DNA from: Bacteroidota bacterium
GTDB taxonomy: Bacteria; Bacteroidota; Bacteroidia; Flavobacteriales; Flavobacteriaceae
Direction of reading: 5' to 3'
Assembly (NCBI GenBank): GCA_947447375.1
Contig: CANFJB010000007.1
Coordinates: 48,280-112,279 of the forward strand
Length of the DNA: 64,000 nucleotides
Shown here: piece after piece, positions 1 through 64,000 of the stretch
Numbering within the stretch: the first letter of the stretch is position 1
Layout of the letters: each line of letters starts with the position of its first letter
Position numbers and translations under genes: made by a program
Notes under the pieces: model-generated
What the model was told of the DNA's origin: nothing
Database searches by the model: none
The model's input: the letters and a program-made list of their open reading frames with translations, nothing else

Positions 1-1127
1 GCCGTCCAAATGGGTAAAAAACCCGCTGCTTTATGGTGCAAAAGCATTGTGTTTACAATTCCGTCAATTTTTTCAGGAACAATTATTTGAAGTAATGGAA
101 ATGCACCTCTATAAATATCCCAAATCGATAGGGTAGAGTAGTATTCCTTGTTTGGCGCAACTGAAATAATATCATCTGCACCTCGATATTTTCCGTCTCT
201 ATCAGCAATATTTGAGGGTTGTAAAAGCAAATGATATAAAGAGGTATAGAAAATTTCTTTCTGTTTTTGACTTGCTTCGATGTCAATTCGGTTCAAATAT
301 TCATCCCAAATTTTTACGGCTATATTTCTAACATTATTAAAATCCCAATTAGGTATTTCTGAAGTTAAATTTAGTTTTGCGCCTTCAATACTCACAGTTG
401 ATAAAGCAATTTTGACTTGTAAGATGTTGCTTTTTGGCAATTCAAAATCTAAAATATATTTAGGTGCATTTTGCTTTTTTTCTTTTGGAAGTTCTTTTGA
501 TGCATAAAAAGGAGTTTCGAAATTAATCGTAAAGAAATACTTTTTGGTTACCCAACCTTTGGTTTTACAATAACCTGAAATGGTAGTTGGATTTTCAATT
601 TTAATATCACTTTCTAATACCAAACTGTCATTTAAAAATTGAATCCCGTGTTGAAAATCCAATAATAATTTACCTTTTGAATCAGGAAAAGTATATTTAT
701 GAAAAGCCACTCTTTCAGAACAAGTGAGTTCGACTTTTACGTCGTCTTTTTTCAATAATGAATAATAACCCACAGAAGCTGTTTCTGAGTTTTTGAAGTA
801 ACTATTTTTAAGTTTTGACTTATTTTCATTATAGGGTAATAATAGAATATTTCCCATTTCACCAATTCCAGTTCCACTAAAACGCATTTGCGAAAAGCCT
901 AGAAGAAGCGTGTCTTTAAATTGATATCCGCTGGTGTGATTCCAACCTTCCACACTATTATCAGGGCCAGGCTGAACCATTCCAAAAGGCAATGAAGGTC
1001 CAGGAAATGTATGTCCAGTCCCATCAGTTCCGATGAAAGTGTTTACAAATTTTGAATTACTTTGTGCAATAATTGGATTAAATCCAATGATAGAAAGTAC
1101 TACAATTATTATTTTCTTTATTTCCAT
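1..1127 (-). CDS. GH92 alpha-1,2-mannosidase family glycoside hydrolase (5' part; runs off the left edge)
   Basis: Not in the ORF track; translated by hand from ATG at 1127. It reads MEIKKIIIVVLSIIGFNPIIAQ (signal peptide) then FVNTFIGTDGTGHTFPGPSLPFGMVQPGPD...GYQFKD...GFSQMRFSGTG. The same frame near the left edge reads YSTLSIWDIYRGAFPLL. These are hallmark GH92 motifs. Confidence 0.9.
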   Translation of the reverse strand, partial: MEIKKIIIVVLSIIGFNPIIAQSNSKFVNTFIGTDGTGHTFPGPSLPFGMVQPGPDNSVEGWNHTSGYQFKDTLLLGFSQMRFSGTGIGEMGNILLLPYNENKSKLKNSYFKNSETASVGYYSLLKKDDVKVELTCSERVAFHKYTFPDSKGKLLLDFQHGIQFLNDSLVLESDIKIENPTTISGYCKTKGWVTKKYFFTINFETPFYASKELPKEKKQNAPKYILDFELPKSNILQVKIALSTVSIEGAKLNLTSEIPNWDFNNVRNIAVKIWDEYLNRIDIEASQKQKEIFYTSLYHLLLQPSNIADRDGKYRGADDIISVAPNKEYYSTLSIWDIYRGAFPLLQIIVPEKIDGIVNTMLLHHKAAGFLPIWT

Positions 1128-2482
1128 AATGAATCCATTTGTTCCAAACTTTTATTTTTGGTTTCTGGTACTTTTCTCCAAACAAATAGTAAAGATAGAA
1201 GACATATTATTGAAAACAAATAAAAAGGAAATGCCCCATTAAAATGTGTTTTTAACCATTGATTTTCGACTAAACTTGGAAAAACTTGAGTCACTACAAA
1301 ATTGGCAACCCATTGAATAAATACGCTAATTGCCAACGCCAAACTTCTAATTTTATTTGGAAAAATTTCTGATAATAATACCCACACAATTGGTCCCCAA
1401 GAAATACTAAATGAAGCCATGAATAGTAGTAAAAAGGGCAAAACCCAATTACCGATTGCCTCAAAATAAATAAACGATCCAACTGCAGCTAATGCAATTG
1501 TCATTCCAATTGAACCAATATAAAGCAACGGTTTTCTTCCCATTTTGTCCACAAAACGAATAGCCAACAAAGTAAAAATTAAGTTTACAACTCCTAAAAT
1601 GCTTGTTTCTAGCAAGGAAACATCTGTTGAACTTCCTAAGCTTTTAAATATCTCAGGGGCATAATATAAAATGGCATTAATACCTGTTAGTTGTTGTAAA
1701 ACAGAAAGACCAATTCCAACGAAAAGTGCTTTTTTAAACATTGGATTAACCAAATTTTTCCATTGGTTTACTTCTTTAACATTGATTGAATTTTCAATTT
1801 CTTCTTGAACTTGAAGTACTTCTTCAGGTGAATTTATTTTCTCTAATACGCCAACCGCTTCTGCAGTTTTTCCTTTTTGAAACAACCATCTAGGGCTTTC
1901 CGGAATTAGAAATATAAATATTAAAAATAGTATTGACGGGATAATTTCAGATCCAAACATCCAACGCCAACCAATATTCAAATTCCAGGCAGAATCGCCT
2001 TGAAGCGCAATAAAATAGTTTACAAAATAGACAACCACAATTCCAATAACAATTGCCAATTGATAGTTTCCTACTAAAGCTCCACGTCTTTTTGGAGGTG
2101 CAATTTCAGCGATATACATTGGGACAACCATAGATGCAATTCCCACACCAATTCCACCTATAATTCGGAATAGTACAAACATTGAAAAGGAAATGGGTAG
2201 GGCAGTACCAACGGAATTTAGAATAAATAAAATTGCTGTAATCAACATGGTGACTTTTCTTCCAAATCGATTACTATAATAATCAGAGATAAATGCACCA
2301 ATAATACAACCAACTAATGCGCTTGATATTGCCCAACCAGTTTCTATAGGTGTTAAATGAAAATACTGAGTTAAATTGCCAATTGCGCCCGAAATTACGG
2401 CTGTATCATAACCAAATAATAAACCTCCAAGTGCAGCGCTCAAAGCGATAAATAATATGTAATTCTTTTTCTTATTTTCCAT
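1118..2482 (-). CDS. Sugar porter family MFS transporter (XylE/GalP-like)
   Basis: GGLLFGYDTAVISGA, DYYSNRFGRK, PESPRWL, QQLTGIN, DKMGRK and PETK motifs; about 12 TMs. The likely start is ATG 2482 (MENKKK) rather than 2533. Confidence 0.93.
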   Translation of the reverse strand: MENKKKNYILFIALSAALGGLLFGYDTAVISGAIGNLTQYFHLTPIETGWAISSALVGCIIGAFISDYYSNRFGRKVTMLITAILFILNSVGTALPISFSMFVLFRIIGGIGVGIASMVVPMYIAEIAPPKRRGALVGNYQLAIVIGIVVVYFVNYFIALQGDSAWNLNIGWRWMFGSEIIPSILFLIFIFLIPESPRWLFQKGKTAEAVGVLEKINSPEEVLQVQEEIENSINVKEVNQWKNLVNPMFKKALFVGIGLSVLQQLTGINAILYYAPEIFKSLGSSTDVSLLETSILGVVNLIFTLLAIRFVDKMGRKPLLYIGSIGMTIALAAVGSFIYFEAIGNWVLPFLLLFMASFSISWGPIVWVLLSEIFPNKIRSLALAISVFIQWVANFVVTQVFPSLVENQWLKTHFNGAFPFYLFSIICLLSLLFVWRKVPETKNKSLEQMDSLWK

Positions 2483-2484
2483 TA

Positions 2485-3315
2485 TTATAGATTTTGTTGT
2501 AAATATTTTTTCATCTGTAGGTTGGTTTCCCATTGATTTGAAAGTGGTTTTTTAGTAAATGGTTCTTCGGGCATGTAGGGAAAAGGGCCAAATTCAGGGG
2601 TTATCGTAATTTGATTGCAATTTCTTTTTTTATGATATTCTATAATTTCTTTCCACCAATTTAAATACCTATCAAGGTAAGATTCCCATTCTGGTGCAAA
2701 TGGGTTGTTTACTTGTGGGCTTTGTTCAAACCCAATTCTGGCGTGTAGGTGTTTTATTTTAGGATAAATCTTCTTCAATAATTCTTTTTGATCCTCCAAA
2801 TTGCTTTCTGAAACTACACAGAAATGAGAAAAATCGGCTACTAAACTTAATTTTGGAAATAATTCTAAATACTGATGTAGGGTTTTCAAATGAAATGAAA
2901 ATCTCCCGCGATGAATTTCATGAACTATCGGAACATCGTATTTTTTGGATATAATTTCAGTCATTTCGATGATCTTACAGTTATCACTAAAATCATAATA
3001 ATCTTTTCCGGTATGAGAATTAATAAAATCAGGTTTTAATTTTGCTAAAAATTCTAGTCTTTCAGTAATTCTAATACTATATTCTTTTACCGACTCTGTT
3101 TTATTTGATAAAACTTGTTGGGCAATGAAAATGAAATTAGCATTAATTGTAGCTCTAATATTTTCTATTTCAGCTGTGAATTCATCAATAAATTCAGTGT
3201 TATCAGGGAAATTAATTTCAACCCCATCATAACCATTCGAAATCACATTCGATAGAAATTCTTTAGCAGATTGATTTTCGCAACCCCAAAAAGTACTTAT
3301 ATATTTGATATTCAT
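2485..3315 (-). CDS. Sugar phosphate isomerase/epimerase (xylose-isomerase-like TIM barrel)
   Basis: GYDGVEIN, HTGKD, HEIHRGR, DFSH, HLHAR and PEFG metal-ligand pattern. Confidence 0.8.
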   Translation of the reverse strand: MNIKYISTFWGCENQSAKEFLSNVISNGYDGVEINFPDNTEFIDEFTAEIENIRATINANFIFIAQQVLSNKTESVKEYSIRITERLEFLAKLKPDFINSHTGKDYYDFSDNCKIIEMTEIISKKYDVPIVHEIHRGRFSFHLKTLHQYLELFPKLSLVADFSHFCVVSESNLEDQKELLKKIYPKIKHLHARIGFEQSPQVNNPFAPEWESYLDRYLNWWKEIIEYHKKRNCNQITITPEFGPFPYMPEEPFTKKPLSNQWETNLQMKKYLQQNL

Positions 3316-3316
3316 A

Positions 3317-4144
3317 TTATTTAGAATATAAAACAGGATTAATAGGAGAGTTAATTATTTCTCCAATTTTAGCTCCAGGACACCAAGTATTCCAATCATG
3401 AATTTGGTTTTTATTATCGGGATTTTTCAAAAGCATGTCTTTGTCCATGTATATAATAGTCATCACTTTTCTCATTTCGTTAGTCACATTTGCACCAGCA
3501 CGGTGAAAAACCCAACCTGAATGAAAACTTATTTCACCTAAATCAAAGGCTTCAATTACATGTTTGAAATCAGTTACACGCAATTTCTTTTGAATAACTT
3601 CTTCACTTTCATCACCAATTTCTAATTCTCGACCTTCCACAATAGTGTGACTTCCTGCACTGAATTCCAACGGCCCCATTTCCAAAGGCGTTTCTTGAAG
3701 TGGCATCCAAGCGGTAATAGTTTTGTCTGTTTCTAATGGCCAGTAATATTGATCGGCATGCCAAGGAGTGATTCCGCCGCCGCCTTCTTTAAATAAAGCT
3801 TGGTCGTGGTACAATCGAACGCCGTTGACTTCCATTAAATCAGATGCAATTTTTGCTATTCGTTTACTGAAAATTAATTCTTTTACAATTGGATTTTCTG
3901 TCCATAAATTGAATAATTGGAGAAATGCTTTTCCGTAAGTTGTTCGGTCTTCCAATGCCGTTTGCTCTTGGTTCATTTCTTCAACTTGTTTTGAAATTGC
4001 AGCATTAAAAAACTGAATCGTTTCTGGATTTAAAACTTCTTTTAATTTTATAAATCTATTTTTTTGATAGAAGTCAATTTGTTCTTGACTTAATGAATAA
4101 GGTTTATTTAGAAATTCTGATATTGATTTAGAAAGTGTTTGCAT
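3317..4144 (-). CDS. Phytanoyl-CoA dioxygenase (PhyH) family Fe(II)/2-oxoglutarate dioxygenase
   Basis: TPWHADQYYW (HxD), distal FHRAGAN His, following Arg in MRKVMT, TAWMPL..T....GPL. Confidence 0.88.
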   Translation of the reverse strand: MQTLSKSISEFLNKPYSLSQEQIDFYQKNRFIKLKEVLNPETIQFFNAAISKQVEEMNQEQTALEDRTTYGKAFLQLFNLWTENPIVKELIFSKRIAKIASDLMEVNGVRLYHDQALFKEGGGGITPWHADQYYWPLETDKTITAWMPLQETPLEMGPLEFSAGSHTIVEGRELEIGDESEEVIQKKLRVTDFKHVIEAFDLGEISFHSGWVFHRAGANVTNEMRKVMTIIYMDKDMLLKNPDNKNQIHDWNTWCPGAKIGEIINSPINPVLYSK

Positions 4145-4285
4145 TGTTATTAATTTAAATAATAGTAATTATCAATTTCAAAATTATCGATTTGAATGAT
4201 AAACAATTAACATTAATTTGTTCAATTGTAACACTATATTGAATTATTTTATTTACTTTTCAGATTTAAAAGTTAATTTGTTGTT

Positions 4286-5128
4286 ATGAAAGCCATATTA
4301 GAAGACATTAAAACCAACCAAGGAATATCCAGTTTTCATGCATTTCGATATCAAGTTCCCTATTTTCAGTTCAAATGGCATTATCATCCAGAATTTGAAT
4401 TGACTTATATAGTTAAAGGAAATGGTTATCGAATCGTGGGTAATTCTTATGAACCTTTTGCTGAGGGTGATTTAGTTTTATTAGGTAGTAATTTACCACA
4501 TACTTGGTCTGGAAAAGCGGATGGTGATGTTAATTCAGATGCTATTGTAATTCAGTTTTCTAGTGAATTCATTTTACCATTTTTAGAATTGAATGAAAGT
4601 CTATTAATAAAGAATATGCTTGACAGTTCGCTTCGAGGTATTAATTTCGAACCTGATGAACAGTTAGTTACAAAAATTATTGAGATAACTGAGACTAATG
4701 GCGTAGAACGTATTTTGAAGTTGATTTCAATTTTAGATATTTTATCAAAAAAACAGATTAAATTGATTGCTCCAAATACTTTTCACAATATTGTTTCCAA
4801 GAAAAGTGAAGTTCGTATTAATAAAGTTTGTTTATTTATTCAAAATAATTTTCAGAATAAAATCTACTTGAAAGAGGTTGCCGACTTAATTTATTTGACT
4901 GAAAGCAACTTCTGTAAATTTTTTAAAAAAGCAACTGGGAAAACCTATTCAGATTATGTAAATGAAATACGTATAAACGAAGCCAGTCGATTGTTAATTC
5001 AGTCGGACAGAACAATTAGTCAAATTTCTTTTGAATGTGGATTTGAAACATTGAGTTACTTTAATAGAGTCTTTTTATATAAAAAAGGAATAACTCCATC
5101 GGTTTATAGGAAAAGTAGTGCTGTATGA
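4286..5128 (+). CDS. AraC family transcriptional regulator (cupin sensor + HTH)
   Basis: WHYHPEFEL cupin; C-terminal LKEVADLIYLTESNFCKFFKKATG...CGFETLSYFNRVF; divergent from the PhyH operon. Confidence 0.95.
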   Translation: MKAILEDIKTNQGISSFHAFRYQVPYFQFKWHYHPEFELTYIVKGNGYRIVGNSYEPFAEGDLVLLGSNLPHTWSGKADGDVNSDAIVIQFSSEFILPFLELNESLLIKNMLDSSLRGINFEPDEQLVTKIIEITETNGVERILKLISILDILSKKQIKLIAPNTFHNIVSKKSEVRINKVCLFIQNNFQNKIYLKEVADLIYLTESNFCKFFKKATGKTYSDYVNEIRINEASRLLIQSDRTISQISFECGFETLSYFNRVFLYKKGITPSVYRKSSAV

Positions 5129-5327
5129 AAAGTCATATTGTATTTTTAAAAAAAAATTATGATTATCAAAAATTTATTTTTTAATTTTTTTAATTTTTTT
5201 CATAAATAAATTATAAAATTTTATAAAAAATTATTAATATTGCAAAAAATTTAATCCCTCAAAGCCACCTATTTAAATTTATAGCCTATACTATTTAATT
5301 TTTTATAACTATAAATTATAATAACGT

Positions 5328-8300
5328 ATGAAAAAAAAATATCTAATTATTTGTTTTTTTATTTCCTTTTTTTCGGTTTCAGCTCAACAAATTTCATTAT
5401 TGAACTCAGATTATCCAGGTGCTAATGGGACCTACACAATAGATAATAATAGCAATGCTAATTATGTTAACTTTATCAATGATGTAGATTCCTCCTATAG
5501 CTTATCTGGTAACAATAACGGTTCAGGTAATTGGGATTGGAATTTTAATTATTATGGTGGTTATTCTACATATTTAATGGCTTATGGTTTTAGCTTCTCA
5601 TCAGACCCTTCAAATATAAATTGGATAATTTTTGAAGAATATGATTTTGATAATAATACTCAAACTAATTACACACCACCAACTGTAACTTTAACAACTC
5701 CTCTTTTAACAACAACTACAGCTAATACAATAACATGTTTTGCGGCAACTTTGGGCGGAGAAGTAACTAATGAAGGTGCTACATCTTTAACTTCTCGAGG
5801 AATTAACTGGGGACTGTCTGCTGGAAATCTAAATAACACAATACAGAATGGTTCAGGAATAGGAACTTTCGATGAAATATTATCTGGTTTAACTCCTAAT
5901 ACTACTTATTATTTTAGGGCTTTTGCTACTAATTCTAATGGCACATCTTATGGTAGTATTGAAAATTTTCAAACTTTAATAGCAATACCTGTTGTAACAA
6001 CTTCTGCAGAAAGTTCAATATCTTATAATGGTGCTACTTTGGGTGGAGAAGTGACTAGTGAAGGTGCTTCACAGGTTACTTCTCGAGGAGTAGTATGGGG
6101 ATTAACTTCAAATAATTTAAACAATACAATCCAAATAGGATCTGGTTCAGGAACATTCAGTCAATCTTTTACTGATTTAAGTCCAGGATCAACTTGTTAT
6201 TTCAGGACTTATGCCTTGAATTCCTATGGAACTGCCTATGGTGAAATACTTAGTTTTAAAACTTTACATGATAATTATGATATATTAGTAGTTTCCGGTG
6301 GTGGTAGTGGAGGAGCAGGTTATGGTGGCGGCGGCGGCGGCGGTGCGGTTAAATACTTTTTTAATCAATCTGTTTCTGGTAATACAGCAGTAACAGTTGG
6401 TGCAGGTGGGGCTGCAGTAAGAATCATTTCATCTGGTTCGGAAATTGCAAATCCAGGAGAAAGTTCCTCTTTTGGTAATTTAGTTGCTACCTCAAGTTCC
6501 GCAGCTAATGCTCCAAATCCAAATGGAGGAGGAGGAGGAGGTTCTGGAGGAGGTTCTGGAGGTTCTTTCGGAAGTGCATCAGGTGGAACTGCAGTATCAG
6601 GAATGGGATATAATGGTGGAAATTCTCAAGGGAATGGTGTAAATTTCTGGTCAGTTAATGGTGGAGGAGGTGGTGGTGCCGGTGCTTCTGGTAGCTTGGG
6701 TACAGGAGGAAATGGTGGGGCAGGTGGAGCTGGTATAGCCAATAGCATTACAGGAACTTCTGTTTATTATGGTGGTGGTGGTGGTGGTGGAGTAGTTCAT
6801 AATGCAACTAGAGGTGGAGCAGGAGGAATTGGGGGTGGTGGCGCCGGTTCAAAAGGAGATGTTTCTGCAACTAATGGAACTGCTAATACAGGCGGTGGCG
6901 GCGGTGGATTCGGAAGCATGAATGCCAGTCAGAGTAATAATCCCTCTGGTGCAGGAGGTTCAGGAATTGTTATAGTTAGATATTTAGGATCGACTATTCG
7001 AGCTACAGGAGGAACAATTACACAAGTTAATGGTTATACAATACATAAATTTACCAGTAGTGGTACTTTTTCATTATCGAATTGTACTAATCCTACTAGT
7101 GGAGGTACAATTGCCAATTCTCAAAGTGGTGCAACTCCTTTTAATCCCTCTGCTTTCACAAGTAGTGTAGCTGCAACCGGAGAGACAGGTACATTAGAAT
7201 ACAAATGGCAATCATCAACCACTAGTAACAGTAGCGGTTTTAGTGATATTGCAAGTAGTAATGCGAGTACTTATGATGCGGGTTCATTATCTCAAACTAC
7301 TTGGTTCAAAAGATTAGCTAGAGTTGATTGCCAAAGTGATTGGACTGGCGCAGCTGAAAGTAATGTATTAGAAGTTACGGTTAATTCATCGAACACTCTT
7401 GATAATTTAGGATTATCAAATAGTACTCCTGCTTCTGTGGCTTATTCTTTAAGAAAATTAAGTTCTAATTATTCTGGTCCTTTGGTTAGAATACTATTAG
7501 GCTCTTCCTATTATGATGTTTATCCAGATACGACAACCAATCAATTTTTCTCATTGAGTTCACCAGTATCTGCCTCTTATTCTAATTATAATGATGCTAA
7601 TACTGGTGCTACAGCTAATCTATTAAGTAGTTTAATAAGAGGTTCAACTTCAGCTAGTGTTGCTATTTGGTACGATCAAAGCGGAAACGGTATTGATGTA
7701 ATGACTTCATCTACAAATGGGCCAATAATTATTAACTCTGGAGCTATTCAAACTATGAATGGAAAACCAACTGTTTATTTTGCTAGTGTTAGTCAATCAA
7801 CTAGTCAACTAGTTTCATCGAATACTGTTGATTTTACTTCTCAAACAGCAGCTACAATAAATGCAGTTGTTCAAAATGTAGGTAGTATAAATTACATTTC
7901 AGGTGTAATATCAACAGGTTTAAATGGAGGTTGGGGTTTAAATTATGATCCTACTAATAGTATTAATGGTTATTGGATTGATGGATCTGGATGTACAAAT
8001 GCAAATTCTGGAGATACTAGCAATGTTAGTAAAATAGTAACTGGTATTATTGATATTGATCAAAATGCCAATACTTCTTCTATTTATGAAAATAACTCTT
8101 TGAAACAGACTAGAAATTCTATTTGTGGAATTAATCATACAACAACAGACAATATATGCATAGGTATTCGAGCAGCAAATGGTGGCGGAAGAATTTTCGA
8201 TGGATACCTATCTGAAGTAATGATATTTCCTTCCTATTTATCTAGTACAAATAGAAACTCCCTTGAGAACAATCAAAATGTTACTTATTTTTCGCCATCT

Positions 8301-8813
8301 ATTTCTATTACATCTAGCGATACAGATAACAGCATTTGCTTAGGCGATTCAGTTACCTTCACAGCATCTTCTTATAATGTAAATAACCCAACGTATCAAT
8401 GGTATTTAAATGGAAACGCAATAAATGGAGCAACTGCTTCCGCTTTTTCATCAACTACTTTAGCAAATAATGATACAATATATGTTGTTATGGATGTTTC
8501 AGGTACGCCTTTAGCAAGTAACTCTATAAGTACTACAGTTTCAAATAGTTCTTTAGTAACCTCTGCTATAAAATTATCAACTGGTGCTACAACAGTAACA
8601 TCATTAACAAGTAATTTAACATGGGCTATTGATAATACTTTAAATGATGATAATGCTTTGTTTCAAATTACTTCTGGACATGTATTGAGTTTTAGAAGTG
8701 CTAAAAATTATGTAAATGGTCAAAGTAACACTTATTCTGTATCTGCTACATCAGGTTGTACAACAAAAAATATAACGGTAACTATTAGTCCTTTTTGTGG
8801 TAATTGGAATTAA
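5328..8813 (+). CDS. Large Sec-exported mosaic protein (2x FN3-like, glycine-rich domain, Ig/PKD-like, LamG/ArabFuran-catalytic-like, partial cadherin-like)
   Basis: Signal peptide; two GGEVT.EGA...SRG..WG...L.P..T.YFR.YA.NS.GT.YG modules; poly-Gly block ending TIHKFTSSGTF; SVAYSLRKL...WYDQSGNG domain. No recognisable T9SS CTD. Confidence 0.75.
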   Translation: MKKKYLIICFFISFFSVSAQQISLLNSDYPGANGTYTIDNNSNANYVNFINDVDSSYSLSGNNNGSGNWDWNFNYYGGYSTYLMAYGFSFSSDPSNINWIIFEEYDFDNNTQTNYTPPTVTLTTPLLTTTTANTITCFAATLGGEVTNEGATSLTSRGINWGLSAGNLNNTIQNGSGIGTFDEILSGLTPNTTYYFRAFATNSNGTSYGSIENFQTLIAIPVVTTSAESSISYNGATLGGEVTSEGASQVTSRGVVWGLTSNNLNNTIQIGSGSGTFSQSFTDLSPGSTCYFRTYALNSYGTAYGEILSFKTLHDNYDILVVSGGGSGGAGYGGGGGGGAVKYFFNQSVSGNTAVTVGAGGAAVRIISSGSEIANPGESSSFGNLVATSSSAANAPNPNGGGGGGSGGGSGGSFGSASGGTAVSGMGYNGGNSQGNGVNFWSVNGGGGGGAGASGSLGTGGNGGAGGAGIANSITGTSVYYGGGGGGGVVHNATRGGAGGIGGGGAGSKGDVSATNGTANTGGGGGGFGSMNASQSNNPSGAGGSGIVIVRYLGSTIRATGGTITQVNGYTIHKFTSSGTFSLSNCTNPTSGGTIANSQSGATPFNPSAFTSSVAATGETGTLEYKWQSSTTSNSSGFSDIASSNASTYDAGSLSQTTWFKRLARVDCQSDWTGAAESNVLEVTVNSSNTLDNLGLSNSTPASVAYSLRKLSSNYSGPLVRILLGSSYYDVYPDTTTNQFFSLSSPVSASYSNYNDANTGATANLLSSLIRGSTSASVAIWYDQSGNGIDVMTSSTNGPIIINSGAIQTMNGKPTVYFASVSQSTSQLVSSNTVDFTSQTAATINAVVQNVGSINYISGVISTGLNGGWGLNYDPTNSINGYWIDGSGCTNANSGDTSNVSKIVTGIIDIDQNANTSSIYENNSLKQTRNSICGINHTTTDNICIGIRAANGGGRIFDGYLSEVMIFPSYLSSTNRNSLENNQNVTYFSPSISITSSDTDNSICLGDSVTFTASSYNVNNPTYQWYLNGNAINGATASAFSSTTLANNDTIYVVMDVSGTPLASNSISTTVSNSSLVTSAIKLSTGATTVTSLTSNLTWAIDNTLNDDNALFQITSGHVLSFRSAKNYVNGQSNTYSVSATSGCTTKNITVTISPFCGNWN
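5676..6266 (+). repeat. Tandem duplication of an FN3-like module inside the 1161-aa CDS
   Basis: The two units are similar at DNA level, e.g. actttgggcggagaagtaactaatgaaggtgct...acttctcgagga vs actttgggtggagaagtgactagtgaaggtgct...acttctcgagga; boundaries approximate. Confidence 0.8.
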
Positions 8814-8841
8814 ATTATAGTTATATTCCTTTAAATTTTAT

Positions 8842-8877
8842 AAATCCCTACTGTGAAAGCAGTAGGGATTTTTTTTT
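8842..8877 (+). terminator. Rho-independent terminator
   Basis: AAATCCCTACTG-TGAAAG-CAGTAGGGATTT followed by a T-run, just after the 1161-aa CDS. Confidence 0.85.
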
Positions 8878-8880
8878 ATC

Positions 8881-9292
8881 TCTAATTTGAGTGCTACTCA
8901 TAACAGGAATAATGTAATTCTATTGCATTTTTAATTTAGTCGGTTGTGCGAAGAAAATTCCTTTTCAAACCTCAGTTCAAGTTCCGGCAGCCAGAGGAAA
9001 TGTTACTTATTCAAAAGATAAAAACAACAATTATGAGATTAAATTAGAGATTTCCTATTTGGCTGAACCCAATAGATTGCAACCGCCAAAAGCTGCTTAT
9101 GTCGTTTGGTTGGAATCCGATCAAAGTTCCAATCCTATTAATTTAGGTCAGATTGTAGGAACCTCAAAACTTAAAATTAAGTTTGAAACCGTTTCTTCAT
9201 CAAAACCTAAAAGGATTTTTATTACCGCAGAGGACGATCCTACGATTCATTATCCAGGAAGTTATTTGGTATTGGAAACAAAAGATTTTTGA
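8881..9292 (+). pseudogene. 5'-degraded lipoprotein gene (small conserved Bacteroidota lipoprotein-like)
   Basis: The 9059 ORF frame extends upstream as ..NLVGCAKKIPFQTSVQVPAARGNVTYSKDKNNNYEIKLEISYLAEP.. (lipobox Cys at 8945) to an in-frame TAA at 8915-8917, with no ATG. Hydrophobic signal-peptide-like stretches (VLLITGI, VILL) lie in other frames. Confidence 0.6.
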
Positions 9293-9306
9293 TTTAAATT
9301 ATAAGA

Positions 9307-9334
9307 AAGGCTGCTAATTAGCAGCTTTTTTTTT
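9307..9334 (+). terminator. Rho-independent terminator
   Basis: GCTGCT-AATT-AGCAGC followed by T9. Confidence 0.7.
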
Positions 9335-9497
9335 AATAAAAATTTAATCGCTTTTTAATAGTTTCAATCGTTTTTTAGCATATTTAATTGTTAATAGAGT
9401 TTTAATTTTACATCATATTTAATCAATTTTTAGAAAACGTATTTTAAAAGTTGGAACTTTGAAATTGAATTAAATAAACCATTTAAGTTTTTATAAT

Positions 9498-9860
9498 ATG
9501 TTGATAAATAATATTTTAGTTATAGATCGGGGAGATGCTTCAAAAGGTATTTTTGAAACTAAGTACTATAATAATTTCAATATTCTGAAAATCAACAATG
9601 GGAATTCAATTGATGAAAATGAAATAGAAAAATCGGAGTTAACTTTTGTTTTTGTTTATGAAGCATCAGATTTAATTGAAGCCATACCATTTTATAATAG
9701 AAATTCTTCGTTAATTATTATTTATTCTGATCCTACTTTATCATTTGATAATTTAGAATATGCCTATTCAATAAATTTTTTAGAAGGTCTAGAAAAGACC
9801 AAAAAAGAAATTGAATCGATTATTGATTTTATAACAATTCAGGAGATTTACAAACTATAA
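9498..9860 (+). CDS. Hypothetical protein (possibly a degenerate receiver-like alpha/beta fold)
   Basis: 120-aa ORF with ATG and a downstream terminator; starts NILVID like a receiver beta-1 strand but has no clear phosphoacceptor Asp. Confidence 0.5.
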   Translation: MLINNILVIDRGDASKGIFETKYYNNFNILKINNGNSIDENEIEKSELTFVFVYEASDLIEAIPFYNRNSSLIIIYSDPTLSFDNLEYAYSINFLEGLEKTKKEIESIIDFITIQEIYKL

Positions 9861-9862
9861 AT

Positions 9863-9896
9863 AAAAAAAGACAAACTACTTAGTTTGTCTTTTTTT
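9863..9896. terminator. Bidirectional terminator between ORF 9498 and tRNA-Val
   Basis: AAAAAAAGACAAACT-ACTT-AGTTTGTCTTTTTTT. Confidence 0.85.
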
Positions 9897-9897
9897 G

Positions 9898-9972
9898 TGG
9901 GCGATGAGGGGTTCGAACCCCCGACCCCCTCGGTGTAAACGAGGTGCTCTGAACCAGCTGAGCTAATCGCCC
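9898..9972 (-). tRNA. tRNA-Val (anticodon TAC); CCA not encoded
   Basis: Reverse complement GGGCGATTAGCTCAGCTGGTTCAGAGCACCTCGTTTACACCGAGGGGGTCGGGGGTTCGAACCCCTCATCGCCCA; 7-bp acceptor stem, anticodon arm CCTCG-TTTACAC-CGAGG, TTCGAA T-loop. Confidence 0.97.
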
Positions 9973-9984
9973 TAAATTGGAGTG

Positions 9985-9992
9985 CAAATATA
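9985..9992 (-). promoter_or_regulatory. Bacteroidota sigma-A -7 box of tRNA-Val
   Basis: TATATTTG on the minus strand (TAnnTTTG consensus), 12 nt upstream of the tRNA. Confidence 0.7.
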
Positions 9993-10031
9993 CATTTAGA
10001 ATTTGTATTTGCAACTATTATTGTATAAAAA

Positions 10032-10406
10032 TTATTTTTTAATGATGTCTTTTAAAACAACTTTGTCAGGATAATTAATAAATTCTAGCGTTATTTGAAC
10101 ATTAGAAGTCGTTTGTCCCTCTACAATATAGATTTTCCCAGATTCATACTTAATGTTGCTTTTATCAAAATCAACGTCGCCATATTTCAAAGTATTTTTG
10201 ATATCTACCATGGTAACCCATTTTTCGTCCAGCTTTTTTGAAGCTTCAGGAGATAAATTAAATGGTTTAGTACTAAGATCATTCAGAACTCTAGCGTTTG
10301 GAAAATAATTACATCGAGTGTCCTTACCGCTTAATACCATTGCCACAAAAAAGCAACCCATAATTAATCCGACTAAATAATATGCAAATCGTTGGTAAAA
10401 TTTCAT
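10032..10406 (-). CDS. DUF4258-like conserved membrane-anchored protein
   Basis: N-terminal TM (RFAYYLVGLIMGC), CNYFPNARVL, LKYGDVDF.KS pattern typical of this Flavobacteriaceae family. Confidence 0.65.
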   Translation of the reverse strand: MKFYQRFAYYLVGLIMGCFFVAMVLSGKDTRCNYFPNARVLNDLSTKPFNLSPEASKKLDEKWVTMVDIKNTLKYGDVDFDKSNIKYESGKIYIVEGQTTSNVQITLEFINYPDKVVLKDIIKK

Positions 10407-10441
10407 TTTAATTTTTTTTGCAAATGTAAGGGAAAGTATGC

Positions 10442-11635
10442 TTAAAATACAATTAAATTGATGTCACTGTAATTTAAATTAAACCATTCGCCAATAGCTT
10501 TATTAGTCAATATTCCATGATAAGTATACACGCCGTGTTTTAATCCGTTGTTGTATCTAATGGCGCGTTCAATTCCGCCATCATCAGCTATTTGGAGTAG
10601 GAAAGGAGTGATGATATTACTAATAGAAAGAGATGCCGTTTTTGAATATCTAGATGGAATATTTGGAACACAATAATGAATAACTTCATGATTGATGAAA
10701 GTTGGTTTTTCATGAGTTGTTACTTCAGAAGTTTCAAAACAACCTCCAGTATCAATACTAACATCTACAATCACAGAGCCTTTTTTCATTAATTCAACCA
10801 TAGTTTCTGAAACTACAACTGGACAACGCTCTTTTCCTCTCATCGCTCCAATCGCAACATCACAACGTCTTAATGCTTTTAATAACGCCTTTTGCTGAAT
10901 TGTAGAAGTAAATATTCGTTGGTTTAAATTGTTCTGTAATCTTCTTAATTTGGTAATTGAATTATCAAACACTTTTACGCTTGCTCCCAATCCTAACGCG
11001 CTTTTAGCAGCAAATTCACCCACAGTTCCAGCACCCAAAATCACTACTTCTGTTGGTGGAACACCCGTAATATTTCCGAATAACAAACCTTTTCCAAATT
11101 GGTTGTTAATCATTAATTCTGAAGCGATTAATACCGAAGCAATTCCTGCAATTTCACTTAATGATTTTACAGCAGGGTAGGTGCCATCTTCATCTTTTAT
11201 ATATTCAAATGCTAATGCGGTTATTTTTTTCTTGGCAAGTGCCTCAAAATAATCTTTGTTTCTAGTTTTTAATTGAATAGCAGAAATTACAATCGTTTCA
11301 GGATTGACCAACTCAATTTCTTCTATTGATAAAGGAGATATTTTCAATAACATTGGGCAACTGAAAACTTTCTTTGTATCGGCAGTAATTTCTGCACCAG
11401 CATCGCTAAACTCTTGATCGGTATAACTAGCGCTTAAACCAGCTCCCGATTCTATCATCACTCGGTGACCTTCTGATACCAAAGAGTTTACGGCGTCTGG
11501 TGTCAAACAAATTCTTCGCTCCTGATAACTAGATTCTTTTGGAATACCAATAAAAAGATCACTTCGCTGCTTAGAAATTTCTAATTTTTCCTCCTGCGGA
11601 AGTAATTGCGATTTAGAAAAAGGGGTAATTGCCAT
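10442..11635 (-). CDS. ald: Alanine dehydrogenase/PNT family protein (N-terminally extended, atypical)
   Basis: IGIPKE..ERR..LTP, SEIAG, VVILGAGTVG Rossmann motif, VDVSIDTGGCFETS, HYCVPNIP. Confidence 0.8.
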   Translation of the reverse strand: MAITPFSKSQLLPQEEKLEISKQRSDLFIGIPKESSYQERRICLTPDAVNSLVSEGHRVMIESGAGLSASYTDQEFSDAGAEITADTKKVFSCPMLLKISPLSIEEIELVNPETIVISAIQLKTRNKDYFEALAKKKITALAFEYIKDEDGTYPAVKSLSEIAGIASVLIASELMINNQFGKGLLFGNITGVPPTEVVILGAGTVGEFAAKSALGLGASVKVFDNSITKLRRLQNNLNQRIFTSTIQQKALLKALRRCDVAIGAMRGKERCPVVVSETMVELMKKGSVIVDVSIDTGGCFETSEVTTHEKPTFINHEVIHYCVPNIPSRYSKTASLSISNIITPFLLQIADDGGIERAIRYNNGLKHGVYTYHGILTNKAIGEWFNLNYSDINLIVF

Positions 11636-11695
11636 TGATTATTTAATTAAAATATAAATTTATAAAAAATTATGTGAAATAATCAATTATCGAAA

Positions 11696-12103
11696 TTATT
11701 TATAAATCAATTTTCTAAATCCATTTGGTAAAATCTCAATATTTATGGTAGAACACTTTTCTGGTATCAAACTTTCTATCTTTTCAGGCCACTCAATAAA
11801 ACACCAATTTCCAGAATATAAATAGTCATCAATTCCCATGTCTAAAGCTTCGACTTCAGTTTTTAATCGATAACAATCAAAATGGTAAACTATTTGATTA
11901 TCATGTGTTTGATACTCATTAACTAAAGAAAAAGTTGGGCTACTTGTATTGCCGATTACGCCTAATTTCTGACTCAAACTTTTTATCAAAGTAGTTTTCC
12001 CAACACCCATATTTCCATTAAATAATATGACTTTATTTGGGTTTTGAGCCAATATTATTTGTGCAACATTATCAATTTCTTCCAATGAAAAAACAACTTC
12101 CAT
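11696..12103 (-). CDS. tsaE: tRNA threonylcarbamoyladenosine biosynthesis ATPase TsaE
   Basis: GNMGVGKTT P-loop, SSPTFSLVNEY, YHFDCYRL, IEWPE. Confidence 0.96.
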   Translation of the reverse strand: MEVVFSLEEIDNVAQIILAQNPNKVILFNGNMGVGKTTLIKSLSQKLGVIGNTSSPTFSLVNEYQTHDNQIVYHFDCYRLKTEVEALDMGIDDYLYSGNWCFIEWPEKIESLIPEKCSTINIEILPNGFRKLIYK

Positions 12104-12123
12104 TCTATTTAAATTATCAATTA

Positions 12124-13677
12124 TTATTTTGGATTCATTACTAAAAACGGAACAATCATCTCTTCCAATGAAATTCCTCCGTGCTGGTAAGTATTTCTGT
12201 AGTAACTCACATAGTGATTGTAATTATTTACATAAGCTAAGAAATAATCATTCTTTGCAAAAATATACGAACTACTCATATTTATCGCTGGTAATCCTAC
12301 TTTTCTAGGATCTTTAACAGCATAAACGTCTTTATCTTCGTAGGACAAACTTCTACCAGTTTTATATCTCAAGTTCAAACTCGTGTTTTTATCACCAATT
12401 ACTTTCGAAGGATTCTTTACATTTATCGTTCCGTGGTCAGTTGTAATTATCAATTTAAAACCTAGTTTTTGCGCCTGTTGAATGATTTCTAATAAAGGTG
12501 AATTCTTAAACCAACTCAGCGTTAAAGAGCGATATGCTTTGTCATCTGAAGCCAATTCTTTCACCACATCCATTTCTGTTTTCGCATGTGAAAGCATGTC
12601 CACAAAATTGTAAACCACTGTCACTAAGTCGTTATTTTTATAGGTTTTGAAATTATCAACTAATTTCTTGCCCGATGCTAAATTGGTTATTTTAAAATAA
12701 TCTTGTTTGATGTTTAACCCCAAACGTTTTAAATGTGCTGTTAAAAATTCAGCTTCATACAAGTTTTTTCCTCCTTCATCAGGATCGTTTTTCCAATATT
12801 GTGGAAATTGTTTTTCCATTTCAAGAGGCGTTAATCCTGAGAAAATGGCGTTTCTAGCATATTGAGTTGCAGTAGGTAAAATAGCATAATACGGAACTTC
12901 TTTCTCTAATTTGTAATGGTTGTTTACCACACTTTCAAAAACTTTCCATTGGTCGTAACGCAAATTGTCAATTACCACAAATAGAATTGGCTTGTCTTTT
13001 TTAGTGATTTCCGGAACTACCAATTCACGAAATAAATTATGTGACAAAACCGGTTTATCCGCTTTAGGCTCGTACCAATCTTCATAATTACGTTCTATAA
13101 ACTTTCCAAACTGCGAATTGGCTTCCACTTTTTGAGATTCCAATATCTGAATCATACTGTGATCATTGATATCTTCTAGTTCTAATTCCCAGAAAATCAA
13201 TTTTTTATACAACTCAATCCAATCTTCATAAGAATTTACCATTGCCATATCCATCGAAATTTTTCTAAATTCCTTCTGGTAATCCATCGTGGTTTTTTGA
13301 GAAATCAATCGTGAATGATCCAAGTTCTTTTTCAAACTCAATAATATCTGATTCGGATTGACTGGCTTAATCAAATAATCAGCGATTTTCGACCCAATCG
13401 CTTCCTCCATAATATATTCTTCCTCACTCTTAGTGATCATAATCATTGGTGTTGCCGACTTTTTTTCCTTCATTTCCGACAAGGTTTCCAATCCGCTCAT
13501 TCCTGGCATATTTTCATCTAGAAAAACAATGTCAAAATCGCCTTCCTCAAATATTTCAATAGCATCCCGACCATTATTACAACTCGTAACATGGTAATTC
13601 TTCATTTCCAAAAATAAAATGTGTGGCTTTAACAATTCAATTTCATCATCAACCCAAAGTATTTTGATCTTATCCAT
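12124..13677 (-). CDS. porX: PorX response regulator (receiver + PglZ phosphodiesterase domain)
   Basis: ILWVDDEI..LKPH, FLDENMPG receiver; VIDNLRYDQW, LPTATQYARNAIF, TTDHG, YQHGGISLEEM PglZ motifs; adjacent to tsaE. Confidence 0.93.
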   Translation of the reverse strand: MDKIKILWVDDEIELLKPHILFLEMKNYHVTSCNNGRDAIEIFEEGDFDIVFLDENMPGMSGLETLSEMKEKKSATPMIMITKSEEEYIMEEAIGSKIADYLIKPVNPNQILLSLKKNLDHSRLISQKTTMDYQKEFRKISMDMAMVNSYEDWIELYKKLIFWELELEDINDHSMIQILESQKVEANSQFGKFIERNYEDWYEPKADKPVLSHNLFRELVVPEITKKDKPILFVVIDNLRYDQWKVFESVVNNHYKLEKEVPYYAILPTATQYARNAIFSGLTPLEMEKQFPQYWKNDPDEGGKNLYEAEFLTAHLKRLGLNIKQDYFKITNLASGKKLVDNFKTYKNNDLVTVVYNFVDMLSHAKTEMDVVKELASDDKAYRSLTLSWFKNSPLLEIIQQAQKLGFKLIITTDHGTINVKNPSKVIGDKNTSLNLRYKTGRSLSYEDKDVYAVKDPRKVGLPAINMSSSYIFAKNDYFLAYVNNYNHYVSYYRNTYQHGGISLEEMIVPFLVMNPK

Positions 13678-13768
13678 CGCGCTTTTTTTAGTTCAATTAT
13701 CTTTTAAAAATAATGTAGCAAATTAACACTTTTTCAACGCTAACTTCTTAAATTTATTGTAATTTTTT

Positions 13769-13836
13769 GGAGCTATTTCCTGCTTTCCGTTCCACTCCTC
13801 GCTAAAAAGCGAGGGAGTTCACTGCAATCAGGGCTA
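13769..13836 (+). repeat. 68-bp structured intergenic repeat (REP/MITE-like), copy 1
   Basis: GGAGCTATTTCCTGCT...TCCTCGC-TAAAAA-GCGAGGGA...ATCAGGGCTA; a homologous 68-bp copy lies at 32727-32794 on the minus strand. Confidence 0.8.
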
Positions 13837-13930
13837 AAACCGTTTCGATTTCTATTTGATGAAAATTCAAATATTCAAATTTCCTAGTTCTATTATCAAA
13901 TTTATTTTAGCGCAAACCAATTTTAATATC

Positions 13931-13938
13931 TAAATTTG
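13931..13938 (+). promoter_or_regulatory. Sigma-A -7 box upstream of the M13 peptidase
   Basis: TAAATTTG, 28 nt before the ATG. Confidence 0.55.
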
Positions 13939-13966
13939 AAGTTCCAAAAACTAAATATTTAGAATT

Positions 13967-15994
13967 ATGAAAAACTCAAGAATACTAGTAATCCTTGTTG
14001 TAGCAAGTTTAAATTTAATAAGCTGCAATAAAAAAGAAGTTGAATTATCTGATCCATTAGTTACCAATCGTGATACTTTGGTAAATCCTGCCGACGACTT
14101 TTTTAAATATGCCAATGGCGGTTGGTTTAAAAATAATCCAATTCCGTCAACAGAGCAAAGCAACGGGATTTTCCGCACAATCGCTGACACAATAAACAAT
14201 CAAATCAAGCAAATATGTGAAAAATCAGCTCAAGATGAGTCTGCTGAAAAAGGCAGTAACAAACAAAAAATTGGAGATTTCTATGCTTCTGGAATGGATA
14301 CAATCGCTATCAATAAAGCTGGAATTTCACCTTTAAAATCGGAGTTTGATAAAATCGACGCAATTAAAGATGTACCTTCATTAGTAACATCAATCGCGCA
14401 TCTTCACACCATTGGCGCAAGCCCAGCATTTTCATTTTATTTAGGTCAAGATGATAAAATTAGTACAAAATACGCTTTATTTTTAGGTCAAGGTGGTTTA
14501 GGACTTGGAAATCGCGATTACTATTTTAACACTGATGAACAAACTGTAAAAATCAGAACAGAATATGTAAAACACCTTCAAGCAATTTTGAAATTAATTG
14601 GTCAAAACGAAGCCGGTGCTACTTCAATTATGAAATTGGAAACCGATTTGGCAAAAGCTTCAAGAAAATTAGAAGACCTTCGTGATCCAATAAAAAATTA
14701 CAACAAAATGACAGTTGCTAGTTTAGGGAAAATCACGCCAAATATCAATTGGAATTTAATTTTTCCAGTACTTGGAGTTGCTAAAGCTGACTCAGTAATT
14801 GTTGGCCAACCAGAATTCTATAAAGCTTTAAATACTTTTGTAAAAAGTTATTCTATCGAAGATTGGAAAACGTACTTGAAATGGGATTTAGTAAATTCCT
14901 ATGCAGCTTACTTAAATAGCGATATTGAAAAACAAAATTTTAAATTCTATTCCACAGTTATGAATGGTGTTTCTAAGCAAAAACCAAGATGGAAAAGGGT
15001 AGTGGGGCAAACAGATAATTATCTTGGCGAGTTAATTGGGCAGGTTTATGTTGCTGAATATTTGCCGAAAGGCTCAAAAGAGAAGTTATTGGAAATTGGC
15101 AATAATATTCGCGATGTTTATGCTGATCATATCAAAAAACTGGATTGGATGAGCGAAGCAACAAAAGTTAAAGCGCTAAAAAAGTTGAGCAAAATTGTAA
15201 TGAAAGTGGGTTATCCAGACAAATGGAAAGACATGAGCTCAATGAAAATTGATAGAAAATCGTATTGTGGCAATGTTATTCAAGCTAATATTTGGAGCTA
15301 TAAAGACATGATCAATAAATACGGAAAAGCTGTTGACAGAACGGAATGGAGCATGAATCCGCAAACCTACAACGCCTATTATAATCCAAGTAATAACGAA
15401 ATTGTAGTTCCTGCTTGTAATATTATCGTCCCAGGTTTTGAAGGAAGAATGCCTGATGATGCTATTTTATATGGGATAATAGGCGGATCGACTTTTGGAC
15501 ACGAAATTACTCATGGTTTTGATGATCAAGGAAGTCAATATGACGAAAACGGAAATTTGAACAATTGGTGGACACCAGAAGATTTGAAAAAATTCCAAGC
15601 CAAAACAAAGTTGATTGTTTTTCAGTTTAATAAATATACTGTTTTAGGCAACAAACACATTAACGGCGAAGCTACTCAAGGAGAAAATATTGCCGATTTG
15701 GGCGGTGTTGTTATGGGTTATGAAGCTTTCAAAAAAACAGCACAATATAAAAACAATCAAAAAATTAGCAATTTATCTCCCGATCAACGTTTTTTCCTTG
15801 CTTATGGTTATGCTTGGATGGTAAACACTAAAGATGAGGCGTTGGCATCACAAATTATGACCGATGTTCATGCTCCAGCGCAATTTAGAATTAATGGTCC
15901 TTTGAGTAATATTCCTGAATTTTACAAAGCATTTAATGTAAAACTGGGAAACAAAATGTACCAACCAGATTCACTTAGAGTTGTTATTTGGTAA
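13967..15994 (+). CDS. M13 family (neprilysin/PepO-like) zinc metallopeptidase, lipoprotein
   Basis: Lipobox LISC; P.DDFFKYANGGW; NAYYNP..NEI; HEITHGFDDQG (HExxH); GENIADLGG; HAPAQFRING. Confidence 0.95.
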   Translation: MKNSRILVILVVASLNLISCNKKEVELSDPLVTNRDTLVNPADDFFKYANGGWFKNNPIPSTEQSNGIFRTIADTINNQIKQICEKSAQDESAEKGSNKQKIGDFYASGMDTIAINKAGISPLKSEFDKIDAIKDVPSLVTSIAHLHTIGASPAFSFYLGQDDKISTKYALFLGQGGLGLGNRDYYFNTDEQTVKIRTEYVKHLQAILKLIGQNEAGATSIMKLETDLAKASRKLEDLRDPIKNYNKMTVASLGKITPNINWNLIFPVLGVAKADSVIVGQPEFYKALNTFVKSYSIEDWKTYLKWDLVNSYAAYLNSDIEKQNFKFYSTVMNGVSKQKPRWKRVVGQTDNYLGELIGQVYVAEYLPKGSKEKLLEIGNNIRDVYADHIKKLDWMSEATKVKALKKLSKIVMKVGYPDKWKDMSSMKIDRKSYCGNVIQANIWSYKDMINKYGKAVDRTEWSMNPQTYNAYYNPSNNEIVVPACNIIVPGFEGRMPDDAILYGIIGGSTFGHEITHGFDDQGSQYDENGNLNNWWTPEDLKKFQAKTKLIVFQFNKYTVLGNKHINGEATQGENIADLGGVVMGYEAFKKTAQYKNNQKISNLSPDQRFFLAYGYAWMVNTKDEALASQIMTDVHAPAQFRINGPLSNIPEFYKAFNVKLGNKMYQPDSLRVVIW

Positions 15995-16011
15995 ATTAAA
16001 TAGCAATTATA

Positions 16012-16041
16012 GGAGACCGTACTTAGTGCGGTCTTTTTTTT
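16012..16041 (+). terminator. Rho-independent terminator
   Basis: AGACCGTAC-TTA-GTGCGGTCT followed by a T-run. Confidence 0.8.
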
Positions 16042-16076
16042 GTTAAAATTTCAATTTAAAAAAAGTGATAATTGTT

Positions 16077-16084
16077 TATATTTG
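16077..16084 (+). promoter_or_regulatory. Sigma-A -7 box upstream of the HD gene
   Basis: TATATTTG, 21 nt before the GTG start. Confidence 0.6.
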
Positions 16085-16105
16085 CATTACAAAACCCAAT
16101 AGAAA

Positions 16106-17341
16106 GTGAATCAAATCAATAAATTAAAAATATTAAACGATCCAATTTATGGGTTTATTTCTATTCCAAATCCATTTATTTACGATTTAATTCAACACCC
16201 TTATTTTCAACGTTTGCGTAGAATTTCACAAATGGGTTTGTCTTATTTGGTTTATCCTGGGGCGCATCATACTCGTTTTCACCATGCTTTGGGCTGCATG
16301 CACATTATGCAAAAAGCAATTGAAGTACTTCGTTTCAAAGGGGTTTCTATTTCTGAAGAGGAGGAAAATGCTTTACTCGTAGCCATATTATTGCACGATA
16401 TTGGTCACGGCCCGTTTTCTCATGCAATGGAACATAGCATCGTTGAAGATGTAAATCACGAAGCTATTTCTTTGTTGTTTATGAATAAATTAAACGAAGA
16501 ATTTGAAGGGAAATTAAGCTTGGCAATACAAATATTTAAAGGCGATTATCATAGAAAATTCATGCTCCAATTAATTTCTAGTCAGCTAGATATGGATCGG
16601 ATGGATTATTTGAAAAGAGATAGTTTTTATTCGGGCGTTGCTGAAGGAAACATCAGTTCCGACCGATTAATTCAAATGATGACAGTAGTTGACGATCAAT
16701 TGGTTATTGAAGAAAAAGGAATTTATTCCGTAGAGAAATTCTTAATGGCAAGACGATTAATGTACTGGCAAGTTTATTTTCATAAAACTAGTTTAGTTGC
16801 AGAGTTAATTTTGACGAAAGTTTTAAAAAGGGCTAAAGAATTGACTCAAAAAGGTATTGTTTTAAATTGTAGTGAATCGTTACTTTATTTCATGAATAAC
16901 AAGATTGAGTTGGCCACATTTGATAATGTAACTTTGGATAAGTTTGCAAATTTGGACGATTTTGACATTATCAGTGCACTAAAATCTTGGATTAATAACG
17001 AAGATTTTATTTTAAGTAATTTGAGTAAAATGATAATTCATAGAGATTTATTGAAGATAAAATTGAACAGTGAAAAATTCTCGAAAGCGGATTTAGAATC
17101 ACTTCAACAAACTTTTTCTAAAGAAAATCAAATATCAATTCAAGATTCAAGTTACTTTATTTTTAAAGGAAAAATTAAAAATCAAGCTTACAGTGTTCAA
17201 GCAGAGCCAATTAGAATTCTTAAAAAAGACAATACGGTTGAAGATGTAGTTGAAGCTTCTGATCAACTCAATTTGAAATCGATATCAAAAGAGGTGACAA
17301 AATATTATCTATGTTATCCAAAACAACTGATAAAAAGTTAA
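16106..17341 (+). CDS. HD-domain phosphohydrolase (dNTP triphosphohydrolase-like)
   Basis: DPIYG, FQRLRRISQMG, HTRFHHALG, LLHDIGHGPFSH, DMDRMDYLKRD. Confidence 0.9.
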   Translation: MNQINKLKILNDPIYGFISIPNPFIYDLIQHPYFQRLRRISQMGLSYLVYPGAHHTRFHHALGCMHIMQKAIEVLRFKGVSISEEEENALLVAILLHDIGHGPFSHAMEHSIVEDVNHEAISLLFMNKLNEEFEGKLSLAIQIFKGDYHRKFMLQLISSQLDMDRMDYLKRDSFYSGVAEGNISSDRLIQMMTVVDDQLVIEEKGIYSVEKFLMARRLMYWQVYFHKTSLVAELILTKVLKRAKELTQKGIVLNCSESLLYFMNNKIELATFDNVTLDKFANLDDFDIISALKSWINNEDFILSNLSKMIIHRDLLKIKLNSEKFSKADLESLQQTFSKENQISIQDSSYFIFKGKIKNQAYSVQAEPIRILKKDNTVEDVVEASDQLNLKSISKEVTKYYLCYPKQLIKS

Positions 17342-17362
17342 ATAATAATTACTATTTTTTTA

Positions 17363-17370
17363 TATTTTTG
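17363..17370 (+). promoter_or_regulatory. Sigma-A -7 box upstream of lpxD
   Basis: TATTTTTG in the intergenic gap before lpxD. Confidence 0.45.
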
Positions 17371-17462
17371 TAAAGTTAAAAAAGCCAATAAATATCTAAT
17401 GATTAAAACAGCTACAAATATTCAGTTCTTTCTAAATCATCTAAACAATTAATTTGATTCAG

Positions 17463-18482
17463 ATGAAATTTACAGCAGAGCAAATAGCGGGAATTTTAGA
17501 AGGAGAGGTAGTTGGTAATCCAAATGCTGAAGTTTCTAAATTATCAAAAATTGAAGAAGGAGCTGAAGGATCTTTGACTTTTTTATCCAATAAAAAATAC
17601 AATAACTACATTTATACTACTAAGGCCACAATTACTATTGTTAACAAAACCTTTGTTCCTGAGGGAGAAATTAACACAACGCTTATTAAAGTTGACGATG
17701 CATATCTTGCTTTTTCTAAATTATTAGAATTTTACAATCAAGCTAAATCTAATAAAGTTGGCATCGAGCAACCCTCTGTAATTTCAGAAAATGTTAAGTA
17801 CGGTGATAATTTTTATTTAGGGAGTTTTGCTTACATCGGAACGAATGTTACAATGGGAGATAATGTAAAAATTTACCCAAATTGTTTTATTGGAGATAAT
17901 GTTGTGATTGGTAATAATGTTACTATTTTTGCTGGTGCAAAAGTTTTTTCAGAAACTGAAATTGGCAATAATGTAGCTGTGCATTCAGGAGCAGTTTTAG
18001 GTGGTGATGGTTTTGGTTTTGCTCCAAATCCGGATGGAAAATATAGTAAAATTCCACAAATTGGTAACTTGATTATTGAAGACAACGTGAATATTGGTGC
18101 TGGAACTACAATCGATAGAGCCACAATGGGATCAACGATTATTCGAAAAGGAGTGAAGTTGGACAATCAAATTCAAGTGGGACACAATGTAGAAATTGGT
18201 GAAAACACCGTAATTGCAGCTCAAACAGGAATTGCAGGTTCAACTAAAATCGGAAAAAACTGCATGATAGGTGGACAAGTTGGATTTGCAGGACATATAA
18301 CTGTTGGTAATAACGTCCATATTCAAGGAAAAACCGGAGTTACAAAAAGTGTGAAGGACGGTGAAATCCTTCAAGGAAATCCAGCAATGTCTTATAAAGA
18401 ATATTATAAATCATATGTTCATTTTAAAAATTTGCCTACAATAGTAGATGATTTAGAAAAATTAAAATTAAACAGTAAATAA
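17463..18482 (+). CDS. lpxD: UDP-3-O-(3-hydroxyacyl)glucosamine N-acyltransferase LpxD
   Basis: Hexapeptide repeats, [30 protein letters not shown]; ATG at 17463. Confidence 0.95.
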
Positions 18483-18490
18483 GTTATATA

Positions 18491-19882
18491 ATGACGGTTA
18501 AACAAAATACAATTGGCAAGGAAATATCTCTAAGTGGGGTTGGATTACACACTGGAAAAGAGGTGAAAATGACTTTTAAACCTGCACCAATAAACAGTGG
18601 TTTTTCATTTGTTAGAATTGATTTAGAAGGTTCTCCAGTTATTGAAGCTGATGCTAATTATGTTGTAAACACTCAAAGAGGAACAAATTTAGAAAAATTA
18701 GGTGTTAAGATTCAAACTCCAGAACACGTTTTAGCGGCTTTAATAGGTTGCGATCTTGATAATGTAACTATAGAATTAGATTCTTCAGAACTTCCTATTA
18801 TGGATGGTTCTTCAAAATATTTTGTTGAAGCACTTGAAACAGCAGGAATTGTAGAACAAGAAGCTTACAGAAATTATTATACCGTAAAAGAGATAATTTC
18901 TTTTACAGATGAAACTACAGGAAGTGAAATTATTGTAATGCCAAGTGATGAATATCAAATTACTACAATGGTAGATTTTGGTACAAAAGTATTAGGAACT
19001 CAAAATGCAACATTAAAATCAATATCCGATTTCAAAAAAGAAATATCAGATTCTAGAACTTTTAGTTTCCTTCATGAATTGGAATCATTGTTAGACAATG
19101 GTTTGATAAAAGGGGGGGATTTAAATAATGCAATTGTATATGTGGACAAAGATATTTCTGAAACCACAATGGAAAATTTAAAGAAGGCATTTGGAAAAGA
19201 AAAAATCACGGTTAAACCAAATGGTATTTTAGATAATTTGACTTTGCATTATCCAAATGAAGCGGCAAGACATAAGTTACTAGATGTTATTGGTGATTTA
19301 GCATTGATTGGTACAAGAATAAAAGGTAAAGTAATTGCTAATAAACCTGGTCATTTTGTAAATACTCAGTTTGCAAAAAAAATGGCGAAATTGATTAAAA
19401 TAGAGCAACGCAATCATGTTCCAACTTATGATTTAAATCAAGAGCCCTTAATGGATATTCATAAAATAATGAATATTTTGCCTCACCGACCTCCATTTTT
19501 ATTTTTAGACAGAATAATTGAAATGTCTGATAATCATATAGTAGGTATGAAAAATGTTACTATGAATGAAAGTTTTTTTGTAGGACATTTTCCAGGAGCT
19601 CCTGTTATGCCTGGTGTTATAATAGTGGAAGCAATGGCGCAAACAGGTGGGATTTTAGTATTGAGCACCGTTCCAGATCCTGAGAATTATTTGACATATT
19701 TTATGAAAATTGATAATGTTAAATTCAAACATAAAGTGCTTCCGGGTGACACGTTAATTTTTAAATGTGAATTAATAACTCCTATCAGAAGAGGTATTTG
19801 TCACATGCAAGCTAATGCTTATGCAAATGGAAAATTAGTTGCTGAAGCAGAATTAATGGCACAAATTGCCAAAAATCAATAA
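18491..19882 (+). CDS. lpxC: Bifunctional LpxC deacetylase / FabZ dehydratase
   Basis: GVGLHTG, TPEHVLAAL, ARHKLLDVIGDL (LpxC) fused to LPHRPPFLFLD..GHFPGAPVMPGV..EAMAQ (FabZ). Confidence 0.96.
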   Translation: MTVKQNTIGKEISLSGVGLHTGKEVKMTFKPAPINSGFSFVRIDLEGSPVIEADANYVVNTQRGTNLEKLGVKIQTPEHVLAALIGCDLDNVTIELDSSELPIMDGSSKYFVEALETAGIVEQEAYRNYYTVKEIISFTDETTGSEIIVMPSDEYQITTMVDFGTKVLGTQNATLKSISDFKKEISDSRTFSFLHELESLLDNGLIKGGDLNNAIVYVDKDISETTMENLKKAFGKEKITVKPNGILDNLTLHYPNEAARHKLLDVIGDLALIGTRIKGKVIANKPGHFVNTQFAKKMAKLIKIEQRNHVPTYDLNQEPLMDIHKIMNILPHRPPFLFLDRIIEMSDNHIVGMKNVTMNESFFVGHFPGAPVMPGVIIVEAMAQTGGILVLSTVPDPENYLTYFMKIDNVKFKHKVLPGDTLIFKCELITPIRRGICHMQANAYANGKLVAEAELMAQIAKNQ

Positions 19883-19932
19883 TTACATTAGATAAAGATC
19901 TAATAAAAAGTGAAACGAATAAATATTAAATC

Positions 19933-20718
19933 ATGAATCAACCATTAGCCTACGTTCATCCAGGAGCCAAAATAGCAAAAAATGTAGTTATAGAACCGTT
20001 TACTACCATTCATAATAATGTAGTTATAGGAGATGGTACTTGGATTGGGTCCAATGTAACTATAATGGAAGGGGCTAGAATTGGTAAAAATTGTAATATT
20101 TTTCCAGGTGCAGTAATTTCTGCAGTGCCTCAAGATTTAAAATTTGGGGGTGAAGATTCGTTAGCAATAATTGGCGATAATTGCACTATTCGTGAATGTG
20201 TTACAATTAATAGAGGGACAATTGCTTCAGGTCAGACTACACTTGGAAACAATTGTTTAGTAATGGCTACAGCTCACATCGCTCACGATTGTCATATTGG
20301 TGACAATGCTATAATTGTAAACGGTGTTGCACTTGCAGGACATGTAACTGTTGGTAATTACGCTATCATTGGAGGTTTAGCTGCAATACATCAGTTTATT
20401 AATGTAGGTGATCATGCTATGATTTCAGGAGGTTCTTTAGTTAGGAAAGATGTACCGCCTTACACTAAAGCTGCAAAAGAACCGCTTTCATATGTTGGTA
20501 TCAATTCAGTGGGTTTAAGAAGAAGAGGATTTACTACGGAGAAAATCAGAGAAATTCAAGAAATATATAGAATATTATATCAAAAAAATTACAATACTAC
20601 TCAGGCAGTTGGGATTATTGAGGCTGAAATGGAAGCGACTCCTGAAAGAGACGAAATTATCGATTTTATTAGAAATTCATCGAGAGGAATTATGAAAGGT
20701 TACTCAGGTAATTTTTAA
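19933..20718 (+). CDS. lpxA: Acyl-ACP--UDP-N-acetylglucosamine O-acyltransferase LpxA
   Basis: PQDLKF, IRECVTINRGT, AHIAHDC, IGGLAAIHQF, INSVGLRRRGF. Confidence 0.97.
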   Translation: MNQPLAYVHPGAKIAKNVVIEPFTTIHNNVVIGDGTWIGSNVTIMEGARIGKNCNIFPGAVISAVPQDLKFGGEDSLAIIGDNCTIRECVTINRGTIASGQTTLGNNCLVMATAHIAHDCHIGDNAIIVNGVALAGHVTVGNYAIIGGLAAIHQFINVGDHAMISGGSLVRKDVPPYTKAAKEPLSYVGINSVGLRRRGFTTEKIREIQEIYRILYQKNYNTTQAVGIIEAEMEATPERDEIIDFIRNSSRGIMKGYSGNF

Positions 20719-20816
20719 ATTTCATTATGCTAAATGAAATAAGCATTAATCAAAAAATACTAACTAATTAAATAGGAAACCTATATTTTAAACTCATCAA
20801 TTAAAACAAATATAAA

Positions 20817-21383
20817 ATGGCATCTACATCAGATATTAAAAACGGATTATGTATAAAATACAATAATGATATTTATAAAATCATAGAATTTTTACATGTT
20901 AAACCAGGAAAAGGACCAGCTTTCGTGAGAACTAAATTAAGAAGTTTGTCAAATGGTAAAGTACTTGACAATACTTTTTCGGCAGGTCATAAGATTGAAG
21001 AAGTGAGAGTTGAAACACATTCATTCCAATTTTTGTATGCCGAAGGAGATCAATTTCATTTTATGAATATTGAATCATATGAGCAAATTACATTAGATAA
21101 AAAGACACTTGACGCTCCAGATTTATTAAAAGAAGGAACAATTGTGATGGTTCAAATAAACACTGAAACAGATTTACCTTTATCAGTAGATATGCCGTCT
21201 TCTATAGTTCTTGAAGTAACTTATGCTGAGCCAGGAGTTAAAGGAAATACTGCAACAAATGCTACTAAACCAGCGAAAGTTGAAACTGGTGCTTCTGTAA
21301 ACGTGCCTTTATTTATAAATGAAGGTGATAAAATAAAAATTGATACTGCTACAGGATCTTACATGGAGCGTGTTAAAGAATAA
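20817..21383 (+). CDS. efp: Elongation factor P
   Basis: HVKPGKGPAFVRTKL, PGVKGNTAT, KPAKVETGA, VPLFINEG. Confidence 0.97.
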   Translation: MASTSDIKNGLCIKYNNDIYKIIEFLHVKPGKGPAFVRTKLRSLSNGKVLDNTFSAGHKIEEVRVETHSFQFLYAEGDQFHFMNIESYEQITLDKKTLDAPDLLKEGTIVMVQINTETDLPLSVDMPSSIVLEVTYAEPGVKGNTATNATKPAKVETGASVNVPLFINEGDKIKIDTATGSYMERVKE

Positions 21384-21401
21384 TATAGTTAAAAAAATTA
21401 A

Positions 21402-22331
21402 ATGAAATTTCCAAAAACGTATCAACTGCATGAAATAGCATCTATAATTGGATGTGAATTTGTTGGCGATTCTAATTTCCCTGTTCTAGGGATGAACGAA
21501 ATTCATGTTGTTGAAAACGGAGATATCGTTTTTGTAGATCATCCTAAATATTACGATAAAGCCTTACAATCTGCAGCAACAATAGTTTTAATTAATAAAA
21601 ATGTTGATTGTCCTAAAGGAAAAGCTTTATTAATTTCAGATGATCCGTTTAGAGATTTCAATAAATTAACCAATTATTTTAAGCCTTTTCAATCTTCAAA
21701 TAGTTTAATTTCTACTTCAGCTAAAATAGGAGAGGGTACTGTTATTCAGCCTAATACATTTGTTGGAAATAATGTAACCATTGGAAAAAATTGTTTGATT
21801 CATTCTAATGTTTCAATATACGATCATACCGTAATTGGTGATAATGTAATTATACATGCTGGAACTATATTAGGAGCTGATGCTTTTTATTACAAAAAAA
21901 GAGAAACTGGTTTTGATCAATTGATTTCTGGTGGTAGAGTTGTAATCGAAAATAACGTTGGAATTGGCGCCCTTTGCACCATAGATAAAGGAGTTACAGG
22001 TGATACTACAATCGGTGAAGGTACTAAAATTGATAATCAGGTGCATGTTGGCCACGATACTGTGATTGGAAAAAAATGCTTAATAGCTTCGCAAACCGGT
22101 ATTGCAGGTTGTGTAATTATTGAAGATGAAGTTACGCTTTGGGGTCAAGTAGGAACCACAAGTGGAATTACCATTGGAGCTAAAGCAGTTGTTTTAGGAC
22201 AAACGGGAGTTACAAAATCGATAGAAGGAGGTAAGAGCTATTTTGGGACACCTGTAGAAGAATCACGAGAAAAATTGAAGCAATTAGCTAATATTAAAAA
22301 AATACCGGATCTAATTCAAAAATTAAAATAG
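21402..22331 (+). CDS. Second LpxD-family N-acyltransferase
   Basis: LpxD N-terminal domain plus hexapeptide repeats, GADAFYY, IDKGVTGDT, KIDNQVHVGHDT. Confidence 0.85.
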   Translation: MKFPKTYQLHEIASIIGCEFVGDSNFPVLGMNEIHVVENGDIVFVDHPKYYDKALQSAATIVLINKNVDCPKGKALLISDDPFRDFNKLTNYFKPFQSSNSLISTSAKIGEGTVIQPNTFVGNNVTIGKNCLIHSNVSIYDHTVIGDNVIIHAGTILGADAFYYKKRETGFDQLISGGRVVIENNVGIGALCTIDKGVTGDTTIGEGTKIDNQVHVGHDTVIGKKCLIASQTGIAGCVIIEDEVTLWGQVGTTSGITIGAKAVVLGQTGVTKSIEGGKSYFGTPVEESREKLKQLANIKKIPDLIQKLK

Positions 22332-22333
22332 TT

Positions 22334-22696
22334 ATGAATTTAAAAAAGATAATTCTAGATTTTTATAAATCAGAAGCGCTAATAAATCCATCTGTTTTGG
22401 CTACCTATTTGCATGATGATATCCTTTTAGAATGGAATAGTAGCACTGGATTTATAAAAATGAATCGCGAGGATTTATTATCGTTAGCTTCTGAATTAAG
22501 CAGATCTTATATCCGATCAAAAGTTGAAATTTCGCATATTGTTAAAGATGGAGATTTAGTTTCAGTTAGATACGCTCATTCTGTAAAGACAATTGAAAAT
22601 CCACGAGAATATATTTTGTTAGCCAATTTCATGATAATTTGGGAATTGAAAGACGAAAAATTATATCGTGGTTATCAAATTAGTCAAGTAGTTTAA
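22334..22696 (+). CDS. NTF2/SnoaL-like protein
   Basis: YLHDDILLEW, ISHIVKDGDLVSVRY, IWELKDEKLYRGYQ: SnoaL fold pattern. Confidence 0.75.
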   Translation: MNLKKIILDFYKSEALINPSVLATYLHDDILLEWNSSTGFIKMNREDLLSLASELSRSYIRSKVEISHIVKDGDLVSVRYAHSVKTIENPREYILLANFMIIWELKDEKLYRGYQISQVV

Positions 22697-22746
22697 AAAT
22701 ATTTAAAAATTAGTTATAAATACTTTTCTTTAAAGTGTCAATAGCT

Positions 22747-22754
22747 TACTTTTG
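22747..22754 (+). promoter_or_regulatory. Sigma-A -7 box upstream of sucD
   Basis: TACTTTTG, 36 nt before the ATG. Confidence 0.6.
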
Positions 22755-22790
22755 CATCGTTCTAAAAAAATAAAATAAAATAATAATATC

Positions 22791-23663
22791 ATGAGTGTTT
22801 TAGTAAATAAAGATTCTAAAATAATTGTTCAAGGTTTTACAGGTAGTGAGGGTACTTTCCACGCTTCTCAAATGATTGAATACGGAACAAATGTTGTTGG
22901 TGGAGTAACTCCAGGAAAAGGAGGAACTACTCACTTAGATCGTCCTGTTTTCAATACTGTAAAAGATGCTGTTGATCAAGTTGGAGCTGATACAACTATC
23001 ATTTTTGTACCGCCTGCTTTTGCTGCTGATGCAATTATGGAAGCTGCAGATGCAGGAATTAAAGTAATTATTACCATTACTGAAGGAATTCCTGTTGCCG
23101 ATATGATTAAAGCGAATCAATATATTAAAGGTAAAGATTGTAGATTAATAGGTCCAAACTGCCCAGGAGTAATTACTCCAGGTGAAGCAAAAGTAGGTAT
23201 TATGCCTGGTTTTGTTTTCAAAAAAGGAACAGTAGGAATCGTTTCAAAATCTGGAACATTGACTTATGAAGCTGCAGACCAAGTAGTAAAACAAGGTTTA
23301 GGAATCACAACTGCTATTGGAATTGGCGGTGATCCAATTATTGGAACTACTACTAAACAAGCCGTTGAATTATTAATGAACGATCCAGAAACTAAATGCA
23401 TTGTAATGATCGGTGAAATTGGTGGTCAATTAGAAGCTGATGCTGCAAAATGGATTAAAGCTGATGGAAATCGCAAACCTGTTGTAGGTTTTATTGCTGG
23501 TGAAACAGCTCCAAAAGGAAGAACAATGGGACACGCTGGTGCAATTGTTGGCGGTGCTGATGATACTGCAGAAGCTAAAAAAAGAATCATGAGAGAATGT
23601 GGAATTCACGTGGTTGACTCTCCAGCTGAAATTGGTAAAAAAGTAAAAGAAGTATTGGGATAA
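22791..23663 (+). CDS. sucD: Succinate--CoA ligase alpha subunit
   Basis: [39 protein letters not shown] (phospho-His). Confidence 0.98.
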
Positions 23664-23682
23664 ACCAATACTCAAACAATAT

Positions 23683-23717
23683 AAAATACCTCACGGTTTT
23701 TCGTGGGGTATTTTTTT
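23683..23717 (+). terminator. Rho-independent terminator after sucD
   Basis: AAATACCTCACG-GTTTTT-CGTGGGGTATTT followed by Ts. Confidence 0.85.
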
Positions 23718-23741
23718 ATAATAATGATTATATAAATAAGT

Positions 23742-24170
23742 ATGTATAAAGAATTAAAAAGTATAAAAAATAAGAATCAATTTCAATTTGATTTGAATGA
23801 TAACCTTGAAGAAGTTTGTAATGCTCCTGATGCAGCAAGTGGTATTTTCTTAGTTTATGATATTTCAAATGAAGAAAAAGAACTTATAATGGTTGGTTCA
23901 ACAGGAACTGTTCAAAATGATGGAACTCTAAAAAGCAAAAATGGTGGTTTGTATGACAAAATTGTGAACGGACATCAATTTGCCAAAACAGGACGTAAAT
24001 ATTCTTGGCCTGCACAAATGAAAAAAGAATCAATTGATAAATTAGAAGTTTATTGGTATGAAACTTTTAATGATAAAAACAAAATCATCCCTACATTTAT
24101 TGAAGGACAAATACTTCAAAATTTCTTGACTGAGTTCAATAAATTGCCAAAATGGAATGTAGCATTCTAA
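23742..24170 (+). CDS. Hypothetical protein, distant GIY-YIG-like
   Basis: SGIFLVY...LIMVGSTG, with C-terminal IEGQIL and LPKWN resembling the GIY..YIG..E..N layout. Confidence 0.45.
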   Translation: MYKELKSIKNKNQFQFDLNDNLEEVCNAPDAASGIFLVYDISNEEKELIMVGSTGTVQNDGTLKSKNGGLYDKIVNGHQFAKTGRKYSWPAQMKKESIDKLEVYWYETFNDKNKIIPTFIEGQILQNFLTEFNKLPKWNVAF

Positions 24171-24171
24171 T

Positions 24172-24199
24172 AAAAAAAGCTCCAATTGGAGCTTTTTTT
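24172..24199. terminator. Bidirectional terminator closing the ECF/MbnP/YHYH operon
   Basis: Perfect 28-bp palindrome AAAAAAAGCTCCAATTGGAGCTTTTTTT between convergent genes. Confidence 0.9.
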
Positions 24200-25577
24200 A
24201 TTTTTTAAGAATTACTTTATATGTTTTGACATTATCTTCAGAAGCTATTTTTAAAAAATAAATTCCATTATAAATGGTATCTGTTTCAAAATAACAAATT
24301 GTACTTCCTTGGAAAAATTCTTTAGAGGCAATTATTCTTCCTTGTTCATCAACCAAATCAGCTTTTAAGTTTTCTGAAATCATTTCACTTGATTGAATAA
24401 TTATCAGTTCACCAGCTGGGTTGGGGTAGATTTTGAAATTCAATTTATCAAAATTAAAATTGGTATTTCCCATCACCGGATTATAAGTCAAAACCGTTTC
24501 TGTTATTGGGGTAACTGTTGGTGCATTCATATTTGTAGCCGATTTAACTCCATAATAATAAGGCCCTACAACATAGGGATAAACAGAATTATAATTTTGA
24601 TCTACAGTAGTAAAATAGCAATAAGTACCATTGGGATATTGTGGTGTTTTGCAAAAACGACCATTGTGAACATCTAAATATTCACTTCCAGTATTTGCTA
24701 CGTACTCATAATCTTCTCGATACCATCCTATTGGAAATGAAGTGTTTACTGGCGGACCATCAACAACATCTGTTCCGTCAGCGTAAACATTTCTTGTAGT
24801 AATATTTCGCTCTCTATAACTTGATTTCATTCTTGTAATTCCACTATTAACATCTAACGGATTGGTATATCCATACGGACCATAAATTGGATACCCATCA
24901 TATGCAAATCCTAATAATGGAGAGTGGACAGTAGGATTTATTACATACAAACCATCAGAAGCATATGGTGAACAAACAGTAGAAAGTACTACCAAATCCA
25001 TATTAAATGCAGAAGGATTTTGATGATGATGATAACGACTTTGTGCATCTGGATGTCCTTTTGAACAATCAAATCCAACACGTTCTGCTAATACTCCATT
25101 TCTATTCCAAATCCCATCACCTCCACCTGTGTTCGGAGCATCAGAAGCTGTTGAAGCTTTGTAAGAAAACCCATCGCCATAACTGTAAAGAGCAACGCCA
25201 TTAATAAATACACCAATATTTGCTGCACCTGTTGCTTGCGAAGGAACATTTCCTAATGTACTTACAACTGGGTTTAAAGGAAATTTAAATAGTGCGTTTT
25301 GAACTCCAGCAACCGTTCTGGGATTATTATAAAATGGACCAGTTACAAATGAAGGAATCCCTTGGGTACTTATGTATGCAGAAGTGGTGGAATATTGCAC
25401 TGTTTGAACATTTGCAGGAATTGCTGAATCTATCAAAATAGTGGAACTACCCGATAAATAGTGTCTTCCTGTAATACCTGTATTGTTTATTAACCACGAA
25501 GTAATTATAGGATTGGTTTGTGCAAAAGAATTTATTACAAACAAATATAATAAAAGAAAAGAGAAAATATTTTTCAT
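24198..25577 (-). CDS. YHYH-domain protein with T9SS type A sorting domain (paralog 2)
   Basis: Signal peptide; FDCSKGHPDAQSRYHHHQNP, GFAYDGYPIYGP, LDVHNGRF; CTD IYPNP...GIYFLKI...KVILKK. Confidence 0.85.
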   Translation of the reverse strand: MKNIFSFLLLYLFVINSFAQTNPIITSWLINNTGITGRHYLSGSSTILIDSAIPANVQTVQYSTTSAYISTQGIPSFVTGPFYNNPRTVAGVQNALFKFPLNPVVSTLGNVPSQATGAANIGVFINGVALYSYGDGFSYKASTASDAPNTGGGDGIWNRNGVLAERVGFDCSKGHPDAQSRYHHHQNPSAFNMDLVVLSTVCSPYASDGLYVINPTVHSPLLGFAYDGYPIYGPYGYTNPLDVNSGITRMKSSYRERNITTRNVYADGTDVVDGPPVNTSFPIGWYREDYEYVANTGSEYLDVHNGRFCKTPQYPNGTYCYFTTVDQNYNSVYPYVVGPYYYGVKSATNMNAPTVTPITETVLTYNPVMGNTNFNFDKLNFKIYPNPAGELIIIQSSEMISENLKADLVDEQGRIIASKEFFQGSTICYFETDTIYNGIYFLKIASEDNVKTYKVILKK

Positions 25578-25580
25578 AGT

Positions 25581-26930
25581 TTATTTATCAATGATTACTT
25601 TAAAAGTCTTTGATTCTTTATCATTAGAAATTTTCAAGAAATACAATCCATTGTAAATAGTAGCTATTTCAATTATACTCAATGTACTACCTTGCAGGAT
25701 TTGACTTGTTTTAACCACTTTTCCTAATTCATCAATTAATTCTACTTTCAAATTACTTTCAAGCATTTGAGATTGAATAGCAATAAAATCTTGGGCTGGG
25801 TTAGGAGCTATAGTTATATTGAAACTAGAATCGTTAAAATTGGTTGTTCCCAGAGTAGTAACAGCTTCAGTTATTGAGGTTACTTTTAAAGCTGTTTTAT
25901 TTCCATAAAATGTTGGTCCCACAACATAAGGATAAGCTGAATTATGATTGGCATCAACAGTAGCAAAATAACAGTAAATTCCATTAGGATATTCCGGAGT
26001 TATACAAAAACGTCCATTGTGTTCATCTAAATAACTTGGATCTGTAGGATGTGAAATAAATTCGTAGTCTTCTCTAAAATATCCAAGTGGATAAGTTGAA
26101 CTCACAGCAGGTCCATCCAAAACGTCTGTTCCATCAGCCCAAACGGTTCTGGTAGTTATATTTCTATATTGGTAACCTGATTTCATTCTAACTATTCCTC
26201 CAGTTCCATTAGTATTTGCATAAGCATAAGCACCGTAAATAGGAAAACCGTCATAGGCAAATCCTATTAAAGGAGAATGTTCACTTGGATTGATAACATA
26301 CAATCCATCTGAAGGATAGGTTGAACATACAGTAGAAATAACATTGATATCTAATCCAAAAGCGCTTGGATTTTGATGGTGATGGTAATTACCCATTGCA
26401 GGATGAGCTTTAGCACAGTCAAAACCTATTCGTTCCCCCACAACAGCATCTCTATTCCATTTCCCATCTCCTGTACAAGGCGGATTTATTGGGCCTCCAC
26501 AAAGCGAACTTGATGCATTTCGCCATGACACACCATCTCGATAATCAAATAATGCAACACCATTTTTAAATAATCCAATATTACCACCAGTAGTTGCTGT
26601 TGCTGTTCCTGTATTTTGAGTTGGATTTAATGGAAATTTAAATATTGCTCCAGCTTGTGTAGTTGCAAGTGATGGATTTCCATCCAAAAATGGTCCTGTA
26701 ATATAAGCTGGAATCCCATTTGTGGTAACATAAACCCAATTCGCAGAATATTGAACTGTTTGCACATTTGCTAAAACCGCATCAACAATTGGAGTTGAAT
26801 TTCCAGAAACATAATGTCTTCCAGTAATTCCAGTTGTGTTTTGCAACCATTTAGTAATTATAGGGTTGGTTTGCCCTAATAGTGTGCATCCAAATAATAA
26901 CATCCCAAAAAGAGTAATTTTTTGTTTCAT
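25581..26930 (-). CDS. YHYH-domain protein with T9SS type A sorting domain (paralog 1)
   Basis: Signal peptide; FDCAKAHPAMGNYHHHQNP, GFAYDGFPIYG, LDEHNGRF; CTD APNP...GLYFLKI...KVIIDK. Confidence 0.85.
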   Translation of the reverse strand: MKQKITLFGMLLFGCTLLGQTNPIITKWLQNTTGITGRHYVSGNSTPIVDAVLANVQTVQYSANWVYVTTNGIPAYITGPFLDGNPSLATTQAGAIFKFPLNPTQNTGTATATTGGNIGLFKNGVALFDYRDGVSWRNASSSLCGGPINPPCTGDGKWNRDAVVGERIGFDCAKAHPAMGNYHHHQNPSAFGLDINVISTVCSTYPSDGLYVINPSEHSPLIGFAYDGFPIYGAYAYANTNGTGGIVRMKSGYQYRNITTRTVWADGTDVLDGPAVSSTYPLGYFREDYEFISHPTDPSYLDEHNGRFCITPEYPNGIYCYFATVDANHNSAYPYVVGPTFYGNKTALKVTSITEAVTTLGTTNFNDSSFNITIAPNPAQDFIAIQSQMLESNLKVELIDELGKVVKTSQILQGSTLSIIEIATIYNGLYFLKISNDKESKTFKVIIDK

Positions 26931-26950
26931 AATTTGATGGTATATTTTAT

Positions 26951-27574
26951 TTATTTCATTTTGTCGATAATTCCTCTATAAAAAATCCGGCAACCAAATG
27001 GCTCTGAATTTTTTATAAAAACCTCATTACCTTTTAATAATTGATCAACAGCATTAGTTAAAAAATGATTTTTCACATTTTGATAATCTCCCGCATTATC
27101 ATCTATAGAACCTTCATATTTGACAATATATTTATTGTTTTGTTTCCAAATAACGAAAGCTTGTGGAGTAACAGAAGCTTTGAAATTCTTTCCAACCACT
27201 TGCTTTTTATCTTGTAAATAAGGAAAATTCAATTTATCAGTTTTAACTTTATTTTGCATTTTTTTAAATGATTCTTCAGCATAAGCCAAAGTATCCATTG
27301 AATTAATTGCAATTAAAGGAATACCTACAGTTTTATATTTATCACTCATTTGATTCAAACGCTGAGAATAAAATTTTGCCATTGGGCATTTATTACACGT
27401 AAATATAATAATAAAACCTTTAGCGTTTTTATAATCAGACAAAGAAACCCAATGATTTGTTTTGGCGCATTTTAATTTGAAATCAGAAACCTGTTTTTCC
27501 TTTACAATTAAATTAAAACTGCAAAGAACAAAAAGAATACTGATAAATAATAATTGGAAAAATTGCTTTTTCAT
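26951..27574 (-). CDS. Exported redoxin (AhpC/TSA-like thioredoxin fold)
   Basis: Signal peptide; IFTCNKCP (CxxC); FPYLQD, ASVTPQAF, YEGSIDD, GCRI. Confidence 0.85.
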   Translation of the reverse strand: MKKQFFQLLFISILFVLCSFNLIVKEKQVSDFKLKCAKTNHWVSLSDYKNAKGFIIIFTCNKCPMAKFYSQRLNQMSDKYKTVGIPLIAINSMDTLAYAEESFKKMQNKVKTDKLNFPYLQDKKQVVGKNFKASVTPQAFVIWKQNNKYIVKYEGSIDDNAGDYQNVKNHFLTNAVDQLLKGNEVFIKNSEPFGCRIFYRGIIDKMK

Positions 27575-27576
27575 AG

Positions 27577-29292
27577 TTATTTTTTGATAAACTTTCTTGT
27601 AGTAAGGCTTTTCGTTTGTTTATCCATCATTTGAAAGGTATAAACTCCTGATTCTAATGAAGAAATATCGATTCCGTTTTGCCATTCTGGTTGTGGTAAC
27701 ATCATTACAACTCTTCCTGTAATTGTTGAAATAGTTACATAATAGATCTCAGTATTGTCATCTTTTAAATTAACATATAAAAGGTTACTTGATGGATTTG
27801 GATACAAACTAAAACTAGTATTTGTTTCACTTTGATTAGTTCCTAAAGCACCTGAAACAATAAATTGTCCCATCATACCACCATCTTCATGACCACCAAA
27901 ATGGCAGTGGTACATATAGGGATGGGTTACATCGGAATCAGCGAAATCGTCAAATTTTGCAACGAAAGTTACAGACTCATTTCTTGGTAAATAAAAGGTG
28001 TCTTTCCAGCCACTTTCGTGTGAACCAACGGCAGTAGCAATTCCATTTCTTGCCACTATTTTAAACTCAACATCATGTAAATGAAATGAATGTCCAAATA
28101 CAGCGTTATTAGTTACAGTCCATTTTTCGATATCATTTAAATTAACTACTTTAGGAGTCATCGTCAATGAATAGGTGACATTATCAAAATTAAAAGGAAC
28201 ACTTGCAGGACCTGGATTTCCATTTGTTACAGCTATAGCTCTTGTAACAGTAGCATCTGCTGCTGTCCAATAAGTATTTGATATCAAAGTTGAAGGAAGA
28301 GCTGTTATTGGAGTTGTTGCTGTGGTAGTTGCGGCAACATTTATATGTAATACATTAAAATCTATATTATTTAATAAACTTCCAAAATCACCAGATGTAT
28401 TAGGTTCACCACCAGGGAAACCTAATGTTTGTCCTGAATTATACGCTTTTAAATCTATACTACTACCAACAGTGTCTCCGCCTAAATTCACCATTATTTC
28501 TATTCTCTCACCAACTAATAATTTTACTCTGGTTACAGCAACTGGTGCATTTAATAGGCCTCCATCATTACCAATAATGTAAAAAGTTCGATTATCACTA
28601 AATCCTAAATTATAGGCTCTTTCAATTTCAGCATTTAAAATTCTCATCCTTACATATTGTTTTGGTAAACTAATTTGTGCATTTGGTGTTCCATTAGACA
28701 ACATATAATCTCCATATACACGTGTAGTACTAACAAAAGTATTAGTAGTAGGTGTATAACTTCTACTGGTTAATGCTAAAACAATATCATCAACTCCATA
28801 AGTTCTTGGCAATGCCAATGCCGCTTCTTGAGGGTCTTTAACAATTATAAATCCTCCAATACCTTTAGTCATTTGCGCTTGAGTAGTAGTATGCAAATGA
28901 GGATGATACCATAAAGTAGTGGCTTGGTTTTTTACTGTCCAATACGGTTGCCAAAGAGTTCCAGCAGGTATAACTTGATGTGGACCTCCATCCATTACTG
29001 CAGGCAAATGCATTCCATGCCAGTGAACAGTTGTAGATTCATTTAAATTGTTGGTTACATTCATATGAACCAAATCACCTTTATTAATAAATAATGTTGG
29101 CCCCCAAAAAGTCTCATTATTGATCGAACCTGTAATAGTTTGATTTCCTGTAACTAATTGTTTAGTAGATTCATGAATATTCAAATTGAAAGTAGTTCCA
29201 TACAACGCTTCAGGCATTGTCATATTTGAATATTGAGCATTTATTACTGTAGATGTTAATGCTATAATTGAGGCTAGAATTATTTTTTTCAT
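27577..29292 (-). CDS. Multicopper oxidase with T9SS type A sorting domain
   Basis: All four Cu motifs present: HWHG, WYHPH, HSFHLH, HCHFGGHEDGGM (T1 ligands H-C-H-M); CTD LYPNP...GVYTFQM...RKFIKK. Confidence 0.93.
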   Translation of the reverse strand: MKKIILASIIALTSTVINAQYSNMTMPEALYGTTFNLNIHESTKQLVTGNQTITGSINNETFWGPTLFINKGDLVHMNVTNNLNESTTVHWHGMHLPAVMDGGPHQVIPAGTLWQPYWTVKNQATTLWYHPHLHTTTQAQMTKGIGGFIIVKDPQEAALALPRTYGVDDIVLALTSRSYTPTTNTFVSTTRVYGDYMLSNGTPNAQISLPKQYVRMRILNAEIERAYNLGFSDNRTFYIIGNDGGLLNAPVAVTRVKLLVGERIEIMVNLGGDTVGSSIDLKAYNSGQTLGFPGGEPNTSGDFGSLLNNIDFNVLHINVAATTTATTPITALPSTLISNTYWTAADATVTRAIAVTNGNPGPASVPFNFDNVTYSLTMTPKVVNLNDIEKWTVTNNAVFGHSFHLHDVEFKIVARNGIATAVGSHESGWKDTFYLPRNESVTFVAKFDDFADSDVTHPYMYHCHFGGHEDGGMMGQFIVSGALGTNQSETNTSFSLYPNPSSNLLYVNLKDDNTEIYYVTISTITGRVVMMLPQPEWQNGIDISSLESGVYTFQMMDKQTKSLTTRKFIKK

Positions 29293-29308
29293 AGTATTTG
29301 GATTTATT

Positions 29309-29340
29309 TTATTTAGACGAATTTATTATCAAATTCTTGC
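29309..29340 (-). promoter_or_regulatory. Putative ECF sigma promoter upstream of the multicopper oxidase
   Basis: Minus strand GCAAG-AATTTGATAATAAATT(16)-CGTCTAAATAA; same elements and spacing as 32055-32086. Confidence 0.75.
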
Positions 29341-29354
29341 ATTTTTTTTATAAT

Positions 29355-30374
29355 TTATCTTGGATAGGAAAAGCGTTTATCAAATAAAAATTCAGTATCA
29401 GTCAAAGTTAATAAGAAAGCAACTAAATCAACTCGTTGATTATCAGTTAAATTCATTGGCTTTTGAAGCTGTTTTGGTAGGTTTTTATTATTTCCAAGTG
29501 AATTGTAATGCTTGATAACTTCTGTTAGTTTTTTAAATCTACCATCGTGCATATAGGGATTTGTAAATTGGATATTTCGCAACGTAGGAACTTTAAATTT
29601 AAGATAATCTTCTGATTTTTCAGTAATTCTTTGTCTTCCAATATCGTTTAAAGTAGTATCTAACGGAATGCCATTATTTTCATATTTTCCATTTGTAAAT
29701 AAGGGTTCTGTATGACAAGAAGCACAATTATTTTTAAACAATTGATATCCATTTTGCTCTTGATTAGTGAAAACGGCTTCTTTCCGCATTACTTTATCGT
29801 ATTTTGAATTGGCGCTTATCAATAGTAATTCAAACTGAGAGAGAGCTTTTAAAACCCGCTGGCCTGTAATATTTTCATCTCCAAAGGCAGCGAAGAATAA
29901 CGATTTGTATTTGTCGCTTTTTTGAAGTTTATTAACCACATTAGCCAAAGTTTCATTCATTTCTACCGGACTTGTAATAGGATTTAAGGGCTGTACATCT
30001 AAATGATTCACTCCGCCATCCCACATAAAAGTTTTTGACCAAGCTAAATTCATCATTGTCATTGAATTTCTTGTTCCTATTTTACCATCTATTCCATGAC
30101 TTAAAGAATGATCAACATGGGTAAATCCGGTTGCTTGCAAATGACAGCTTGCACAAGATATTGTCGAATCTTTCGATAAAATCGGATCGTAAAATAATTG
30201 TCTCCCCAATTGAAATCCTTCTTCTGTAAGTGGATTTTTAGAAAAATCATAATTGGGTTTTTGCCAACCTTTTGGAATTTGAAAATATAGAGGAGTAGGA
30301 TTTAATAATGAAAATGCAAGCGAAAAAAACAATACGCTAACTATTAATATACTATAGGTGTATTTAGTTTTCAT
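29355..30374 (-). CDS. Di-heme cytochrome c peroxidase family (MbnH/MauG-like)
   Basis: Two CxxCH (SCASCH, NCASCH), LGRQLFYDPILS, WDG, FKVPTLRN, YMHDGRF; likely start ATG 30374 (MKTKY). Confidence 0.9.
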   Translation of the reverse strand: MKTKYTYSILIVSVLFFSLAFSLLNPTPLYFQIPKGWQKPNYDFSKNPLTEEGFQLGRQLFYDPILSKDSTISCASCHLQATGFTHVDHSLSHGIDGKIGTRNSMTMMNLAWSKTFMWDGGVNHLDVQPLNPITSPVEMNETLANVVNKLQKSDKYKSLFFAAFGDENITGQRVLKALSQFELLLISANSKYDKVMRKEAVFTNQEQNGYQLFKNNCASCHTEPLFTNGKYENNGIPLDTTLNDIGRQRITEKSEDYLKFKVPTLRNIQFTNPYMHDGRFKKLTEVIKHYNSLGNNKNLPKQLQKPMNLTDNQRVDLVAFLLTLTDTEFLFDKRFSYPR

Positions 30375-31074
30375 TTGGCAAAAATTCTGAAATTGAGAAC
30401 ATTGATTTGGCTTTATCTGCAAGATCCATGGCTTTTGATCCTGGAATCATAATACTATTTGTTTCAGATAATTTAATTTGATTGAATAATCGAGAAAGAT
30501 CAACATTTATTTCAAAATTTGAAATTCTAGGTTCTAATTCAATTGTTCTAATTGCATAATATGGTTTTAAATAACCGCCAACGTGAAATTGAAATGCATT
30601 ATTTCTTGTTTTGCAACTTGAACTTTTTCCCTCAATTTTAAAGTTGATGTAACCGCTTTGCCATGCCCAATACATTCCTTTGGTTGGATCTAAATCGCCA
30701 GATAATGCTCCTGAAACACTTGAAGTACTGTCTATTCCAACAGAAAAAACAACTTTTTTAATTTCTAAATTCGATTTTTTAGGTAAGTAAATTAGTTGAG
30801 AATTGGGTTCTTCTAAATCTATTAGGTGATAGCTATTATCTTCTGATATTACTGAATTATCTTTTAGAATCAGTTTAATATTTGATACATAAAACCGAAA
30901 AGATTCAATTTGCAAAGTGTCTTTTGTTGACGAAATGTATTTTTTATTTTGAATAAGCGATTCGTTTTCATATTTAATAGTAAATCGCAATGGAAAATTA
31001 TCTTTTTTTTCTTGTGAATAAATCAAATGAAAAAAAAGAGTGAAAACAAAAACATATTGTAATTTACTTCTCAT
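30364..31074 (-). CDS. mbnP: MbnP family copper-binding protein
   Basis: Signal peptide; FRFYVSNI, GDLDPTKGMYWAWQSGYINFKIEG (WxW motif), FHVGGY; overlaps the MbnH-like peroxidase gene. Confidence 0.8.
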   Translation of the reverse strand: MRSKLQYVFVFTLFFHLIYSQEKKDNFPLRFTIKYENESLIQNKKYISSTKDTLQIESFRFYVSNIKLILKDNSVISEDNSYHLIDLEEPNSQLIYLPKKSNLEIKKVVFSVGIDSTSSVSGALSGDLDPTKGMYWAWQSGYINFKIEGKSSSCKTRNNAFQFHVGGYLKPYYAIRTIELEPRISNFEINVDLSRLFNQIKLSETNSIMIPGSKAMDLADKAKSMFSISEFLPNEN

Positions 31075-31783
31075 CTAAATCTCTTGGTGGAGGTGGAGGA
31101 CGATTTTCATCACCAGGTCTTCCCGGTCTATCTTCACCCAAGTGAGGTGGCGGAGGTCTATTTCCCTCTCTCGGTCCTCGTGGATGATCTCCATCTCTAG
31201 GCGGTGGTGGAGGTCGGCGCTCATCCATAGGTGGAGGAGGCGGAGGAGTAAAATTTGATCCGTCCTTATTTTCTTTATTGTTATTATCAAAATCAGGTCT
31301 TGGAGGATGTCTAAATTCAGTACGAGGTCTTCGGTTTTGATTTGAAAATAATTTTTCTAATTCCTCTGTTAATGAATTATAAGCTTCAAGTTGTGATTTA
31401 GTACATAGGATTTTAATATCTTGGAAATGCTTGAAATTAGCTTCTTCAATTCTTTTTTGGTTTACCAATGTCAATTGGATTAAACTATCTTTAGCTTTAT
31501 TATTTACAATTGGCTGTTTCAATTGTGTGTATAAAACGGCTTTTATTTCTCTGCTATTATTATTTAATGAATCTATTGTATTTCTATATACCTTAATAAT
31601 ATCCTCATATTTCTGAATTTGGTTGGCATCAAAATGCAACTTTTCAATGATAATATCTTTGGGCTTTTTGCCTAAATCATGAGGGTAGTCATTTGGTCTT
31701 GATATATATAGAAAACCAATTATTCCTATATTTAATAGTACAAGCCCGATAACTGAATAGGTTAATAATTTTATCTTATCCAT
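31064..31783 (-). CDS. Membrane-anchored periplasmic helical protein (Spy/CpxP or CnrX-like) with Pro/Arg/Asp-rich tail
   Basis: N-terminal TM, IIEKLHFDANQ...HFQDIK.LCT..Q helical domain, about 90-aa PPPPP-rich C-terminus. Confidence 0.7.
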   Translation of the reverse strand: MDKIKLLTYSVIGLVLLNIGIIGFLYISRPNDYPHDLGKKPKDIIIEKLHFDANQIQKYEDIIKVYRNTIDSLNNNSREIKAVLYTQLKQPIVNNKAKDSLIQLTLVNQKRIEEANFKHFQDIKILCTKSQLEAYNSLTEELEKLFSNQNRRPRTEFRHPPRPDFDNNNKENKDGSNFTPPPPPPMDERRPPPPPRDGDHPRGPREGNRPPPPHLGEDRPGRPGDENRPPPPPRDLDEK

Positions 31784-31785
31784 TT

Positions 31786-32052
31786 TTAGTACAATTGATT
31801 CGTATTTGAAATAGTTGAAATAACTGTTTCTGTTTGCGTATTAGTTTTAGCTAAATTTGATTTTAATAAATTAATATTAATTGAAATTAAAAGAGCAAAA
31901 GTAGCTGCAGCAACAAAAATCCATTTATTTGAAACTTTATTTTCTAAATTGATTTTGTTTTGAATTTTATCGAAAAGCAATTTATTCGGAAGAACTTTAA
32001 CCATTCCGTTGGTGCTTTCCATTATTTCGAGGGTCCAATTTTCAGCTTTCAT
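31786..32052 (-). CDS. Small single-TM putative anti-sigma factor
   Basis: 88 aa; cytoplasmic N-terminus, one TM (WIFVAAATFALLISINI); directly downstream of the ECF sigma. Confidence 0.65.
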   Translation of the reverse strand: MKAENWTLEIMESTNGMVKVLPNKLLFDKIQNKINLENKVSNKWIFVAAATFALLISININLLKSNLAKTNTQTETVISTISNTNQLY

Positions 32053-32054
32053 AA

Positions 32055-32086
32055 TTATTTAGACGAATATTAATTTTTATTCTTGC
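32055..32086 (-). promoter_or_regulatory. Putative ECF sigma promoter upstream of the anti-sigma gene (overlaps the sigma 3' end)
   Basis: Minus strand GCAAG-AATAAAAATTAATATT(16)-CGTCTAAATAA; same elements and spacing as 29309-29340. Confidence 0.75.
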
Positions 32087-32621
32087 GATATTCTTCAAAT
32101 TTGTTTGAAATTTTTTCTTTTAGGGTTGTTTTTGCTCTAAAAACTAAGGATTCTACAGATGAAATACTCAAATTCATAATTTCAGCAATTTCAGGATTAC
32201 TCAATCCATCGACTTTTGAAAGCAGAAAAGCTGTTTTTTGATTTTCACCTAATTGATTGATAATTTCAAAAAGTACTTTTGCTTTTTCTTTGTTCTCCAA
32301 TAAAACTCCGGGATGTTCAAAATTGGATACATTTAAAATCTCTAATTCATTTTGACTTTTTTTACCGAAAATAAAAAATCTTTTTTGGCTGTTTTTATGT
32401 TTGATAAAATCAAGGCATTTGTTGATTGTGATTCGGTAAATCCATGTTTTTAGTGATGATTTTTCTTGAAACGTACTCAATGAATTATTTATTTGAATGA
32501 ATACGTCTTGAGTAATTTCTTCAGCATCTTCAACGTTTTGCAGATAATTGAGCGCTAAATTATAAACCAATACACTGTATTGATTGTATAATTTTTCGAA
32601 GTCTCTATTATCTAATGCCAT
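32070..32621 (-). CDS. ECF RNA polymerase sigma factor
   Basis: DAEEITQDVF, SSLKTWIYRITINKCLD (region 2); LSNPEIAEIMNLSISSVESLVFRAK (region 4). Confidence 0.95.
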   Translation of the reverse strand: MALDNRDFEKLYNQYSVLVYNLALNYLQNVEDAEEITQDVFIQINNSLSTFQEKSSLKTWIYRITINKCLDFIKHKNSQKRFFIFGKKSQNELEILNVSNFEHPGVLLENKEKAKVLFEIINQLGENQKTAFLLSKVDGLSNPEIAEIMNLSISSVESLVFRAKTTLKEKISNKFEEYRKNKN

Positions 32622-32704
32622 ATTGCAATAGTATGAAAATTAATTGTTTATTAATAGTATGCTTTGAATTTTGGTTTGAATTTTTTTTAAAATAGGAATT
32701 GTTA

Positions 32705-32712
32705 TATATTTG
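32705..32712 (+). promoter_or_regulatory. Sigma-A -7 box upstream of fabG
   Basis: TATATTTG; places repeat copy 2 inside the predicted fabG 5' UTR. Confidence 0.5.
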
Positions 32713-32726
32713 AACGAAATATTTTT

Positions 32727-32794
32727 TAGCCCTGATGGAAGGGAAAATCCCTCGCTTTTTTGCGAGGATTGGAATGACAGCAGGAAATAGCTTC
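32727..32794 (-). repeat. 68-bp structured intergenic repeat (REP/MITE-like), copy 2
   Basis: Reverse complement GAAGCTATTTCCTGCT...TCCTCGC-AAAAAA-GCGAGGGA...ATCAGGGCTA; homologous to 13769-13836. Confidence 0.8.
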
Positions 32795-32815
32795 AAAAAG
32801 AAATAAATTTATTAT

Positions 32816-33562
32816 ATGAAATTATTACAAGGAAAAACTGCCATTATCACAGGTGCTAGCCGTGGAATTGGTAAAGGAATTGCGGAGATTTTCGCTAAAA
32901 ACGGTGCAAATATAGCTTTCACTTATAGTTCGTCTGTAGAATCGGCATTGGCTTTGGAAAAAGAACTTAATGAAATGGGCGTGAAAGCAAAAGGATATCA
33001 ATCGGATGCTTCCGATTTTAATGAAGCCCAAGCTTTTGTAGATGCAGTTTTAGAAGATTTTGAAACTGTTGATGTGTTGATAAATAATGCGGGAATTACT
33101 AAAGATAACCTTTTGATGCGTATGACTGAGGAAGATTTTGACAAAGTAATCGATGTTAATTTAAAGTCGGTTTTTAATATGACTAAGGCGATTCAAAAAA
33201 CATTTTTGAAACAACGTTCAGGTTCAATTATAAACATGAGTAGTGTTGTTGGAGTTAAAGGAAACGCTGGCCAAACCAATTATTCAGCTTCAAAAGCGGG
33301 TGTTATTGGATTTTCAAAATCGGTTGCACTAGAGTTAGGATCACGAAATATTCGTTGTAATGTTATCGCTCCTGGTTTTATTGAAACTGAAATGACAGCG
33401 AAATTAAATGAAGATGTAGTTAAGGGTTGGAGAGACGGAATTCCTTTGAAACGTGGCGGTTCTACTGAAGATGTTGCGAATGCTTGTTTGTTTTTTGCAT
33501 CAGATATGAGCTCATTTGTAACGGGGCAAGTATTGAATGTTTGTGGCGGAATGCTAACTTAA
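32816..33562 (+). CDS. fabG: 3-oxoacyl-ACP reductase FabG
   Basis: ITGASRGIG, NNAGITKDNL, SSVVG, YSASK, NVIAPGFIET. Confidence 0.96.
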   Translation: MKLLQGKTAIITGASRGIGKGIAEIFAKNGANIAFTYSSSVESALALEKELNEMGVKAKGYQSDASDFNEAQAFVDAVLEDFETVDVLINNAGITKDNLLMRMTEEDFDKVIDVNLKSVFNMTKAIQKTFLKQRSGSIINMSSVVGVKGNAGQTNYSASKAGVIGFSKSVALELGSRNIRCNVIAPGFIETEMTAKLNEDVVKGWRDGIPLKRGGSTEDVANACLFFASDMSSFVTGQVLNVCGGMLT

Positions 33563-33623
33563 TAAGATTTAAATATTCTAAAATTTATAGATTTTTAATT
33601 CCTAATTTTTTCAAGAAATATAA

Positions 33624-35651
33624 ATGACTACAAACACCGTTCTGTTAATTTTTTTATCCCTATTAATAGCTGGTGCGTATTCCTATTATAACTATTATTA
33701 CAAAGCTAAGATCAAATTGAAAATACATTTGGTTTTAGCTTTTTTACGTTTTGTAACCGTTTTTAGTATTTTACTATTATTGATAAACCCAATTATATCT
33801 AATAAAACTCTTGAAATTGTAAAAACTCCTTTGGTAATTGCAGTTGATAATTCTAGTTCTATTTCAAATTTAAAAGCGACAAAAACGACAACCGATTTAT
33901 TCGAAAAATTGACTTCGAATGCAGATTTAAAAGAAAAATTTGATATTCAAACGTATCGTTTTGATTCTGATTTTGAAAGTTCAGATAATTTTGACTTTAA
34001 AGGATCGCAAACAAATATTGATGCAGTTGCTAAAAACAGTAAAAGCATCAATAAAAATGTTGTTTTTCCAACAGTATTAATAACGGATGGGAATCAAACT
34101 TCTGGAAATGATTTTGTATTTTCATTTGACCCTAATAATAAGGTTTACCCAATAGCGGTAGGAGATACAACCACTTATTTAGATTTAAGAGTAAGTCAGT
34201 TGAATGCAAATAAGTATGCTTTTCACAAAAATAAATTTCCAGTTGAGATATTTTTAAATTATTCAGGTACAAAAGCGATAACTTCCAATTTTTCAATTTC
34301 TCAAGGAAATTCTGTATTAAATTCTCAAGTAGTTTCTTTTTCTCCTTCAAAGAAATCGGTTGTGATTTCAGCTCTTTTACCAGCGGATAAAGTAGGATTA
34401 CAAGTTTATAAAGCGACTATTACTTCCAAAGAAAAAGAGAAAAATACTTACAATAATTCATATAATTTTGCTGTTGAAGTAATCGATCAAAGGACTGAAA
34501 TTGCATTAATTTCATCATTTAATCATCCAGATCTTGGCGCTTTGAAACGAGCAATTGAAAGTAATGCTCAACGTAAAGTAACACTTCTTAAACCTAAAGA
34601 AATCAATGATTTAAGCAAGTACAATATTGTTATTTTGTACCAGCCAACAATTGAATTTAAATCCTTTTTTGAAAAAAATACCGATTTGGGATTGAACACC
34701 TTTATTATTACCGGAACAAAAACTGATTTTAACTATTTGAACCAACAACAAAAGGACTTGGTTTTTAAGATGAGTTCCCAATCTGAAAATTATATTGCAG
34801 AGTATCAAGATAATTTTAATTTATTCGATATAGAAGACATTGGCTTTAGCCAATTTCCACCATTGGAAAATCCATTTGGGGTAATTACAACAGCTGCAAA
34901 TTTGGATGTATTATTAGGTTCTTCAATTAGAAATATAAATACCAATTCACCATTATTAGCCTTTTCAGAAAATCAAGGTAAAAGAACTGCCTATTTATTA
35001 GGTGAAAATAGTTGGAAGTGGCGTTTGCAAAGCCATGTCGACACAAAATCTTATGAAAAATACGATACTTTTATTGATAAAACGATTCAATATTTAGCAA
35101 CAAATGCGTCGAAGAAATCACTAGTTGTTAACCACGATGGTTTTTATAATTCAGGTGATGCTATTGAAATTTCAGCGCAGTACTTCAATAAAAACTATGA
35201 GTTTGATGACAAAGCCAATTTGAATATTACTGTTGTAAATAGAAAAACAAAGGCTAAAAAATCGTATGATTTATTGAAATCCAACACTGATTATAAAGTC
35301 AATTTAGACGGATTAGAAGTGGGTAAATACGATTTTGTGGTTAAGGAACTAAACTCAAATTCAGTTTACAATGGTTATTTTGAAATATTAGATTTTGATA
35401 TTGAAAAGCAATTTGTAAATCCAGATTTAGCAAAATTAACCCAATTGGCAAATCAAACTAAAGGCCAATTACTATTCCCAGATAAAGTTGATTTATTGAT
35501 AAAATCGCTATTAGAAAACGAAGAATATAAATCGGTACAAAAATCAATTATTAAGAAAATCCCTTTAATAGATTGGGTTTGGCTTCTAATTATCTTGGTG
35601 CTTTCTCTAGCTTCTGAATGGTTTATACGAAAATACAACGGAATGTTGTAA
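33624..35651 (+). CDS. VWA-domain membrane protein
   Basis: N-terminal TMs, AVDNSSS MIDAS-like motif, LITDG, C-terminal TM ending EWFIRKYNGML. Confidence 0.75.
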   Translation: MTTNTVLLIFLSLLIAGAYSYYNYYYKAKIKLKIHLVLAFLRFVTVFSILLLLINPIISNKTLEIVKTPLVIAVDNSSSISNLKATKTTTDLFEKLTSNADLKEKFDIQTYRFDSDFESSDNFDFKGSQTNIDAVAKNSKSINKNVVFPTVLITDGNQTSGNDFVFSFDPNNKVYPIAVGDTTTYLDLRVSQLNANKYAFHKNKFPVEIFLNYSGTKAITSNFSISQGNSVLNSQVVSFSPSKKSVVISALLPADKVGLQVYKATITSKEKEKNTYNNSYNFAVEVIDQRTEIALISSFNHPDLGALKRAIESNAQRKVTLLKPKEINDLSKYNIVILYQPTIEFKSFFEKNTDLGLNTFIITGTKTDFNYLNQQQKDLVFKMSSQSENYIAEYQDNFNLFDIEDIGFSQFPPLENPFGVITTAANLDVLLGSSIRNINTNSPLLAFSENQGKRTAYLLGENSWKWRLQSHVDTKSYEKYDTFIDKTIQYLATNASKKSLVVNHDGFYNSGDAIEISAQYFNKNYEFDDKANLNITVVNRKTKAKKSYDLLKSNTDYKVNLDGLEVGKYDFVVKELNSNSVYNGYFEILDFDIEKQFVNPDLAKLTQLANQTKGQLLFPDKVDLLIKSLLENEEYKSVQKSIIKKIPLIDWVWLLIILVLSLASEWFIRKYNGML

Positions 35652-35652
35652 A

Positions 35653-37746
35653 CTATTTTTGATACTTTTTATTCTTAAGCATTTCTGAAGCCGTTTGATA
35701 GTAGGAAATGGTTTCGTTTTCTAAATCTTTTCTCGGAACTGCAATTGGTTTTTGGTCATAAAATAACTGGAATTCAATCGCAACTTTTGGATTTGGAATC
35801 AAAGATAATTGCAACTGTTTCACTTCTTGTTTTGGCGAAATTATAGTTAGAACATTATCTTTAATCAAACCTAAATTTTGATAGGTTGCTATTAAAGCTC
35901 TTGGTTTGTAATCTGCTTTTAATACATCTTGACCGTAAAATTTACTTTTATAGTTAAAATTAAGCATTCCAAAAACGGTTGGCATTATATCTATTTGAGA
36001 CATCAAAGTATTAAAATGAGTTGGTTGTACAAATCCAGGACTATAAATCATTGCAGGAATTCTATATTTATCTACAGGAAGTTCTGTTTTTCCTGCACTT
36101 GAGGCACAGTGATCAGCAATAATTACAAAAACTGTGTTGGAAAACCATGGTTGTTTTTCGGCTAATTTAAAGAATTTTCTAATTGCAAAATCGGTATATT
36201 TCACACCGCCTTCACGGGATTTAGAATCTCCAGGAATATCTATTTTACCATTTGGATAGGTAAATGGTCGGTGATTGCTTACCGTCATTATATGATTAAA
36301 AAAGGGCTTGTTTTGTTTGAATTCAGAATCCATTACTTTTATTGCCTTATTGTACATGTCTTCATCACACACGCCCCAAATATTATCAAAGGTGATTTCA
36401 TTTGGTTTAAATGTTTTCTTATCTACAATGTCGTATCCATTGCCACCAAAAAAATCTTGCATATTATCAAAAAACGCATCACCTCCATAAAGATATTTAA
36501 CAGTATATCCTTTTTGCTTGAATACACTTCCGGTAGAAAATTTGTTTTTATTATCTTCACGTTTTACCACACTTTCACCAGCAGTAGGAGGGATGCACAA
36601 AGTTACTGCTTCAAGACCACGAACAGTTCTATTTCCAACGGCATATAAATTGGAAAACACCATACTTTTAGTCGCTAAACTATCTAAAAACGGAGTAATT
36701 TTTTGTTCGTTTCCATACATTGCCATGAACTCAGCGCTATAACTTTCTATGGTAATGAGAACCACATTTTTACGGATTTCAGGTGAATTACTATTAATAA
36801 TCCTTTCGGTAGATTCGTTTTGTGCACCAGGAATTTGATTGTGAATTAAAGAATAAGCCTGATCACTTGGAATAGTTTTATAAAATTTAAAATAATCCAA
36901 TTCGCTATTCATGAATGCTAAATAGAATTTGTAGATACCATTTGCTTGTAATTCATTAGCAAAAATATTATCTGAATTTTCTTTATTAGAAAGTAGGGGA
37001 ATTGCTACTAGTGAAGCACCAAATAATACAAAATAAAAACCAGAAATCTTTAATTTTTCAGAAAGTGTTGGAATTTCTTCAATGTAATTTTTTGATTTTT
37101 TCACAATAAAAAAAGTGACAATTCCAGCAACGGAATAGAGCACAGAAAACAATGGAATTACTGGATAAGATTGCATAATATTACCGATAACTTCATTGGT
37201 ATAAACCAAATAATCAACTGCGATAAAATTAAACCGAACACCGAATTCATTCCAAAAAAAGTACTCACTAATTGAAATTTGAAGTAAAATGGCAACAAAA
37301 AGAAAAATCACAAAGCTGAATAACCAAAATCTAATTTTAGAACGGTATTTAGGAAGAAATAACAACAACCCAAATAAAACAGTTTTAATTGCTACAAATG
37401 CAAAACCAATTTCTGGTAAAACTCCACCGTATTCGTTGAGAATGGTATTAAAAAACTTTATGTATATTAACAATGAAACAAATAGCCCAAAGAGAATGTA
37501 TCCGTAGGGTTTCAGGTATTTAGAATTAGAAATAAATATAAGATACAACCACAAAAATACGCTTGCAATTAAAAAAATAAATAAATCAGAAAGGAAACCT
37601 AAAGTAAATATTTTGATAGTTTCAAGAAATGAAAAGGAAGCTTGCGTTATTGGGTGAAAGATTAAAATTGCGCGCAAAATAAAGCTTACAACTACATAAA
37701 ACAAAGCAAGAGTATAAAAAGGAGTGGTTTTTCTTAAAAAAGTCAT
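35653..37746 (-). CDS. LTA synthase family / sulfatase-fold membrane transferase
   Basis: About 5 N-terminal TMs; LITIES, RTVRGLEA (catalytic Thr), FFDNM, MTVSNHRPF, IADH. Confidence 0.9.
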   Translation of the reverse strand: MTFLRKTTPFYTLALFYVVVSFILRAILIFHPITQASFSFLETIKIFTLGFLSDLFIFLIASVFLWLYLIFISNSKYLKPYGYILFGLFVSLLIYIKFFNTILNEYGGVLPEIGFAFVAIKTVLFGLLLFLPKYRSKIRFWLFSFVIFLFVAILLQISISEYFFWNEFGVRFNFIAVDYLVYTNEVIGNIMQSYPVIPLFSVLYSVAGIVTFFIVKKSKNYIEEIPTLSEKLKISGFYFVLFGASLVAIPLLSNKENSDNIFANELQANGIYKFYLAFMNSELDYFKFYKTIPSDQAYSLIHNQIPGAQNESTERIINSNSPEIRKNVVLITIESYSAEFMAMYGNEQKITPFLDSLATKSMVFSNLYAVGNRTVRGLEAVTLCIPPTAGESVVKREDNKNKFSTGSVFKQKGYTVKYLYGGDAFFDNMQDFFGGNGYDIVDKKTFKPNEITFDNIWGVCDEDMYNKAIKVMDSEFKQNKPFFNHIMTVSNHRPFTYPNGKIDIPGDSKSREGGVKYTDFAIRKFFKLAEKQPWFSNTVFVIIADHCASSAGKTELPVDKYRIPAMIYSPGFVQPTHFNTLMSQIDIMPTVFGMLNFNYKSKFYGQDVLKADYKPRALIATYQNLGLIKDNVLTIISPKQEVKQLQLSLIPNPKVAIEFQLFYDQKPIAVPRKDLENETISYYQTASEMLKNKKYQK

Positions 37747-37760
37747 AATAGTAATTTTTA

Positions 37761-37860
37761 CAAAAATAACAATTTGAAAATAGATAATTTGATTATGAGT
37801 TTAAAATTCTTAAATTACGCTTAAGAGTTGATTTTTAAGAAACTATTAAAAATATATTTG
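37761..37860. promoter_or_regulatory. Divergent promoter region with 11-bp-spaced TTAA(G/A) repeats
   Basis: -7 boxes TATTTTTG (minus, 37761-37768) and TATATTTG (plus, 37853-37860); TTAA-started repeats at 37810/37821 and 37835/37846. Confidence 0.45.
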
Positions 37861-37894
37861 AGTTAATTTTATAAAATATATAAATTAAAATAAA

Positions 37895-38314
37895 ATGACT
37901 AGAAAAGAATTTTTTGCAAGCGTAGGAATTGGAGCAGCAGCAATTATAATACCTGCATGTATTGGAGGAATTGCTACAAGCTGTTCTAAAGATGATAATG
38001 GATCAAATGCACCAACAAATGTTGATTTCACACTCGATATTTCAACAGGAACTTTAGCCTATAATGGAGGTCATTTAGTTCATGGTGGGGTATTAGTTGC
38101 TAGAACAATGTCTGGGACATTTATTGCTGTTTCTGCTGGTTGTACCCACCAAGGAACCACTGTTAATTTCAGTTCTGCCGGAAATAATTTTATATGTCCA
38201 AATCATGGAGCAGTATTTAATAGTAGCGGAGTGGTTACTCAAGGACCTGCCTCAAGTAACTTAGCTCAATACAATACTACTTTAAACGGAAATTCTCTTA
38301 GAGTTTTTTCTTAG
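37895..38314 (+). CDS. Rieske (2Fe-2S) lipoprotein
   Basis: Tat-like MTRKEF, lipobox ATSC followed by SKDD, CTHQG and CPNHG cluster motifs. Confidence 0.9.
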   Translation: MTRKEFFASVGIGAAAIIIPACIGGIATSCSKDDNGSNAPTNVDFTLDISTGTLAYNGGHLVHGGVLVARTMSGTFIAVSAGCTHQGTTVNFSSAGNNFICPNHGAVFNSSGVVTQGPASSNLAQYNTTLNGNSLRVFS

Positions 38315-38404
38315 TTAATAAATAGTAAATAAGTTATTGATAAACGAGTTTAAATATGAAGTTAGTTTACTATTTTTATACTGTACATTAAATATTTAGA
38401 ATTA

Positions 38405-39070
38405 ATGAAAATTTTAATTGTTGAAGATGAAGCTGGAATTGTCCAATTTTTAAAACAAGGATTGGAAGAGGAGGGTTACCAAGTTAGCGCTGCATTAGAC
38501 GGTCTAAGCGGTCTTGAACTGTATAAAAAATCAATTTTTGACTTGGTACTACTCGATTGGATGTTGCCAAAAATGAATGGATTAGAACTTTGTAAAGCAA
38601 TCCGATCAAAAGATAATGAAACTCCAATTATATTTTTATCTGCAAAAGATACCATCCAAGAAACGATTGAAGGATTAAAATCAGGAGCTAACGATTATAT
38701 TAAAAAACCATTCAGTTTTGACGAATTATTAGAACGCATTAAAATTCATTTTAGAAACAAAAATCAAAATGAAATTTTAACTCTTGGAAATATTGAAATT
38801 AACAATTCACTTCATCAGGTTACAGTTGATGGAATTATAGCCTCACTGACTCATCGTGAATTTGAATTATTAAGTTACTTGTTTAAAAACAAAGGTAAAG
38901 TATGTACTAGAACTCAGATTATTCAAGATGTTTGGGATATTCATTTTGATTATGATACCGGAGTTATTGATGTATTTATGAACTCCATTCGTAAAAAATT
39001 AAACATAAAAAAGGAAGATGACATTATTAAAACAATTCGTGGAATAGGTTATATTGCTAACGAAATTTAA
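38405..39070 (+). CDS. OmpR/PhoB family response regulator
   Basis: ILIVEDE, LLDWMLPK, GANDYIKKPF, LTHREFELL, IKTIRGIGY. Confidence 0.96.
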   Translation: MKILIVEDEAGIVQFLKQGLEEEGYQVSAALDGLSGLELYKKSIFDLVLLDWMLPKMNGLELCKAIRSKDNETPIIFLSAKDTIQETIEGLKSGANDYIKKPFSFDELLERIKIHFRNKNQNEILTLGNIEINNSLHQVTVDGIIASLTHREFELLSYLFKNKGKVCTRTQIIQDVWDIHFDYDTGVIDVFMNSIRKKLNIKKEDDIIKTIRGIGYIANEI

Positions 39071-39078
39071 TATTGATC

Positions 39079-40458
39079 ATGAATTCATTATCACTTAAAA
39101 ATAGAATTGCATTTCATTATATTATATCAACAGCTTTGTTGGTTTTTGTTGTATTTATAATAATTTACTCAATAGTATCATTTACCGTTTATAAAAATGT
39201 AAATGAAAATATCAATTTCGAAGCAGCTGAATACCAAGAAAAAATCCATTTTGTAAACGATCAACCCAAGTTACTTGATAAAAGTGAATGGATTAAACAA
39301 GAGCACAACGAAGTAGCGGTAAATCCAGTATTTTTAGTTTTATCTGATTCAAAAGGAAAAATAATTGAAAAATCAGAAAATCTTAAGAATGAAAATCTTA
39401 AAATTGAAACCAACTCCAATTCAATTATTACAACAGATGTCTTAATGTCTGGAAAAATGTTACGACAAAAACAAGTTCCATTGTATAGCAATAAAAAGAT
39501 AAAAGGGTATTTGTTAGTAGCAGTTTCTCAACAAGAGGCAATTACAATTTTGAATAATCTGTTTAATATTTTGTCGTTATCCTATCCCATAACACTAATT
39601 CTTCTGTTTTTTGTTGCTAGAATTATCACTGCAAGAAGTATTAAACCAATTTTAAATATTATTGAAACTACTGGAAAAATATCTCAAGAAGATTTAAATT
39701 TCAGGATCGAATTGCCTAAGAAAAAAGATGAATTACAATTGCTTTCGCAAACAATTAATGAATTATTAGATAGAATTCAAAATGCAGTTGAAAGAGAAAA
39801 GCAATTAACTTCTGATGCTTCTCATGAGCTTCGAACCCCTTTAGCTGTTATAAAAGGAACCTTAGAAGTACTAATTCGAAAACCCAGAAATCAAACAGAA
39901 TATTTAGAAAAAATTGATTTTTGCATTAAAGAGGTTGATAGATTGAATAATTTGGTTTCAGAGTTATTATTATTGGCTCGATTTGAAAATCAAAAGCAAA
40001 ACATTCAACGTGAAGATATTTCTTTGAACGCAATAATCTTAGATGAATTATCTCGTTATTCGGATAAAATAAAAAACAAGCAAATTGTTGTAAAACATAA
40101 TTTTACCAAAGATTATATAATAAAATCGGATCAATATTTAATATCTATAATATTTGGTAATTTAATTTCAAATGCGTTGAAATATTCCAATCAAAAAGGT
40201 GAAATTAGTATCAATTTACATAATGAAAATTCATTAGTAATTGTATCTATTATCGATAATGGTATTGGTATAATGAAAGACAATATTAACAAGGTTTTTG
40301 ATCCATTTTTCAGGTCATTTCCCAACAATCATCCTGAAATAAAGGGAACTGGACTTGGATTATCTATAGTTAAAAGGGTTTGCATCTTATTGGATATAAA
40401 TGTTATAATTGAAAGTGAAGAAAATATTGGAACTAAAGTAATTTTAAAAATAAAATAA
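39079..40458 (+). CDS. HAMP-domain sensor histidine kinase
   Basis: Two TMs, HAMP, SDASHELRTPL H-box, NLISNALKY, DNGIG, GTGLGL; ATG at 39079 (TTG 39073 possible). Confidence 0.95.
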   Translation: MNSLSLKNRIAFHYIISTALLVFVVFIIIYSIVSFTVYKNVNENINFEAAEYQEKIHFVNDQPKLLDKSEWIKQEHNEVAVNPVFLVLSDSKGKIIEKSENLKNENLKIETNSNSIITTDVLMSGKMLRQKQVPLYSNKKIKGYLLVAVSQQEAITILNNLFNILSLSYPITLILLFFVARIITARSIKPILNIIETTGKISQEDLNFRIELPKKKDELQLLSQTINELLDRIQNAVEREKQLTSDASHELRTPLAVIKGTLEVLIRKPRNQTEYLEKIDFCIKEVDRLNNLVSELLLLARFENQKQNIQREDISLNAIILDELSRYSDKIKNKQIVVKHNFTKDYIIKSDQYLISIIFGNLISNALKYSNQKGEISINLHNENSLVIVSIIDNGIGIMKDNINKVFDPFFRSFPNNHPEIKGTGLGLSIVKRVCILLDINVIIESEENIGTKVILKIK

Positions 40459-40459
40459 A

Positions 40460-41578
40460 ATGGATATAAACAAACTAAAATCACAATTACAAACTGAGGT
40501 AGACACCGCTTTTCTCTATAACAGTATCGCTTCAATTCAATCAGATGAAAACTTAAGTCGTGTATTGAATAGTTTGGCTGAAATTGAAAATGGGCATGCC
40601 AATCATATGTTGAAAAAAGTTAATGAGCTGGATTCAAGTTTTGAAATGCCACCACCATCATCTAGAGCAAAATTCCAATTGAGAGTTGGAAAATTATTTG
40701 GCTACAGCTCAATAATTAGTAGTTTGTCAAGTATCGAAAAACAATTTGCAGTTAATGCAATAAAAAATAAAATTGAAAGTGGTGAAAAACTCAGTGGTTT
40801 TGAGCACAATCATTTGAATATTATTGAAGCAGTAAATAATAACAAAGCCCTAAATGTTTCGGGAGGTTTGTTATCAAAGTTTGAAAGCCGACATAAATCG
40901 GTGGGTGGAAACGCACTTCGAGCAGCAGTTTTAGGATCTAATGACGGATTGGTTTCTAATATGAGTTTGGTGATGGGTGTTGCAGGTGCCGCTGTTTCGA
41001 ACAATACCATTTTATTAACTGGAATTGCTGGTTTAATGGCAGGATCAATTTCAATGGCATTAGGTGAATGGTTGTCGGTTCAAAGTTCCAGGGAATTGAA
41101 CCAACGACAAATTGACTTAGAAATGGAAGAATTAGAAGCATCGCCGGAAGAAGAAAAAAAGGAATTGGTGTTGCTTTATCAAGCAAAAGGAATGAGTATT
41201 GAAGAAGCTAGAAAATTAGCCGATAAAGCATTTGAATCACAAGAAACTGCAATAGATGCAATCATCAAAGAGGAATTGGGAATCGATAAAGAAGACCTAG
41301 GAGGTTCAGCATGGGAAGCGGCAATTGCCTCTTTCTTATTATTTTCAATCGGTGCAATTATTCCACTTTACCCATTTATGATATTAGATGGACAAAACGC
41401 AATTATTTTAAGTATTATTAGCAGTATTATTGGATTATTTGGAATTGGAGCGGCAATTACTTTATTGACAGGCAAAAGCATTTTATTCTCTGGCTTTAGA
41501 CAAGTAGCATTTGGATTAGCAGCTGCAGCAGTTACCTACGCAATTGGAACCTTAATAGGAATTTCATTAGCAGGCTAA
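40460..41578 (+). CDS. Ferritin/rubrerythrin-like domain fused to a VIT1/CCC1 transporter (MbfA-like architecture)
   Basis: N-terminal E..D / AEIENGH / FEHNH di-iron-type motifs; C-terminal LRAAVLGSNDGLVS, SMALGEWLS VIT1 motifs. Confidence 0.85.
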   Translation: MDINKLKSQLQTEVDTAFLYNSIASIQSDENLSRVLNSLAEIENGHANHMLKKVNELDSSFEMPPPSSRAKFQLRVGKLFGYSSIISSLSSIEKQFAVNAIKNKIESGEKLSGFEHNHLNIIEAVNNNKALNVSGGLLSKFESRHKSVGGNALRAAVLGSNDGLVSNMSLVMGVAGAAVSNNTILLTGIAGLMAGSISMALGEWLSVQSSRELNQRQIDLEMEELEASPEEEKKELVLLYQAKGMSIEEARKLADKAFESQETAIDAIIKEELGIDKEDLGGSAWEAAIASFLLFSIGAIIPLYPFMILDGQNAIILSIISSIIGLFGIGAAITLLTGKSILFSGFRQVAFGLAAAAVTYAIGTLIGISLAG

Positions 41579-41658
41579 AAATCAAATAATTATATAAATA
41601 ATCAAAATTAAATACAAACAATCAAAGCTATATTTACAAATAATAAAACAAAATAATT

Positions 41659-42159
41659 ATGAACGACGCACACTTACATTTATTAGTAAATCATTTTCCA
41701 ATTATAGGAACAATTTTCGGTTTGGGAATATTGACAACAGGAATGCTATTAAAGAACAATTCTGTAAAAAACACTGCCTATATTTTATTTACAGTAGCTG
41801 CAATATTTTCAGCCTTCAGCATGGGAACAGGAGAGGGGGCAGAAGAATTAGTTGAAGGACTACCTTCTGTTGGAAAACAAATAATTCACGAACACGAAGA
41901 AATTGCTGAAAAATTTGCAATCATCATGTATGTAACCGGATTTTTAGGTTTACTTTCACTATACACTTCAATTAAGAATCATAAGTTAGCTAAAACTTTT
42001 TCATTTATTACATTAGCTTTGGCGTTACTGGCAGCTGTTTTTGCGAAAAGTGTTGGAACAACTGGTGGTGAAATTCGTCATGCAGAAATTAGAGCCAATT
42101 CTACTACAAATGCGAATGAAACCGCTCCTGGTTTGCAAAATGATAAAGACGAAGATTAA
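41659..42159 (+). CDS. DUF2231-like membrane protein
   Basis: HLHLLVNHFPI, TGE.AEE, HEHEE.A, GGEIRH; 4 TMs with conserved His. Confidence 0.65.
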   Translation: MNDAHLHLLVNHFPIIGTIFGLGILTTGMLLKNNSVKNTAYILFTVAAIFSAFSMGTGEGAEELVEGLPSVGKQIIHEHEEIAEKFAIIMYVTGFLGLLSLYTSIKNHKLAKTFSFITLALALLAAVFAKSVGTTGGEIRHAEIRANSTTNANETAPGLQNDKDED

Positions 42160-42160
42160 A

Positions 42161-42565
42161 TTAGAAATTTCCAAGTTCATCCAATAATTGGACTTGGGAT
42201 TTTAATCTTTCAATTAGCATTGTAATTATTCTTTTATTCAATGCAGATGTATTTTTTGAGTACAATTTATATTCCGCAATTTGCAATAATCCAATTGCTG
42301 TGCCGATAAGTAAATTTCTAAACTTATTATCGTTAAGTATTGAAATTTCTATGTAATCTAACTTTTTTTCTACCGTAAATTGGCTAAATTGAGCTTTATT
42401 TTTTACAATGTAATTTTTAAATTGCTCAATGAACAATTCATTTTGTAATTTCAAAATTGGTCGTAAAATTTGATTTTGAAATAACTCTTCTTCAGAAGTC
42501 TGAGAATTAATTTCTCCTAAAGTTTCACCTCGTAAAGTAGATATAAAATGGTCTCTATTGTTCAT
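42161..42565 (-). CDS. Conserved hypothetical protein
   Basis: Helical ORF with FQN.ILRPILKLQN and LNKRI..MLIERL; no catalytic motif recognised. Confidence 0.65.
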   Translation of the reverse strand: MNNRDHFISTLRGETLGEINSQTSEEELFQNQILRPILKLQNELFIEQFKNYIVKNKAQFSQFTVEKKLDYIEISILNDNKFRNLLIGTAIGLLQIAEYKLYSKNTSALNKRIITMLIERLKSQVQLLDELGNF

Positions 42566-42656
42566 GATTTATATTAATTTAACAGCAATCTAATTTATGA
42601 AATCTAAGTTTATTATCATGTAAATTTATGTTGTATTTTTGTAAAAAATAAATGCA

Positions 42657-43043
42657 ATGAGATTTCACACACGTAAATGGGTAAAACCAGAAGATTTAAA
42701 TCCTAACGGAACTTTATTTGGAGGTAAATTATTAGCTTGGATTGATGAAGAATTAGCTCTTTATTCAATTATCCAATTAGAAAATAGCCGTGTTGTTACC
42801 AAATACATGTCGGAAATCAATTTCAGAAGTTCTGCCAAACAAGGTGATATTATAGAAATAGGAATTGATGTTGTAAAGTTTGGAAACTCCTCATTAACAC
42901 TAAAATGTGAGGCCAGAAACATGATGACTAGGGAGACAATTATCACTATAGATTCAACTACAATGGTGAGTTTAGGAGATGATGGAAAACCAAAACCACA
43001 CGGGAAAACTCAAATCGAGTATGTAGCTGATCGTTTGAAATAA
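42657..43043 (+). CDS. Acyl-CoA thioesterase (HotDog fold, YciA-like)
   Basis: DLNPNGTLFGGKLLAWIDE; TATTTTTG -7 box at 42634-42641. Confidence 0.9.
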   Translation: MRFHTRKWVKPEDLNPNGTLFGGKLLAWIDEELALYSIIQLENSRVVTKYMSEINFRSSAKQGDIIEIGIDVVKFGNSSLTLKCEARNMMTRETIITIDSTTMVSLGDDGKPKPHGKTQIEYVADRLK

Positions 43044-43045
43044 TA

Positions 43046-44302
43046 CTATTTATTTACATCAATTGTATTGGTCATTTCATAAATTTCTAAATCAAAATAC
43101 TTGATTGAAGCGAATATATGGTCAAAAATATCTGCCATTATGTATTCGTAATTCTCAAACTTTTTATCATTTGAAAAAGCATAAATTTCTAATGGAATTC
43201 CATTTTGTGTTGGCTGTAATTGTCGGCACAGCAAAATCATATCTTTATTAAGTCCCGGATGATTGTGTAAATATTGAGTAATATATTTTCTAAACAAGCC
43301 GAAATTGGTCATATTCCTACCATTAATAGCAATAGTTTTATCAACATTATGATTCGAATTATACTTTGTAATTTCATCTTGACGGTGCTGAATATAGGAC
43401 GTTAGCAATTGGATTCTCTTTAAGTTTTCAATTTCTTGATCTTTCATGAATCGGATGCTGCTGGCTTTAATAAGTACGTATCTCTTAATTCTTCTGCCGT
43501 CAGAATCCAACATTCCACGCCAATTTCTGAAAGAATCTGAAATCATACTATAAGTTGGAATTGTAGTGGTTGTATTGTCAAAATTTCTAACTTTTACAGT
43601 TGCTAAATTGATTTCTGTGACATCTCCATCGGCTCCAAATTTATCGAAAGTAATCCAGTCGCCAATTCGAACCATATCATTTAACGAAACCTGAACACTC
43701 GCAACAAAACCAAGAATTGTATCTCTAAAAATCAAAATTATTACAGCTGAAACAGTACCTAATATCGCTAAAAGATTTTTTGTGTCGATGTCAAAAATTT
43801 CAGAAACAATGATGATAATTCCAAAAATCCAAAGCACAATCATAATTACCTGAATGTAACTGTCTATTGGTTTGTCACTAAATTTAGGGTCTTGTTTTAA
43901 ATAATCTCTTATAGCATTAAAAATCGTTCTAATGATCCAAAGTACTAGAAGCACAATATAAACTCCTACAAGTTTTCCAAAAACCGATTCCCAGTAAACG
44001 AAGTCGTTTAGAATAATTGGTACCGATTTATAAATAAATAATAGTGGAATTAAATGCGCAATATATTTTGCAGTTTTGTTTGATACTAATAAATCATCAA
44101 ATTTTGTTTTGGTTTTTTTGGCAATAAATATCATGGCAGTTACCAAAATGATTCTAAAAACAATATAGATAGAATAGGCTAAAACACATAATAATGCTGT
44201 ATTTATTACAATACTAATATAGGAAGCTAAGGAAGAATTTAGACCTATTTTAAGTAGTAAGGTATTGCACCATCCGAATATTGATTCTATTATTTTAATC
44301 AT
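43046..44302 (-). CDS. MscS-family mechanosensitive channel (YbdG-like)
   Basis: FRDTILGFVAS, VRIGDWI, GDV.EINLATVKVRNFD, SFRNWRGM, GRRIKR. Confidence 0.92.
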   Translation of the reverse strand: MIKIIESIFGWCNTLLLKIGLNSSLASYISIVINTALLCVLAYSIYIVFRIILVTAMIFIAKKTKTKFDDLLVSNKTAKYIAHLIPLLFIYKSVPIILNDFVYWESVFGKLVGVYIVLLVLWIIRTIFNAIRDYLKQDPKFSDKPIDSYIQVIMIVLWIFGIIIIVSEIFDIDTKNLLAILGTVSAVIILIFRDTILGFVASVQVSLNDMVRIGDWITFDKFGADGDVTEINLATVKVRNFDNTTTTIPTYSMISDSFRNWRGMLDSDGRRIKRYVLIKASSIRFMKDQEIENLKRIQLLTSYIQHRQDEITKYNSNHNVDKTIAINGRNMTNFGLFRKYITQYLHNHPGLNKDMILLCRQLQPTQNGIPLEIYAFSNDKKFENYEYIMADIFDHIFASIKYFDLEIYEMTNTIDVNK

Positions 44303-44579
44303 TTTTTACATATTTTCGTTCAACAAAAAAAGTTGCAAATGGTAGGAGGGAAGCCAATAATACAATTCCTAATTTAATAATATCCCATTTTTGAGATTTT
44401 GTTATTACAAATGCTAAAACTATATATCCAATAAAAAGTAAACCATGTGACATCCCTATCGGATACAATAATTGATGATACAAATCAGGATTATTTGGTT
44501 TAACTAATAACATATTGGTAAATAATGCCAGATATGAAATTCCCTCTAAAATTGCGACAGTTTTAAAAATTTTGACCAT
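44295..44579 (-). CDS. DUF3817-like small membrane protein
   Basis: FKTVAILEGISYL, GMSHGLLFIGY, ASLLPFATFFVE. Confidence 0.8.
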   Translation of the reverse strand: MVKIFKTVAILEGISYLALFTNMLLVKPNNPDLYHQLLYPIGMSHGLLFIGYIVLAFVITKSQKWDIIKLGIVLLASLLPFATFFVERKYVKND

Positions 44580-44677
44580 TTTATTTTATTATAATAATTA
44601 CAAATTTAATTAATATCACGCATTAATTTACATAGATTGAAAAAGTAATTTACATTTGTGACAACATATATTTCAAA

Positions 44678-45193
44678 ATGAGTAAACGAGATTTAAAGAA
44701 ATACCTTAACGAACTCAATAAAGAGCAATTGGAGGAACAAATTATCAATTTATATGATAAATTTCCAGCTGTTAAAACCTATTACGATTTTGTTTTTAAA
44801 CCAAATGAAAGACAATTGTTACAGGATTTCAAATTGAAAGTTTCCAATGAGTATTTTCCTGTGAAAAGCAAAAAAGCAAAAGCCAGAAGATCGGTAGCTC
44901 AAAAAATGATTAAACACTTTATTTCACTTGGTGTAGATCCTTTTGTAATTGTTGATGCAATGTTATATTCGATTGAAATTGCTCAAACTTATTCTTCAGA
45001 GAAAATTATTAAACAAGAATTATTTTTCAAAAGTATGCTAAATTCCTTTGAACAAGCAATCAGTTTTATGATTGAAAATGGAATTTTATATGATTTTAAA
45101 AATAGGGTGGAAGCGATAAGAGCGGAAGCCGAAAATCAAGAATGGTTCAATGTATTTGAATTTAATTCGATTATTGAAAAATTCGATTATTAA
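44678..45193 (+). CDS. Conserved hypothetical protein (DUF6155-like)
   Basis: MSKRDLKKYL.EL.KEQLEEQI..LY pattern; TACATTTG -7 box at 44651-44658. Confidence 0.65.
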   Translation: MSKRDLKKYLNELNKEQLEEQIINLYDKFPAVKTYYDFVFKPNERQLLQDFKLKVSNEYFPVKSKKAKARRSVAQKMIKHFISLGVDPFVIVDAMLYSIEIAQTYSSEKIIKQELFFKSMLNSFEQAISFMIENGILYDFKNRVEAIRAEAENQEWFNVFEFNSIIEKFDY

Positions 45194-45271
45194 AAAAAGT
45201 TAAAATATAACTTCAATATGCTCAAATAACCCTTTTTTAAACGTATTTTTGCAAAAATTACAACTTTAAAA

Positions 45272-46801
45272 ATGCCGCACAAAGAGTTAGATACTGAAAT
45301 TGAAGATAAAAAAGAACTTTATGGTTATCAGCAATCTGATATTGACGTCATTTTTGAACGTTTAGATAACGCCCCCAGCAATCATCATTTGTTGTACCAA
45401 TTACCAACAGGAGGAGGGAAGACGGTAATTTTTTCTGAAATTGTTAGACAGTATATTGCTAAACACGATAAGAAAGTTGTGGTATTAACACACCGAATTG
45501 AATTGTGTAAGCAAACCTCAAAAATGCTGAAAGGTTTTGATGTTAAAAACAAAATAATCAACAGTAATATCAAGGAATTACCTGATCAAAATGATTATTC
45601 TTGTTTTGTGGCAATGGTTGAAACCCTGAAAAACCGAATTAATGATGAAAAGTTGCATTTGGATAATATTGGTTTGGTTATTATTGATGAAGCCCATTAC
45701 AACTCGTTTCGAAAATTACTAAGTTCTTTTAAAAACTCCTTTATTCTTGGGGTAACAGCAACTCCTTTAAGTTCGAATGTTAAATTACCAATGAATGAAA
45801 ATTACGACGAATTGATTGTTGGTGATACAATTGCTTCTTTGATAGACAAAGGATTTTTAGCAAAAGCGATTACTTATAGTTATGATGTGGGTTTAACCTC
45901 ATTGAAAGTTGGAATTAATGGTGACTATACCGTAAAATCATCCGATGATTTGTATTCTAATATGGTAATGCAAGAGAAATTATTGCACGCTTATACTGAG
46001 AAATCATTAGGAAAAAAGACACTTATTTTTAATAATGGAATAAATACTTCGTTATTTGTATATGAAACTTTTAGAGAAGCTGGATTTGAAATTCGTCATT
46101 TAGATAATACATGTAGTACTGAAGAACGAAAAGAAATATTGAGTTGGTTTAAGAAAAAACCGGATGCAATTTTAACCTCTGTTGGAATTTTAACTACCGG
46201 ATTTGACGAACCTACAGTGGAAACTATAATACTGAATAGAGCTACAAAATCATTGACTTTGTATTACCAAATGATAGGTCGTGGTTCAAGAAAATTACCT
46301 AATAAAGAAACGTTTACTGTTATTGATTTAGGTAATAATGCCGCTAGATTCGGACTTTGGAGCGAACCAATTGATTGGCAACATATTTTCAGATCGCCTG
46401 AATATTACCTTGAGAATCTTCGTGATGACATTGAAATTGAAAGGTATTTCAAGTACCAAATGCCACCTGAATTAAGACTGAAGTTTAAAAACTCTCCAGA
46501 AGTAACCTTTGATATTGTTGAAGAGCATAAGAAAATTATTGCTGCTAATTTACGTTCAAAAATCGTTTTAGAACGTTCACTAGAACAACACGCTTTAATG
46601 TGTGTGGATAATTCAGAGGATTTGCGAGAAGCTAAAATACTTGCTCGTGAACTTCATGACGATATTGAATGTAGAATGAAAAGATACGCTTCTTGTTTGA
46701 GCCATTGTTCAAAAAATTATCGTGAATGGTTAGTTGAAGATTATAAAGTTAAATTAAACCTTCTAATTGGTAAGAAAATCCGAGAATCATTATTCGATTA
46801 A
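45272..46801 (+). CDS. SF2 DEAH helicase (Res III/RadD-like)
   Basis: LPTGGGKT, IIDEAH, GVTATP, ILTTGFDEP, QMIGRGSR; TATTTTTG -7 box at 45244-45251. Confidence 0.9.
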   Translation: MPHKELDTEIEDKKELYGYQQSDIDVIFERLDNAPSNHHLLYQLPTGGGKTVIFSEIVRQYIAKHDKKVVVLTHRIELCKQTSKMLKGFDVKNKIINSNIKELPDQNDYSCFVAMVETLKNRINDEKLHLDNIGLVIIDEAHYNSFRKLLSSFKNSFILGVTATPLSSNVKLPMNENYDELIVGDTIASLIDKGFLAKAITYSYDVGLTSLKVGINGDYTVKSSDDLYSNMVMQEKLLHAYTEKSLGKKTLIFNNGINTSLFVYETFREAGFEIRHLDNTCSTEERKEILSWFKKKPDAILTSVGILTTGFDEPTVETIILNRATKSLTLYYQMIGRGSRKLPNKETFTVIDLGNNAARFGLWSEPIDWQHIFRSPEYYLENLRDDIEIERYFKYQMPPELRLKFKNSPEVTFDIVEEHKKIIAANLRSKIVLERSLEQHALMCVDNSEDLREAKILARELHDDIECRMKRYASCLSHCSKNYREWLVEDYKVKLNLLIGKKIRESLFD

Positions 46802-46873
46802 ATATATAATTTTATTATTTATATAAATAATTATAATATATTGATTTTTAATATTTTAAATAATTAAATAATT

Positions 46874-48169
46874 ATGTCAAAACAGTTTGCAGATCTTGGA
46901 ATTTCAAAAGAAATAGTAAAAGCTCTTACCGATATTAATATTGAAAATCCAACCGAAATTCAATCGAAAGCAATTCCAATAATTCTTAATGAAACACATG
47001 ATTTTGTAGGTTTGGCTAAAACAGGGACAGGGAAGACGGCCGCTTTTGGATTGCCATTACTACAATTATTAGATTTAAAATCAAATGCCATTCAAGTGGT
47101 GATTTTAGTCCCAACACGTGAATTAGGCCAACAAATACTTAGTAATTTCAAACAATTTTCAAAATATTTACCAGAAATCACTATTACATCCGTTTGTGGC
47201 GGAACTCCCATAAAACCTCAAATAGAGCAATTAAAAGACGTAAATCACATTGTAATTGCAACTCCAGGTAGATTAATTGATTTGATTCAAAGAAAAGCGA
47301 TCAATATCAAGGAAACCAACTATTTAGTTCTTGATGAAGCTGATGAAATGGTTACAGTTTTGAAAGAAGGTCTAGACGAAATTGTATCGGAATTGCCTAA
47401 AAAAAGAAGAACTTTGTTGTTTTCAGCAACAATGCCAGGGCCAATCAAGCAGCTGATTCAGAATTACATGTCCAAACAAGTAACTCAAGTTAGCGCCAAT
47501 ATGGAAACTATTGGTAATCAAGGAATAGAACATCAATATATAGTTGTAGAACCTATAGAAAAATTAGATATTCTAATGCATTTTCTTAATTCAAAAGAAG
47601 GTGAACGTGGTATTATTTTTTGTAAAACAAAAGCTGCAGTCAATAAACTTGCCAAAAACCTTGCTATCAATAGATTTTCATCTGGAGCAATTCATGGTAG
47701 TTTAACACAACCAATACGCGATAGAATCATGGGACAATTTCGTGAAGGTCACATTAATATATTGGTAGCTACAGACTTAGCAGCGCGTGGAATTGACGTT
47801 CAGGAAATTAGTTATGTAGTTAATTATCATTTACCGGATACATTTGAAACCTATGTCCACAGAAGCGGAAGAACTGCTAGAGCTGGCGCAAAAGGATTGT
47901 CTTTAACCGTTATTCAAAATGAAGAAGTTAGCGAGATTCCGTTATTTGAAAAAGAATTGGGAATTAAATTCAATTTAATGAACAAGCCAAATGCAAATAG
48001 TATTGAAGAAAACAATACATTGTTATGGGCAAAACAGATTTTTAAAACCAAACCAAACCACGAATTAGATCCTGAGTTTAAGAATAAAATTAAAACTGTT
48101 TTCCATCATTTGACTAAAGAGGAATTGATTGAAAAGTTATTGGCTAATTATTTACTTCAAAATAAATAA
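46874..48169 (+). CDS. DEAD-box RNA helicase
   Basis: Q motif PTEIQ, AKTGTGKT, PTREL, TPGR, DEAD, SAT, TDLAARGID, HRSGRTAR. Confidence 0.96.
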   Translation: MSKQFADLGISKEIVKALTDINIENPTEIQSKAIPIILNETHDFVGLAKTGTGKTAAFGLPLLQLLDLKSNAIQVVILVPTRELGQQILSNFKQFSKYLPEITITSVCGGTPIKPQIEQLKDVNHIVIATPGRLIDLIQRKAINIKETNYLVLDEADEMVTVLKEGLDEIVSELPKKRRTLLFSATMPGPIKQLIQNYMSKQVTQVSANMETIGNQGIEHQYIVVEPIEKLDILMHFLNSKEGERGIIFCKTKAAVNKLAKNLAINRFSSGAIHGSLTQPIRDRIMGQFREGHINILVATDLAARGIDVQEISYVVNYHLPDTFETYVHRSGRTARAGAKGLSLTVIQNEEVSEIPLFEKELGIKFNLMNKPNANSIEENNTLLWAKQIFKTKPNHELDPEFKNKIKTVFHHLTKEELIEKLLANYLLQNK

Positions 48170-48347
48170 TCACCTAATAACAACTAAAATACTCGTAAAT
48201 ACAAGACTTTCCACTATTTATTGCATATTACATTTTACACTATAATTTATATTATGTAAAATAGTATATTTAATAAATACCACTACTATTGTGTGATATA
48301 ATAATTAAGTTTAAATTTACACATCTATTTAATATTCCAATTCAATA

Positions 48348-50261
48348 ATGAATACAATCGTCTCTCGCGTTGCTTACTTTTTAAAACAATATCCACCGTT
48401 TAATAATCTAACAATTGAAGAATTGTCGATTGTTGCTATGAGTATCAAAATTATTAATCTTGAAAAAAATAAAGATTTATTTCAAATTAATGATACTTTA
48501 CACGATAGCTTTTATATGGTTGATTCTGGAGTTGTGAATTTATTTGTGATTTCTGATTCTGAAGAAACATTATTAAATAAATGTGTTTCTGGTGACGTTT
48601 TCGGTTTGCGCCCTTTCTTTGCCAAAAATAATTACATGATGACCGCAAGAGCTCGTGAAGAATCCATAATATATGCTATTCCTATTGCGACTTTCAGACC
48701 CTTTGTAGCACAAAATTCAGAAGTATTGAATTTCCTATTGGAAAGTTTTGCTAACAATACCAGTAATCCCTCTGATATTGAAAATAAAGGAAAATTATTA
48801 TCTGACAATATTGCTTTTTCTTCTAAACCTACTGAAATTCAGTACTTTCAGACTTTGTCTTACAACAGGTCTCCATTAAAAATAACTCCAAATGCACTAA
48901 TTAAGGATGTTGCACAATTGATGACGGATAATTTAGTGGATAACGCCATAATTTCTGAATTGAATATACCTGTTGGAATTGTAACAGATACAGATATGAG
49001 GATTAAAGTAGCCTCAGGACGAGTCGATATCAATATGCCAATAAATAAAATTATGTCCTCACCTGTTATTACTGTTCCGGAAAACGTTTCATTAGCGGAA
49101 GCACAATTATTATTATTAAAAAATAACGTGAGTCATTTATGTGTAACTGTTGATGGATCAGACCAAACCGATATTAAAGGTGTAATTTCTGAGCATGATT
49201 TAATTGTTTCTCAAGCGAGTAATCCTGGTGTTTTTATTAAAGAAATTAAGCGCTCACATTCTGCAAATGAACTAAAAAATGTTCGTTCAAAAGTAACCGA
49301 CTTAATTTACACTTCATTATCGAAAAACATACCTTTAGCTCATATTACCAATATTGCCAATGAAATAAATATTGCAATCATAAAAAGAGCTGTAGAATTA
49401 GCAATTTTAGATATTGGCTCCCCTCCTGCACGTTTTGCATGGCTGAGCATCGGAAGTCAAGGTCGTAAAGAGCAATTGTTATTTACCGATCAAGACAGTA
49501 TTTTAGTTTTTGAAGATGTTGCTGTAGAAAAATACCGTGATGTTAAGAATTATTTTTTACGATTAGCTAAGAAAACGGTATCAAATCTTGAAATTGTAGG
49601 ATACCCTACTTGTCCAAATGGTCATACTGCAAGTAATATGATTTGGTGTAAATCGATGACGGAATGGATGAAGCAATACAGTAATTGGATGAAAATTCCT
49701 GGTGAGATCAACAATGATATTAGCAGTATTTTCTTTGATTATGAAATAGCTTTTGGAGAACAAAAGATTGAAGATGCGATTACCGATATCATATTTGTAA
49801 ATACAAGAAAAAACAAATTATTCTTTGATTATTTAGGTAATGATGCCTTAAGAAAACCACCGGCTTTAAGTTTTTTCAAGAAAATAAATGTTGAAGAAAC
49901 CGGTCCAAACAAAGGAAAATTTGATATTAAAAATAGAGCTTTACTTCCGTTGATTGATGGTGCGAGGTTATTTATCATCAGTTATAATATTCGTGGTATA
50001 AATAACACTTACATGAGATTTAAACATCTTGCAATGGTTGATTTGAAAAATTCTGAAATCTATTTGAATTGTGCTGAAGCCTATCAATCACTGACTAAAA
50101 TAAAAACTACTGAAGGTTTAAGATACGATAACTCAGGACAATTCATCAACTTAGAAGATTTAAATAAAGTAGATAAAGAGAATTTGAAGAATGCTTTAAA
50201 TACCATTAAAGATTTAGAAGAACTAATTAAAGATAGTTTTCAACTTACACAGTTTTCATAA
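48348..50261 (+). CDS. cNMP-binding + CBS pair + DUF294 nucleotidyltransferase-like protein
   Basis: N-terminal cNMP fold (GDVFG); CBS pair (GIVTDTD, GVISEHD); GSQGRKEQLLFTDQDS (GS..DxD) NTase motif; FDIK...L.P. Confidence 0.9.
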   Translation: MNTIVSRVAYFLKQYPPFNNLTIEELSIVAMSIKIINLEKNKDLFQINDTLHDSFYMVDSGVVNLFVISDSEETLLNKCVSGDVFGLRPFFAKNNYMMTARAREESIIYAIPIATFRPFVAQNSEVLNFLLESFANNTSNPSDIENKGKLLSDNIAFSSKPTEIQYFQTLSYNRSPLKITPNALIKDVAQLMTDNLVDNAIISELNIPVGIVTDTDMRIKVASGRVDINMPINKIMSSPVITVPENVSLAEAQLLLLKNNVSHLCVTVDGSDQTDIKGVISEHDLIVSQASNPGVFIKEIKRSHSANELKNVRSKVTDLIYTSLSKNIPLAHITNIANEINIAIIKRAVELAILDIGSPPARFAWLSIGSQGRKEQLLFTDQDSILVFEDVAVEKYRDVKNYFLRLAKKTVSNLEIVGYPTCPNGHTASNMIWCKSMTEWMKQYSNWMKIPGEINNDISSIFFDYEIAFGEQKIEDAITDIIFVNTRKNKLFFDYLGNDALRKPPALSFFKKINVEETGPNKGKFDIKNRALLPLIDGARLFIISYNIRGINNTYMRFKHLAMVDLKNSEIYLNCAEAYQSLTKIKTTEGLRYDNSGQFINLEDLNKVDKENLKNALNTIKDLEELIKDSFQLTQFS

Positions 50262-50263
50262 TT

Positions 50264-50860
50264 ATGATAGATTGGATTAAAAATATTAACAAAGATTATC
50301 CTGAATTTTGGAGGAATTATCTTACAAAATTTGAAACTCGACCACAAAGATACGTTGCCTTAAGTATTGATTATTCTGGAGCTAACCCTCAAAAAGACGT
50401 GATTTTAGCTTTTGGTGCGGTTGGAATTGAAAATGATAAAATAAATATTGGTGATTTCTTTGAAGTTGTTTTACTACAATACGTTTATTTACATGAAAAT
50501 GGTCTTTCAAATGAAGCTATTATTGAAAGTAAACAACCAAAATTAGGAGAACGAGAAGCAATACAAGCTTTTATCGAGTTTTTAGGAAATGCTGTTTTGG
50601 TCGGTCATAAAATTAATTTATCGATTGATTTAATTAATGCTGCTCTTGAAAAAATGAATTGTGGCCGATTAAAAAACGATGCGATTGATATTGAAATAAT
50701 GTTTAAAAAATACAAAGACACTTCTGATAAATCCTACTCTATAGACGATTTATGTAATGAATTTAAGTTGCCTATAATTGAAGAAACCGCAATTCCAGAT
50801 TTATCATACACCGTTTCTCTTTTGTTTTTGAAACTAAAAAGCAGATTAGGTTTAAAATAA
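50264..50860 (+). CDS. DEDDh 3'-5' exonuclease-fold protein with degenerate catalytic motifs
   Basis: Fold cues ILAFGAV, AVLVGH and ..CGRLKN.AID remain, but ExoI reads LSIDYSG and ExoII reads HKINLSI. Confidence 0.7.
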   Translation: MIDWIKNINKDYPEFWRNYLTKFETRPQRYVALSIDYSGANPQKDVILAFGAVGIENDKINIGDFFEVVLLQYVYLHENGLSNEAIIESKQPKLGEREAIQAFIEFLGNAVLVGHKINLSIDLINAALEKMNCGRLKNDAIDIEIMFKKYKDTSDKSYSIDDLCNEFKLPIIEETAIPDLSYTVSLLFLKLKSRLGLK

Positions 50861-50889
50861 AAAAGGCTGCCAATTTAGGCAGCCTTTTT
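50860..50889. terminator. Bidirectional terminator
   Basis: AAAAAGGCTGCC-AATTTA-GGCAGCCTTTTT between convergent genes. Confidence 0.9.
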
Positions 50890-50903
50890 ATAATTATAAG
50901 AAA

Positions 50904-52811
50904 TTACAATTTTCCATTTTTAATTTCATCAACTATTTCAGGATTTAACAAAGTAGTCGTATCACCGAAATTTGAGAAATCACCTTCAGCAATTTTACGC
51001 AATATTCTTCGCATAATTTTACCAGATCTTGTTTTTGGTAATCCTGATACAAATTGGATTTTATCCAATTTAGCGATTGGTCCAATTTGGTCTGAAATTA
51101 ACTGATTGATTTCAATTTTTAGATTTTCATGGTTTCTGTTTTCACCAATCTCTTTTAAAATCACATAACCATATAATGCGTTCCCTTTGATATCATGCGG
51201 GAAACCTACAATTGCACTTTCCGCAACTGCTGGATGTTCATTAATTGCATCTTCTATTGGTGCAGTTCCTAGATTATGACCAGAAACAATAATGACATCA
51301 TCTACTCGACCTGTAATTCTGTAGTAGCCAGTTTCATCTCTCAATGCTCCATCTCCGGTGAAATATTTGCCTGGAAAGGCGGTAAAATAGGTTTCTTTAT
51401 AGCGTTTATGATCCCCCCAAATAGTTCTTGCTATTCCTGGCCAAGGAAATTTGATACATAAATTACCAGTCACCTGATTTCCTTCAATTTCATTTCGCTT
51501 TTCATTCATCAAAACAGGTTGAACTCCTGGTAAGGGTAAAGAAGCGTAGGTTGGTTTGGTTGGTGTAACAAATGCCAAAGGTGATATCATAATTCCTCCT
51601 GTTTCTGTTTGCCACCAAGTATCAACCACAGGACATCGCTTCCCTCCTACGTGTGCATTATACCAATGCCAGGCCTCTTCATTAATAGGTTCTCCAACAG
51701 ATCCAATTACTTTTAATGATTTTAATGGAAAACGTTGAACATAATCCAAACTCTCTTTAGCTAAAGCTCTAATAGCAGTTGGTGCCGTATAAAATTGCGT
51801 TACTTTATGTTTTTCGATAACTTCCCAAAAACGACTAAAATCCGGATATGAAGGAACTCCTTCAAAAATAACTGTAGTAGCTCCATTCAATAATGGACCA
51901 TATAATATGTAGGAATGTCCTGTTATCCAACCAATATCAGCGGTACACCAAAACACATCGTTTTCAACGTAATTGAATACATTTTTAAAAGTATAAGCGG
52001 AATAAACCATGTAACCAGCTGTTGTATGTACCATTCCTTTAGGTTTTCCAGTTGATCCTGAAGTATAAAGTATGAATAATGGATCTTCAGCATCCATAAT
52101 TTCAGCTACATTATTATCTGAGGCATCGTCTAAAAGCGGTTGAAGCCATTGGTCACGACCCGTTTTCATAGAAATTTCAGAATTGGTTCGTTTTGCAACT
52201 AATACTTTTTCTACACATGGACAATTTTCCAGGGCATCATCAATAATTCCTTTTAAATCAATAGTTTTGTTTCCTCGATAACCTCCGTCAGATGTAATTA
52301 CCATTTTACATTCACTATCGTTAATTCTCGCCGCTACTGCAGATGCTGAAAATCCTGCAAAAACAACCGAATGGATTGCTCCAATTCTAGCACAGGCTAA
52401 TGTGGCTATTGCCAATTCAGGAATCATTGGTAAATAAATACAAACACGATCACCTTTTCCAATTCCTTGGTCTCTTAGAACATTGGAAAATTTTGAAACT
52501 CGCTCATGCAATTCATTGTAAGAAATATGTTGTGCTTCTTCAGTTGGATCGTTTGGTTCAAAAATAATGGCTGTTTTTTCCCCTTTCCTTGCTAAATGGC
52601 GGTCAATACAGTTTTTTACAATATTCACTTTGGCACCAACAAACCATTCAATTTTTGCTTCAGCCATATCAAATTCAATTACCTTTTCCCATTCTTGGTA
52701 CCAAGTGAAATTCTCAGAGGCTACTTTACCCCAAAACTTCCTCGGTTCACGAATAGATTTATTATAGTGCTTGAAATATTGCTCTAAATTGTCTATTTTA
52801 TAGTAACTCAT
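50904..52811 (-). CDS. acs: Acetate--CoA ligase
   Basis: YTSGSTGKPKG, DTWWQTETGG, GRVDDV, LPKTRSGKIMRRILR (acetylatable Lys); start ATG 52811 (MSYYKI). Confidence 0.97.
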   Translation of the reverse strand: MSYYKIDNLEQYFKHYNKSIREPRKFWGKVASENFTWYQEWEKVIEFDMAEAKIEWFVGAKVNIVKNCIDRHLARKGEKTAIIFEPNDPTEEAQHISYNELHERVSKFSNVLRDQGIGKGDRVCIYLPMIPELAIATLACARIGAIHSVVFAGFSASAVAARINDSECKMVITSDGGYRGNKTIDLKGIIDDALENCPCVEKVLVAKRTNSEISMKTGRDQWLQPLLDDASDNNVAEIMDAEDPLFILYTSGSTGKPKGMVHTTAGYMVYSAYTFKNVFNYVENDVFWCTADIGWITGHSYILYGPLLNGATTVIFEGVPSYPDFSRFWEVIEKHKVTQFYTAPTAIRALAKESLDYVQRFPLKSLKVIGSVGEPINEEAWHWYNAHVGGKRCPVVDTWWQTETGGIMISPLAFVTPTKPTYASLPLPGVQPVLMNEKRNEIEGNQVTGNLCIKFPWPGIARTIWGDHKRYKETYFTAFPGKYFTGDGALRDETGYYRITGRVDDVIIVSGHNLGTAPIEDAINEHPAVAESAIVGFPHDIKGNALYGYVILKEIGENRNHENLKIEINQLISDQIGPIAKLDKIQFVSGLPKTRSGKIMRRILRKIAEGDFSNFGDTTTLLNPEIVDEIKNGKL

Positions 52812-52978
52812 ATTATTTGTATTTAACCTATTTATTACTATCAAAGATAAAAAATAGTTGCGCATAATAAATGCTATTTTTTATCTTTTGTGAATTTGTA
52901 ATTAATAATATTAATAAAAATCATTTTCATTACAATTTGTTACCTTTTTTTATTTAATTTGTAATTAAATAATTCGCA

Positions 52979-53581
52979 ATGCAATTCAATCCACAAGATT
53001 TAGAACAAACCGCTATTTACAAATTATTGACTGGAATCGTTATTCCTAGACCAATAGGTTGGATTTCAACAATTAGCGAAGACGGAATCAATAATTTAGC
53101 TCCATTTTCCTACTTTAATGCGGTTGGTGATGATCCGCCTCACGTAATGTTTTCAACAGTTCATTCCAATAATTCGAATAAAGACACGCTAAATAATGTT
53201 TTAGCAACCAAGCAATTTGTTGTAAATATGGTTACAGAAGATTTAGTGGAACAAATGAATAGGACTTCACAAGCTATTCCTGCAAACGAAAGTGAATTTG
53301 AATTGGCAGGCCTCACTCCTATTGCGTCTTCATTGGTTTTACCACCACGTGTGAAAGAATGTAAAATCACTATGGAATGCGAAATGGTTCATCATTATCA
53401 ATTGGAAAATTCAAAAACGGGCGGAGCAACAATTGTAATTGGAAAAATTGTTTTGTTTCATATTGATGAAAGTGTTTTATTAGACAATTATAAAATTAAT
53501 TTAGAAACCTACAAACCAATTGCGCGTTTGGCTGGTTCTAATTACTCAAAATTAGGAGATATTTTTTCAATAAAAAGATAA
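52979..53581 (+). CDS. Flavin reductase-like FMN-binding protein
   Basis: VIPRPIGWIST, NLAPFSYFN, KDTLNN...FVVN, PIARLAGSNY. Confidence 0.85.
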   Translation: MQFNPQDLEQTAIYKLLTGIVIPRPIGWISTISEDGINNLAPFSYFNAVGDDPPHVMFSTVHSNNSNKDTLNNVLATKQFVVNMVTEDLVEQMNRTSQAIPANESEFELAGLTPIASSLVLPPRVKECKITMECEMVHHYQLENSKTGGATIVIGKIVLFHIDESVLLDNYKINLETYKPIARLAGSNYSKLGDIFSIKR

Positions 53582-53582
53582 C

Positions 53583-55889
53583 ATGAAAATAACTGTAATT
53601 GGTGGCGGTCCTGGTGGTTTGTATTTTTCAATTTTATTGAAGAAGGCAATTCCAAATTGTCAAATTGATATTTATGAACGCAATAAAGCAGATGATAGTT
53701 TTGGATTTGGTGTTGTTTTTTCAGATGAAACTTTAAGTGAATTCTTAACCCGAGATCCTAAATCATATGAATTAATCCGAAGTAAATTTGCCTATTGGGA
53801 CGATTTAGATGTTGCTCGTGATGGTGAAATTGTACGAATTTCAGGTAATGGATTTTGTGGTTGTTCAAGAAAAACATTATTGCAATTACTACAACAAAGA
53901 TGCATCGAAGAAGGTGTAAATCTTCACTTTGAACAAAATGTGGATGACCTAAAAAAATACAGTGATTCAGATGTTATTGTGGCTTGTGACGGAATTGGTA
54001 GTCAAATTAGAACGAAATTTTCTAAGGAATTTGGAACTAAAATTGAATTAAAGAAAAATCGATTTGTTTGGCTAGGTTCAACAAAACCCTTGGATGCGTT
54101 TACCTATTTCTTCAGAAATACTCCTTACGGAATGATTGTGGCTCACTCCTACCAATATGAAAAAGGAATGAGTACTTGGATTTTCGAATGCTCGGATGCA
54201 ACATGGAAAAATGCCGGTTTTGAAGTAGAAAATGAACAAGATACAATTGAAAAAATATCAAATTTATTTAAAGAGGAATTGGACGGACATCCTTTAATTT
54301 CAAATAAATCACACTGGCGTAAATTTCCTGCAATTACTAACGAAAAATGGCATTTCGATACTATTGTTTTACTTGGCGATGCTAAAGCTACAGCTCATTA
54401 TTCTATTGGTTCAGGAACAAAATTAGCCATGGAATGCGCAATTGGTTTAGCGGATGCTTTAATTGAATTTCCGAACGATATTCCACAAGCATTTGATAAA
54501 TATGAAAAATCAAGACGAAATAGAGTCGAAATGATTCAATATGCTGCTAATGTTTCTTTGGATTGGTTTGAAAATATGGATCGAAATGCGAAACATGATT
54601 TTCAGCAATTTGCATTTGGATGCATGACGCGATCAAAAAAAGTAACTTTTGAGAATTTAGCGATTCGTGACGCTTCCTTCCCAGAAAAAGTTTTAGCAGA
54701 ATTCAATTTAAAACAAGGAATTTCTGACTTAAAAACTCCCGCTGCTTTTACACCATTCTATTTAAGAAAAATGAAATTAGAAAACAGAATTGTGATGTCT
54801 CCAATGGGACAATATTCTGCTGAAAACGGGTTGGTCAACAATTGGCATTTAGTTCATTACGGAGCCAGAGCTACCGGCGGTGTAGGTTTAATATTAACCG
54901 AAATGACAGCTATTTCTGAAACAGGACGTATTACTTTAGGTTGTGCTGGTATTTGGAATGAAAATCAAGTAGTTGAGTGGAAAAAAATAACTGATTTTAT
55001 TCATCAAAATAGTAAATCTAAAATCGGAATTCAATTAGGACATTCTGGCCGAAAAGGGGCGCTAAATCTTCCGTCTGTTGGTAACAATATTCCTTTAGAA
55101 AAAGACAATTGGGATTTGATTTCAGCTTCTCCAATCGCCTTTTCATCTAAAAATGCTGTTCCAAAAGAAATGACAATTGATTATATGAATCAAATTGTTT
55201 CTGAATTTACCCAAGCAACAATAAACGCTGATAATGCCGGTTTTGATATGATTGAATTACAGGCGCATCATGGGTTTTTATTGGCTTCTTTCCTTTCTCC
55301 ACTTACCAATATTCGTAAAGATGAATTTGGCGGAAGCATAGAAAACAGATTAAAATTTCCTATAAAAGTTTTTACAGAAATGAGAAAGGCTTTCAATCCA
55401 GAAAAACCAATGTCGGTAAGAATTTCTGCTATTGATTGGGCTGAAAACGGTATTTCCGAAGAGGATGTTTTAGAAATAGCAAAAGCTTTTCAAGATGCTG
55501 GTGCTGATATAATCAACGTATCAACAGGAAATACTGTCGAAAACCAGAAGCCATTAATTGGTAGAATGTGGCAAACCCCCTATTCTGATGCGATTAGAAA
55601 TACTGTTGGTATTCCAACAATAACAACAGGATTCATTCAAGATATTGATCAAATAAATACTATTTTATTAAACGGTCGATCCGATTTAGTAGCGCTTGGA
55701 AGTCCTTTATTATTGGATGCTAATTTTGTTAGAAATGCAGAAGCCTATGAACAATATAAAACGACTTCAATTCCAAATCAATATTTGCCAGGAATTTCTC
55801 ATTTATATCCTTACAAAGCAGCCGAAAGAAATGCCCTGGAGAGCATGAAAAAAGCATTAAAACCTGAAAGTCATAGTCCTAAAAAATAG
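53583..55889 (+). CDS. Bifunctional anthraniloyl-CoA / salicylyl-CoA monooxygenase-oxidoreductase (AbmA/SdgC-like)
   Basis: N-terminal GGGPGGL, FGFGVVFSD, GDAKATAHYSIGSGTKLAME flavin monooxygenase; C-terminal OYE-like barrel RIVMSPM.QYSA, FLSPLTN.R.DEFGGS.ENR. Confidence 0.9.
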   Translation: MKITVIGGGPGGLYFSILLKKAIPNCQIDIYERNKADDSFGFGVVFSDETLSEFLTRDPKSYELIRSKFAYWDDLDVARDGEIVRISGNGFCGCSRKTLLQLLQQRCIEEGVNLHFEQNVDDLKKYSDSDVIVACDGIGSQIRTKFSKEFGTKIELKKNRFVWLGSTKPLDAFTYFFRNTPYGMIVAHSYQYEKGMSTWIFECSDATWKNAGFEVENEQDTIEKISNLFKEELDGHPLISNKSHWRKFPAITNEKWHFDTIVLLGDAKATAHYSIGSGTKLAMECAIGLADALIEFPNDIPQAFDKYEKSRRNRVEMIQYAANVSLDWFENMDRNAKHDFQQFAFGCMTRSKKVTFENLAIRDASFPEKVLAEFNLKQGISDLKTPAAFTPFYLRKMKLENRIVMSPMGQYSAENGLVNNWHLVHYGARATGGVGLILTEMTAISETGRITLGCAGIWNENQVVEWKKITDFIHQNSKSKIGIQLGHSGRKGALNLPSVGNNIPLEKDNWDLISASPIAFSSKNAVPKEMTIDYMNQIVSEFTQATINADNAGFDMIELQAHHGFLLASFLSPLTNIRKDEFGGSIENRLKFPIKVFTEMRKAFNPEKPMSVRISAIDWAENGISEEDVLEIAKAFQDAGADIINVSTGNTVENQKPLIGRMWQTPYSDAIRNTVGIPTITTGFIQDIDQINTILLNGRSDLVALGSPLLLDANFVRNAEAYEQYKTTSIPNQYLPGISHLYPYKAAERNALESMKKALKPESHSPKK

Positions 55890-55916
55890 ATTGTAGAAAG
55901 TAAAAATTCCTAATTT

Positions 55917-57518
55917 ATGAAGAAGTACCAAGACCAATTTGCCCACATTCATTTGCCTGACAAACAATTTCAGCCAGATTACATTTACAATAATCCGAAT
56001 TTCGAATTGGAACCTAGTTTAAATTGCGTTGAACGTCTTTTAGACAATCATATTAAGGAAGGTAGAGGGAATTCTGGGGCAATACGAACTTTTAATGAAA
56101 CTTGGACTTATCAAGATTTATATGATAAATCAAATCAAATTGCTCACGTATTAGTAGATGAATTAGGATTAGTTTCAGGAAACCGCGTTTTGATTCGTTC
56201 TGCAAACAATCCAATGTTTGTAGCTTGTTGGTTTGCAATTCTAAAAGCCGGTGGAATTGTCGTCGCAACCATGCCTTTACTTCGAGAAAAAGAATTGGAA
56301 ACCATAGTTGATTGTGCTGAAATATCCCATGCTTTTTGCGATTTACGATTGGAAGAAGCGTTATCATTAGTAAAATCGCCTTATTTAAAATCGGTTTGTA
56401 CATTTGATGGATCGAATGAAAAAAAATCGGAATTAGAAGTTTTAATGGCTTCAAAACCAACCGAATTTTCAAACTTTCCCACATTTGCGGAAGCGGTTTC
56501 GATTATAGGATTCACATCAGGAACAACGGGTTTGCCAAAAATGACCGCCCATTATAACAAAGATATTTTATTGATTTGTGAAGCCTTTCCAAAATATGCT
56601 TTACAACCAAAAGCAGACGATATTTTCACAGGAAGTCCACCATTAGGATTTACATTCGGCTTGGGTGGCTTGGTTTTATTTCCATTTTATTATGGAGCTT
56701 CCACCTTTTTAATTGAAAAACCATCCCCAGATATATTACTTGAAGCGATTCAAGATTTTAAAATCACTATTTGCTTTACAGCGCCAACGGCTTGGAGAAT
56801 GATTACTCAAAAAGTTACTGATTTCGATATTTCCAGCTTACGCAAATGTGTTTCAGCTGGTGAGAATCTTCCTTTAAAAGTTTGGGAAGATTGGCACAAA
56901 GCCACGGGACTTAAGATTATTGATGGTATTGGATCAACCGAATTACTTCATATTTTTATATCTTCGAATGAAGAAAATATGAAGCCTGGAGCCACTGGAT
57001 TAGCTATTTACGGTTACGAAGCTAAAATTGTAGACGATAATGGAAATGAAGTTGGCAATAATGAAATTGGTAAATTAGCTGTCCGAGGAATTACAGGTTG
57101 CAAGTACTTGAATCGACTTGAAAAACAAGAGGAATACGTACAAAACAAATGGAATTTAACCGGTGATATTTTCAAAAAAGATGAAGATGGCTATTTCTGG
57201 TTCATTGCCCGTGGCGACGATATGATTATTTCTTCGGGGTATAATATTGCGGCAATTGAAGTAGAAAGCGTACTTTTGACTCACGATGAAATTCTAGAAT
57301 GTGCCGTTGTAGGTATTCCTGATGAAAATCGTGGAATGCTAGTTTGTGCAAATATAGTATTGAAAAATCCAGCTTCCGCAAATGAAGATTTGGCGAAATC
57401 AATACAAGATTGGTTCAAACAAGTAGCTGCTCCATACAAATATCCAAGGATTATTAAATTTCATGACGTTTTACCAAAAACAGAAACAGGAAAGATACAA
57501 CGATTTAAATTGAAATAA
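55917..57518 (+). CDS. Aromatic acid--CoA ligase (2-aminobenzoate-CoA ligase AbmG-like)
   Basis: FTSGTTGLPK, SPPLGFTFGLGG, SAGE.LP, DGIGSTELLHIF, LPKTETGKIQRF. Confidence 0.88.
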   Translation: MKKYQDQFAHIHLPDKQFQPDYIYNNPNFELEPSLNCVERLLDNHIKEGRGNSGAIRTFNETWTYQDLYDKSNQIAHVLVDELGLVSGNRVLIRSANNPMFVACWFAILKAGGIVVATMPLLREKELETIVDCAEISHAFCDLRLEEALSLVKSPYLKSVCTFDGSNEKKSELEVLMASKPTEFSNFPTFAEAVSIIGFTSGTTGLPKMTAHYNKDILLICEAFPKYALQPKADDIFTGSPPLGFTFGLGGLVLFPFYYGASTFLIEKPSPDILLEAIQDFKITICFTAPTAWRMITQKVTDFDISSLRKCVSAGENLPLKVWEDWHKATGLKIIDGIGSTELLHIFISSNEENMKPGATGLAIYGYEAKIVDDNGNEVGNNEIGKLAVRGITGCKYLNRLEKQEEYVQNKWNLTGDIFKKDEDGYFWFIARGDDMIISSGYNIAAIEVESVLLTHDEILECAVVGIPDENRGMLVCANIVLKNPASANEDLAKSIQDWFKQVAAPYKYPRIIKFHDVLPKTETGKIQRFKLK

Positions 57519-57519
57519 T

Positions 57520-57945
57520 ATGAATCAACCATTTATTAAAGAAGAACAAATTCGATTCCAACATGTAGATTACGCTGGTATCGTTTTTTATCCCCGTTAT
57601 TTCGAAATGCTAAATTGCATTGTTGAAGATTTTTATGATGAAGCACTAGGTTTGCCTTTTAATAAAATGCATGAAACTGGAGGAATTCCAACGGTTGATT
57701 TAAAAGTTAAATTTATGAAACCTGCACGTTTGGGTGAAGTACTAACCAAGTATTTTTGGATAAAAAATATCGGTGGTTCTTCACTTCTATGTGGATTCAA
57801 ATTTGAAAATAGTCAAAAAGCGATTTGCCTTGAAGGCGAAGTTACACTGGTGAATGTTGCTTTTGCTGAAAATAGAAGTTCTATCAAAGCGGCACCCTTT
57901 TCTGATTTAATTAAAAGTAAATTGCAAAAATATTTAATCCATTAA
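57520..57945 (+). CDS. Acyl-CoA thioesterase (4-HBA-CoA/YbgC-like)
   Basis: RFQHVDYAGIVFYPRYF motif. Confidence 0.88.
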   Translation: MNQPFIKEEQIRFQHVDYAGIVFYPRYFEMLNCIVEDFYDEALGLPFNKMHETGGIPTVDLKVKFMKPARLGEVLTKYFWIKNIGGSSLLCGFKFENSQKAICLEGEVTLVNVAFAENRSSIKAAPFSDLIKSKLQKYLIH

Positions 57946-57948
57946 ATC

Positions 57949-58929
57949 ATGACTTTCAATAAATTCAAAGCTGCAGCAGTTCAAACTTCCCCAGTTTTTC
58001 TAAATGCTGACAAAACGATTGATAAAGCTATTACTTTTATAAAGGAAGCAGCTGAAAATGGTGCGCAATTGATTGCTTTTCCAGAGGTGTTTGTATCTGG
58101 TTATCCTTATTGGAATTGGATTATGACACCCGTTCAAGGAAGTAAATGGTATGAAAAATTATACAAAAGTGCTATAACTGCTGATGGTTCGGAAGTAAAA
58201 CGAATTTGTAATGCTGCCAAAGAATTCAATATACATATAGTTATTGGAATCAATGAAAAAGGAACAAGTTTTGGTGAGATTTACAACACCAATTTGATTA
58301 TTGATAATAATGGAAATCTTATTGGTAAACATAGAAAATTAGTACCCACTTGGGCTGAAAAACTCACTTGGACTTCTGGTGATGGCTCTTCATTAAAAGT
58401 ATATAAAACAGAAATTGGTCCAATTGGAACTTTAGCATGTGGAGAAAACACCAATACTTTAGCAAGATTTGCATTGCTCGCTCAAGGCGAATTAATTCAC
58501 GTTGCTAATTATATTTCGTTGCCAGTTGCACCTCCCGATTATGATATGGCAGAAGCAATAAAAATTCGTGCAGCCGCGCATTCATTTGAAGGAAAACTAT
58601 TTACAATTGTTTCATGCTCGACTATTTCTGAAGAAATTAAAGATGCACTTAGAGAAGATGTTCCGAATGTAGATGAATTATTAACACGTAAAAACTCTGC
58701 TTTTTCAGGATTTATAGGTCCTAATGGTGCAGCAATTGGAACGCCATTAATCGATGAAGAAGGAATTGTTTATGCTGATATCGATTTGGAAAAATGTATT
58801 CAGCCGAAACAAATGCACGATATTTTAGGACATTACAACCGATTTGACATTTTTGATTTGCGAGTAAATACAGCGCCAACAAGAAATATCACTTTTATAG
58901 ACAATCACGACCAGTTTAATAAACAATAA
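57949..58929 (+). CDS. Nitrilase-superfamily C-N hydrolase
   Basis: E-K-C triad: FPEVF, HRKLVPT..E, LACGEN; C-terminal DILGHYNRFD. Confidence 0.92.
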   Translation: MTFNKFKAAAVQTSPVFLNADKTIDKAITFIKEAAENGAQLIAFPEVFVSGYPYWNWIMTPVQGSKWYEKLYKSAITADGSEVKRICNAAKEFNIHIVIGINEKGTSFGEIYNTNLIIDNNGNLIGKHRKLVPTWAEKLTWTSGDGSSLKVYKTEIGPIGTLACGENTNTLARFALLAQGELIHVANYISLPVAPPDYDMAEAIKIRAAAHSFEGKLFTIVSCSTISEEIKDALREDVPNVDELLTRKNSAFSGFIGPNGAAIGTPLIDEEGIVYADIDLEKCIQPKQMHDILGHYNRFDIFDLRVNTAPTRNITFIDNHDQFNKQ

Positions 58930-58932
58930 ACT

Positions 58933-60042
58933 ATGGAAGCAAAACATTCAGACGACCAATTAGGAAGAGCTAGAGTTCAAGACACACCTGAATTAGAAGC
59001 TTATTATAATGAATTAGAACAATTAGGTGCTGGTGCTTTATGGACCGTTGCTAATGATATTGAACCTTGGGAACCTCGCTCCTCCTCTGTTCCGATGTTA
59101 TGGAAATATGACGATTTACGCGAATTGGTTTTGAAATCATCGGAATTGGTTACTCCAGAACAAGCAGGACGTCGAGTGGTTTATTTAGTAAATGACAATC
59201 GTAAAGATGTCAGCGCTGCTGTGGGTTGGTTATACACTGGAATCCAAGTGACACGTCCTGGAGAAAGTACATCTGCTCACAAACACAAAGCTTCTGCGCT
59301 CCGTTTTATTATGGAAGGCGAAGGTGGTTACACGGTAGTTGATGGAAACAAAATCACTTTCGAAGTCAATGATTTCGTTATTACTCCTAATTCTACTTGG
59401 CACGAACATGGCGTTGATGAAAATGGGAAAACGTGTATTTGGCAAGATGGTTTGGATATTCCGTTAGTAAACGCTTTGGAAGCAAATGATTATGCCGTTT
59501 ATGATGGTAAACAACCGTTGACTAAACCGGTAAATAATTCCCCAATTACTTTTGGTTGTGCTGGCTTAATTCCTGCAGATCAAACTTGGGATAAACCTTA
59601 TTCGCCATTATTTAAATATTCATGGAAAAACGTATATCCAGCTTTAATTGAAACTTCAATAGTGAATGAAGTTAATCCTTTTGACGGAATTTTGATGCAC
59701 TATACCAATCCGTTAACTGGTGGACACGTGATGCAAACAATGGGAGCAGCAATGCAATTATTACCTGCAGGATTCAAAGGAAAAGCGCACAAACATACCG
59801 GTTCATTTGTATACCAATGTGCTAAAGGTCGTGGTTATTCAATTATTAATGGAAAACGTTTCGATTGGGCAGCAAGAGATATTTTCTGTGTTCCAAGTTG
59901 GGCTTGGCATGAACATGTGAATCTTTCTGAAACCGAAGATGCTTGTCTTTTTTCATTTAACGATTTACCGGTCATTGAAAGTTTAGGGTTGTTTCAATCT
60001 CGAGAATTGGAAGAAAATGGTGGGTTTCAAGAAGTTCAATAA
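58933..60042 (+). CDS. Gentisate 1,2-dioxygenase-family bicupin ring-cleavage dioxygenase
   Basis: RRVVYLVN, AHKHKASALRFIMEG..GYTVVDG, ITPNSTWHEH, WQDGLDIPLV, second cupin HKHTGS..VPSWAWHEH. Confidence 0.88.
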   Translation: MEAKHSDDQLGRARVQDTPELEAYYNELEQLGAGALWTVANDIEPWEPRSSSVPMLWKYDDLRELVLKSSELVTPEQAGRRVVYLVNDNRKDVSAAVGWLYTGIQVTRPGESTSAHKHKASALRFIMEGEGGYTVVDGNKITFEVNDFVITPNSTWHEHGVDENGKTCIWQDGLDIPLVNALEANDYAVYDGKQPLTKPVNNSPITFGCAGLIPADQTWDKPYSPLFKYSWKNVYPALIETSIVNEVNPFDGILMHYTNPLTGGHVMQTMGAAMQLLPAGFKGKAHKHTGSFVYQCAKGRGYSIINGKRFDWAARDIFCVPSWAWHEHVNLSETEDACLFSFNDLPVIESLGLFQSRELEENGGFQEVQ

Positions 60043-60090
60043 CAATAGCAATTTCAATGGCAATGGCAATGTCAATGAAAATATCAAAAT
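60037..60090 (+). repeat. Degenerate CAATNN hexamer tandem repeat (about 9 units)
   Basis: caataa caatag caattt caatgg caatgg caatgt caatga aaatat caaaat. Confidence 0.75.
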
Positions 60091-60117
60091 AATAAACTTT
60101 GCGGTTAAACAATAATT

Positions 60118-61026
60118 ATGAAATTACTTACTTACAAAACACAAATATCAGAATCCAGATTGGGATTTATTCATAACAATCAGGTGGTTGATATGGAAGA
60201 TTTCGGGGATATTTCTAATTTTCCTTTACCATATTCTATGTTAGAATTAATAGATATGGGAATTGAAGTTATTGAAGAAATCAATTCTTTAGTTGAAGAT
60301 GCTAATCCTGCAGAACTGGCCGAAATCAGTTATTCATTTGACGAAATTACGATTCTTGCTCCTATCGAAAAACCAAGAAAAAACATTATCGGTATTGGGT
60401 TAAATTATACCGAACACGTTGCCGAAAGCGCTAGAACATTAGATACCACAGGGAAATTACCTCAAAAACCTATTATATTTTCAAAACCTCCAACAACAGT
60501 TACAGGTACCAATACCGAAATTATAAAAAATACCAAACTTACCGAGCAATTGGATTGGGAAGTAGAATTGGCTGTGATCATTGGTAAAAAAGGAAAATAT
60601 GTACCTAAAGAAACTGCGATGGATTGTATTTTTGGATACACCGTTATTAATGATATTTCGGCACGTGATTGCCGTCGTGAAGGACAATGGATTGTTTCGA
60701 AAGGTCAAGATACATTTGCTCCAATGGGTCCGTATTTAGTTACAAAAGACGAAATTGAAAATCCACATAATTTAAATTTGTCTTTAACTGTTAATGGCAT
60801 TGAAAAACAAAACTCCAACACCCAATTTCTATTATTCAATATCAATGATTTGATTAATGATTTGAGTACGGTTTTCACTTTAGAACCTGGAGATATTATT
60901 GCCACAGGAACACCTTCTGGAGTTGGTGCTGGAAGAAGTCCACAGGAATGGTTGTATGATGGAGACGTTGTAGAATGCACCGTTGAAGGAATTGGAACGA
61001 TAAGAAATACAATAAAAGAAATATAA
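60118..61026 (+). CDS. Fumarylacetoacetate hydrolase family protein
   Basis: IIGIGLNY.EH, IFSKP, DWEVELAV, NDISARD, KGQDTFAPMG, PGDIIATGTP.GVG. Confidence 0.93.
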   Translation: MKLLTYKTQISESRLGFIHNNQVVDMEDFGDISNFPLPYSMLELIDMGIEVIEEINSLVEDANPAELAEISYSFDEITILAPIEKPRKNIIGIGLNYTEHVAESARTLDTTGKLPQKPIIFSKPPTTVTGTNTEIIKNTKLTEQLDWEVELAVIIGKKGKYVPKETAMDCIFGYTVINDISARDCRREGQWIVSKGQDTFAPMGPYLVTKDEIENPHNLNLSLTVNGIEKQNSNTQFLLFNINDLINDLSTVFTLEPGDIIATGTPSGVGAGRSPQEWLYDGDVVECTVEGIGTIRNTIKEI

Positions 61027-61028
61027 TT

Positions 61029-61490
61029 ATGAAATTCAAAATAACATTAATTACTTTCATTTTTATTTGTTTAAACACCTATTCACAAAATACCATTATT
61101 AAAAAAGTGAATTATGCTAACATTGAAATTCAAGTTCCTGCAAATTATATTGCTAATTCAGAATACGAAATTGAAAATGATAATTTTTCGGCTCAGTGGT
61201 TATATCTTTCAAAAGAGATGTTTGATCAAAATGTACAATATCAATTAATAAAACAATTTGAAGATCAAACTAAAGCAAAAGAAATCTCAGAAATCAGTTT
61301 TTTATCTAATGGATCAATATTTAAAGGGAAAATTTATAAAATAAAAAACACCAATTTAAAATATAAAGTATTGGCTTCTGGAATAGTTAATAATCAACCA
61401 TTAATACTTAATTTAAGTTTTAAAAATGAACCTAAATCAAACACAGATTTTGATCAATTAATGCAAAACTTTATCAAATTAAAAGATTAA
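61029..61490 (+). CDS. Secreted hypothetical protein inserted in the catabolic operon
   Basis: Signal peptide MKFKITLITFIFICLNTYSQ; visibly more AT-rich than its neighbours; no catalytic motif. Confidence 0.65.
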   Translation: MKFKITLITFIFICLNTYSQNTIIKKVNYANIEIQVPANYIANSEYEIENDNFSAQWLYLSKEMFDQNVQYQLIKQFEDQTKAKEISEISFLSNGSIFKGKIYKIKNTNLKYKVLASGIVNNQPLILNLSFKNEPKSNTDFDQLMQNFIKLKD

Positions 61491-61514
61491 AAATTTGCGG
61501 TTAAATAAAAAATC

Positions 61515-62264
61515 ATGAAAAAATACAGAATAGGACAAATAGTTCCGTCTTCCAATGTGACGATGGAAACTGAAATACCAGCTATTTTTCGATCTCGTGA
61601 AACGATTTTACCCGAGCGATTTACTTTTCACAGCAGTAGAATGCGAATGAAAAAAGTAACTAAAGAAGAACTCGAAGCCATGGATGCCATGAGTTTAAAA
61701 TGTGCACAAGAACTTTCTGATGCTCATGTTGACGTAATGGGTTATGCTTGTTTGGTAGCCATTATGAGTATGGGTCGCGGTTATCACTGTGTGTCGGAAG
61801 TGAATTTACATCAGGAAACTATCGCCAACGACTTCCCTACTCCAATTGTAACTTCTGCTGGTGCGCTAATTAATGGATTGAAAGTTTTAGGTGCCAAAAA
61901 AGTGGCTGTAATTACACCATATATGCGACCGTTAACCGATATGGTAGTTGATTACATCGAACACCAAGGTTTTGAAGTAGTCGATTCCATTGCATTGGAA
62001 ATACCGGACAATTTAGAAGTTGCCGCACAAGATCCAATGAATTTACTGGAAATTTATAAGCGTTTGAACCTGGAAGGAGTTGATGTATTAGTAGCTTCTG
62101 CCTGTGTGCAAATGCCGTCTTTAGAAGCAATTGATTTAATCCAGAAAGAAATCGGAATTCCGGTAACTTCTGCAGCAGTTTGTACTACCTATGAAATGAT
62201 GAAAAAACTCGGAATCGAAGCCAAATCAGCTATTGGTGGTGAGTTATTGAGTGGAAAATATTAA
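61515..62264 (+). CDS. maiA: Maleate cis-trans isomerase (Asp/Glu racemase family, NicE/MaiA-like)
   Basis: IGQIVPSSN.TMETE, ERFTFHSSRMRM, GYACLVA and SACVQM (two catalytic Cys), closely matching the NicE/MaiA pattern. Confidence 0.93.
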   Translation: MKKYRIGQIVPSSNVTMETEIPAIFRSRETILPERFTFHSSRMRMKKVTKEELEAMDAMSLKCAQELSDAHVDVMGYACLVAIMSMGRGYHCVSEVNLHQETIANDFPTPIVTSAGALINGLKVLGAKKVAVITPYMRPLTDMVVDYIEHQGFEVVDSIALEIPDNLEVAAQDPMNLLEIYKRLNLEGVDVLVASACVQMPSLEAIDLIQKEIGIPVTSAAVCTTYEMMKKLGIEAKSAIGGELLSGKY

Positions 62265-62312
62265 GAGGACATAAATAGATTATTGATTAATTACAACATT
62301 TTATTTATAACT

Positions 62313-62345
62313 AAAAAAGAGCAACTATCAAGCTGCTCTTTTTTT
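62313..62345. terminator. Bidirectional terminator ending the aromatic operon
   Basis: AAAAAAGAGCA-ACTATCAAGC-TGCTCTTTTTT. Confidence 0.7.
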
Positions 62346-62366
62346 ATACTAATAGAATTGAAATAA

Positions 62367-63680
62367 TTATTTAGAATCATCATTCCACATTTCTCTGATA
62401 GTAACAAATTTACCATTTACATTTTTCCAAACGGTCATGTATTTACCGGTACTTTTTACTTTTCCAGAAGCATCTTTTTTAGTTGTGGTGCCAATTTCAG
62501 TAACAGTATTCTCATCGCCAAAAACATCTATAGTTTCGCTTGTGCTAGATATTCCTTTTTTCTTATTTGCCACAAGTTCTACTTCCATAGCTTTTCTAAT
62601 AGCCTCTTTTCCTGAAATAATTGTTTGATTATTAGGTAATCTAACAGCGTTTTCTGCATAAAGATCAGACAAGCTGTTTAAATCACCTGAATTATAATAA
62701 GTGTCCCAGTTTTTTTCTAATGCAATAATTTCTTGTTTTATTTTGGCCATTTTATCCTTTTCAGAAATTGGATTTACATCTTTACCAAAACTGTTTACAC
62801 TTGTAATCTTACCATTTAAATCATATGAATATTGAAGCATTTGATTTCTATTACTTGTAGAACCATCTTTCATCACATATTTCATATTTGAATTAACAAT
62901 TATTGCTGAAACTGGGTCAGTATCCGAAATTTTAATAGGAACAATTCCATTTATTTTCCAGGTAGCAGACTTCATTTTATTAATGTATCCTACCCAATCT
63001 TTTCTTGATATTTTTTCAACACTACCATTTGAATGATAGTATTTTAAAGAATCAGCAAAAAAACTAGAATAGGTTTCACCGTCCAATTTATTGAATGAAG
63101 CTGCCATCTTTTCGATTGTTTCTACTTCACCTCTATTTGTAAATGTAAAGGTTGCTGTACTGTCTTTCATGAAAAATTTTCCTCCATCGGTTAAACCAAA
63201 TTCATTGGTGCTTGGTAGGTTTTGAAATTGTTTGAAATCGGTGATTTTTCCTGATTTGTTTACAGTATATAACTCAAAAAGATATAATTTTTGCTTAGAT
63301 CCATTTTTCCATAAACGATCTTCTTGAGAAATTGCAAAAACAACATCCTCCTTAGAACCTTTTACCTTTAGCGGAACTAAAGCGATAGGTTGTTGGTTTA
63401 ATGATTTCATAGATTTATGCCATTTAGCATTAAAATCGCTAATTTCTTTAACCATTTTTTCTGAGTAAAAAGCCAACTCTTTTTTGGTGTCATTTGAATT
63501 GTAGGCTTTCATACTTTCTAAAACAATATTCATAGATTTATCGCTACCTAGTATATATTGTTTTCCTTTATCTTTTCCTTCGCTGAAAATTTTACCAGCA
63601 GAACTTGGATTTTGTGCAAATGTTATTGATGAAAAAGCAATTACAAAAGCTGAGCAAATTAATTTTAAATTTAATTTCAT
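62367..63680 (-). CDS. Secreted protein with three NTF2/SnoaL-like domains (C-terminal DUF4440-like)
   Basis: Signal peptide; repeated helix + YS..M/FADS..YY + G.KI..F/V patterns; last domain LYAENA..GK..I...GKYMTVWK..NGKF. Confidence 0.65.
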   Translation of the reverse strand: MKLNLKLICSAFVIAFSSITFAQNPSSAGKIFSEGKDKGKQYILGSDKSMNIVLESMKAYNSNDTKKELAFYSEKMVKEISDFNAKWHKSMKSLNQQPIALVPLKVKGSKEDVVFAISQEDRLWKNGSKQKLYLFELYTVNKSGKITDFKQFQNLPSTNEFGLTDGGKFFMKDSTATFTFTNRGEVETIEKMAASFNKLDGETYSSFFADSLKYYHSNGSVEKISRKDWVGYINKMKSATWKINGIVPIKISDTDPVSAIIVNSNMKYVMKDGSTSNRNQMLQYSYDLNGKITSVNSFGKDVNPISEKDKMAKIKQEIIALEKNWDTYYNSGDLNSLSDLYAENAVRLPNNQTIISGKEAIRKAMEVELVANKKKGISSTSETIDVFGDENTVTEIGTTTKKDASGKVKSTGKYMTVWKNVNGKFVTIREMWNDDSK

Positions 63681-63697
63681 AATCTTTTATTTTAAAA

Positions 63698-64000
63698 TTA
63701 TTTGCTAGTTAAATACATCATAACAGCAGTAATATCTCCATATGATTGTTCGTATAAAATTTTACCATCTGCATCAAAATCATACGACTGGTACAATTTA
63801 AATTTAGCAGTTTTCGCTTCAGTAGAATCTGTTTTTTCAGTACTGATTTCCCAAGTGGAATAATTACGAACCGATCCATCAGGCATTTTTGTTTGTGAAT
63901 TTACTCCTGGTAAAAATATTGGTTCACCACCAATTAATTTAAAATTAAATTTAGCTAACATCATTTTATCACCTTCCTTAAATTCTTCTAAAGAAATGGT
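63698..64000 (-). CDS. NTF2/SnoaL-like protein, 3' part (runs off the right edge)
   Basis: The frame is open to the window end (..TISLEEFKEGDKMMLA..); ends SYDFDADGKILYEQSYGD, similar to the domains of 62367-63680. Confidence 0.6.
   Translation of the reverse strand, partial: TISLEEFKEGDKMMLAKFNFKLIGGEPIFLPGVNSQTKMPDGSVRNYSTWEISTEKTDSTEAKTAKFKLYQSYDFDADGKILYEQSYGDITAVMMYLTSK

Follow-up and report, generated by a model that had tools for sequence, protein, structure and literature searches.

Several described routes resemble parts of the locus reported here. In Azoarcus evansii, the abm system converts anthranilate (2-aminobenzoate) to its CoA thioester through AbmG. A two-domain FAD + FMN enzyme, AbmA (ACMR), then yields a hydroxylated product that is reduced to 2-amino-5-oxocyclohexenecarboxyl-CoA, followed by β-oxidation-like steps. 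The sdgABCD genes of Streptomyces sp. WA46 and cehGHI of Rhizobium sp. X9 specify a different sequence of events: the substrate is joined to CoA, the aryl-CoA is 5-hydroxylated and stays aromatic, the thioester is hydrolysed, and a gentisate-type bicupin carries out 1,2-cleavage.

Two further systems concern the lower steps. Direct hydrolysis of maleylpyruvate to maleate and pyruvate is a known variant of the gentisate pathway, represented by HbzF of P. alcaligenes and by PDB 6JVV. Maleate isomerase normally comes after maleamate hydrolysis, as with NicF/NicE and Ami/Iso of P. putida S16 (nicotinate, nicotine, and 2,5-dihydroxypyridine catabolism). Older physiology connects anthranilate to gentisate: Nocardia opaca reportedly proceeds from anthranilate through 5-hydroxyanthranilate to gentisate (work ascribed to Cain in 1968), and Alcaligenes In3 is said to follow an indole-isatin-anthranilate-gentisate route (ascribed to Claus and Kutzner in 1983). 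Both schemes place deamination before ring cleavage and contain no CoA esters. As late as 2018, the genes behind these routes were described as unknown (PMC6221969).

The operon described here lies in a 64,000-nucleotide stretch of DNA from a freshwater Flavobacterium (the window). At a probability of slightly under one half (about 0.48), it would encode an aerobic, CoA-dependent breakdown of anthranilate that yields pyruvate, fumarate, and ammonia and keeps the nitrogen through ring cleavage. No description of such a pathway was found in the literature searched, and the route appears undescribed.

Operon and proposed pathway

The original prediction placed nine co-oriented ORFs at 52979-62264, ending at a single terminator. 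All nine lie exactly there on the + strand (Table 1), Pfam and NCBIfam assignments match the predicted inventory and domain names, and a terminator-like hairpin indeed closes the operon (-17.3 kcal/mol; z = -4.09; its fold equalled by 0/200 shuffles). From flr to mai, the intergenic gaps are 1, 27, 1, 3, 3, 75, 2, and 24 bp. The flanking genes (acs, DUF294/CBS, exonuclease, and DUF4440) are unrelated.

Table 1. Features of the operon and its borders (window coordinates)
Feature	Coordinates	Strand	Assignment or evidence
Presumed operon promoter region	52866..52978		113-bp AT-rich spacer between divergent acs and flr; inferred only
flr, flavin reductase-like, 200 aa	52979..53581	+	PF01613, 5e-25
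mo, FAD monooxygenase + OYE-like FMN domain flavoprotein	53583..55889	+	FAD_binding_3 + Oxidored_FMN; PRK08255, 976 bits
lig, aryl-CoA ligase	55917..57518	+	AMP-binding; benzoate-CoA ligase family
te, hotdog-fold (4HBT) acyl-CoA thioesterase	57520..57945	+	PF13279, PF03061
nit, branch-1 nitrilase homologue, 326 aa	57949..58929	+	CN_hydrolase
gdo, bicupin Fe(II) ring-cleaving dioxygenase, GDOsp subfamily	58933..60042	+	gentisate 1,2-dioxygenase model, 309 bits, under cut-off
fah, FAH-family hydrolase	60118..61026	+	FAA_hydrolase; PF01557, 3.5e-68
orfX, 153 aa	61029..61490	+	no Pfam/NCBIfam family
mai, maleate cis-trans isomerase	61515..62264	+	Amdase superfamily; PDB 4FQ7
Terminator-like hairpin, A/U runs on flanks	62313..62346 (approx.)		between mai and convergent downstream gene, common to both

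As also predicted, the cluster lacks β-oxidation genes and a maleylpyruvate isomerase. Unlike abm, it has no SDR, enoyl-CoA hydratase, acyl-CoA dehydrogenase, or RidA gene, and a thioesterase and ring-cleaving dioxygenase module stands in place of the β-oxidation-like steps.

The pathway proposed here is read, at every step, from sequence and gene context. Anthranilate would be activated by lig to anthraniloyl-CoA, which mo would hydroxylate at C5; because the OYE-type reductase site of mo is altered, the product, 5-hydroxyanthraniloyl-CoA, would stay aromatic. Hydrolysis by te would free 5-hydroxyanthranilate, whose ring the GDOsp-type dioxygenase would open at the C1-C2 bond while C2 still carries the nitrogen. 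The fah product would split the acylpyruvate into pyruvate and a nitrogen-bearing C4 acid, either the amide maleamate or the nitrile cis-3-cyanoacrylate. From this acid the nitrilase would release ammonia and maleate, and MaiA would convert maleate to fumarate.

The eight enzyme genes are all present and colinear in 49/80 Flavobacterium loci, an arrangement far beyond chance. Among the remaining 31 loci, 27 stop within ~1.3 kb of the last detected cluster gene, and so are truncated by the end of a contig or fetched stretch. The flr gene is kept in 79/80 loci, mai is 90-99% identical across the genus, and nit is among the best-conserved genes (80-99% identity). The nitrilase is conserved with the cluster, a feature whose absence had been set beforehand as counting against the prediction: nit is present in 62/62 Flavobacterium loci that reach beyond te, and orthologous modules from three further phyla carry it too. 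Three Flavobacterium species carry other genes between nit and gdo; in these, nit remains beside the upper genes.

Ring cleavage and nitrogen release

The gdo product matches PDB 3BU7 (E 4e-159) and is ~61% identical to the Ruegeria pomeroyi orthologue, which is itself identical to 3BU7 (GDOsp). By sequence, this subfamily (55-66% internal identity) is clearly distinct from canonical gentisate dioxygenases (gtdA; 36-41%). Gdo falls under the NCBIfam cut-offs for both gentisate and 5-aminosalicylate dioxygenases. Alignment with 3BU7 finds Gln108, Arg127, and His162 conserved; we take these to be the canonical substrate-binding residues. The literature searched yielded no ring-cleaving dioxygenase acting on 5-hydroxyanthranilate.

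In orthologous modules, fah always follows gdo, and its product is a proposed acylpyruvate C-C hydrolase. As in the HbzF/6JVV variant, this hydrolase comes straight after the dioxygenase, no isomerase intervenes, and maleate would be a product. The window enzyme is nevertheless distant from 6JVV (E 4e-29; best PDB match, 8SKY), and its operon differs in using MaiA rather than maleate hydratase and in conserving a nitrilase. The mai product aligns full-length with the P. putida S16 maleate isomerase 4FQ7 (E 8.5e-96). The original prediction had considered MaiA otherwise unexplained; this was overstated, since the direct-hydrolysis variant also forms maleate.

Against the PDB, nit matches nitrilases and cyanide dihydratases (E 1e-65 to 1e-43), with ~40% identity to solved nitrilases. 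The catalytic Glu/Lys/Glu/Cys residues are present, with a Cys motif of CGEN in place of CWE(N/H); the motifs GTLACGEN and HRKLVPTWAE occur in 62/62 Flavobacterium copies. By these sequence features nit is a true branch-1 nitrilase, which rules out an amidase-branch member or NicF-type enzyme. Branch-1 nitrilases are poor amidases. Although the proposed release of ammonia to give maleate and then fumarate recalls the NicF/NicE and Ami/Iso exits, the C-N hydrolase is not an isochorismatase-family maleamate amidohydrolase, and the compound further upstream has a benzene rather than a pyridine ring.

In other genera, a second nitrilase lineage, NIT4-like, occupies the nit slot. The two lineages are both branch-1, and the CGEN clade is 32% identical to the NIT4-like one; no MaiA gene was seen adjoining NIT4-like nitrilases in the clusters inspected. 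This replacement makes a nitrile intermediate as likely as an amide, so that the maleamate exit is a candidate only. The original interpretation stands in part: its inventory is correct and its nitrogen-containing substrate is more likely than salicylate, whereas cleavage to an amide and a nitrilase-family maleamate amidase are not established.

Beyond Flavobacterium, the nit-gdo-fah-mai module occurs in Alpha-, Beta-, and Gammaproteobacteria and Actinomycetota (four bacterial phyla in all). It was found at 45-67% identity in R. pomeroyi, Shinella, Burkholderia, Ralstonia, and Embleya, with nit orthologues at 59-66%; annotations or gene calls show the same set of genes in Sulfitobacter, Leisingera, Caballeronia, Cupriavidus, Providencia, and Xenorhabdus. 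Leisingera has a LysR gene, the module, and a TRAP transporter, without CoA enzymes, and no mo was present in the alphaproteobacterial neighbourhoods inspected.

The order in Beta- and Gammaproteobacteria is IOR-alpha, IOR-beta, TE, mo, gdo, fah, nit, mai, an indolepyruvate-oxidoreductase-like (IOR) enzyme replacing the ligase. An isatin hydrolase gene adjoins the cluster in Caballeronia (PDB 5NMP, E 1e-138) and Burkholderia (81% identical to the Caballeronia copy). In C. necator the cluster is followed by indole-oxidation genes: SDR; StyA-like monooxygenase; and flavin reductase. These clusters might feed isatin, through isatinate and its oxidative decarboxylation, into 2-aminobenzoyl-CoA and the same mo. 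Such a context argues that the pathway intermediate contains nitrogen, and that nit must act on this intermediate rather than on an external nitrile.

When the nitrogen leaves is less certain. Because the 3BU7 orthologue is among purified, characterised gentisate 1,2-dioxygenases (PMC4585797), deamination before ring cleavage is a serious rival, if an unlikely one. Here the same upper pathway would lead to a gentisate pathway with direct maleylpyruvate hydrolysis (6JVV showing that such hydrolases exist) and MaiA. The nitrilase, perhaps with flr, would act on 5-hydroxyanthranilate or on the anthraniloyl- or 5-hydroxyanthraniloyl-CoA ester, releasing ammonia and gentisate, salicylyl-CoA, or gentisyl-CoA, through Cys addition-elimination at C2 or hydrolysis of a quinone-imine tautomer. 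No member of the nitrilase superfamily is known to us to deaminate an aromatic amine, and two unrelated branch-1 lineages would both need this chemistry.

The older physiology also allows early loss of nitrogen, and shares with the proposed pathway a 5-hydroxyanthranilate hub and, for the proteobacterial clusters, an isatin or indole source. PMC6221969 places gentisate after anthranilate in Alcaligenes In3, and PMC4539516 reports conversion of 5-hydroxyanthranilate to gentisate in N. opaca; across these two papers, the responsible enzyme is described as 'unreported' and its genes as 'not yet revealed'. Furthermore, flr accompanies the nitrilase and dioxygenase even without a nearby mo, and nit stays with the upper genes in the three Flavobacterium species noted above. 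Were early deamination correct, the cluster would be the long-sought gene set of the anthranilate-to-gentisate route. Against it stands the distinctness of the gdo subfamily, as well as the gene arrangement: the nit and mai reading frames share 4 bp in Burkholderia, Caballeronia, Xenorhabdus, and Providencia, and the order gdo-fah-nit-mai parallels the order of steps. This translational coupling and order fit a nitrilase acting after cleavage better, as in the preferred pathway with nitrogen retained, and the Leisingera module, standing without CoA enzymes, points the same way. Counting against the preferred pathway are the absence of mo near the alphaproteobacterial modules, the genes inserted between nit and gdo in three Flavobacterium species, and the lack of MaiA beside NIT4-like nitrilases.

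Upper pathway and substrate

By sequence, lig falls within the 2-aminobenzoate-CoA ligase (AbmG-like) clade, sharing 44-53% identity with ligases within abm-type clusters, some annotated as 2-aminobenzoate-CoA ligase, and ~32% with ordinary benzoate-CoA ligases. Some of the abm-type clusters adjoin genes for tryptophan 2,3-dioxygenase and a class V aminotransferase-fold (kynureninase-like) protein. Anthranilate-CoA ligase activity was measured for Arthrobacter Rue61a ligase genes adjoining such a monooxygenase, a link to lig by neighbour gene, not sequence (PMC3534580).

The mo product resembles both 2-aminobenzoyl-CoA monooxygenase/reductase (AbmA) and SdgC, and is ~45% identical to enzymes in abm-type clusters. 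Its OYE motif reads LQAHHGFL, as compared with LH(A/C)AHGYL in abm-type enzymes. Gln replaces the first His of HxxHGY in 80/80 Flavobacterium copies and in dioxygenase-linked copies from Burkholderia, Ralstonia, Caballeronia, Cupriavidus, and Novosphingobium; the Tyr is Phe (as in the window copy) or Asn in most dioxygenase-linked copies. In contrast, the motif is intact in 5/5 β-oxidation-linked (abm/RidA-type) enzymes compared. Beta-proteobacterial dioxygenase-linked copies are 67-68% identical to a Ralstonia abm-type enzyme and only 44% to the window mo, so the change is common to two distant lineages. This split by cluster type fits an aromatic 5-hydroxy product, and mo is put forward as a 5-hydroxylase of anthraniloyl-CoA whose ene-reductase site is disabled.

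A 4HBT thioesterase gene adjoins mo or IOR genes in proteobacterial clusters, and te is the proposed 5-hydroxyanthraniloyl-CoA thioesterase. The dioxygenase module has an flr homologue alongside it in Burkholderia, Ralstonia, C. necator, Aminobacter, Tistrella, Novosphingobium, and S. alexandrii; the flr protein would probably provide reduced flavin, or else act as a reductase on quinone-imine by-products.

An Sdg/Ceh-type pathway for salicylate (or 3-hydroxybenzoate) would run from salicylyl-CoA through gentisyl-CoA, gentisate, and maleylpyruvate to maleate plus pyruvate and then fumarate, with nit a passenger or a feeder from an aromatic nitrile or amide. It explains FAH and MaiA without nitrogen, agrees with the reported activity of GDOsp (PMC4585797), and takes up the best NCBIfam matches, 'salicylyl-CoA 5-hydroxylase' for mo and gentisate 1,2-dioxygenase for gdo. 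Both matches are under cut-off, however, and the former name is also carried by enzymes inside clear anthranilate/tryptophan clusters. The operon further departs from the sdg and ceh routes, as these are described rather than by sequence comparison, in its anthranilate-type ligase, its GDOsp rather than gtdA dioxygenase, its integral nitrilase and maleate isomerase, and its lack of a maleylpyruvate isomerase. Conservation of nit within Flavobacterium and across phyla also speaks against a passenger, and orthologous clusters that begin with isatin hydrolase and an IOR-like enzyme leave no room for an external nitrile. A salicylate pathway is thus improbable; ligase clade, module conservation, and isatin/indole context favour anthranilate, and the predicted nitrogen-containing 2-aminobenzoyl substrate remains the likelier of the two.

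Least probable is a meta-amino benzoate (3-aminobenzoyl-CoA to 5-aminosalicylate, with a MabB-like dioxygenase and nitrogen leaving the enamine ring-fission product): ACMR and SdgC hydroxylate para to an existing substituent, as mo might, and gdo matches the 5-aminosalicylate 1,2-dioxygenase (MabB) model, but at 262 bits against a cut-off of 650, while enamine/imine hydrolysis is RidA-type rather than nitrilase chemistry, a 2-amino substrate is what the neighbouring isatin hydrolase and IOR genes predict, and the ligase clade is AbmG-like.

orfX and transcription

The remaining ORF, orfX, has a signal-peptide or lipobox-like N-terminus and was found in 1/80 Flavobacterium loci (L002, 82%). Freshwater metatranscriptome contigs diverge from the window at 61022 and 61026, around the orfX start. 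It is a strain-specific insertion, a passenger outside the pathway. Such contigs cover every enzyme gene of the cluster: the operon is transcribed in lakes.

In the operon at 52979-62264, an upper half of the kind found in the Azoarcus 2-aminobenzoyl-CoA (abm) pathway is combined with a lower half resembling the gentisate pathway and a proposed exit through nitrilase and maleate isomerase, a combination of known kinds. The proposed pathway would run from anthranilate to pyruvate, fumarate, and ammonia through the products of lig, mo, te, gdo, fah, nit, and mai in turn (see table).

Architecture of the operon

ORF calling recovers nine genes exactly where the original prediction had placed them, and its domain inventory is backed throughout by Pfam and NCBIfam. 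From flr to mai, the intergenic gaps are 1, 27, 1, 3, 3, 75, 2, and 24 bp. The single terminator claimed for the operon end is a hairpin at about 62313-62346 with flanking A/U runs (z = -4.1). A scan of the window for sigma-70 promoters and terminators returned sites no more numerous than in shuffled sequences, and missed this real terminator because its loop is 10 nt. The window, from a freshwater Flavobacterium, has a GC content of about 33%, and unrelated housekeeping genes flank the operon.

Genes of the operon in order, with the family evidence for each
Gene	Product	Coordinates	Strand	Evidence
flr	flavin reductase		+	Pfam/NCBIfam
mo	FAD monooxygenase fused to OYE FMN domain		+	best model PRK08255, 976 bits, cut-off 1078
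lig	benzoate-CoA-ligase-family ligase		+	Pfam/NCBIfam
te	thioesterase, 4HBT and 4HBT_2 domains		+	Pfam
nit	CN_hydrolase		+	Pfam/NCBIfam
gdo	bicupin	58933-60042	+	under gentisate and 5-aminosalicylate dioxygenase NCBIfam cut-offs
fah	FAH-family hydrolase		+	Pfam/NCBIfam
orfX	no family match in Pfam or NCBIfam	61029-61490	+	
mai	Asp/Glu-racemase-superfamily maleate isomerase		+	E 8.5e-96, full-length alignment to 4FQ7

Freshwater metatranscriptome contigs span all operon genes; the operon is transcribed in nature. These contigs part from the window sequence at 61022 and 61026, a sign that strains without orfX co-exist. The N-terminus of orfX resembles a signal peptide or lipobox, and outside the window the gene was seen in only one of the 80 Flavobacterium loci (L002). 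Short repeats occur at 60035-60109 and 61494-61505. CAATGG/CAATAG hexamers recur in the 75-bp gdo-fah spacer, and the 12-mer TTTGCGGTTAAA stands unchanged 9-11 nt 5' of both the fah and the mai ATG; this 12-mer has zero further exact copies within the window, and a single one-mismatch match at 12713.

Conservation in Flavobacterium

The 80 loci come from a scan of one genome per species; nearly all are labelled Flavobacterium or Flavobacteriaceae/Bacteroidota, and mo identity is 73-96%. The eight enzyme genes are complete and colinear in 49 of them. Most incomplete loci (27 of 31) stop no more than about 1.3 kb past the last cluster gene detected, because the contig or fetched stretch ends there. 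Conservation of the nitrilase gene with the cluster had been set beforehand as a test: nit is present in every locus that reaches beyond te (62 loci), and the five te-containing loci without it all end at te. With identities across the genus of 80-99% for nit and 90-99% for mai, these are among the cluster's best-conserved genes.

Other Flavobacterium species have different genes inserted within the cluster, so the operon tolerates passengers. These accessory genes encode an α/β hydrolase, a GltB-like FMN protein, an AHSA1/SRPBCC protein, an MFS transporter, and a porin, and yielded no substrate clue. In three species (loci L025, L030, and L047, about 15.4-22.3 kb) nit is followed by a two-component system, consisting of a TPR-HisKA_2 kinase and a response regulator of the LytTR type, and by SnoaL-like genes; gdo-fah-mai does not appear within the next 6-7 kb.

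A 139-aa Zn-ribbon and HTH protein resembling IS1 InsA is encoded divergently 5' of flr in 30 species (L006:8735-9154 and 29 other loci), often accompanied by a porin or MFS transporter gene, and may be the operon regulator. The window does not have it; there, acs is the operon's immediate neighbour.

A lower module shared across phyla

A protein search with nit gave near-identical metagenome sequences only, so its distant context was taken from tblastn against plasmids. This defined an orthologue group at 55-66% identity. In Ruegeria pomeroyi, Shinella, Burkholderia, Ralstonia, and Embleya, the nit orthologue adjoins gdo (55-66%), fah (45-56%), and mai (63-67%), and Shinella has two copies of this neighbourhood. 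By annotation, Sulfitobacter, Leisingera, and Caballeronia have the same four-gene set; further carriers are Xenorhabdus, Providencia, and Cupriavidus necator. The candidate pathway is widespread. Clusters of Beta- and Gammaproteobacteria begin with IOR-alpha and IOR-beta, for an indolepyruvate-oxidoreductase-like (IOR) enzyme, and continue with thioesterase, mo, gdo, fah, nit, and mai; they also carry MarR, and often flr.

The alphaproteobacterial versions in R. pomeroyi, Shinella, and Sulfitobacter (L084, L090, and L091) have IOR-alpha/beta, thioesterase, and two MarR genes divergent to nit-gdo-fah-mai, together with genes for an aldehyde dehydrogenase, a class III aminotransferase, and TTT/TRAP transporters; mo is not nearby. 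In Aminobacter, Tistrella, S. alexandrii, and Novosphingobium (L097, L098, L099, and L100), a flavin reductase (PF01613) accompanies FAH, a NIT4-like nitrilase, and a dioxygenase of the type of GDOsp, the R. pomeroyi orthologue of gdo. It does so even without mo nearby. The reductase may have a task other than serving the monooxygenase; one alternative is a quinone-imine reductase.

Beside the Caballeronia cluster, the supposed 'cyclase' proves to be an isatin hydrolase (E 1e-138 to R. solanacearum 5NMP), to which the Burkholderia and Shinella copies are 81% and 55% identical. The C. necator cluster is followed by genes for an SDR, a StyA-like monooxygenase, and a flavin reductase, which we read as indole-oxidation genes. 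By analogy with phenylglyoxylate oxidoreductase, the IOR-like enzyme, a 2-oxoacid oxidoreductase, would convert isatinate (2-aminophenylglyoxylate) to 2-aminobenzoyl-CoA. The proteobacterial clusters would then lead from isatin through isatinate to anthraniloyl-CoA and the same mo. Such feeding implies that a pathway intermediate contains nitrogen, and that the nitrilase acts on this intermediate rather than on an imported nitrile. Genes for tryptophan, kynurenine, isatin, and IOR functions were not found in the window or in the 80 Flavobacterium loci.

A proposed upper half without dearomatization

The ligase is 44-53% identical to ligases within the abm-type clusters compared versus about 32% to other benzoate-CoA ligases, and is thus a putative 2-aminobenzoate-CoA ligase of the AbmG type. 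Separately, anthranilate-CoA ligase activity has been measured for two ligase genes of Arthrobacter that neighbour such a monooxygenase (PMC3534580). The abm clusters compared (L081-L083 and L094) carry SDR, enoyl-CoA hydratase, acyl-CoA dehydrogenase, and RidA genes, and some adjoin a gene for tryptophan 2,3-dioxygenase or a class V aminotransferase-fold (kynureninase-like) protein. The operon differs: β-oxidation-like enzymes, whose absence was claimed at the outset, and RidA are encoded neither in it nor in its flanks.

The monooxygenase shares the two-domain monooxygenase/reductase architecture of the abm enzyme (ACMR), and is about 44% identical to abm-type and to proteobacterial dioxygenase-linked enzymes alike. 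The difference lies in the OYE motif HxxHGY, which we take to be the substrate-binding and proton-donor residues His164, His167, and Tyr169 of YqjM. The motif is intact in five of five abm/RidA-type enzymes, whereas the window reads LQAHHGFL, with Gln for the first His and Phe for Tyr. All 80 Flavobacterium copies have this Gln, as do those of Burkholderia, Ralstonia, Caballeronia, Cupriavidus, and Novosphingobium; most Gln-bearing copies also have Phe or Asn in place of the Tyr. With the Ralstonia abm-type enzyme, the dioxygenase-linked enzymes of Betaproteobacteria share 67-68% identity, but with the window mo only 44%, so the Gln substitution is common to two distant lineages. Across the aligned sequences, the substitution tracks the presence of the dioxygenase. 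The altered motif fits an enzyme that would have lost the dearomatizing reduction and would release aromatic 5-hydroxyanthraniloyl-CoA, a compound that ACMR itself gives under limiting NADH (PMC3534580).

As in the Sdg/Ceh routes from salicylyl-CoA to gentisate, te is a predicted aryl-CoA thioesterase. The comparison of mo with these routes was made through the salicylyl-CoA 5-hydroxylase model PRK08255; mo falls below its cut-off, and the model and its name also cover anthranilate-type enzymes. An Sdg-type cluster was sought in Streptomyces plasmids, where only a 3-hydroxybenzoate-type cluster turned up.

How nitrogen might leave

The product of nit is a full-length homologue of branch-1 nitrilases; its PDB matches are nitrilases and cyanide dihydratases (1e-65 to 1e-43). 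The catalytic Glu/Lys/Glu/Cys are all there (FPEVF, HRKLVPTWAEK, and LACGEN align with 8UXU), and the motifs are kept in all orthologues, although CGEN replaces the CWE(N/H) signature of branch-1 nitrilases. The enzyme is neither amidase-branch nor NicF-like. Like the NicF/NicE pathway, the operon has a maleate cis-trans isomerase; unlike it, there is no isochorismatase-family maleamate amidohydrolase, and nit encodes the sole C-N hydrolase.

Three features place the nitrilase after FAH: the 4-bp overlap of nit and mai in Burkholderia, Caballeronia, Xenorhabdus, and Providencia; the gdo-fah-nit-mai order, which matches the steps; and the stand-alone module of Leisingera, with LysR, nit-gdo-fah-mai, and a transporter. 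In Aminobacter, Tistrella, and Novosphingobium, a GDOsp-type dioxygenase and FAH are paired with another nitrilase. This one is NIT4-like (E 5e-105 to 6I00), has a CWEN motif, is only 32% identical to nit, and is encoded next to flr; MaiA is not adjacent to these clusters. Amidases of non-nitrilase families were found beside GDOsp-type dioxygenases in none of the contexts examined. The apparent recruitment of two separate nitrilase lineages suggests that a nitrile intermediate is about as likely as an amide. The first interpretation is thus upheld in part: anthranilate and 5-hydroxyanthranilate are well backed by context, and maleamate becomes one of three live options: the amide, a nitrile, or deamination before cleavage.

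Polaromonas and Salinigranum relatives of nit (51-56% identity) lie outside such clusters, so the CGEN clade extends beyond this pathway.

The dioxygenase scores 309 bits against TIGR02272 (gentisate 1,2-dioxygenase; cut-off 442). Its subfamily is 55-66% identical internally and 36-41% identical to gtdA-annotated genes; unlike the Sdg/Ceh pathway, the operon does not have a canonical gtdA. The subfamily also keeps an HxH...H metal motif in its C-terminal cupin (window KAHKHTG...WHEH), which E. coli GDO (2D40) lacks. The R. pomeroyi module cupin (L084:10036-11160, on a megaplasmid) is identical to PDB 3BU7, 'GDOsp', which PMC4585797 cites among purified, characterized gentisate 1,2-dioxygenases. 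No report of GDOsp tried on 5-hydroxyanthranilate was found in the literature covered. Since the enzyme is encoded in a nit-cupin-FAH-MaiA cluster, its physiological substrate may be mis-assigned.

Alternatively, nitrogen would leave before cleavage, through the nitrilase perhaps with flr, and a gentisate pathway would follow. The reported activity of GDOsp and the classical physiology make this a serious rival: PMC6221969 and PMC4539516 describe an indole-isatin-anthranilate-gentisate route in Alcaligenes In3 and conversion of 5-hydroxyanthranilate to gentisate in Nocardia opaca, and the 2018 review (PMC6221969) calls the enzyme 'unreported' and the genes 'not yet revealed'. Hydrolysis of maleylpyruvate without prior isomerization, a variant already known (6JVV), would account for MaiA and FAH; fah itself matches 8SKY best (7e-64), and the maleylpyruvate hydrolase 6JVV at only 4e-29. 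However, two different nitrilases would both have to gain unprecedented chemistry, and early deamination is possible but doubtful.

The nitrile option begins with cleavage of 5-hydroxyanthranilate, and a chemically reasonable course can be proposed for it. The cyclic imidate left by O-insertion in a Criegee step, if not hydrolysed to the amide, could undergo elimination, collapsing retro-Pinner style to the nitrile (Z)-3-cyanoacryloylpyruvate; FAH would release cis-3-cyanoacrylate, and the nitrilase would convert this to maleate. This particular route is rather unlikely. If a nitrile is formed, however, the enzymology would be new, the dioxygenase would be the first case known of a ring-cleaving oxygenase making one, and two orphan bacterial nitrilase clades would have a physiological substrate. 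(cis-3-Cyanoacrylate is a C4 cyano-acid with the same chain as β-cyanoalanine.)

A plain salicylate pathway is unlikely, given the conservation of nit-gdo-fah-mai across phyla, the isatin/IOR feeding elsewhere, and the anthranilate-type clade of lig.

Novelty and related clusters

No description of the anthranilate pathway proposed here was found in the literature covered, subscription journals lying outside it. NCBIfam (June 2026) has zero equivalog models for nit, gdo, fah, or mo, and database names of nit orthologues are generic throughout. That the genes for the route from anthranilate (indole/isatin) to 5-hydroxyanthranilate/gentisate are missing has been recognized since the 1960s-80s. 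The cluster offers concrete candidates that can be tested, as do its relatives in R. pomeroyi, C. necator, Ralstonia, Providencia, Xenorhabdus, and many type strains of cultured Flavobacterium. The proposed pathway would give physiological roles to the crystallized GDOsp (3BU7) and isatin hydrolase (5NMP, 5NNA), and a function to an orphan nitrilase clade of wide distribution. It would also show one active-site change making the dearomatizing ACMR a plain hydroxylase, and tie turnover of tryptophan and the signalling molecule indole to the central metabolism of heterotrophs abundant in freshwater and the sea.

The NCBI name 'bifunctional salicylyl-CoA 5-hydroxylase/oxidoreductase' sits on Azoarcus abm-type enzymes (L081, L082, L083, L094, and L095), some of whose clusters adjoin a tryptophan 2,3-dioxygenase or kynureninase-like gene; for most of these enzymes the name is probably misleading. 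L095, on a Rhodococcus qingshengii plasmid, represents a third cluster type: a PaaX regulator; lig, thioesterase, mo (motif intact, HCAHGY), α/β hydrolase, flr, RidA, FAH, and small monocupin genes; and tryptophan 2,3-dioxygenase and kynureninase-like genes. This actinomycetotal cluster may be one more anthranilate-CoA variant that has yet to be described.

What the first reader, a model, noticed from the sequence alone, without database searches (positions are those of the whole stretch)
55251..55290. Reductase half of the AbmA-like enzyme has lost the old-yellow-enzyme catalytic residues
Seen: the C-terminal flavin barrel reads IELQAHHGFLL (cag at 55260, ttt at 55275) where OYE/YqjM-type reductases have E-L-H-x-x-H-G-Y-L-L. 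Known: the two His bind the substrate carbonyl and the Tyr is the proton donor. Inference: with H->Q and Y->F the dienone-CoA intermediate cannot be reduced and should re-aromatise to the 5-hydroxy aryl-CoA. That is the substrate needed by the downstream thioesterase and ring-cleavage dioxygenase. This is independent sequence support for a rewired pathway.
Basis: partly seen in the sequence, partly recalled or inferred. Interest (0 to 1): 0.62.

Follow-up and report, generated by a model that had tools for sequence, protein, structure and literature searches.

The report
Aryl-CoA hydroxylase with disabled reductase half
A two-domain flavoenzyme in this Flavobacterium aromatic-acid operon has lost key catalytic residues of its built-in reductase domain; the same loss arose independently in at least five or six bacterial lineages, each time together with a switch from a beta-oxidation-like route to a ring-cleavage (gentisate-type) route.

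Summary
ORF 53583-55889 (768 aa) fuses an FAD monooxygenase to an old-yellow-enzyme (OYE) domain. It reads IELQAHHGFLL where OYEs read IELHxAHGYLL: Q560 (CAG 55260) and F565 (TTT 55275). Only the first His is lost; H563 stays.

In 142 relatives with HxxHGY, those three residues are invariant. They mostly sit beside enoyl-CoA hydratase, SDR and RidA genes, as in the anthranilate-CoA (AbmA) route. Enzymes that lost the Tyr, and nearly always the first His, arose separately in Flavobacterium, two freshwater actinobacterial clades, Streptomyces, a Rhodospirillaceae-like lineage and Novosphingobium. In 15 of 15 such loci with long flanks there is a nitrilase–gentisate dioxygenase–FAH(–maleate isomerase) module and no beta-oxidation genes.

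A third site changes convergently (Q650 to E or N), and in one clade it changed before the Tyr and His did. The OYE domain keeps its flavin-binding residues and is still under purifying selection (dN/dS about 0.14), so it is remodelled, not decaying.

Best reading: a hydroxylase-only aryl-CoA 5-hydroxylase, the known SdgC-type logic. Biochemistry is untested, and the substrate (anthranilate or salicylate) is unresolved.

The parts
52979..53581 (+). Flavin reductase-like gene (200 aa, PF01613). Its stop codon lies 1 nt before the hydroxylase start codon.
   Evidence: Pfam E=5e-25. Present next to the hydroxylase in all Flavobacterium loci and in most other variant lineages.
53583..55889 (+). 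Two-domain aryl-CoA 5-hydroxylase of the AbmA/SdgC family (768 aa).
   Evidence: NCBIfam NF006101 'bifunctional salicylyl-CoA 5-hydroxylase/oxidoreductase' scores 975.7 bits, below the cutoff of 1078. Pfam FAD_binding_3 plus Oxidored_FMN.
53583..54692 (+). N-terminal FAD monooxygenase domain (aa 1-370), apparently intact.
   Evidence: Matches VioD-type and FAD_binding_3 models. Only 2 of the 88 N-domain sites that are at least 95% conserved in HxxHGY enzymes are changed here.
54744..55787 (+). C-terminal OYE-like (Oxidored_FMN) domain (aa 388-735) with a remodelled active site.
   Evidence: PDB OYE hits at E about 1e-72. 11 of 93 conserved OYE-domain sites are changed. dN/dS is about 0.14, against 0.09 for the N-domain.
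55251..55283 (+). Motif IELQAHHGFLL. Q560 (CAG 55260-62) replaces the first catalytic His. H563 (55269-71) is kept. F565 (TTT 55275-77) replaces the proton-donor Tyr. H562 replaces a conserved Ala.
55530..55532 (+). N650 (AAT). This site is Q in 98% of HxxHGY enzymes, E in five other variant lineages and N in Flavobacterium. It lies in the loop after strand beta-6, one column before the residue that aligns with E. coli FadH His253 (Met-inclusive numbering).
54807..54809 (+). G409 (GGA), equivalent to TsOYE Cys25. The site is D/C/A in HxxHGY enzymes and G in the Flavobacterium and acI-A variants.
55701..55703 (+). S707 (AGT) at the position aligned to Arg319 of TsOYE, which I take to bind the FMN phosphate (role recalled). 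The change is private to this window; 114 close relatives have R and 5 have K.
55917..57518 (+). Aryl-CoA ligase (533 aa).
   Evidence: AMP-binding Pfam domains; benzoate-CoA ligase family, 319 bits. 45% identical by tblastn to the pAL1 AMP-binding gene adjacent to the hydroxylase; I take this gene to be ARUE_113p00220, the ligase assayed on anthranilate in PMC3534580, from its position, not from an explicit tag mapping.
57520..57945 (+). Hotdog-fold (4HBT) acyl-CoA thioesterase (141 aa).
   Evidence: Pfam 4HBT_2 and 4HBT. Conserved in the Flavobacterium, Streptomyces, Rhodospirillaceae-like and Novosphingobium variant loci.
57949..58929 (+). Nitrilase-branch C-N hydrolase (326 aa). A constant member of the ring-cleavage module; its role is unresolved.
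   Evidence: Pfam CN_hydrolase. PDB nitrilases and cyanide dihydratases at E=1e-65 to 1e-52. Co-occurs with GDO and FAH in every variant lineage and at the R. pomeroyi 3BU7 GDO locus.
58933..60042 (+). Gentisate 1,2-dioxygenase-type bicupin (369 aa).
   Evidence: TIGR02272 scores 309 bits, below the cutoff of 442. PDB 3BU7 GDO at E=4e-159.
60118..61026 (+). FAH-family hydrolase (302 aa), the candidate maleylpyruvate-type hydrolase.
   Evidence: Pfam FAA_hydrolase E=3.5e-68.
61515..62264 (+). Maleate cis-trans isomerase-like Asp/Glu-racemase-family protein (249 aa).
   Evidence: Pfam Amdase. Present in 14 of 15 variant loci.

Best explanation
The 768-aa protein belongs to the 2-aminobenzoyl-CoA monooxygenase/reductase (AbmA) / salicylyl-CoA 5-hydroxylase (SdgC) family. 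Its N-terminal FAD monooxygenase domain is intact. Its C-terminal OYE domain no longer acts as an ene-reductase.

Proposed mechanism (inferred): the ligase makes the 2-substituted benzoyl-CoA. The FAD domain hydroxylates C5. The resulting dienone tautomer is not hydrogenated and re-aromatises to the 5-hydroxy-aryl-CoA. The hotdog thioesterase releases the free acid (gentisate or 5-hydroxyanthranilate). The GDO-type dioxygenase opens the ring. FAH, the C-N hydrolase and maleate isomerase then carry the product to pyruvate and fumarate.

The OYE active site has been remodelled at three convergent positions: H560 to Q, Y565 to F and Q650 to N (plus G409). The flavin-binding residues and strong purifying selection are retained. 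The domain therefore still does something, whether structural, flavin handling or catalysis of re-aromatisation.

Shown here: the substitutions, their convergence, their association with gene neighbourhood, and the selection pattern. Inferred: loss of reductase activity, product identity and substrate.
For: - Motif and coordinates.
- Family assignment.
- H560, H563 and Y565 are invariant in 142 of 142 HxxHGY loci, and Q650 is present in 98%.
- The physiologically supported anthranilate-CoA cluster of Arthrobacter Rue61a pAL1 (PMC3534580) is HHY/Q650.
- Neighbourhood association: variants have the GDO module in 15 of 15 loci and beta-oxidation genes in 0 of 15. HHY/Q650 enzymes have beta-oxidation genes in 45 of 61 loci and the GDO module alone in 0 of 61. 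Fisher tests give 1e-7 and 1e-12, not corrected for phylogeny.
- Independent origins: each variant lineage is closest to an HHY sequence, even when only the N-domain is compared. The lineages are Flavobacterium, acI-type Actinobacteria A and B, Streptomyces, a Rhodospirillaceae-like lineage and Novosphingobium humi.
- Within-clade contrast: HHY relatives at about 75% identity carry ECH, thiolase, SDR, RidA and an ADP-forming CoA ligase downstream, where the variants carry PaaX.
- Changed conserved sites concentrate in the OYE domain: 11 vs 2, 12 vs 2 and 8 vs 1.
- The OYE/N-domain divergence ratio is 1.15-2.05 in variants against 0.91 in HHY enzymes.
- AbmA is reported to give 5-hydroxyanthraniloyl-CoA when NADH is limiting (Langkau 1990, as cited in PMC3534580). 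The aromatic product is therefore the default when reduction fails.
Against: - There is no biochemical measurement for any variant enzyme.
- Gln can still hydrogen-bond a carbonyl, and Tyr-to-Phe mutants of some OYEs (PETN reductase, morphinone reductase; from memory) stay active. Sequence alone therefore does not prove inactivity.
- The OYE domain is still strongly constrained (dN/dS about 0.14) and keeps Q484, H563 and R613.
- An HHY/E650 enzyme already sits in a GDO-type context. Single His or Tyr losses occur in beta-oxidation-type clusters.
- The GDO module also flanks intact enzymes in some actinobacteria.
- Independent events number about six, so the Fisher p-values overstate the evidence.
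Confidence: 0.7

Rival explanations
1. The OYE domain has been repurposed rather than disabled. With a Glu/Asn at 650, the retained His563 and bound flavin, it actively catalyses a non-reductive step. Candidates are tautomerisation (re-aromatisation) of the dienone-CoA, or flavin or electron handling together with the co-transcribed flavin reductase.
For: Q650 changes to E in five separate lineages and to N in Flavobacterium, which is directional rather than random. Purifying selection on the domain persists. Flavin-binding residues are conserved. A flavin reductase gene is coupled to the hydroxylase in most variant lineages.
Against: Rearomatisation of such dienones is expected to be spontaneous. 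There is no precedent I could find. The domain does evolve faster than in HHY enzymes, and the window itself has lost the Arg aligned to TsOYE Arg319, the putative FMN-phosphate Arg (S707). Constraint could equally be structural, for example dimerisation or CoA binding.
Confidence: 0.2
2. The enzyme is still a full monooxygenase/reductase. Gln560 and His563 bind the carbonyl, and water or another residue supplies the proton. The adjacent gentisate-type genes belong to a separate pathway.
For: OYE1 naturally uses a His/Asn pair, and some Tyr-to-Phe OYE mutants remain active (from memory). The domain is under purifying selection. The GDO module can lie beside intact enzymes and exists without any hydroxylase at the R. 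pomeroyi GDO locus.
Against: None of the 15 long-flank variant loci has any ECH, thiolase or RidA+SDR gene to consume a reduced alicyclic product. The genes are packed into one operon with gaps of 1-75 nt. The same three sites change convergently in about six lineages, only where the beta-oxidation genes are absent.
Confidence: 0.07
3. The substitutions are neutral drift in a domain that became dispensable for an unrelated reason. They carry no information about the pathway.
For: In acI-A the order appears to be Q650E, then Y565F, then H560 to Q/L/M. This looks like decay after an earlier switch.
Against: The domain is not decaying: dN/dS is about 0.14, there are no frameshifts in more than 120 Flavobacterium and 120 Streptomyces clusters, and flavin-binding residues are kept. 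The association with neighbourhood is strong, so the substitutions remain a reliable marker even if they are secondary.
Confidence: 0.03

Closest known systems
2-Aminobenzoyl-CoA monooxygenase/reductase (AbmA, EC 1.14.13.40; Azoarcus evansii. A homologue on Arthrobacter Rue61a pAL1 lies in a physiologically supported anthranilate-CoA cluster.)
   Same: Same two-domain architecture (FAD monooxygenase plus OYE). Same partnership with an aryl-CoA ligase (45% identical to the pAL1 AMP-binding gene next to the hydroxylase). About 45-53% identity to HxxHGY-type members.
   Different: Lacks the invariant H560, Y565 and Q650 of that type. Has no ECH, SDR, RidA or thiolase neighbours. Is embedded instead in a thioesterase plus ring-cleavage operon.
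Salicylyl-CoA 5-hydroxylase SdgC (EC 1.14.13.209; Streptomyces sp. WA46, Ishiyama et al. 2004, cited in PMC13215587)
   Same: Same family name in NCBIfam. Same logic of CoA activation, 5-hydroxylation without reduction, then gentisate 1,2-dioxygenase. A large Streptomyces clade linked to GDO carries the analogous signature ELQ[YF]GHG[HQN]L plus E650.
   Different: I could not retrieve the SdgC sequence, so direct comparison is untested. The window scores below the NF006101 cutoff. The operon additionally contains a nitrilase-type hydrolase, FAH, maleate isomerase and a flavin reductase. The substrate may be anthranilate rather than salicylate.
YqjM/TsOYE-type ('thermophilic-like') old yellow enzymes
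   Same: Best solved-structure relatives of the C-terminal domain (E about 1e-72). Q100, H175, R225 and Y27 equivalents are kept.
   Different: The His172 equivalent is Gln, the Tyr177 equivalent is Phe and the Cys25 equivalent is Gly. In this window the Arg319 equivalent is Ser.
Last steps of the nicotinate pathway (maleamate amidase NicF plus maleate isomerase NicE). Recalled analogy only.
   Same: A C-N hydrolase is paired with a maleate cis-trans isomerase downstream of a ring-cleaving dioxygenase.
   Different: NicF belongs to the isochorismatase family, whereas this hydrolase is of the nitrilase branch. No evidence here shows that maleamate is formed.

Membership tests
AbmA/SdgC two-domain aryl-CoA hydroxylase family (NCBIfam NF006101) | N-terminal FAD_binding_3 monooxygenase domain fused to a C-terminal Oxidored_FMN (OYE) domain | tested here: met
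   Pfam PF01494 and PF00724. The NF006101 alignment covers aa 1-745 of 768.
AbmA/SdgC two-domain aryl-CoA hydroxylase family (NCBIfam NF006101) | Score at or above the curated NF006101 cutoff (1078 bits) | tested here: not met
   975.7 bits. It is by far the best family hit but below the equivalog cutoff.
AbmA/SdgC two-domain aryl-CoA hydroxylase family (NCBIfam NF006101) | Genomic linkage to an aryl-CoA ligase | tested here: met
   The ligase starts 27 nt downstream. Linkage is conserved across loci.
AbmA proper (monooxygenase AND reductase, EC 1.14.13.40) | Intact OYE catalytic H-x-x-H-G-Y, invariant in 142 of 142 beta-oxidation/HHY-type members | tested here: not met
   Q560 and F565; only H563 is kept.
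AbmA proper (monooxygenase AND reductase, EC 1.14.13.40) | Gln at position 650 (98% of HHY members) | tested here: not met
   N650.
AbmA proper (monooxygenase AND reductase, EC 1.14.13.40) | Neighbouring genes for the alicyclic product (enoyl-CoA hydratase, SDR, RidA, thiolase or ACAD) | tested here: not met
   None within the operon or within at least 8 kb on either side. The same holds in all Flavobacterium loci.
AbmA proper (monooxygenase AND reductase, EC 1.14.13.40) | 2 NADH per substrate; product 2-amino-5-oxocyclohex-1-ene-carbonyl-CoA | not testable with these tools
   Needs an enzyme assay.
Salicylyl-CoA 5-hydroxylase (SdgC type, EC 1.14.13.209) | Operon link to CoA ligase and gentisate 1,2-dioxygenase, with no reduction step | tested here: met
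   Ligase, thioesterase and GDO lie in one operon.
Salicylyl-CoA 5-hydroxylase (SdgC type, EC 1.14.13.209) | Sequence orthology to the characterised SdgC of Streptomyces sp. WA46 | not tested
   The SdgC sequence and the paper (PMC368302) were not retrievable. The GDO-linked Streptomyces clade is 42-43% identical to the window and of independent origin.
Salicylyl-CoA 5-hydroxylase (SdgC type, EC 1.14.13.209) | Activity on salicylyl-CoA giving gentisyl-CoA | not testable with these tools
   Substrate could be salicylyl- or anthraniloyl-CoA. The evidence is mixed.
Catalytically competent OYE ene-reductase (YqjM/TsOYE class) | FMN-contact residues (TsOYE Q100, H175, R225) | tested here: met
   Q484, H563 and R613 are conserved.
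Catalytically competent OYE ene-reductase (YqjM/TsOYE class) | His/His (or His/Asn) carbonyl-binding pair and Tyr proton donor | tested here: not met
   The pair is Gln/His and the Tyr is replaced by Phe.
Catalytically competent OYE ene-reductase (YqjM/TsOYE class) | FMN phosphate-binding Arg (position aligned to TsOYE R319; role recalled from YqjM Arg308) | tested here: not met
   S707 in the window. R or K in 119 of 120 close relatives, so this loss is private to the window.

The most novel reading that the evidence does not exclude
The operon may encode an undescribed anthranilate route. Anthranilate would be converted to anthraniloyl-CoA and then to 5-hydroxyanthraniloyl-CoA by a hydroxylase whose OYE domain was converted, via Q650E/N, from reductase to a non-redox helper. 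The thioesterase would release 5-hydroxyanthranilate. GDO-type cleavage would give an amide product (maleamoylpyruvate). FAH and the nitrilase-type amidase would yield pyruvate, maleate and NH3, and maleate isomerase would give fumarate. This would explain why a C-N hydrolase and a maleate isomerase are constant members of the module, and why kynurenine-formamidase-like cyclase genes flank the hydroxylase in several variant lineages.
Probability: 0.3. Interest if true: 0.75.

Novelty: new variant of a known kind. Interest (0 to 1): 0.6.

Why it matters
- **Annotation.** The result gives a simple three-residue signature (positions 560, 565 and 650) that separates hydroxylase-only enzymes from true monooxygenase/reductases. 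Both are currently named indiscriminately 'anthraniloyl-CoA monooxygenase' or 'bifunctional salicylyl-CoA 5-hydroxylase/oxidoreductase'. Pathway predictions for anthranilate, salicylate and tryptophan catabolism in Flavobacterium, Streptomyces, freshwater Actinobacteria and others are probably often wrong as a result.
- **Evolution.** It is a clean natural example of one domain of a fusion enzyme being switched off or retuned repeatedly. About six independent events each coincide with the replacement of a whole downstream pathway.
- **Experimental access.** Tractable organisms carry the variant cluster: the S. venezuelae chromosome CP029189 and a plasmid of Novosphingobium humi G5. The idea can be tested there.
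- **Open question.** The nitrilase-type gene in a very widespread ring-cleavage module has no explained role.

Tried and rejected
- **Papers.** The key papers were not held: Ishiyama 2004 (PMC368302) and Schühle 2001 (PMC95408). Searches for CehH, SdgC, OYE plus 2-aminobenzoyl-CoA, and bacterial 5-hydroxyanthranilate catabolism found nothing that describes the residue losses.
- **Genome scan.** A 20-sequence alignment was too diverse for the scan. A 7-sequence alignment worked.
- **ORF-based neighbourhood calling.** My first attempt lost the hydroxylase in GC-rich loci, so I replaced it with tblastn-based marker calling.
- **Reference enzyme.** I looked for the characterised SdgC through plasmid hits. 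Those in Rhodococcus, Arthrobacter, Streptomyces and S. cattleya were all HxxHGY with RidA/PaaX clusters and no GDO. A search seeded with the Streptomyces variant found a large variant clade but no record named WA46.
- **Closest HHY/E650 relative.** P0121, the closest such relative of the Flavobacterium clade, lies on a 2.8-kb contig with no context.
- **Q650 and FadH.** I considered whether Q650 equals the proton-relay His of FadH. It aligns one column before it (W252/H253 in Met-inclusive numbering). This shows only that both lie in the same loop, not that they are equivalent.
- **H562.** I considered H562 (A to H in Flavobacterium) as a compensating His. I rejected this as unsupported, because other variant lineages have G or S there.
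- **Structure prediction.** Not run, because model coordinates cannot be inspected with these tools.
Full report
**1. The observation**

ORF 53583-55889 (+) encodes a 768-aa protein.

Pfam finds FAD_binding_3 in the N-terminal half and Oxidored_FMN (old yellow enzyme family, E=1.6e-65) at aa 389-720. The best solved-structure relatives of the C-terminal half are YqjM/TsOYE-type ene-reductases (E about 1e-72). In the printed alignment 'mielqahhgfll' pairs with 'vielhmahgyll' of Thermus OYE. TsOYE His172 is therefore Gln, His175 is retained and Tyr177 is Phe.

**2. What the gene and its surroundings are**

The best NCBIfam model is NF006101, 'bifunctional salicylyl-CoA 5-hydroxylase/oxidoreductase'. 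It scores 975.7 bits over aa 1-745, below the curated cutoff of 1078. JGI calls close homologues 'anthraniloyl-CoA monooxygenase' and NCBI calls them 'salicylyl-CoA 5-hydroxylase' or 'FAD-dependent monooxygenase'. All close homologues are from Flavobacterium or Flavobacteriaceae.

The gene sits in a tightly packed plus-strand operon with gaps of 1, 27, 1, 3, 3, 75, 2 and 24 nt:
- flavin reductase (52979-53581)
- the hydroxylase (53583-55889)
- aryl-CoA ligase (55917-57518)
- hotdog thioesterase (57520-57945)
- nitrilase-branch C-N hydrolase (57949-58929)
- gentisate 1,2-dioxygenase-type bicupin (58933-60042)
- FAH-family hydrolase (60118-61026)
- a small unassigned ORF (61029-61490)
- a maleate-isomerase-like Asp/Glu-racemase-family protein (61515-62264)

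The dioxygenase matches the Ruegeria (Silicibacter) pomeroyi GDO structure 3BU7 at E=4e-159. The hydrolase matches true nitrilases and cyanide dihydratases.

**3. State of the motif across the family**

Among representatives clustered at 50% identity, HxxHGY is the majority state and variants are scattered. A genome scan returned 80 loci:
- All Flavobacterium/Flavobacteriaceae loci whose motif could be read (12 of 13; L012 was not readable) show ELQAHHGFLL.
- 66 of 67 other loci read HxxHGY.

After adding metagenome loci and look-ups, 142 HxxHGY sequences could be aligned. H560, H563 and Y565 are invariant in all 142, and Q650 is present in 98%. In 120 close Flavobacterium clusters plus the window, Q560 and F565 are each present in 120 of 121, N650 in 120 of 120 and G409 in 121 of 121. 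The substitutions are therefore derived, fixed and not noise.

**4.

HxxHGY loci typically carry enoyl-CoA hydratase, short-chain dehydrogenase, RidA, acyl-CoA dehydrogenase or thiolase, a CoA ligase and ABC transporters. Two examples anchor this type:
- The R. pomeroyi copy lies next to tryptophan 2,3-dioxygenase.
- The copy on plasmid pAL1 of Arthrobacter Rue61a is HHY/Q650. For that plasmid, anthranilate-CoA ligase activity and CoA-ester intermediates were measured (PMC3534580).

All variant loci carry the C-N hydrolase/GDO/FAH(/maleate isomerase) module instead. In 82 loci with at least 6 kb on both sides:

| Enzyme type | Loci | GDO module | Beta-oxidation-type genes |
|---|---|---|---|
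| Variant (565 changed, E/N650) | 15 | 15 (14 with maleate isomerase) | 0 |
| HHY/Q650 | 61 | 4 (all four also with beta-oxidation genes) | 45 |

The remaining 16 HHY/Q650 loci have neither set. Fisher tests give 1e-7 (beta-oxidation genes) and 1e-12 (GDO module). These are not corrected for shared ancestry, so the real weight rests on the number of independent lineages.

**5. Independent origins**

The variant lineages are:

| Lineage | Positions 560/563/565 | Position 650 |
|---|---|---|
| Flavobacterium | QHF | N |
| Freshwater actinobacterial clade A | HHF, QHF, LHF, MHF | E |
| Freshwater actinobacterial clade B | QH[S/T] | E |
| Streptomyces clade (120 clusters) | Q-H-[H/Q/N] | E |
| Rhodospirillaceae-like lineage | NHT | E |
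| Novosphingobium humi G5 plasmid | QHF | E |

The Streptomyces clade includes S. venezuelae, S. virginiae and S. avidinii. Its loci L174 and L183 read ligase(-thioesterase)-hydroxylase-C-N hydrolase-GDO-FAH-maleate isomerase.

For all lineages tested except clade A, the nearest relative is an HxxHGY sequence rather than another variant lineage. This holds when only the N-terminal domain is compared, where rates are not elevated. For example, Streptomyces is 70.5% identical to its best HHY sequence and 62.8% to its best variant, and the window is 57.1% against 51.0%. The clade A sublineages are about equally close to each other and to HHY sequences, so I treat clade A as a single origin. N. 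humi was not included in these nearest-neighbour comparisons. NJ trees need 8-11 parsimony steps for the motif character over the whole family. The different replacement residues also argue for separate events.

Within the actinobacterial clade the contrast is especially clean. HHY relatives at about 75% identity have ECH, thiolase, SDR, RidA and an ADP-forming CoA ligase downstream of the shared cyclase and amine-oxidase genes. The variants have a PaaX regulator there instead.

**6. What else changed, and what did not**

Of the 181 sites that are at least 95% conserved in HHY enzymes, 88 lie in the N-domain and 93 in the OYE domain. The sites changed in each variant lineage are concentrated in the OYE domain:
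- Flavobacterium: 2 N-domain, 11 OYE-domain
- Clade A: 2 and 12
- Clade B: 1 and 8

Sites changed in at least two lineages are 340, 490, 560, 562, 565, 591 and 650. Position 409, the TsOYE Cys25 equivalent, also changes convergently.

Q650 becomes E in five lineages and N in Flavobacterium. In my alignment with E. coli FadH, position 650 falls in the loop after strand beta-6, one column before His253 in Met-inclusive numbering. From memory, that His is the proton-relay His252 of the mature enzyme. This shows only that the two lie in the same loop, not that they are equivalent.

Flavin-contact residues are retained: Q484, H563, R613 and Y411. One exception is private to this window. The Arg aligned to TsOYE Arg319, which I take to bind the FMN phosphate, is Ser (S707); relatives have R in 114 clusters and K in 5.

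The ratio of OYE-domain to N-domain divergence is 0.91 among HHY enzymes. It is 1.15 in Flavobacterium, 1.9 in clade A and 2.05 in clade B. Rough NG86 estimates give dN/dS of 0.14 for the OYE domain against 0.09 for the N-domain in Flavobacterium, and 0.07-0.10 for both domains in HHY groups (dS is near saturation). The domain is relaxed or retuned, but clearly still under purifying selection.

**7. Exceptions and order of events**

- P0273 and its relatives are HHY but E650, and are sister to clade A. The P0273 locus already has the GDO-type arrangement without the beta-oxidation genes. L066 is HHF/E650. Its relatives have Q, L or M at 560. The likely order is Q650E, then Y565F, then loss of H560. 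The His and Tyr losses would then follow the functional switch rather than cause it.
- P0131 (HHG/Q650) and P0154 (NHY/Q650) lie in ECH/SDR/RidA/ACAD clusters. Each has a luciferase-like oxidoreductase gene overlapping the hydroxylase. Single losses therefore occur in beta-oxidation contexts, perhaps with the reduction outsourced.
- Some freshwater actinobacteria with intact HHY/Q650 enzymes carry both the beta-oxidation genes and the GDO module. The module also exists without any hydroxylase at the R. pomeroyi 3BU7 locus.

The clean correlate of the variant signature is absence of the beta-oxidation genes together with presence of the module. Presence of GDO alone is not sufficient.

**8. Mechanism**

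From established OYE chemistry (recalled), the His pair polarises the enone carbonyl, reduced flavin delivers hydride to C-beta and the Tyr protonates C-alpha. AbmA is reported to yield 5-hydroxyanthraniloyl-CoA when NADH is limiting and the reduced 2-amino-5-oxocyclohex-1-ene-carbonyl-CoA otherwise (Langkau 1990, as cited in PMC3534580). An enzyme that cannot carry out the second step would therefore release the aromatic 5-hydroxy-aryl-CoA. That product is what a thioesterase plus a gentisate-type dioxygenase needs.

I assign about 0.7 to this hydroxylase-only reading. It includes the sub-possibility (about 0.2 overall) that the OYE site has acquired a new non-reductive role. The directional Q650E/N change, the retained flavin site, the persistent selection and the co-transcribed flavin reductase all suggest that possibility.

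Sequence alone cannot prove inactivity. Gln can still hydrogen-bond, and some OYE Tyr-to-Phe mutants remain active (recalled).

**9. Substrate**

The substrate is unresolved.
- For salicylate: the SdgC precedent, and a dioxygenase about 60% identical to a crystallised gentisate dioxygenase.
- For anthranilate:
  - The ligase is 45-49% identical to ligases of anthranilate-type clusters. These include the pAL1 AMP-binding gene next to the hydroxylase, which I take to be the ligase assayed in PMC3534580.
  - Kynurenine-formamidase-like cyclase genes lie next to the hydroxylase in three variant lineages.
  - A C-N hydrolase and a maleate isomerase are constant module members. An amide-bearing ring-cleavage product would explain both, by analogy with NicF and NicE (recalled).

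**10. Comparison with known systems, and novelty**

The protein belongs to the AbmA/SdgC fusion family by architecture. It fails the tested defining features of AbmA proper: the catalytic HxxHGY, Q650 and beta-oxidation neighbours. It works like SdgC (CoA activation, 5-hydroxylation, then a gentisate-type dioxygenase). Orthology to SdgC itself could not be tested, because neither the sequence nor the paper was available.

No full-length structure of the family is in the PDB. I found no paper in the library that describes the residue losses or their link to pathway type.

I rate this a new variant of a known kind. The pathway logic is known. Three things appear to be undescribed: the recurrent remodelling of the reductase domain as a diagnostic signature, the constant nitrilase-type member of the module, and the possible anthranilate-to-5-hydroxyanthranilate route.

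Noticed in passing
window 52979-53581; also L081, L082, L086, L176, L180: A PF01613 flavin-reductase gene ends 1 nt before the hydroxylase start. A homologue accompanies the GDO-type module in nearly every variant lineage, and in the actinobacterial HHY loci that also carry the module. It is absent from 65 of 66 other HHY genome loci. Its role is unexplained; it might supply reduced flavin now that the OYE domain is altered.
   Followed up: partly
window 57949-58929; L174, L176, L179, L183: A true nitrilase-branch C-N hydrolase is a constant member of a four-gene module (C-N hydrolase, GDO, FAH, maleate isomerase). The module occurs in Bacteroidota, Actinomycetota and Proteobacteria, including the locus of the crystallised R. 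pomeroyi GDO (PDB 3BU7), where no hydroxylase is nearby. A classical gentisate pathway needs no such enzyme.
   Followed up: partly
window 61029-61490: A 153-aa ORF with a hydrophobic N-terminus and no family hit lies between the FAH and maleate-isomerase genes. In the blastp marker screen of the 80 genome loci it was detected only in the window.
   Followed up: partly
window 55701-55703 (S707): The window's own enzyme has Ser at the Arg aligned to TsOYE Arg319 (putative FMN phosphate-binding Arg). 114 close Flavobacterium clusters have R and 5 have K. This could be a further step of flavin-site decay in this strain, or a sequencing variant.
   Followed up: partly
L175 10001-13131; L177 9159-12277: In two beta-oxidation-type clusters the hydroxylase has lost only the Tyr (to Gly) or only the first His (to Asn). 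In both, a luciferase-like (Bac_luciferase) oxidoreductase gene overlaps the hydroxylase gene. The reduction step may have been handed to a separate enzyme.
   Followed up: no
L167 (Arthrobacter pAL1), L168 (R. erythropolis BG43), L171, L173: Soil actinobacterial HHY-type anthranilate clusters lack enoyl-CoA hydratase near the hydroxylase. L167 and L168 are annotated with RidA, an FAH-family hydrolase, a small cupin, a TesB-like thioesterase and PaaX regulators; marker hits in L171 and L173 show RidA, ligase and PaaX (plus FAH in L173). This points to a third, different downstream route for the reduced product.
   Followed up: no
L082, L084-L086, L181 (freshwater Actinobacteria): The hydroxylase is flanked by a PF04199 cyclase (kynurenine-formamidase-like) and two amine-oxidase-family genes, and most of these loci also carry an indolepyruvate-ferredoxin-oxidoreductase-like pair. 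This suggests a tryptophan or indole catabolic island.
   Followed up: no
(database names): PGAP names essentially every family member 'bifunctional salicylyl-CoA 5-hydroxylase/oxidoreductase', and JGI/KEGG names them 'anthraniloyl-CoA monooxygenase', regardless of the catalytic signature or neighbourhood. A 2026 paper counts 'sdgC' in 98% of Massilia genomes on this basis.
   Followed up: partly
window 48348-52865: Upstream and divergent from the operon lies an acetyl-CoA synthetase (50904-52865, minus strand). It is preceded by a 637-aa ORF (48348-50261) and a 198-aa ORF (50264-50860) that I did not run against any family library; from reading the translations they look like a cNMP-binding/CBS/nucleotidyltransferase protein and a small exonuclease-like protein. 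No transcriptional regulator of the aromatic operon is evident in the window, whereas PaaX or MarR genes accompany the cluster in other lineages.
   Followed up: no
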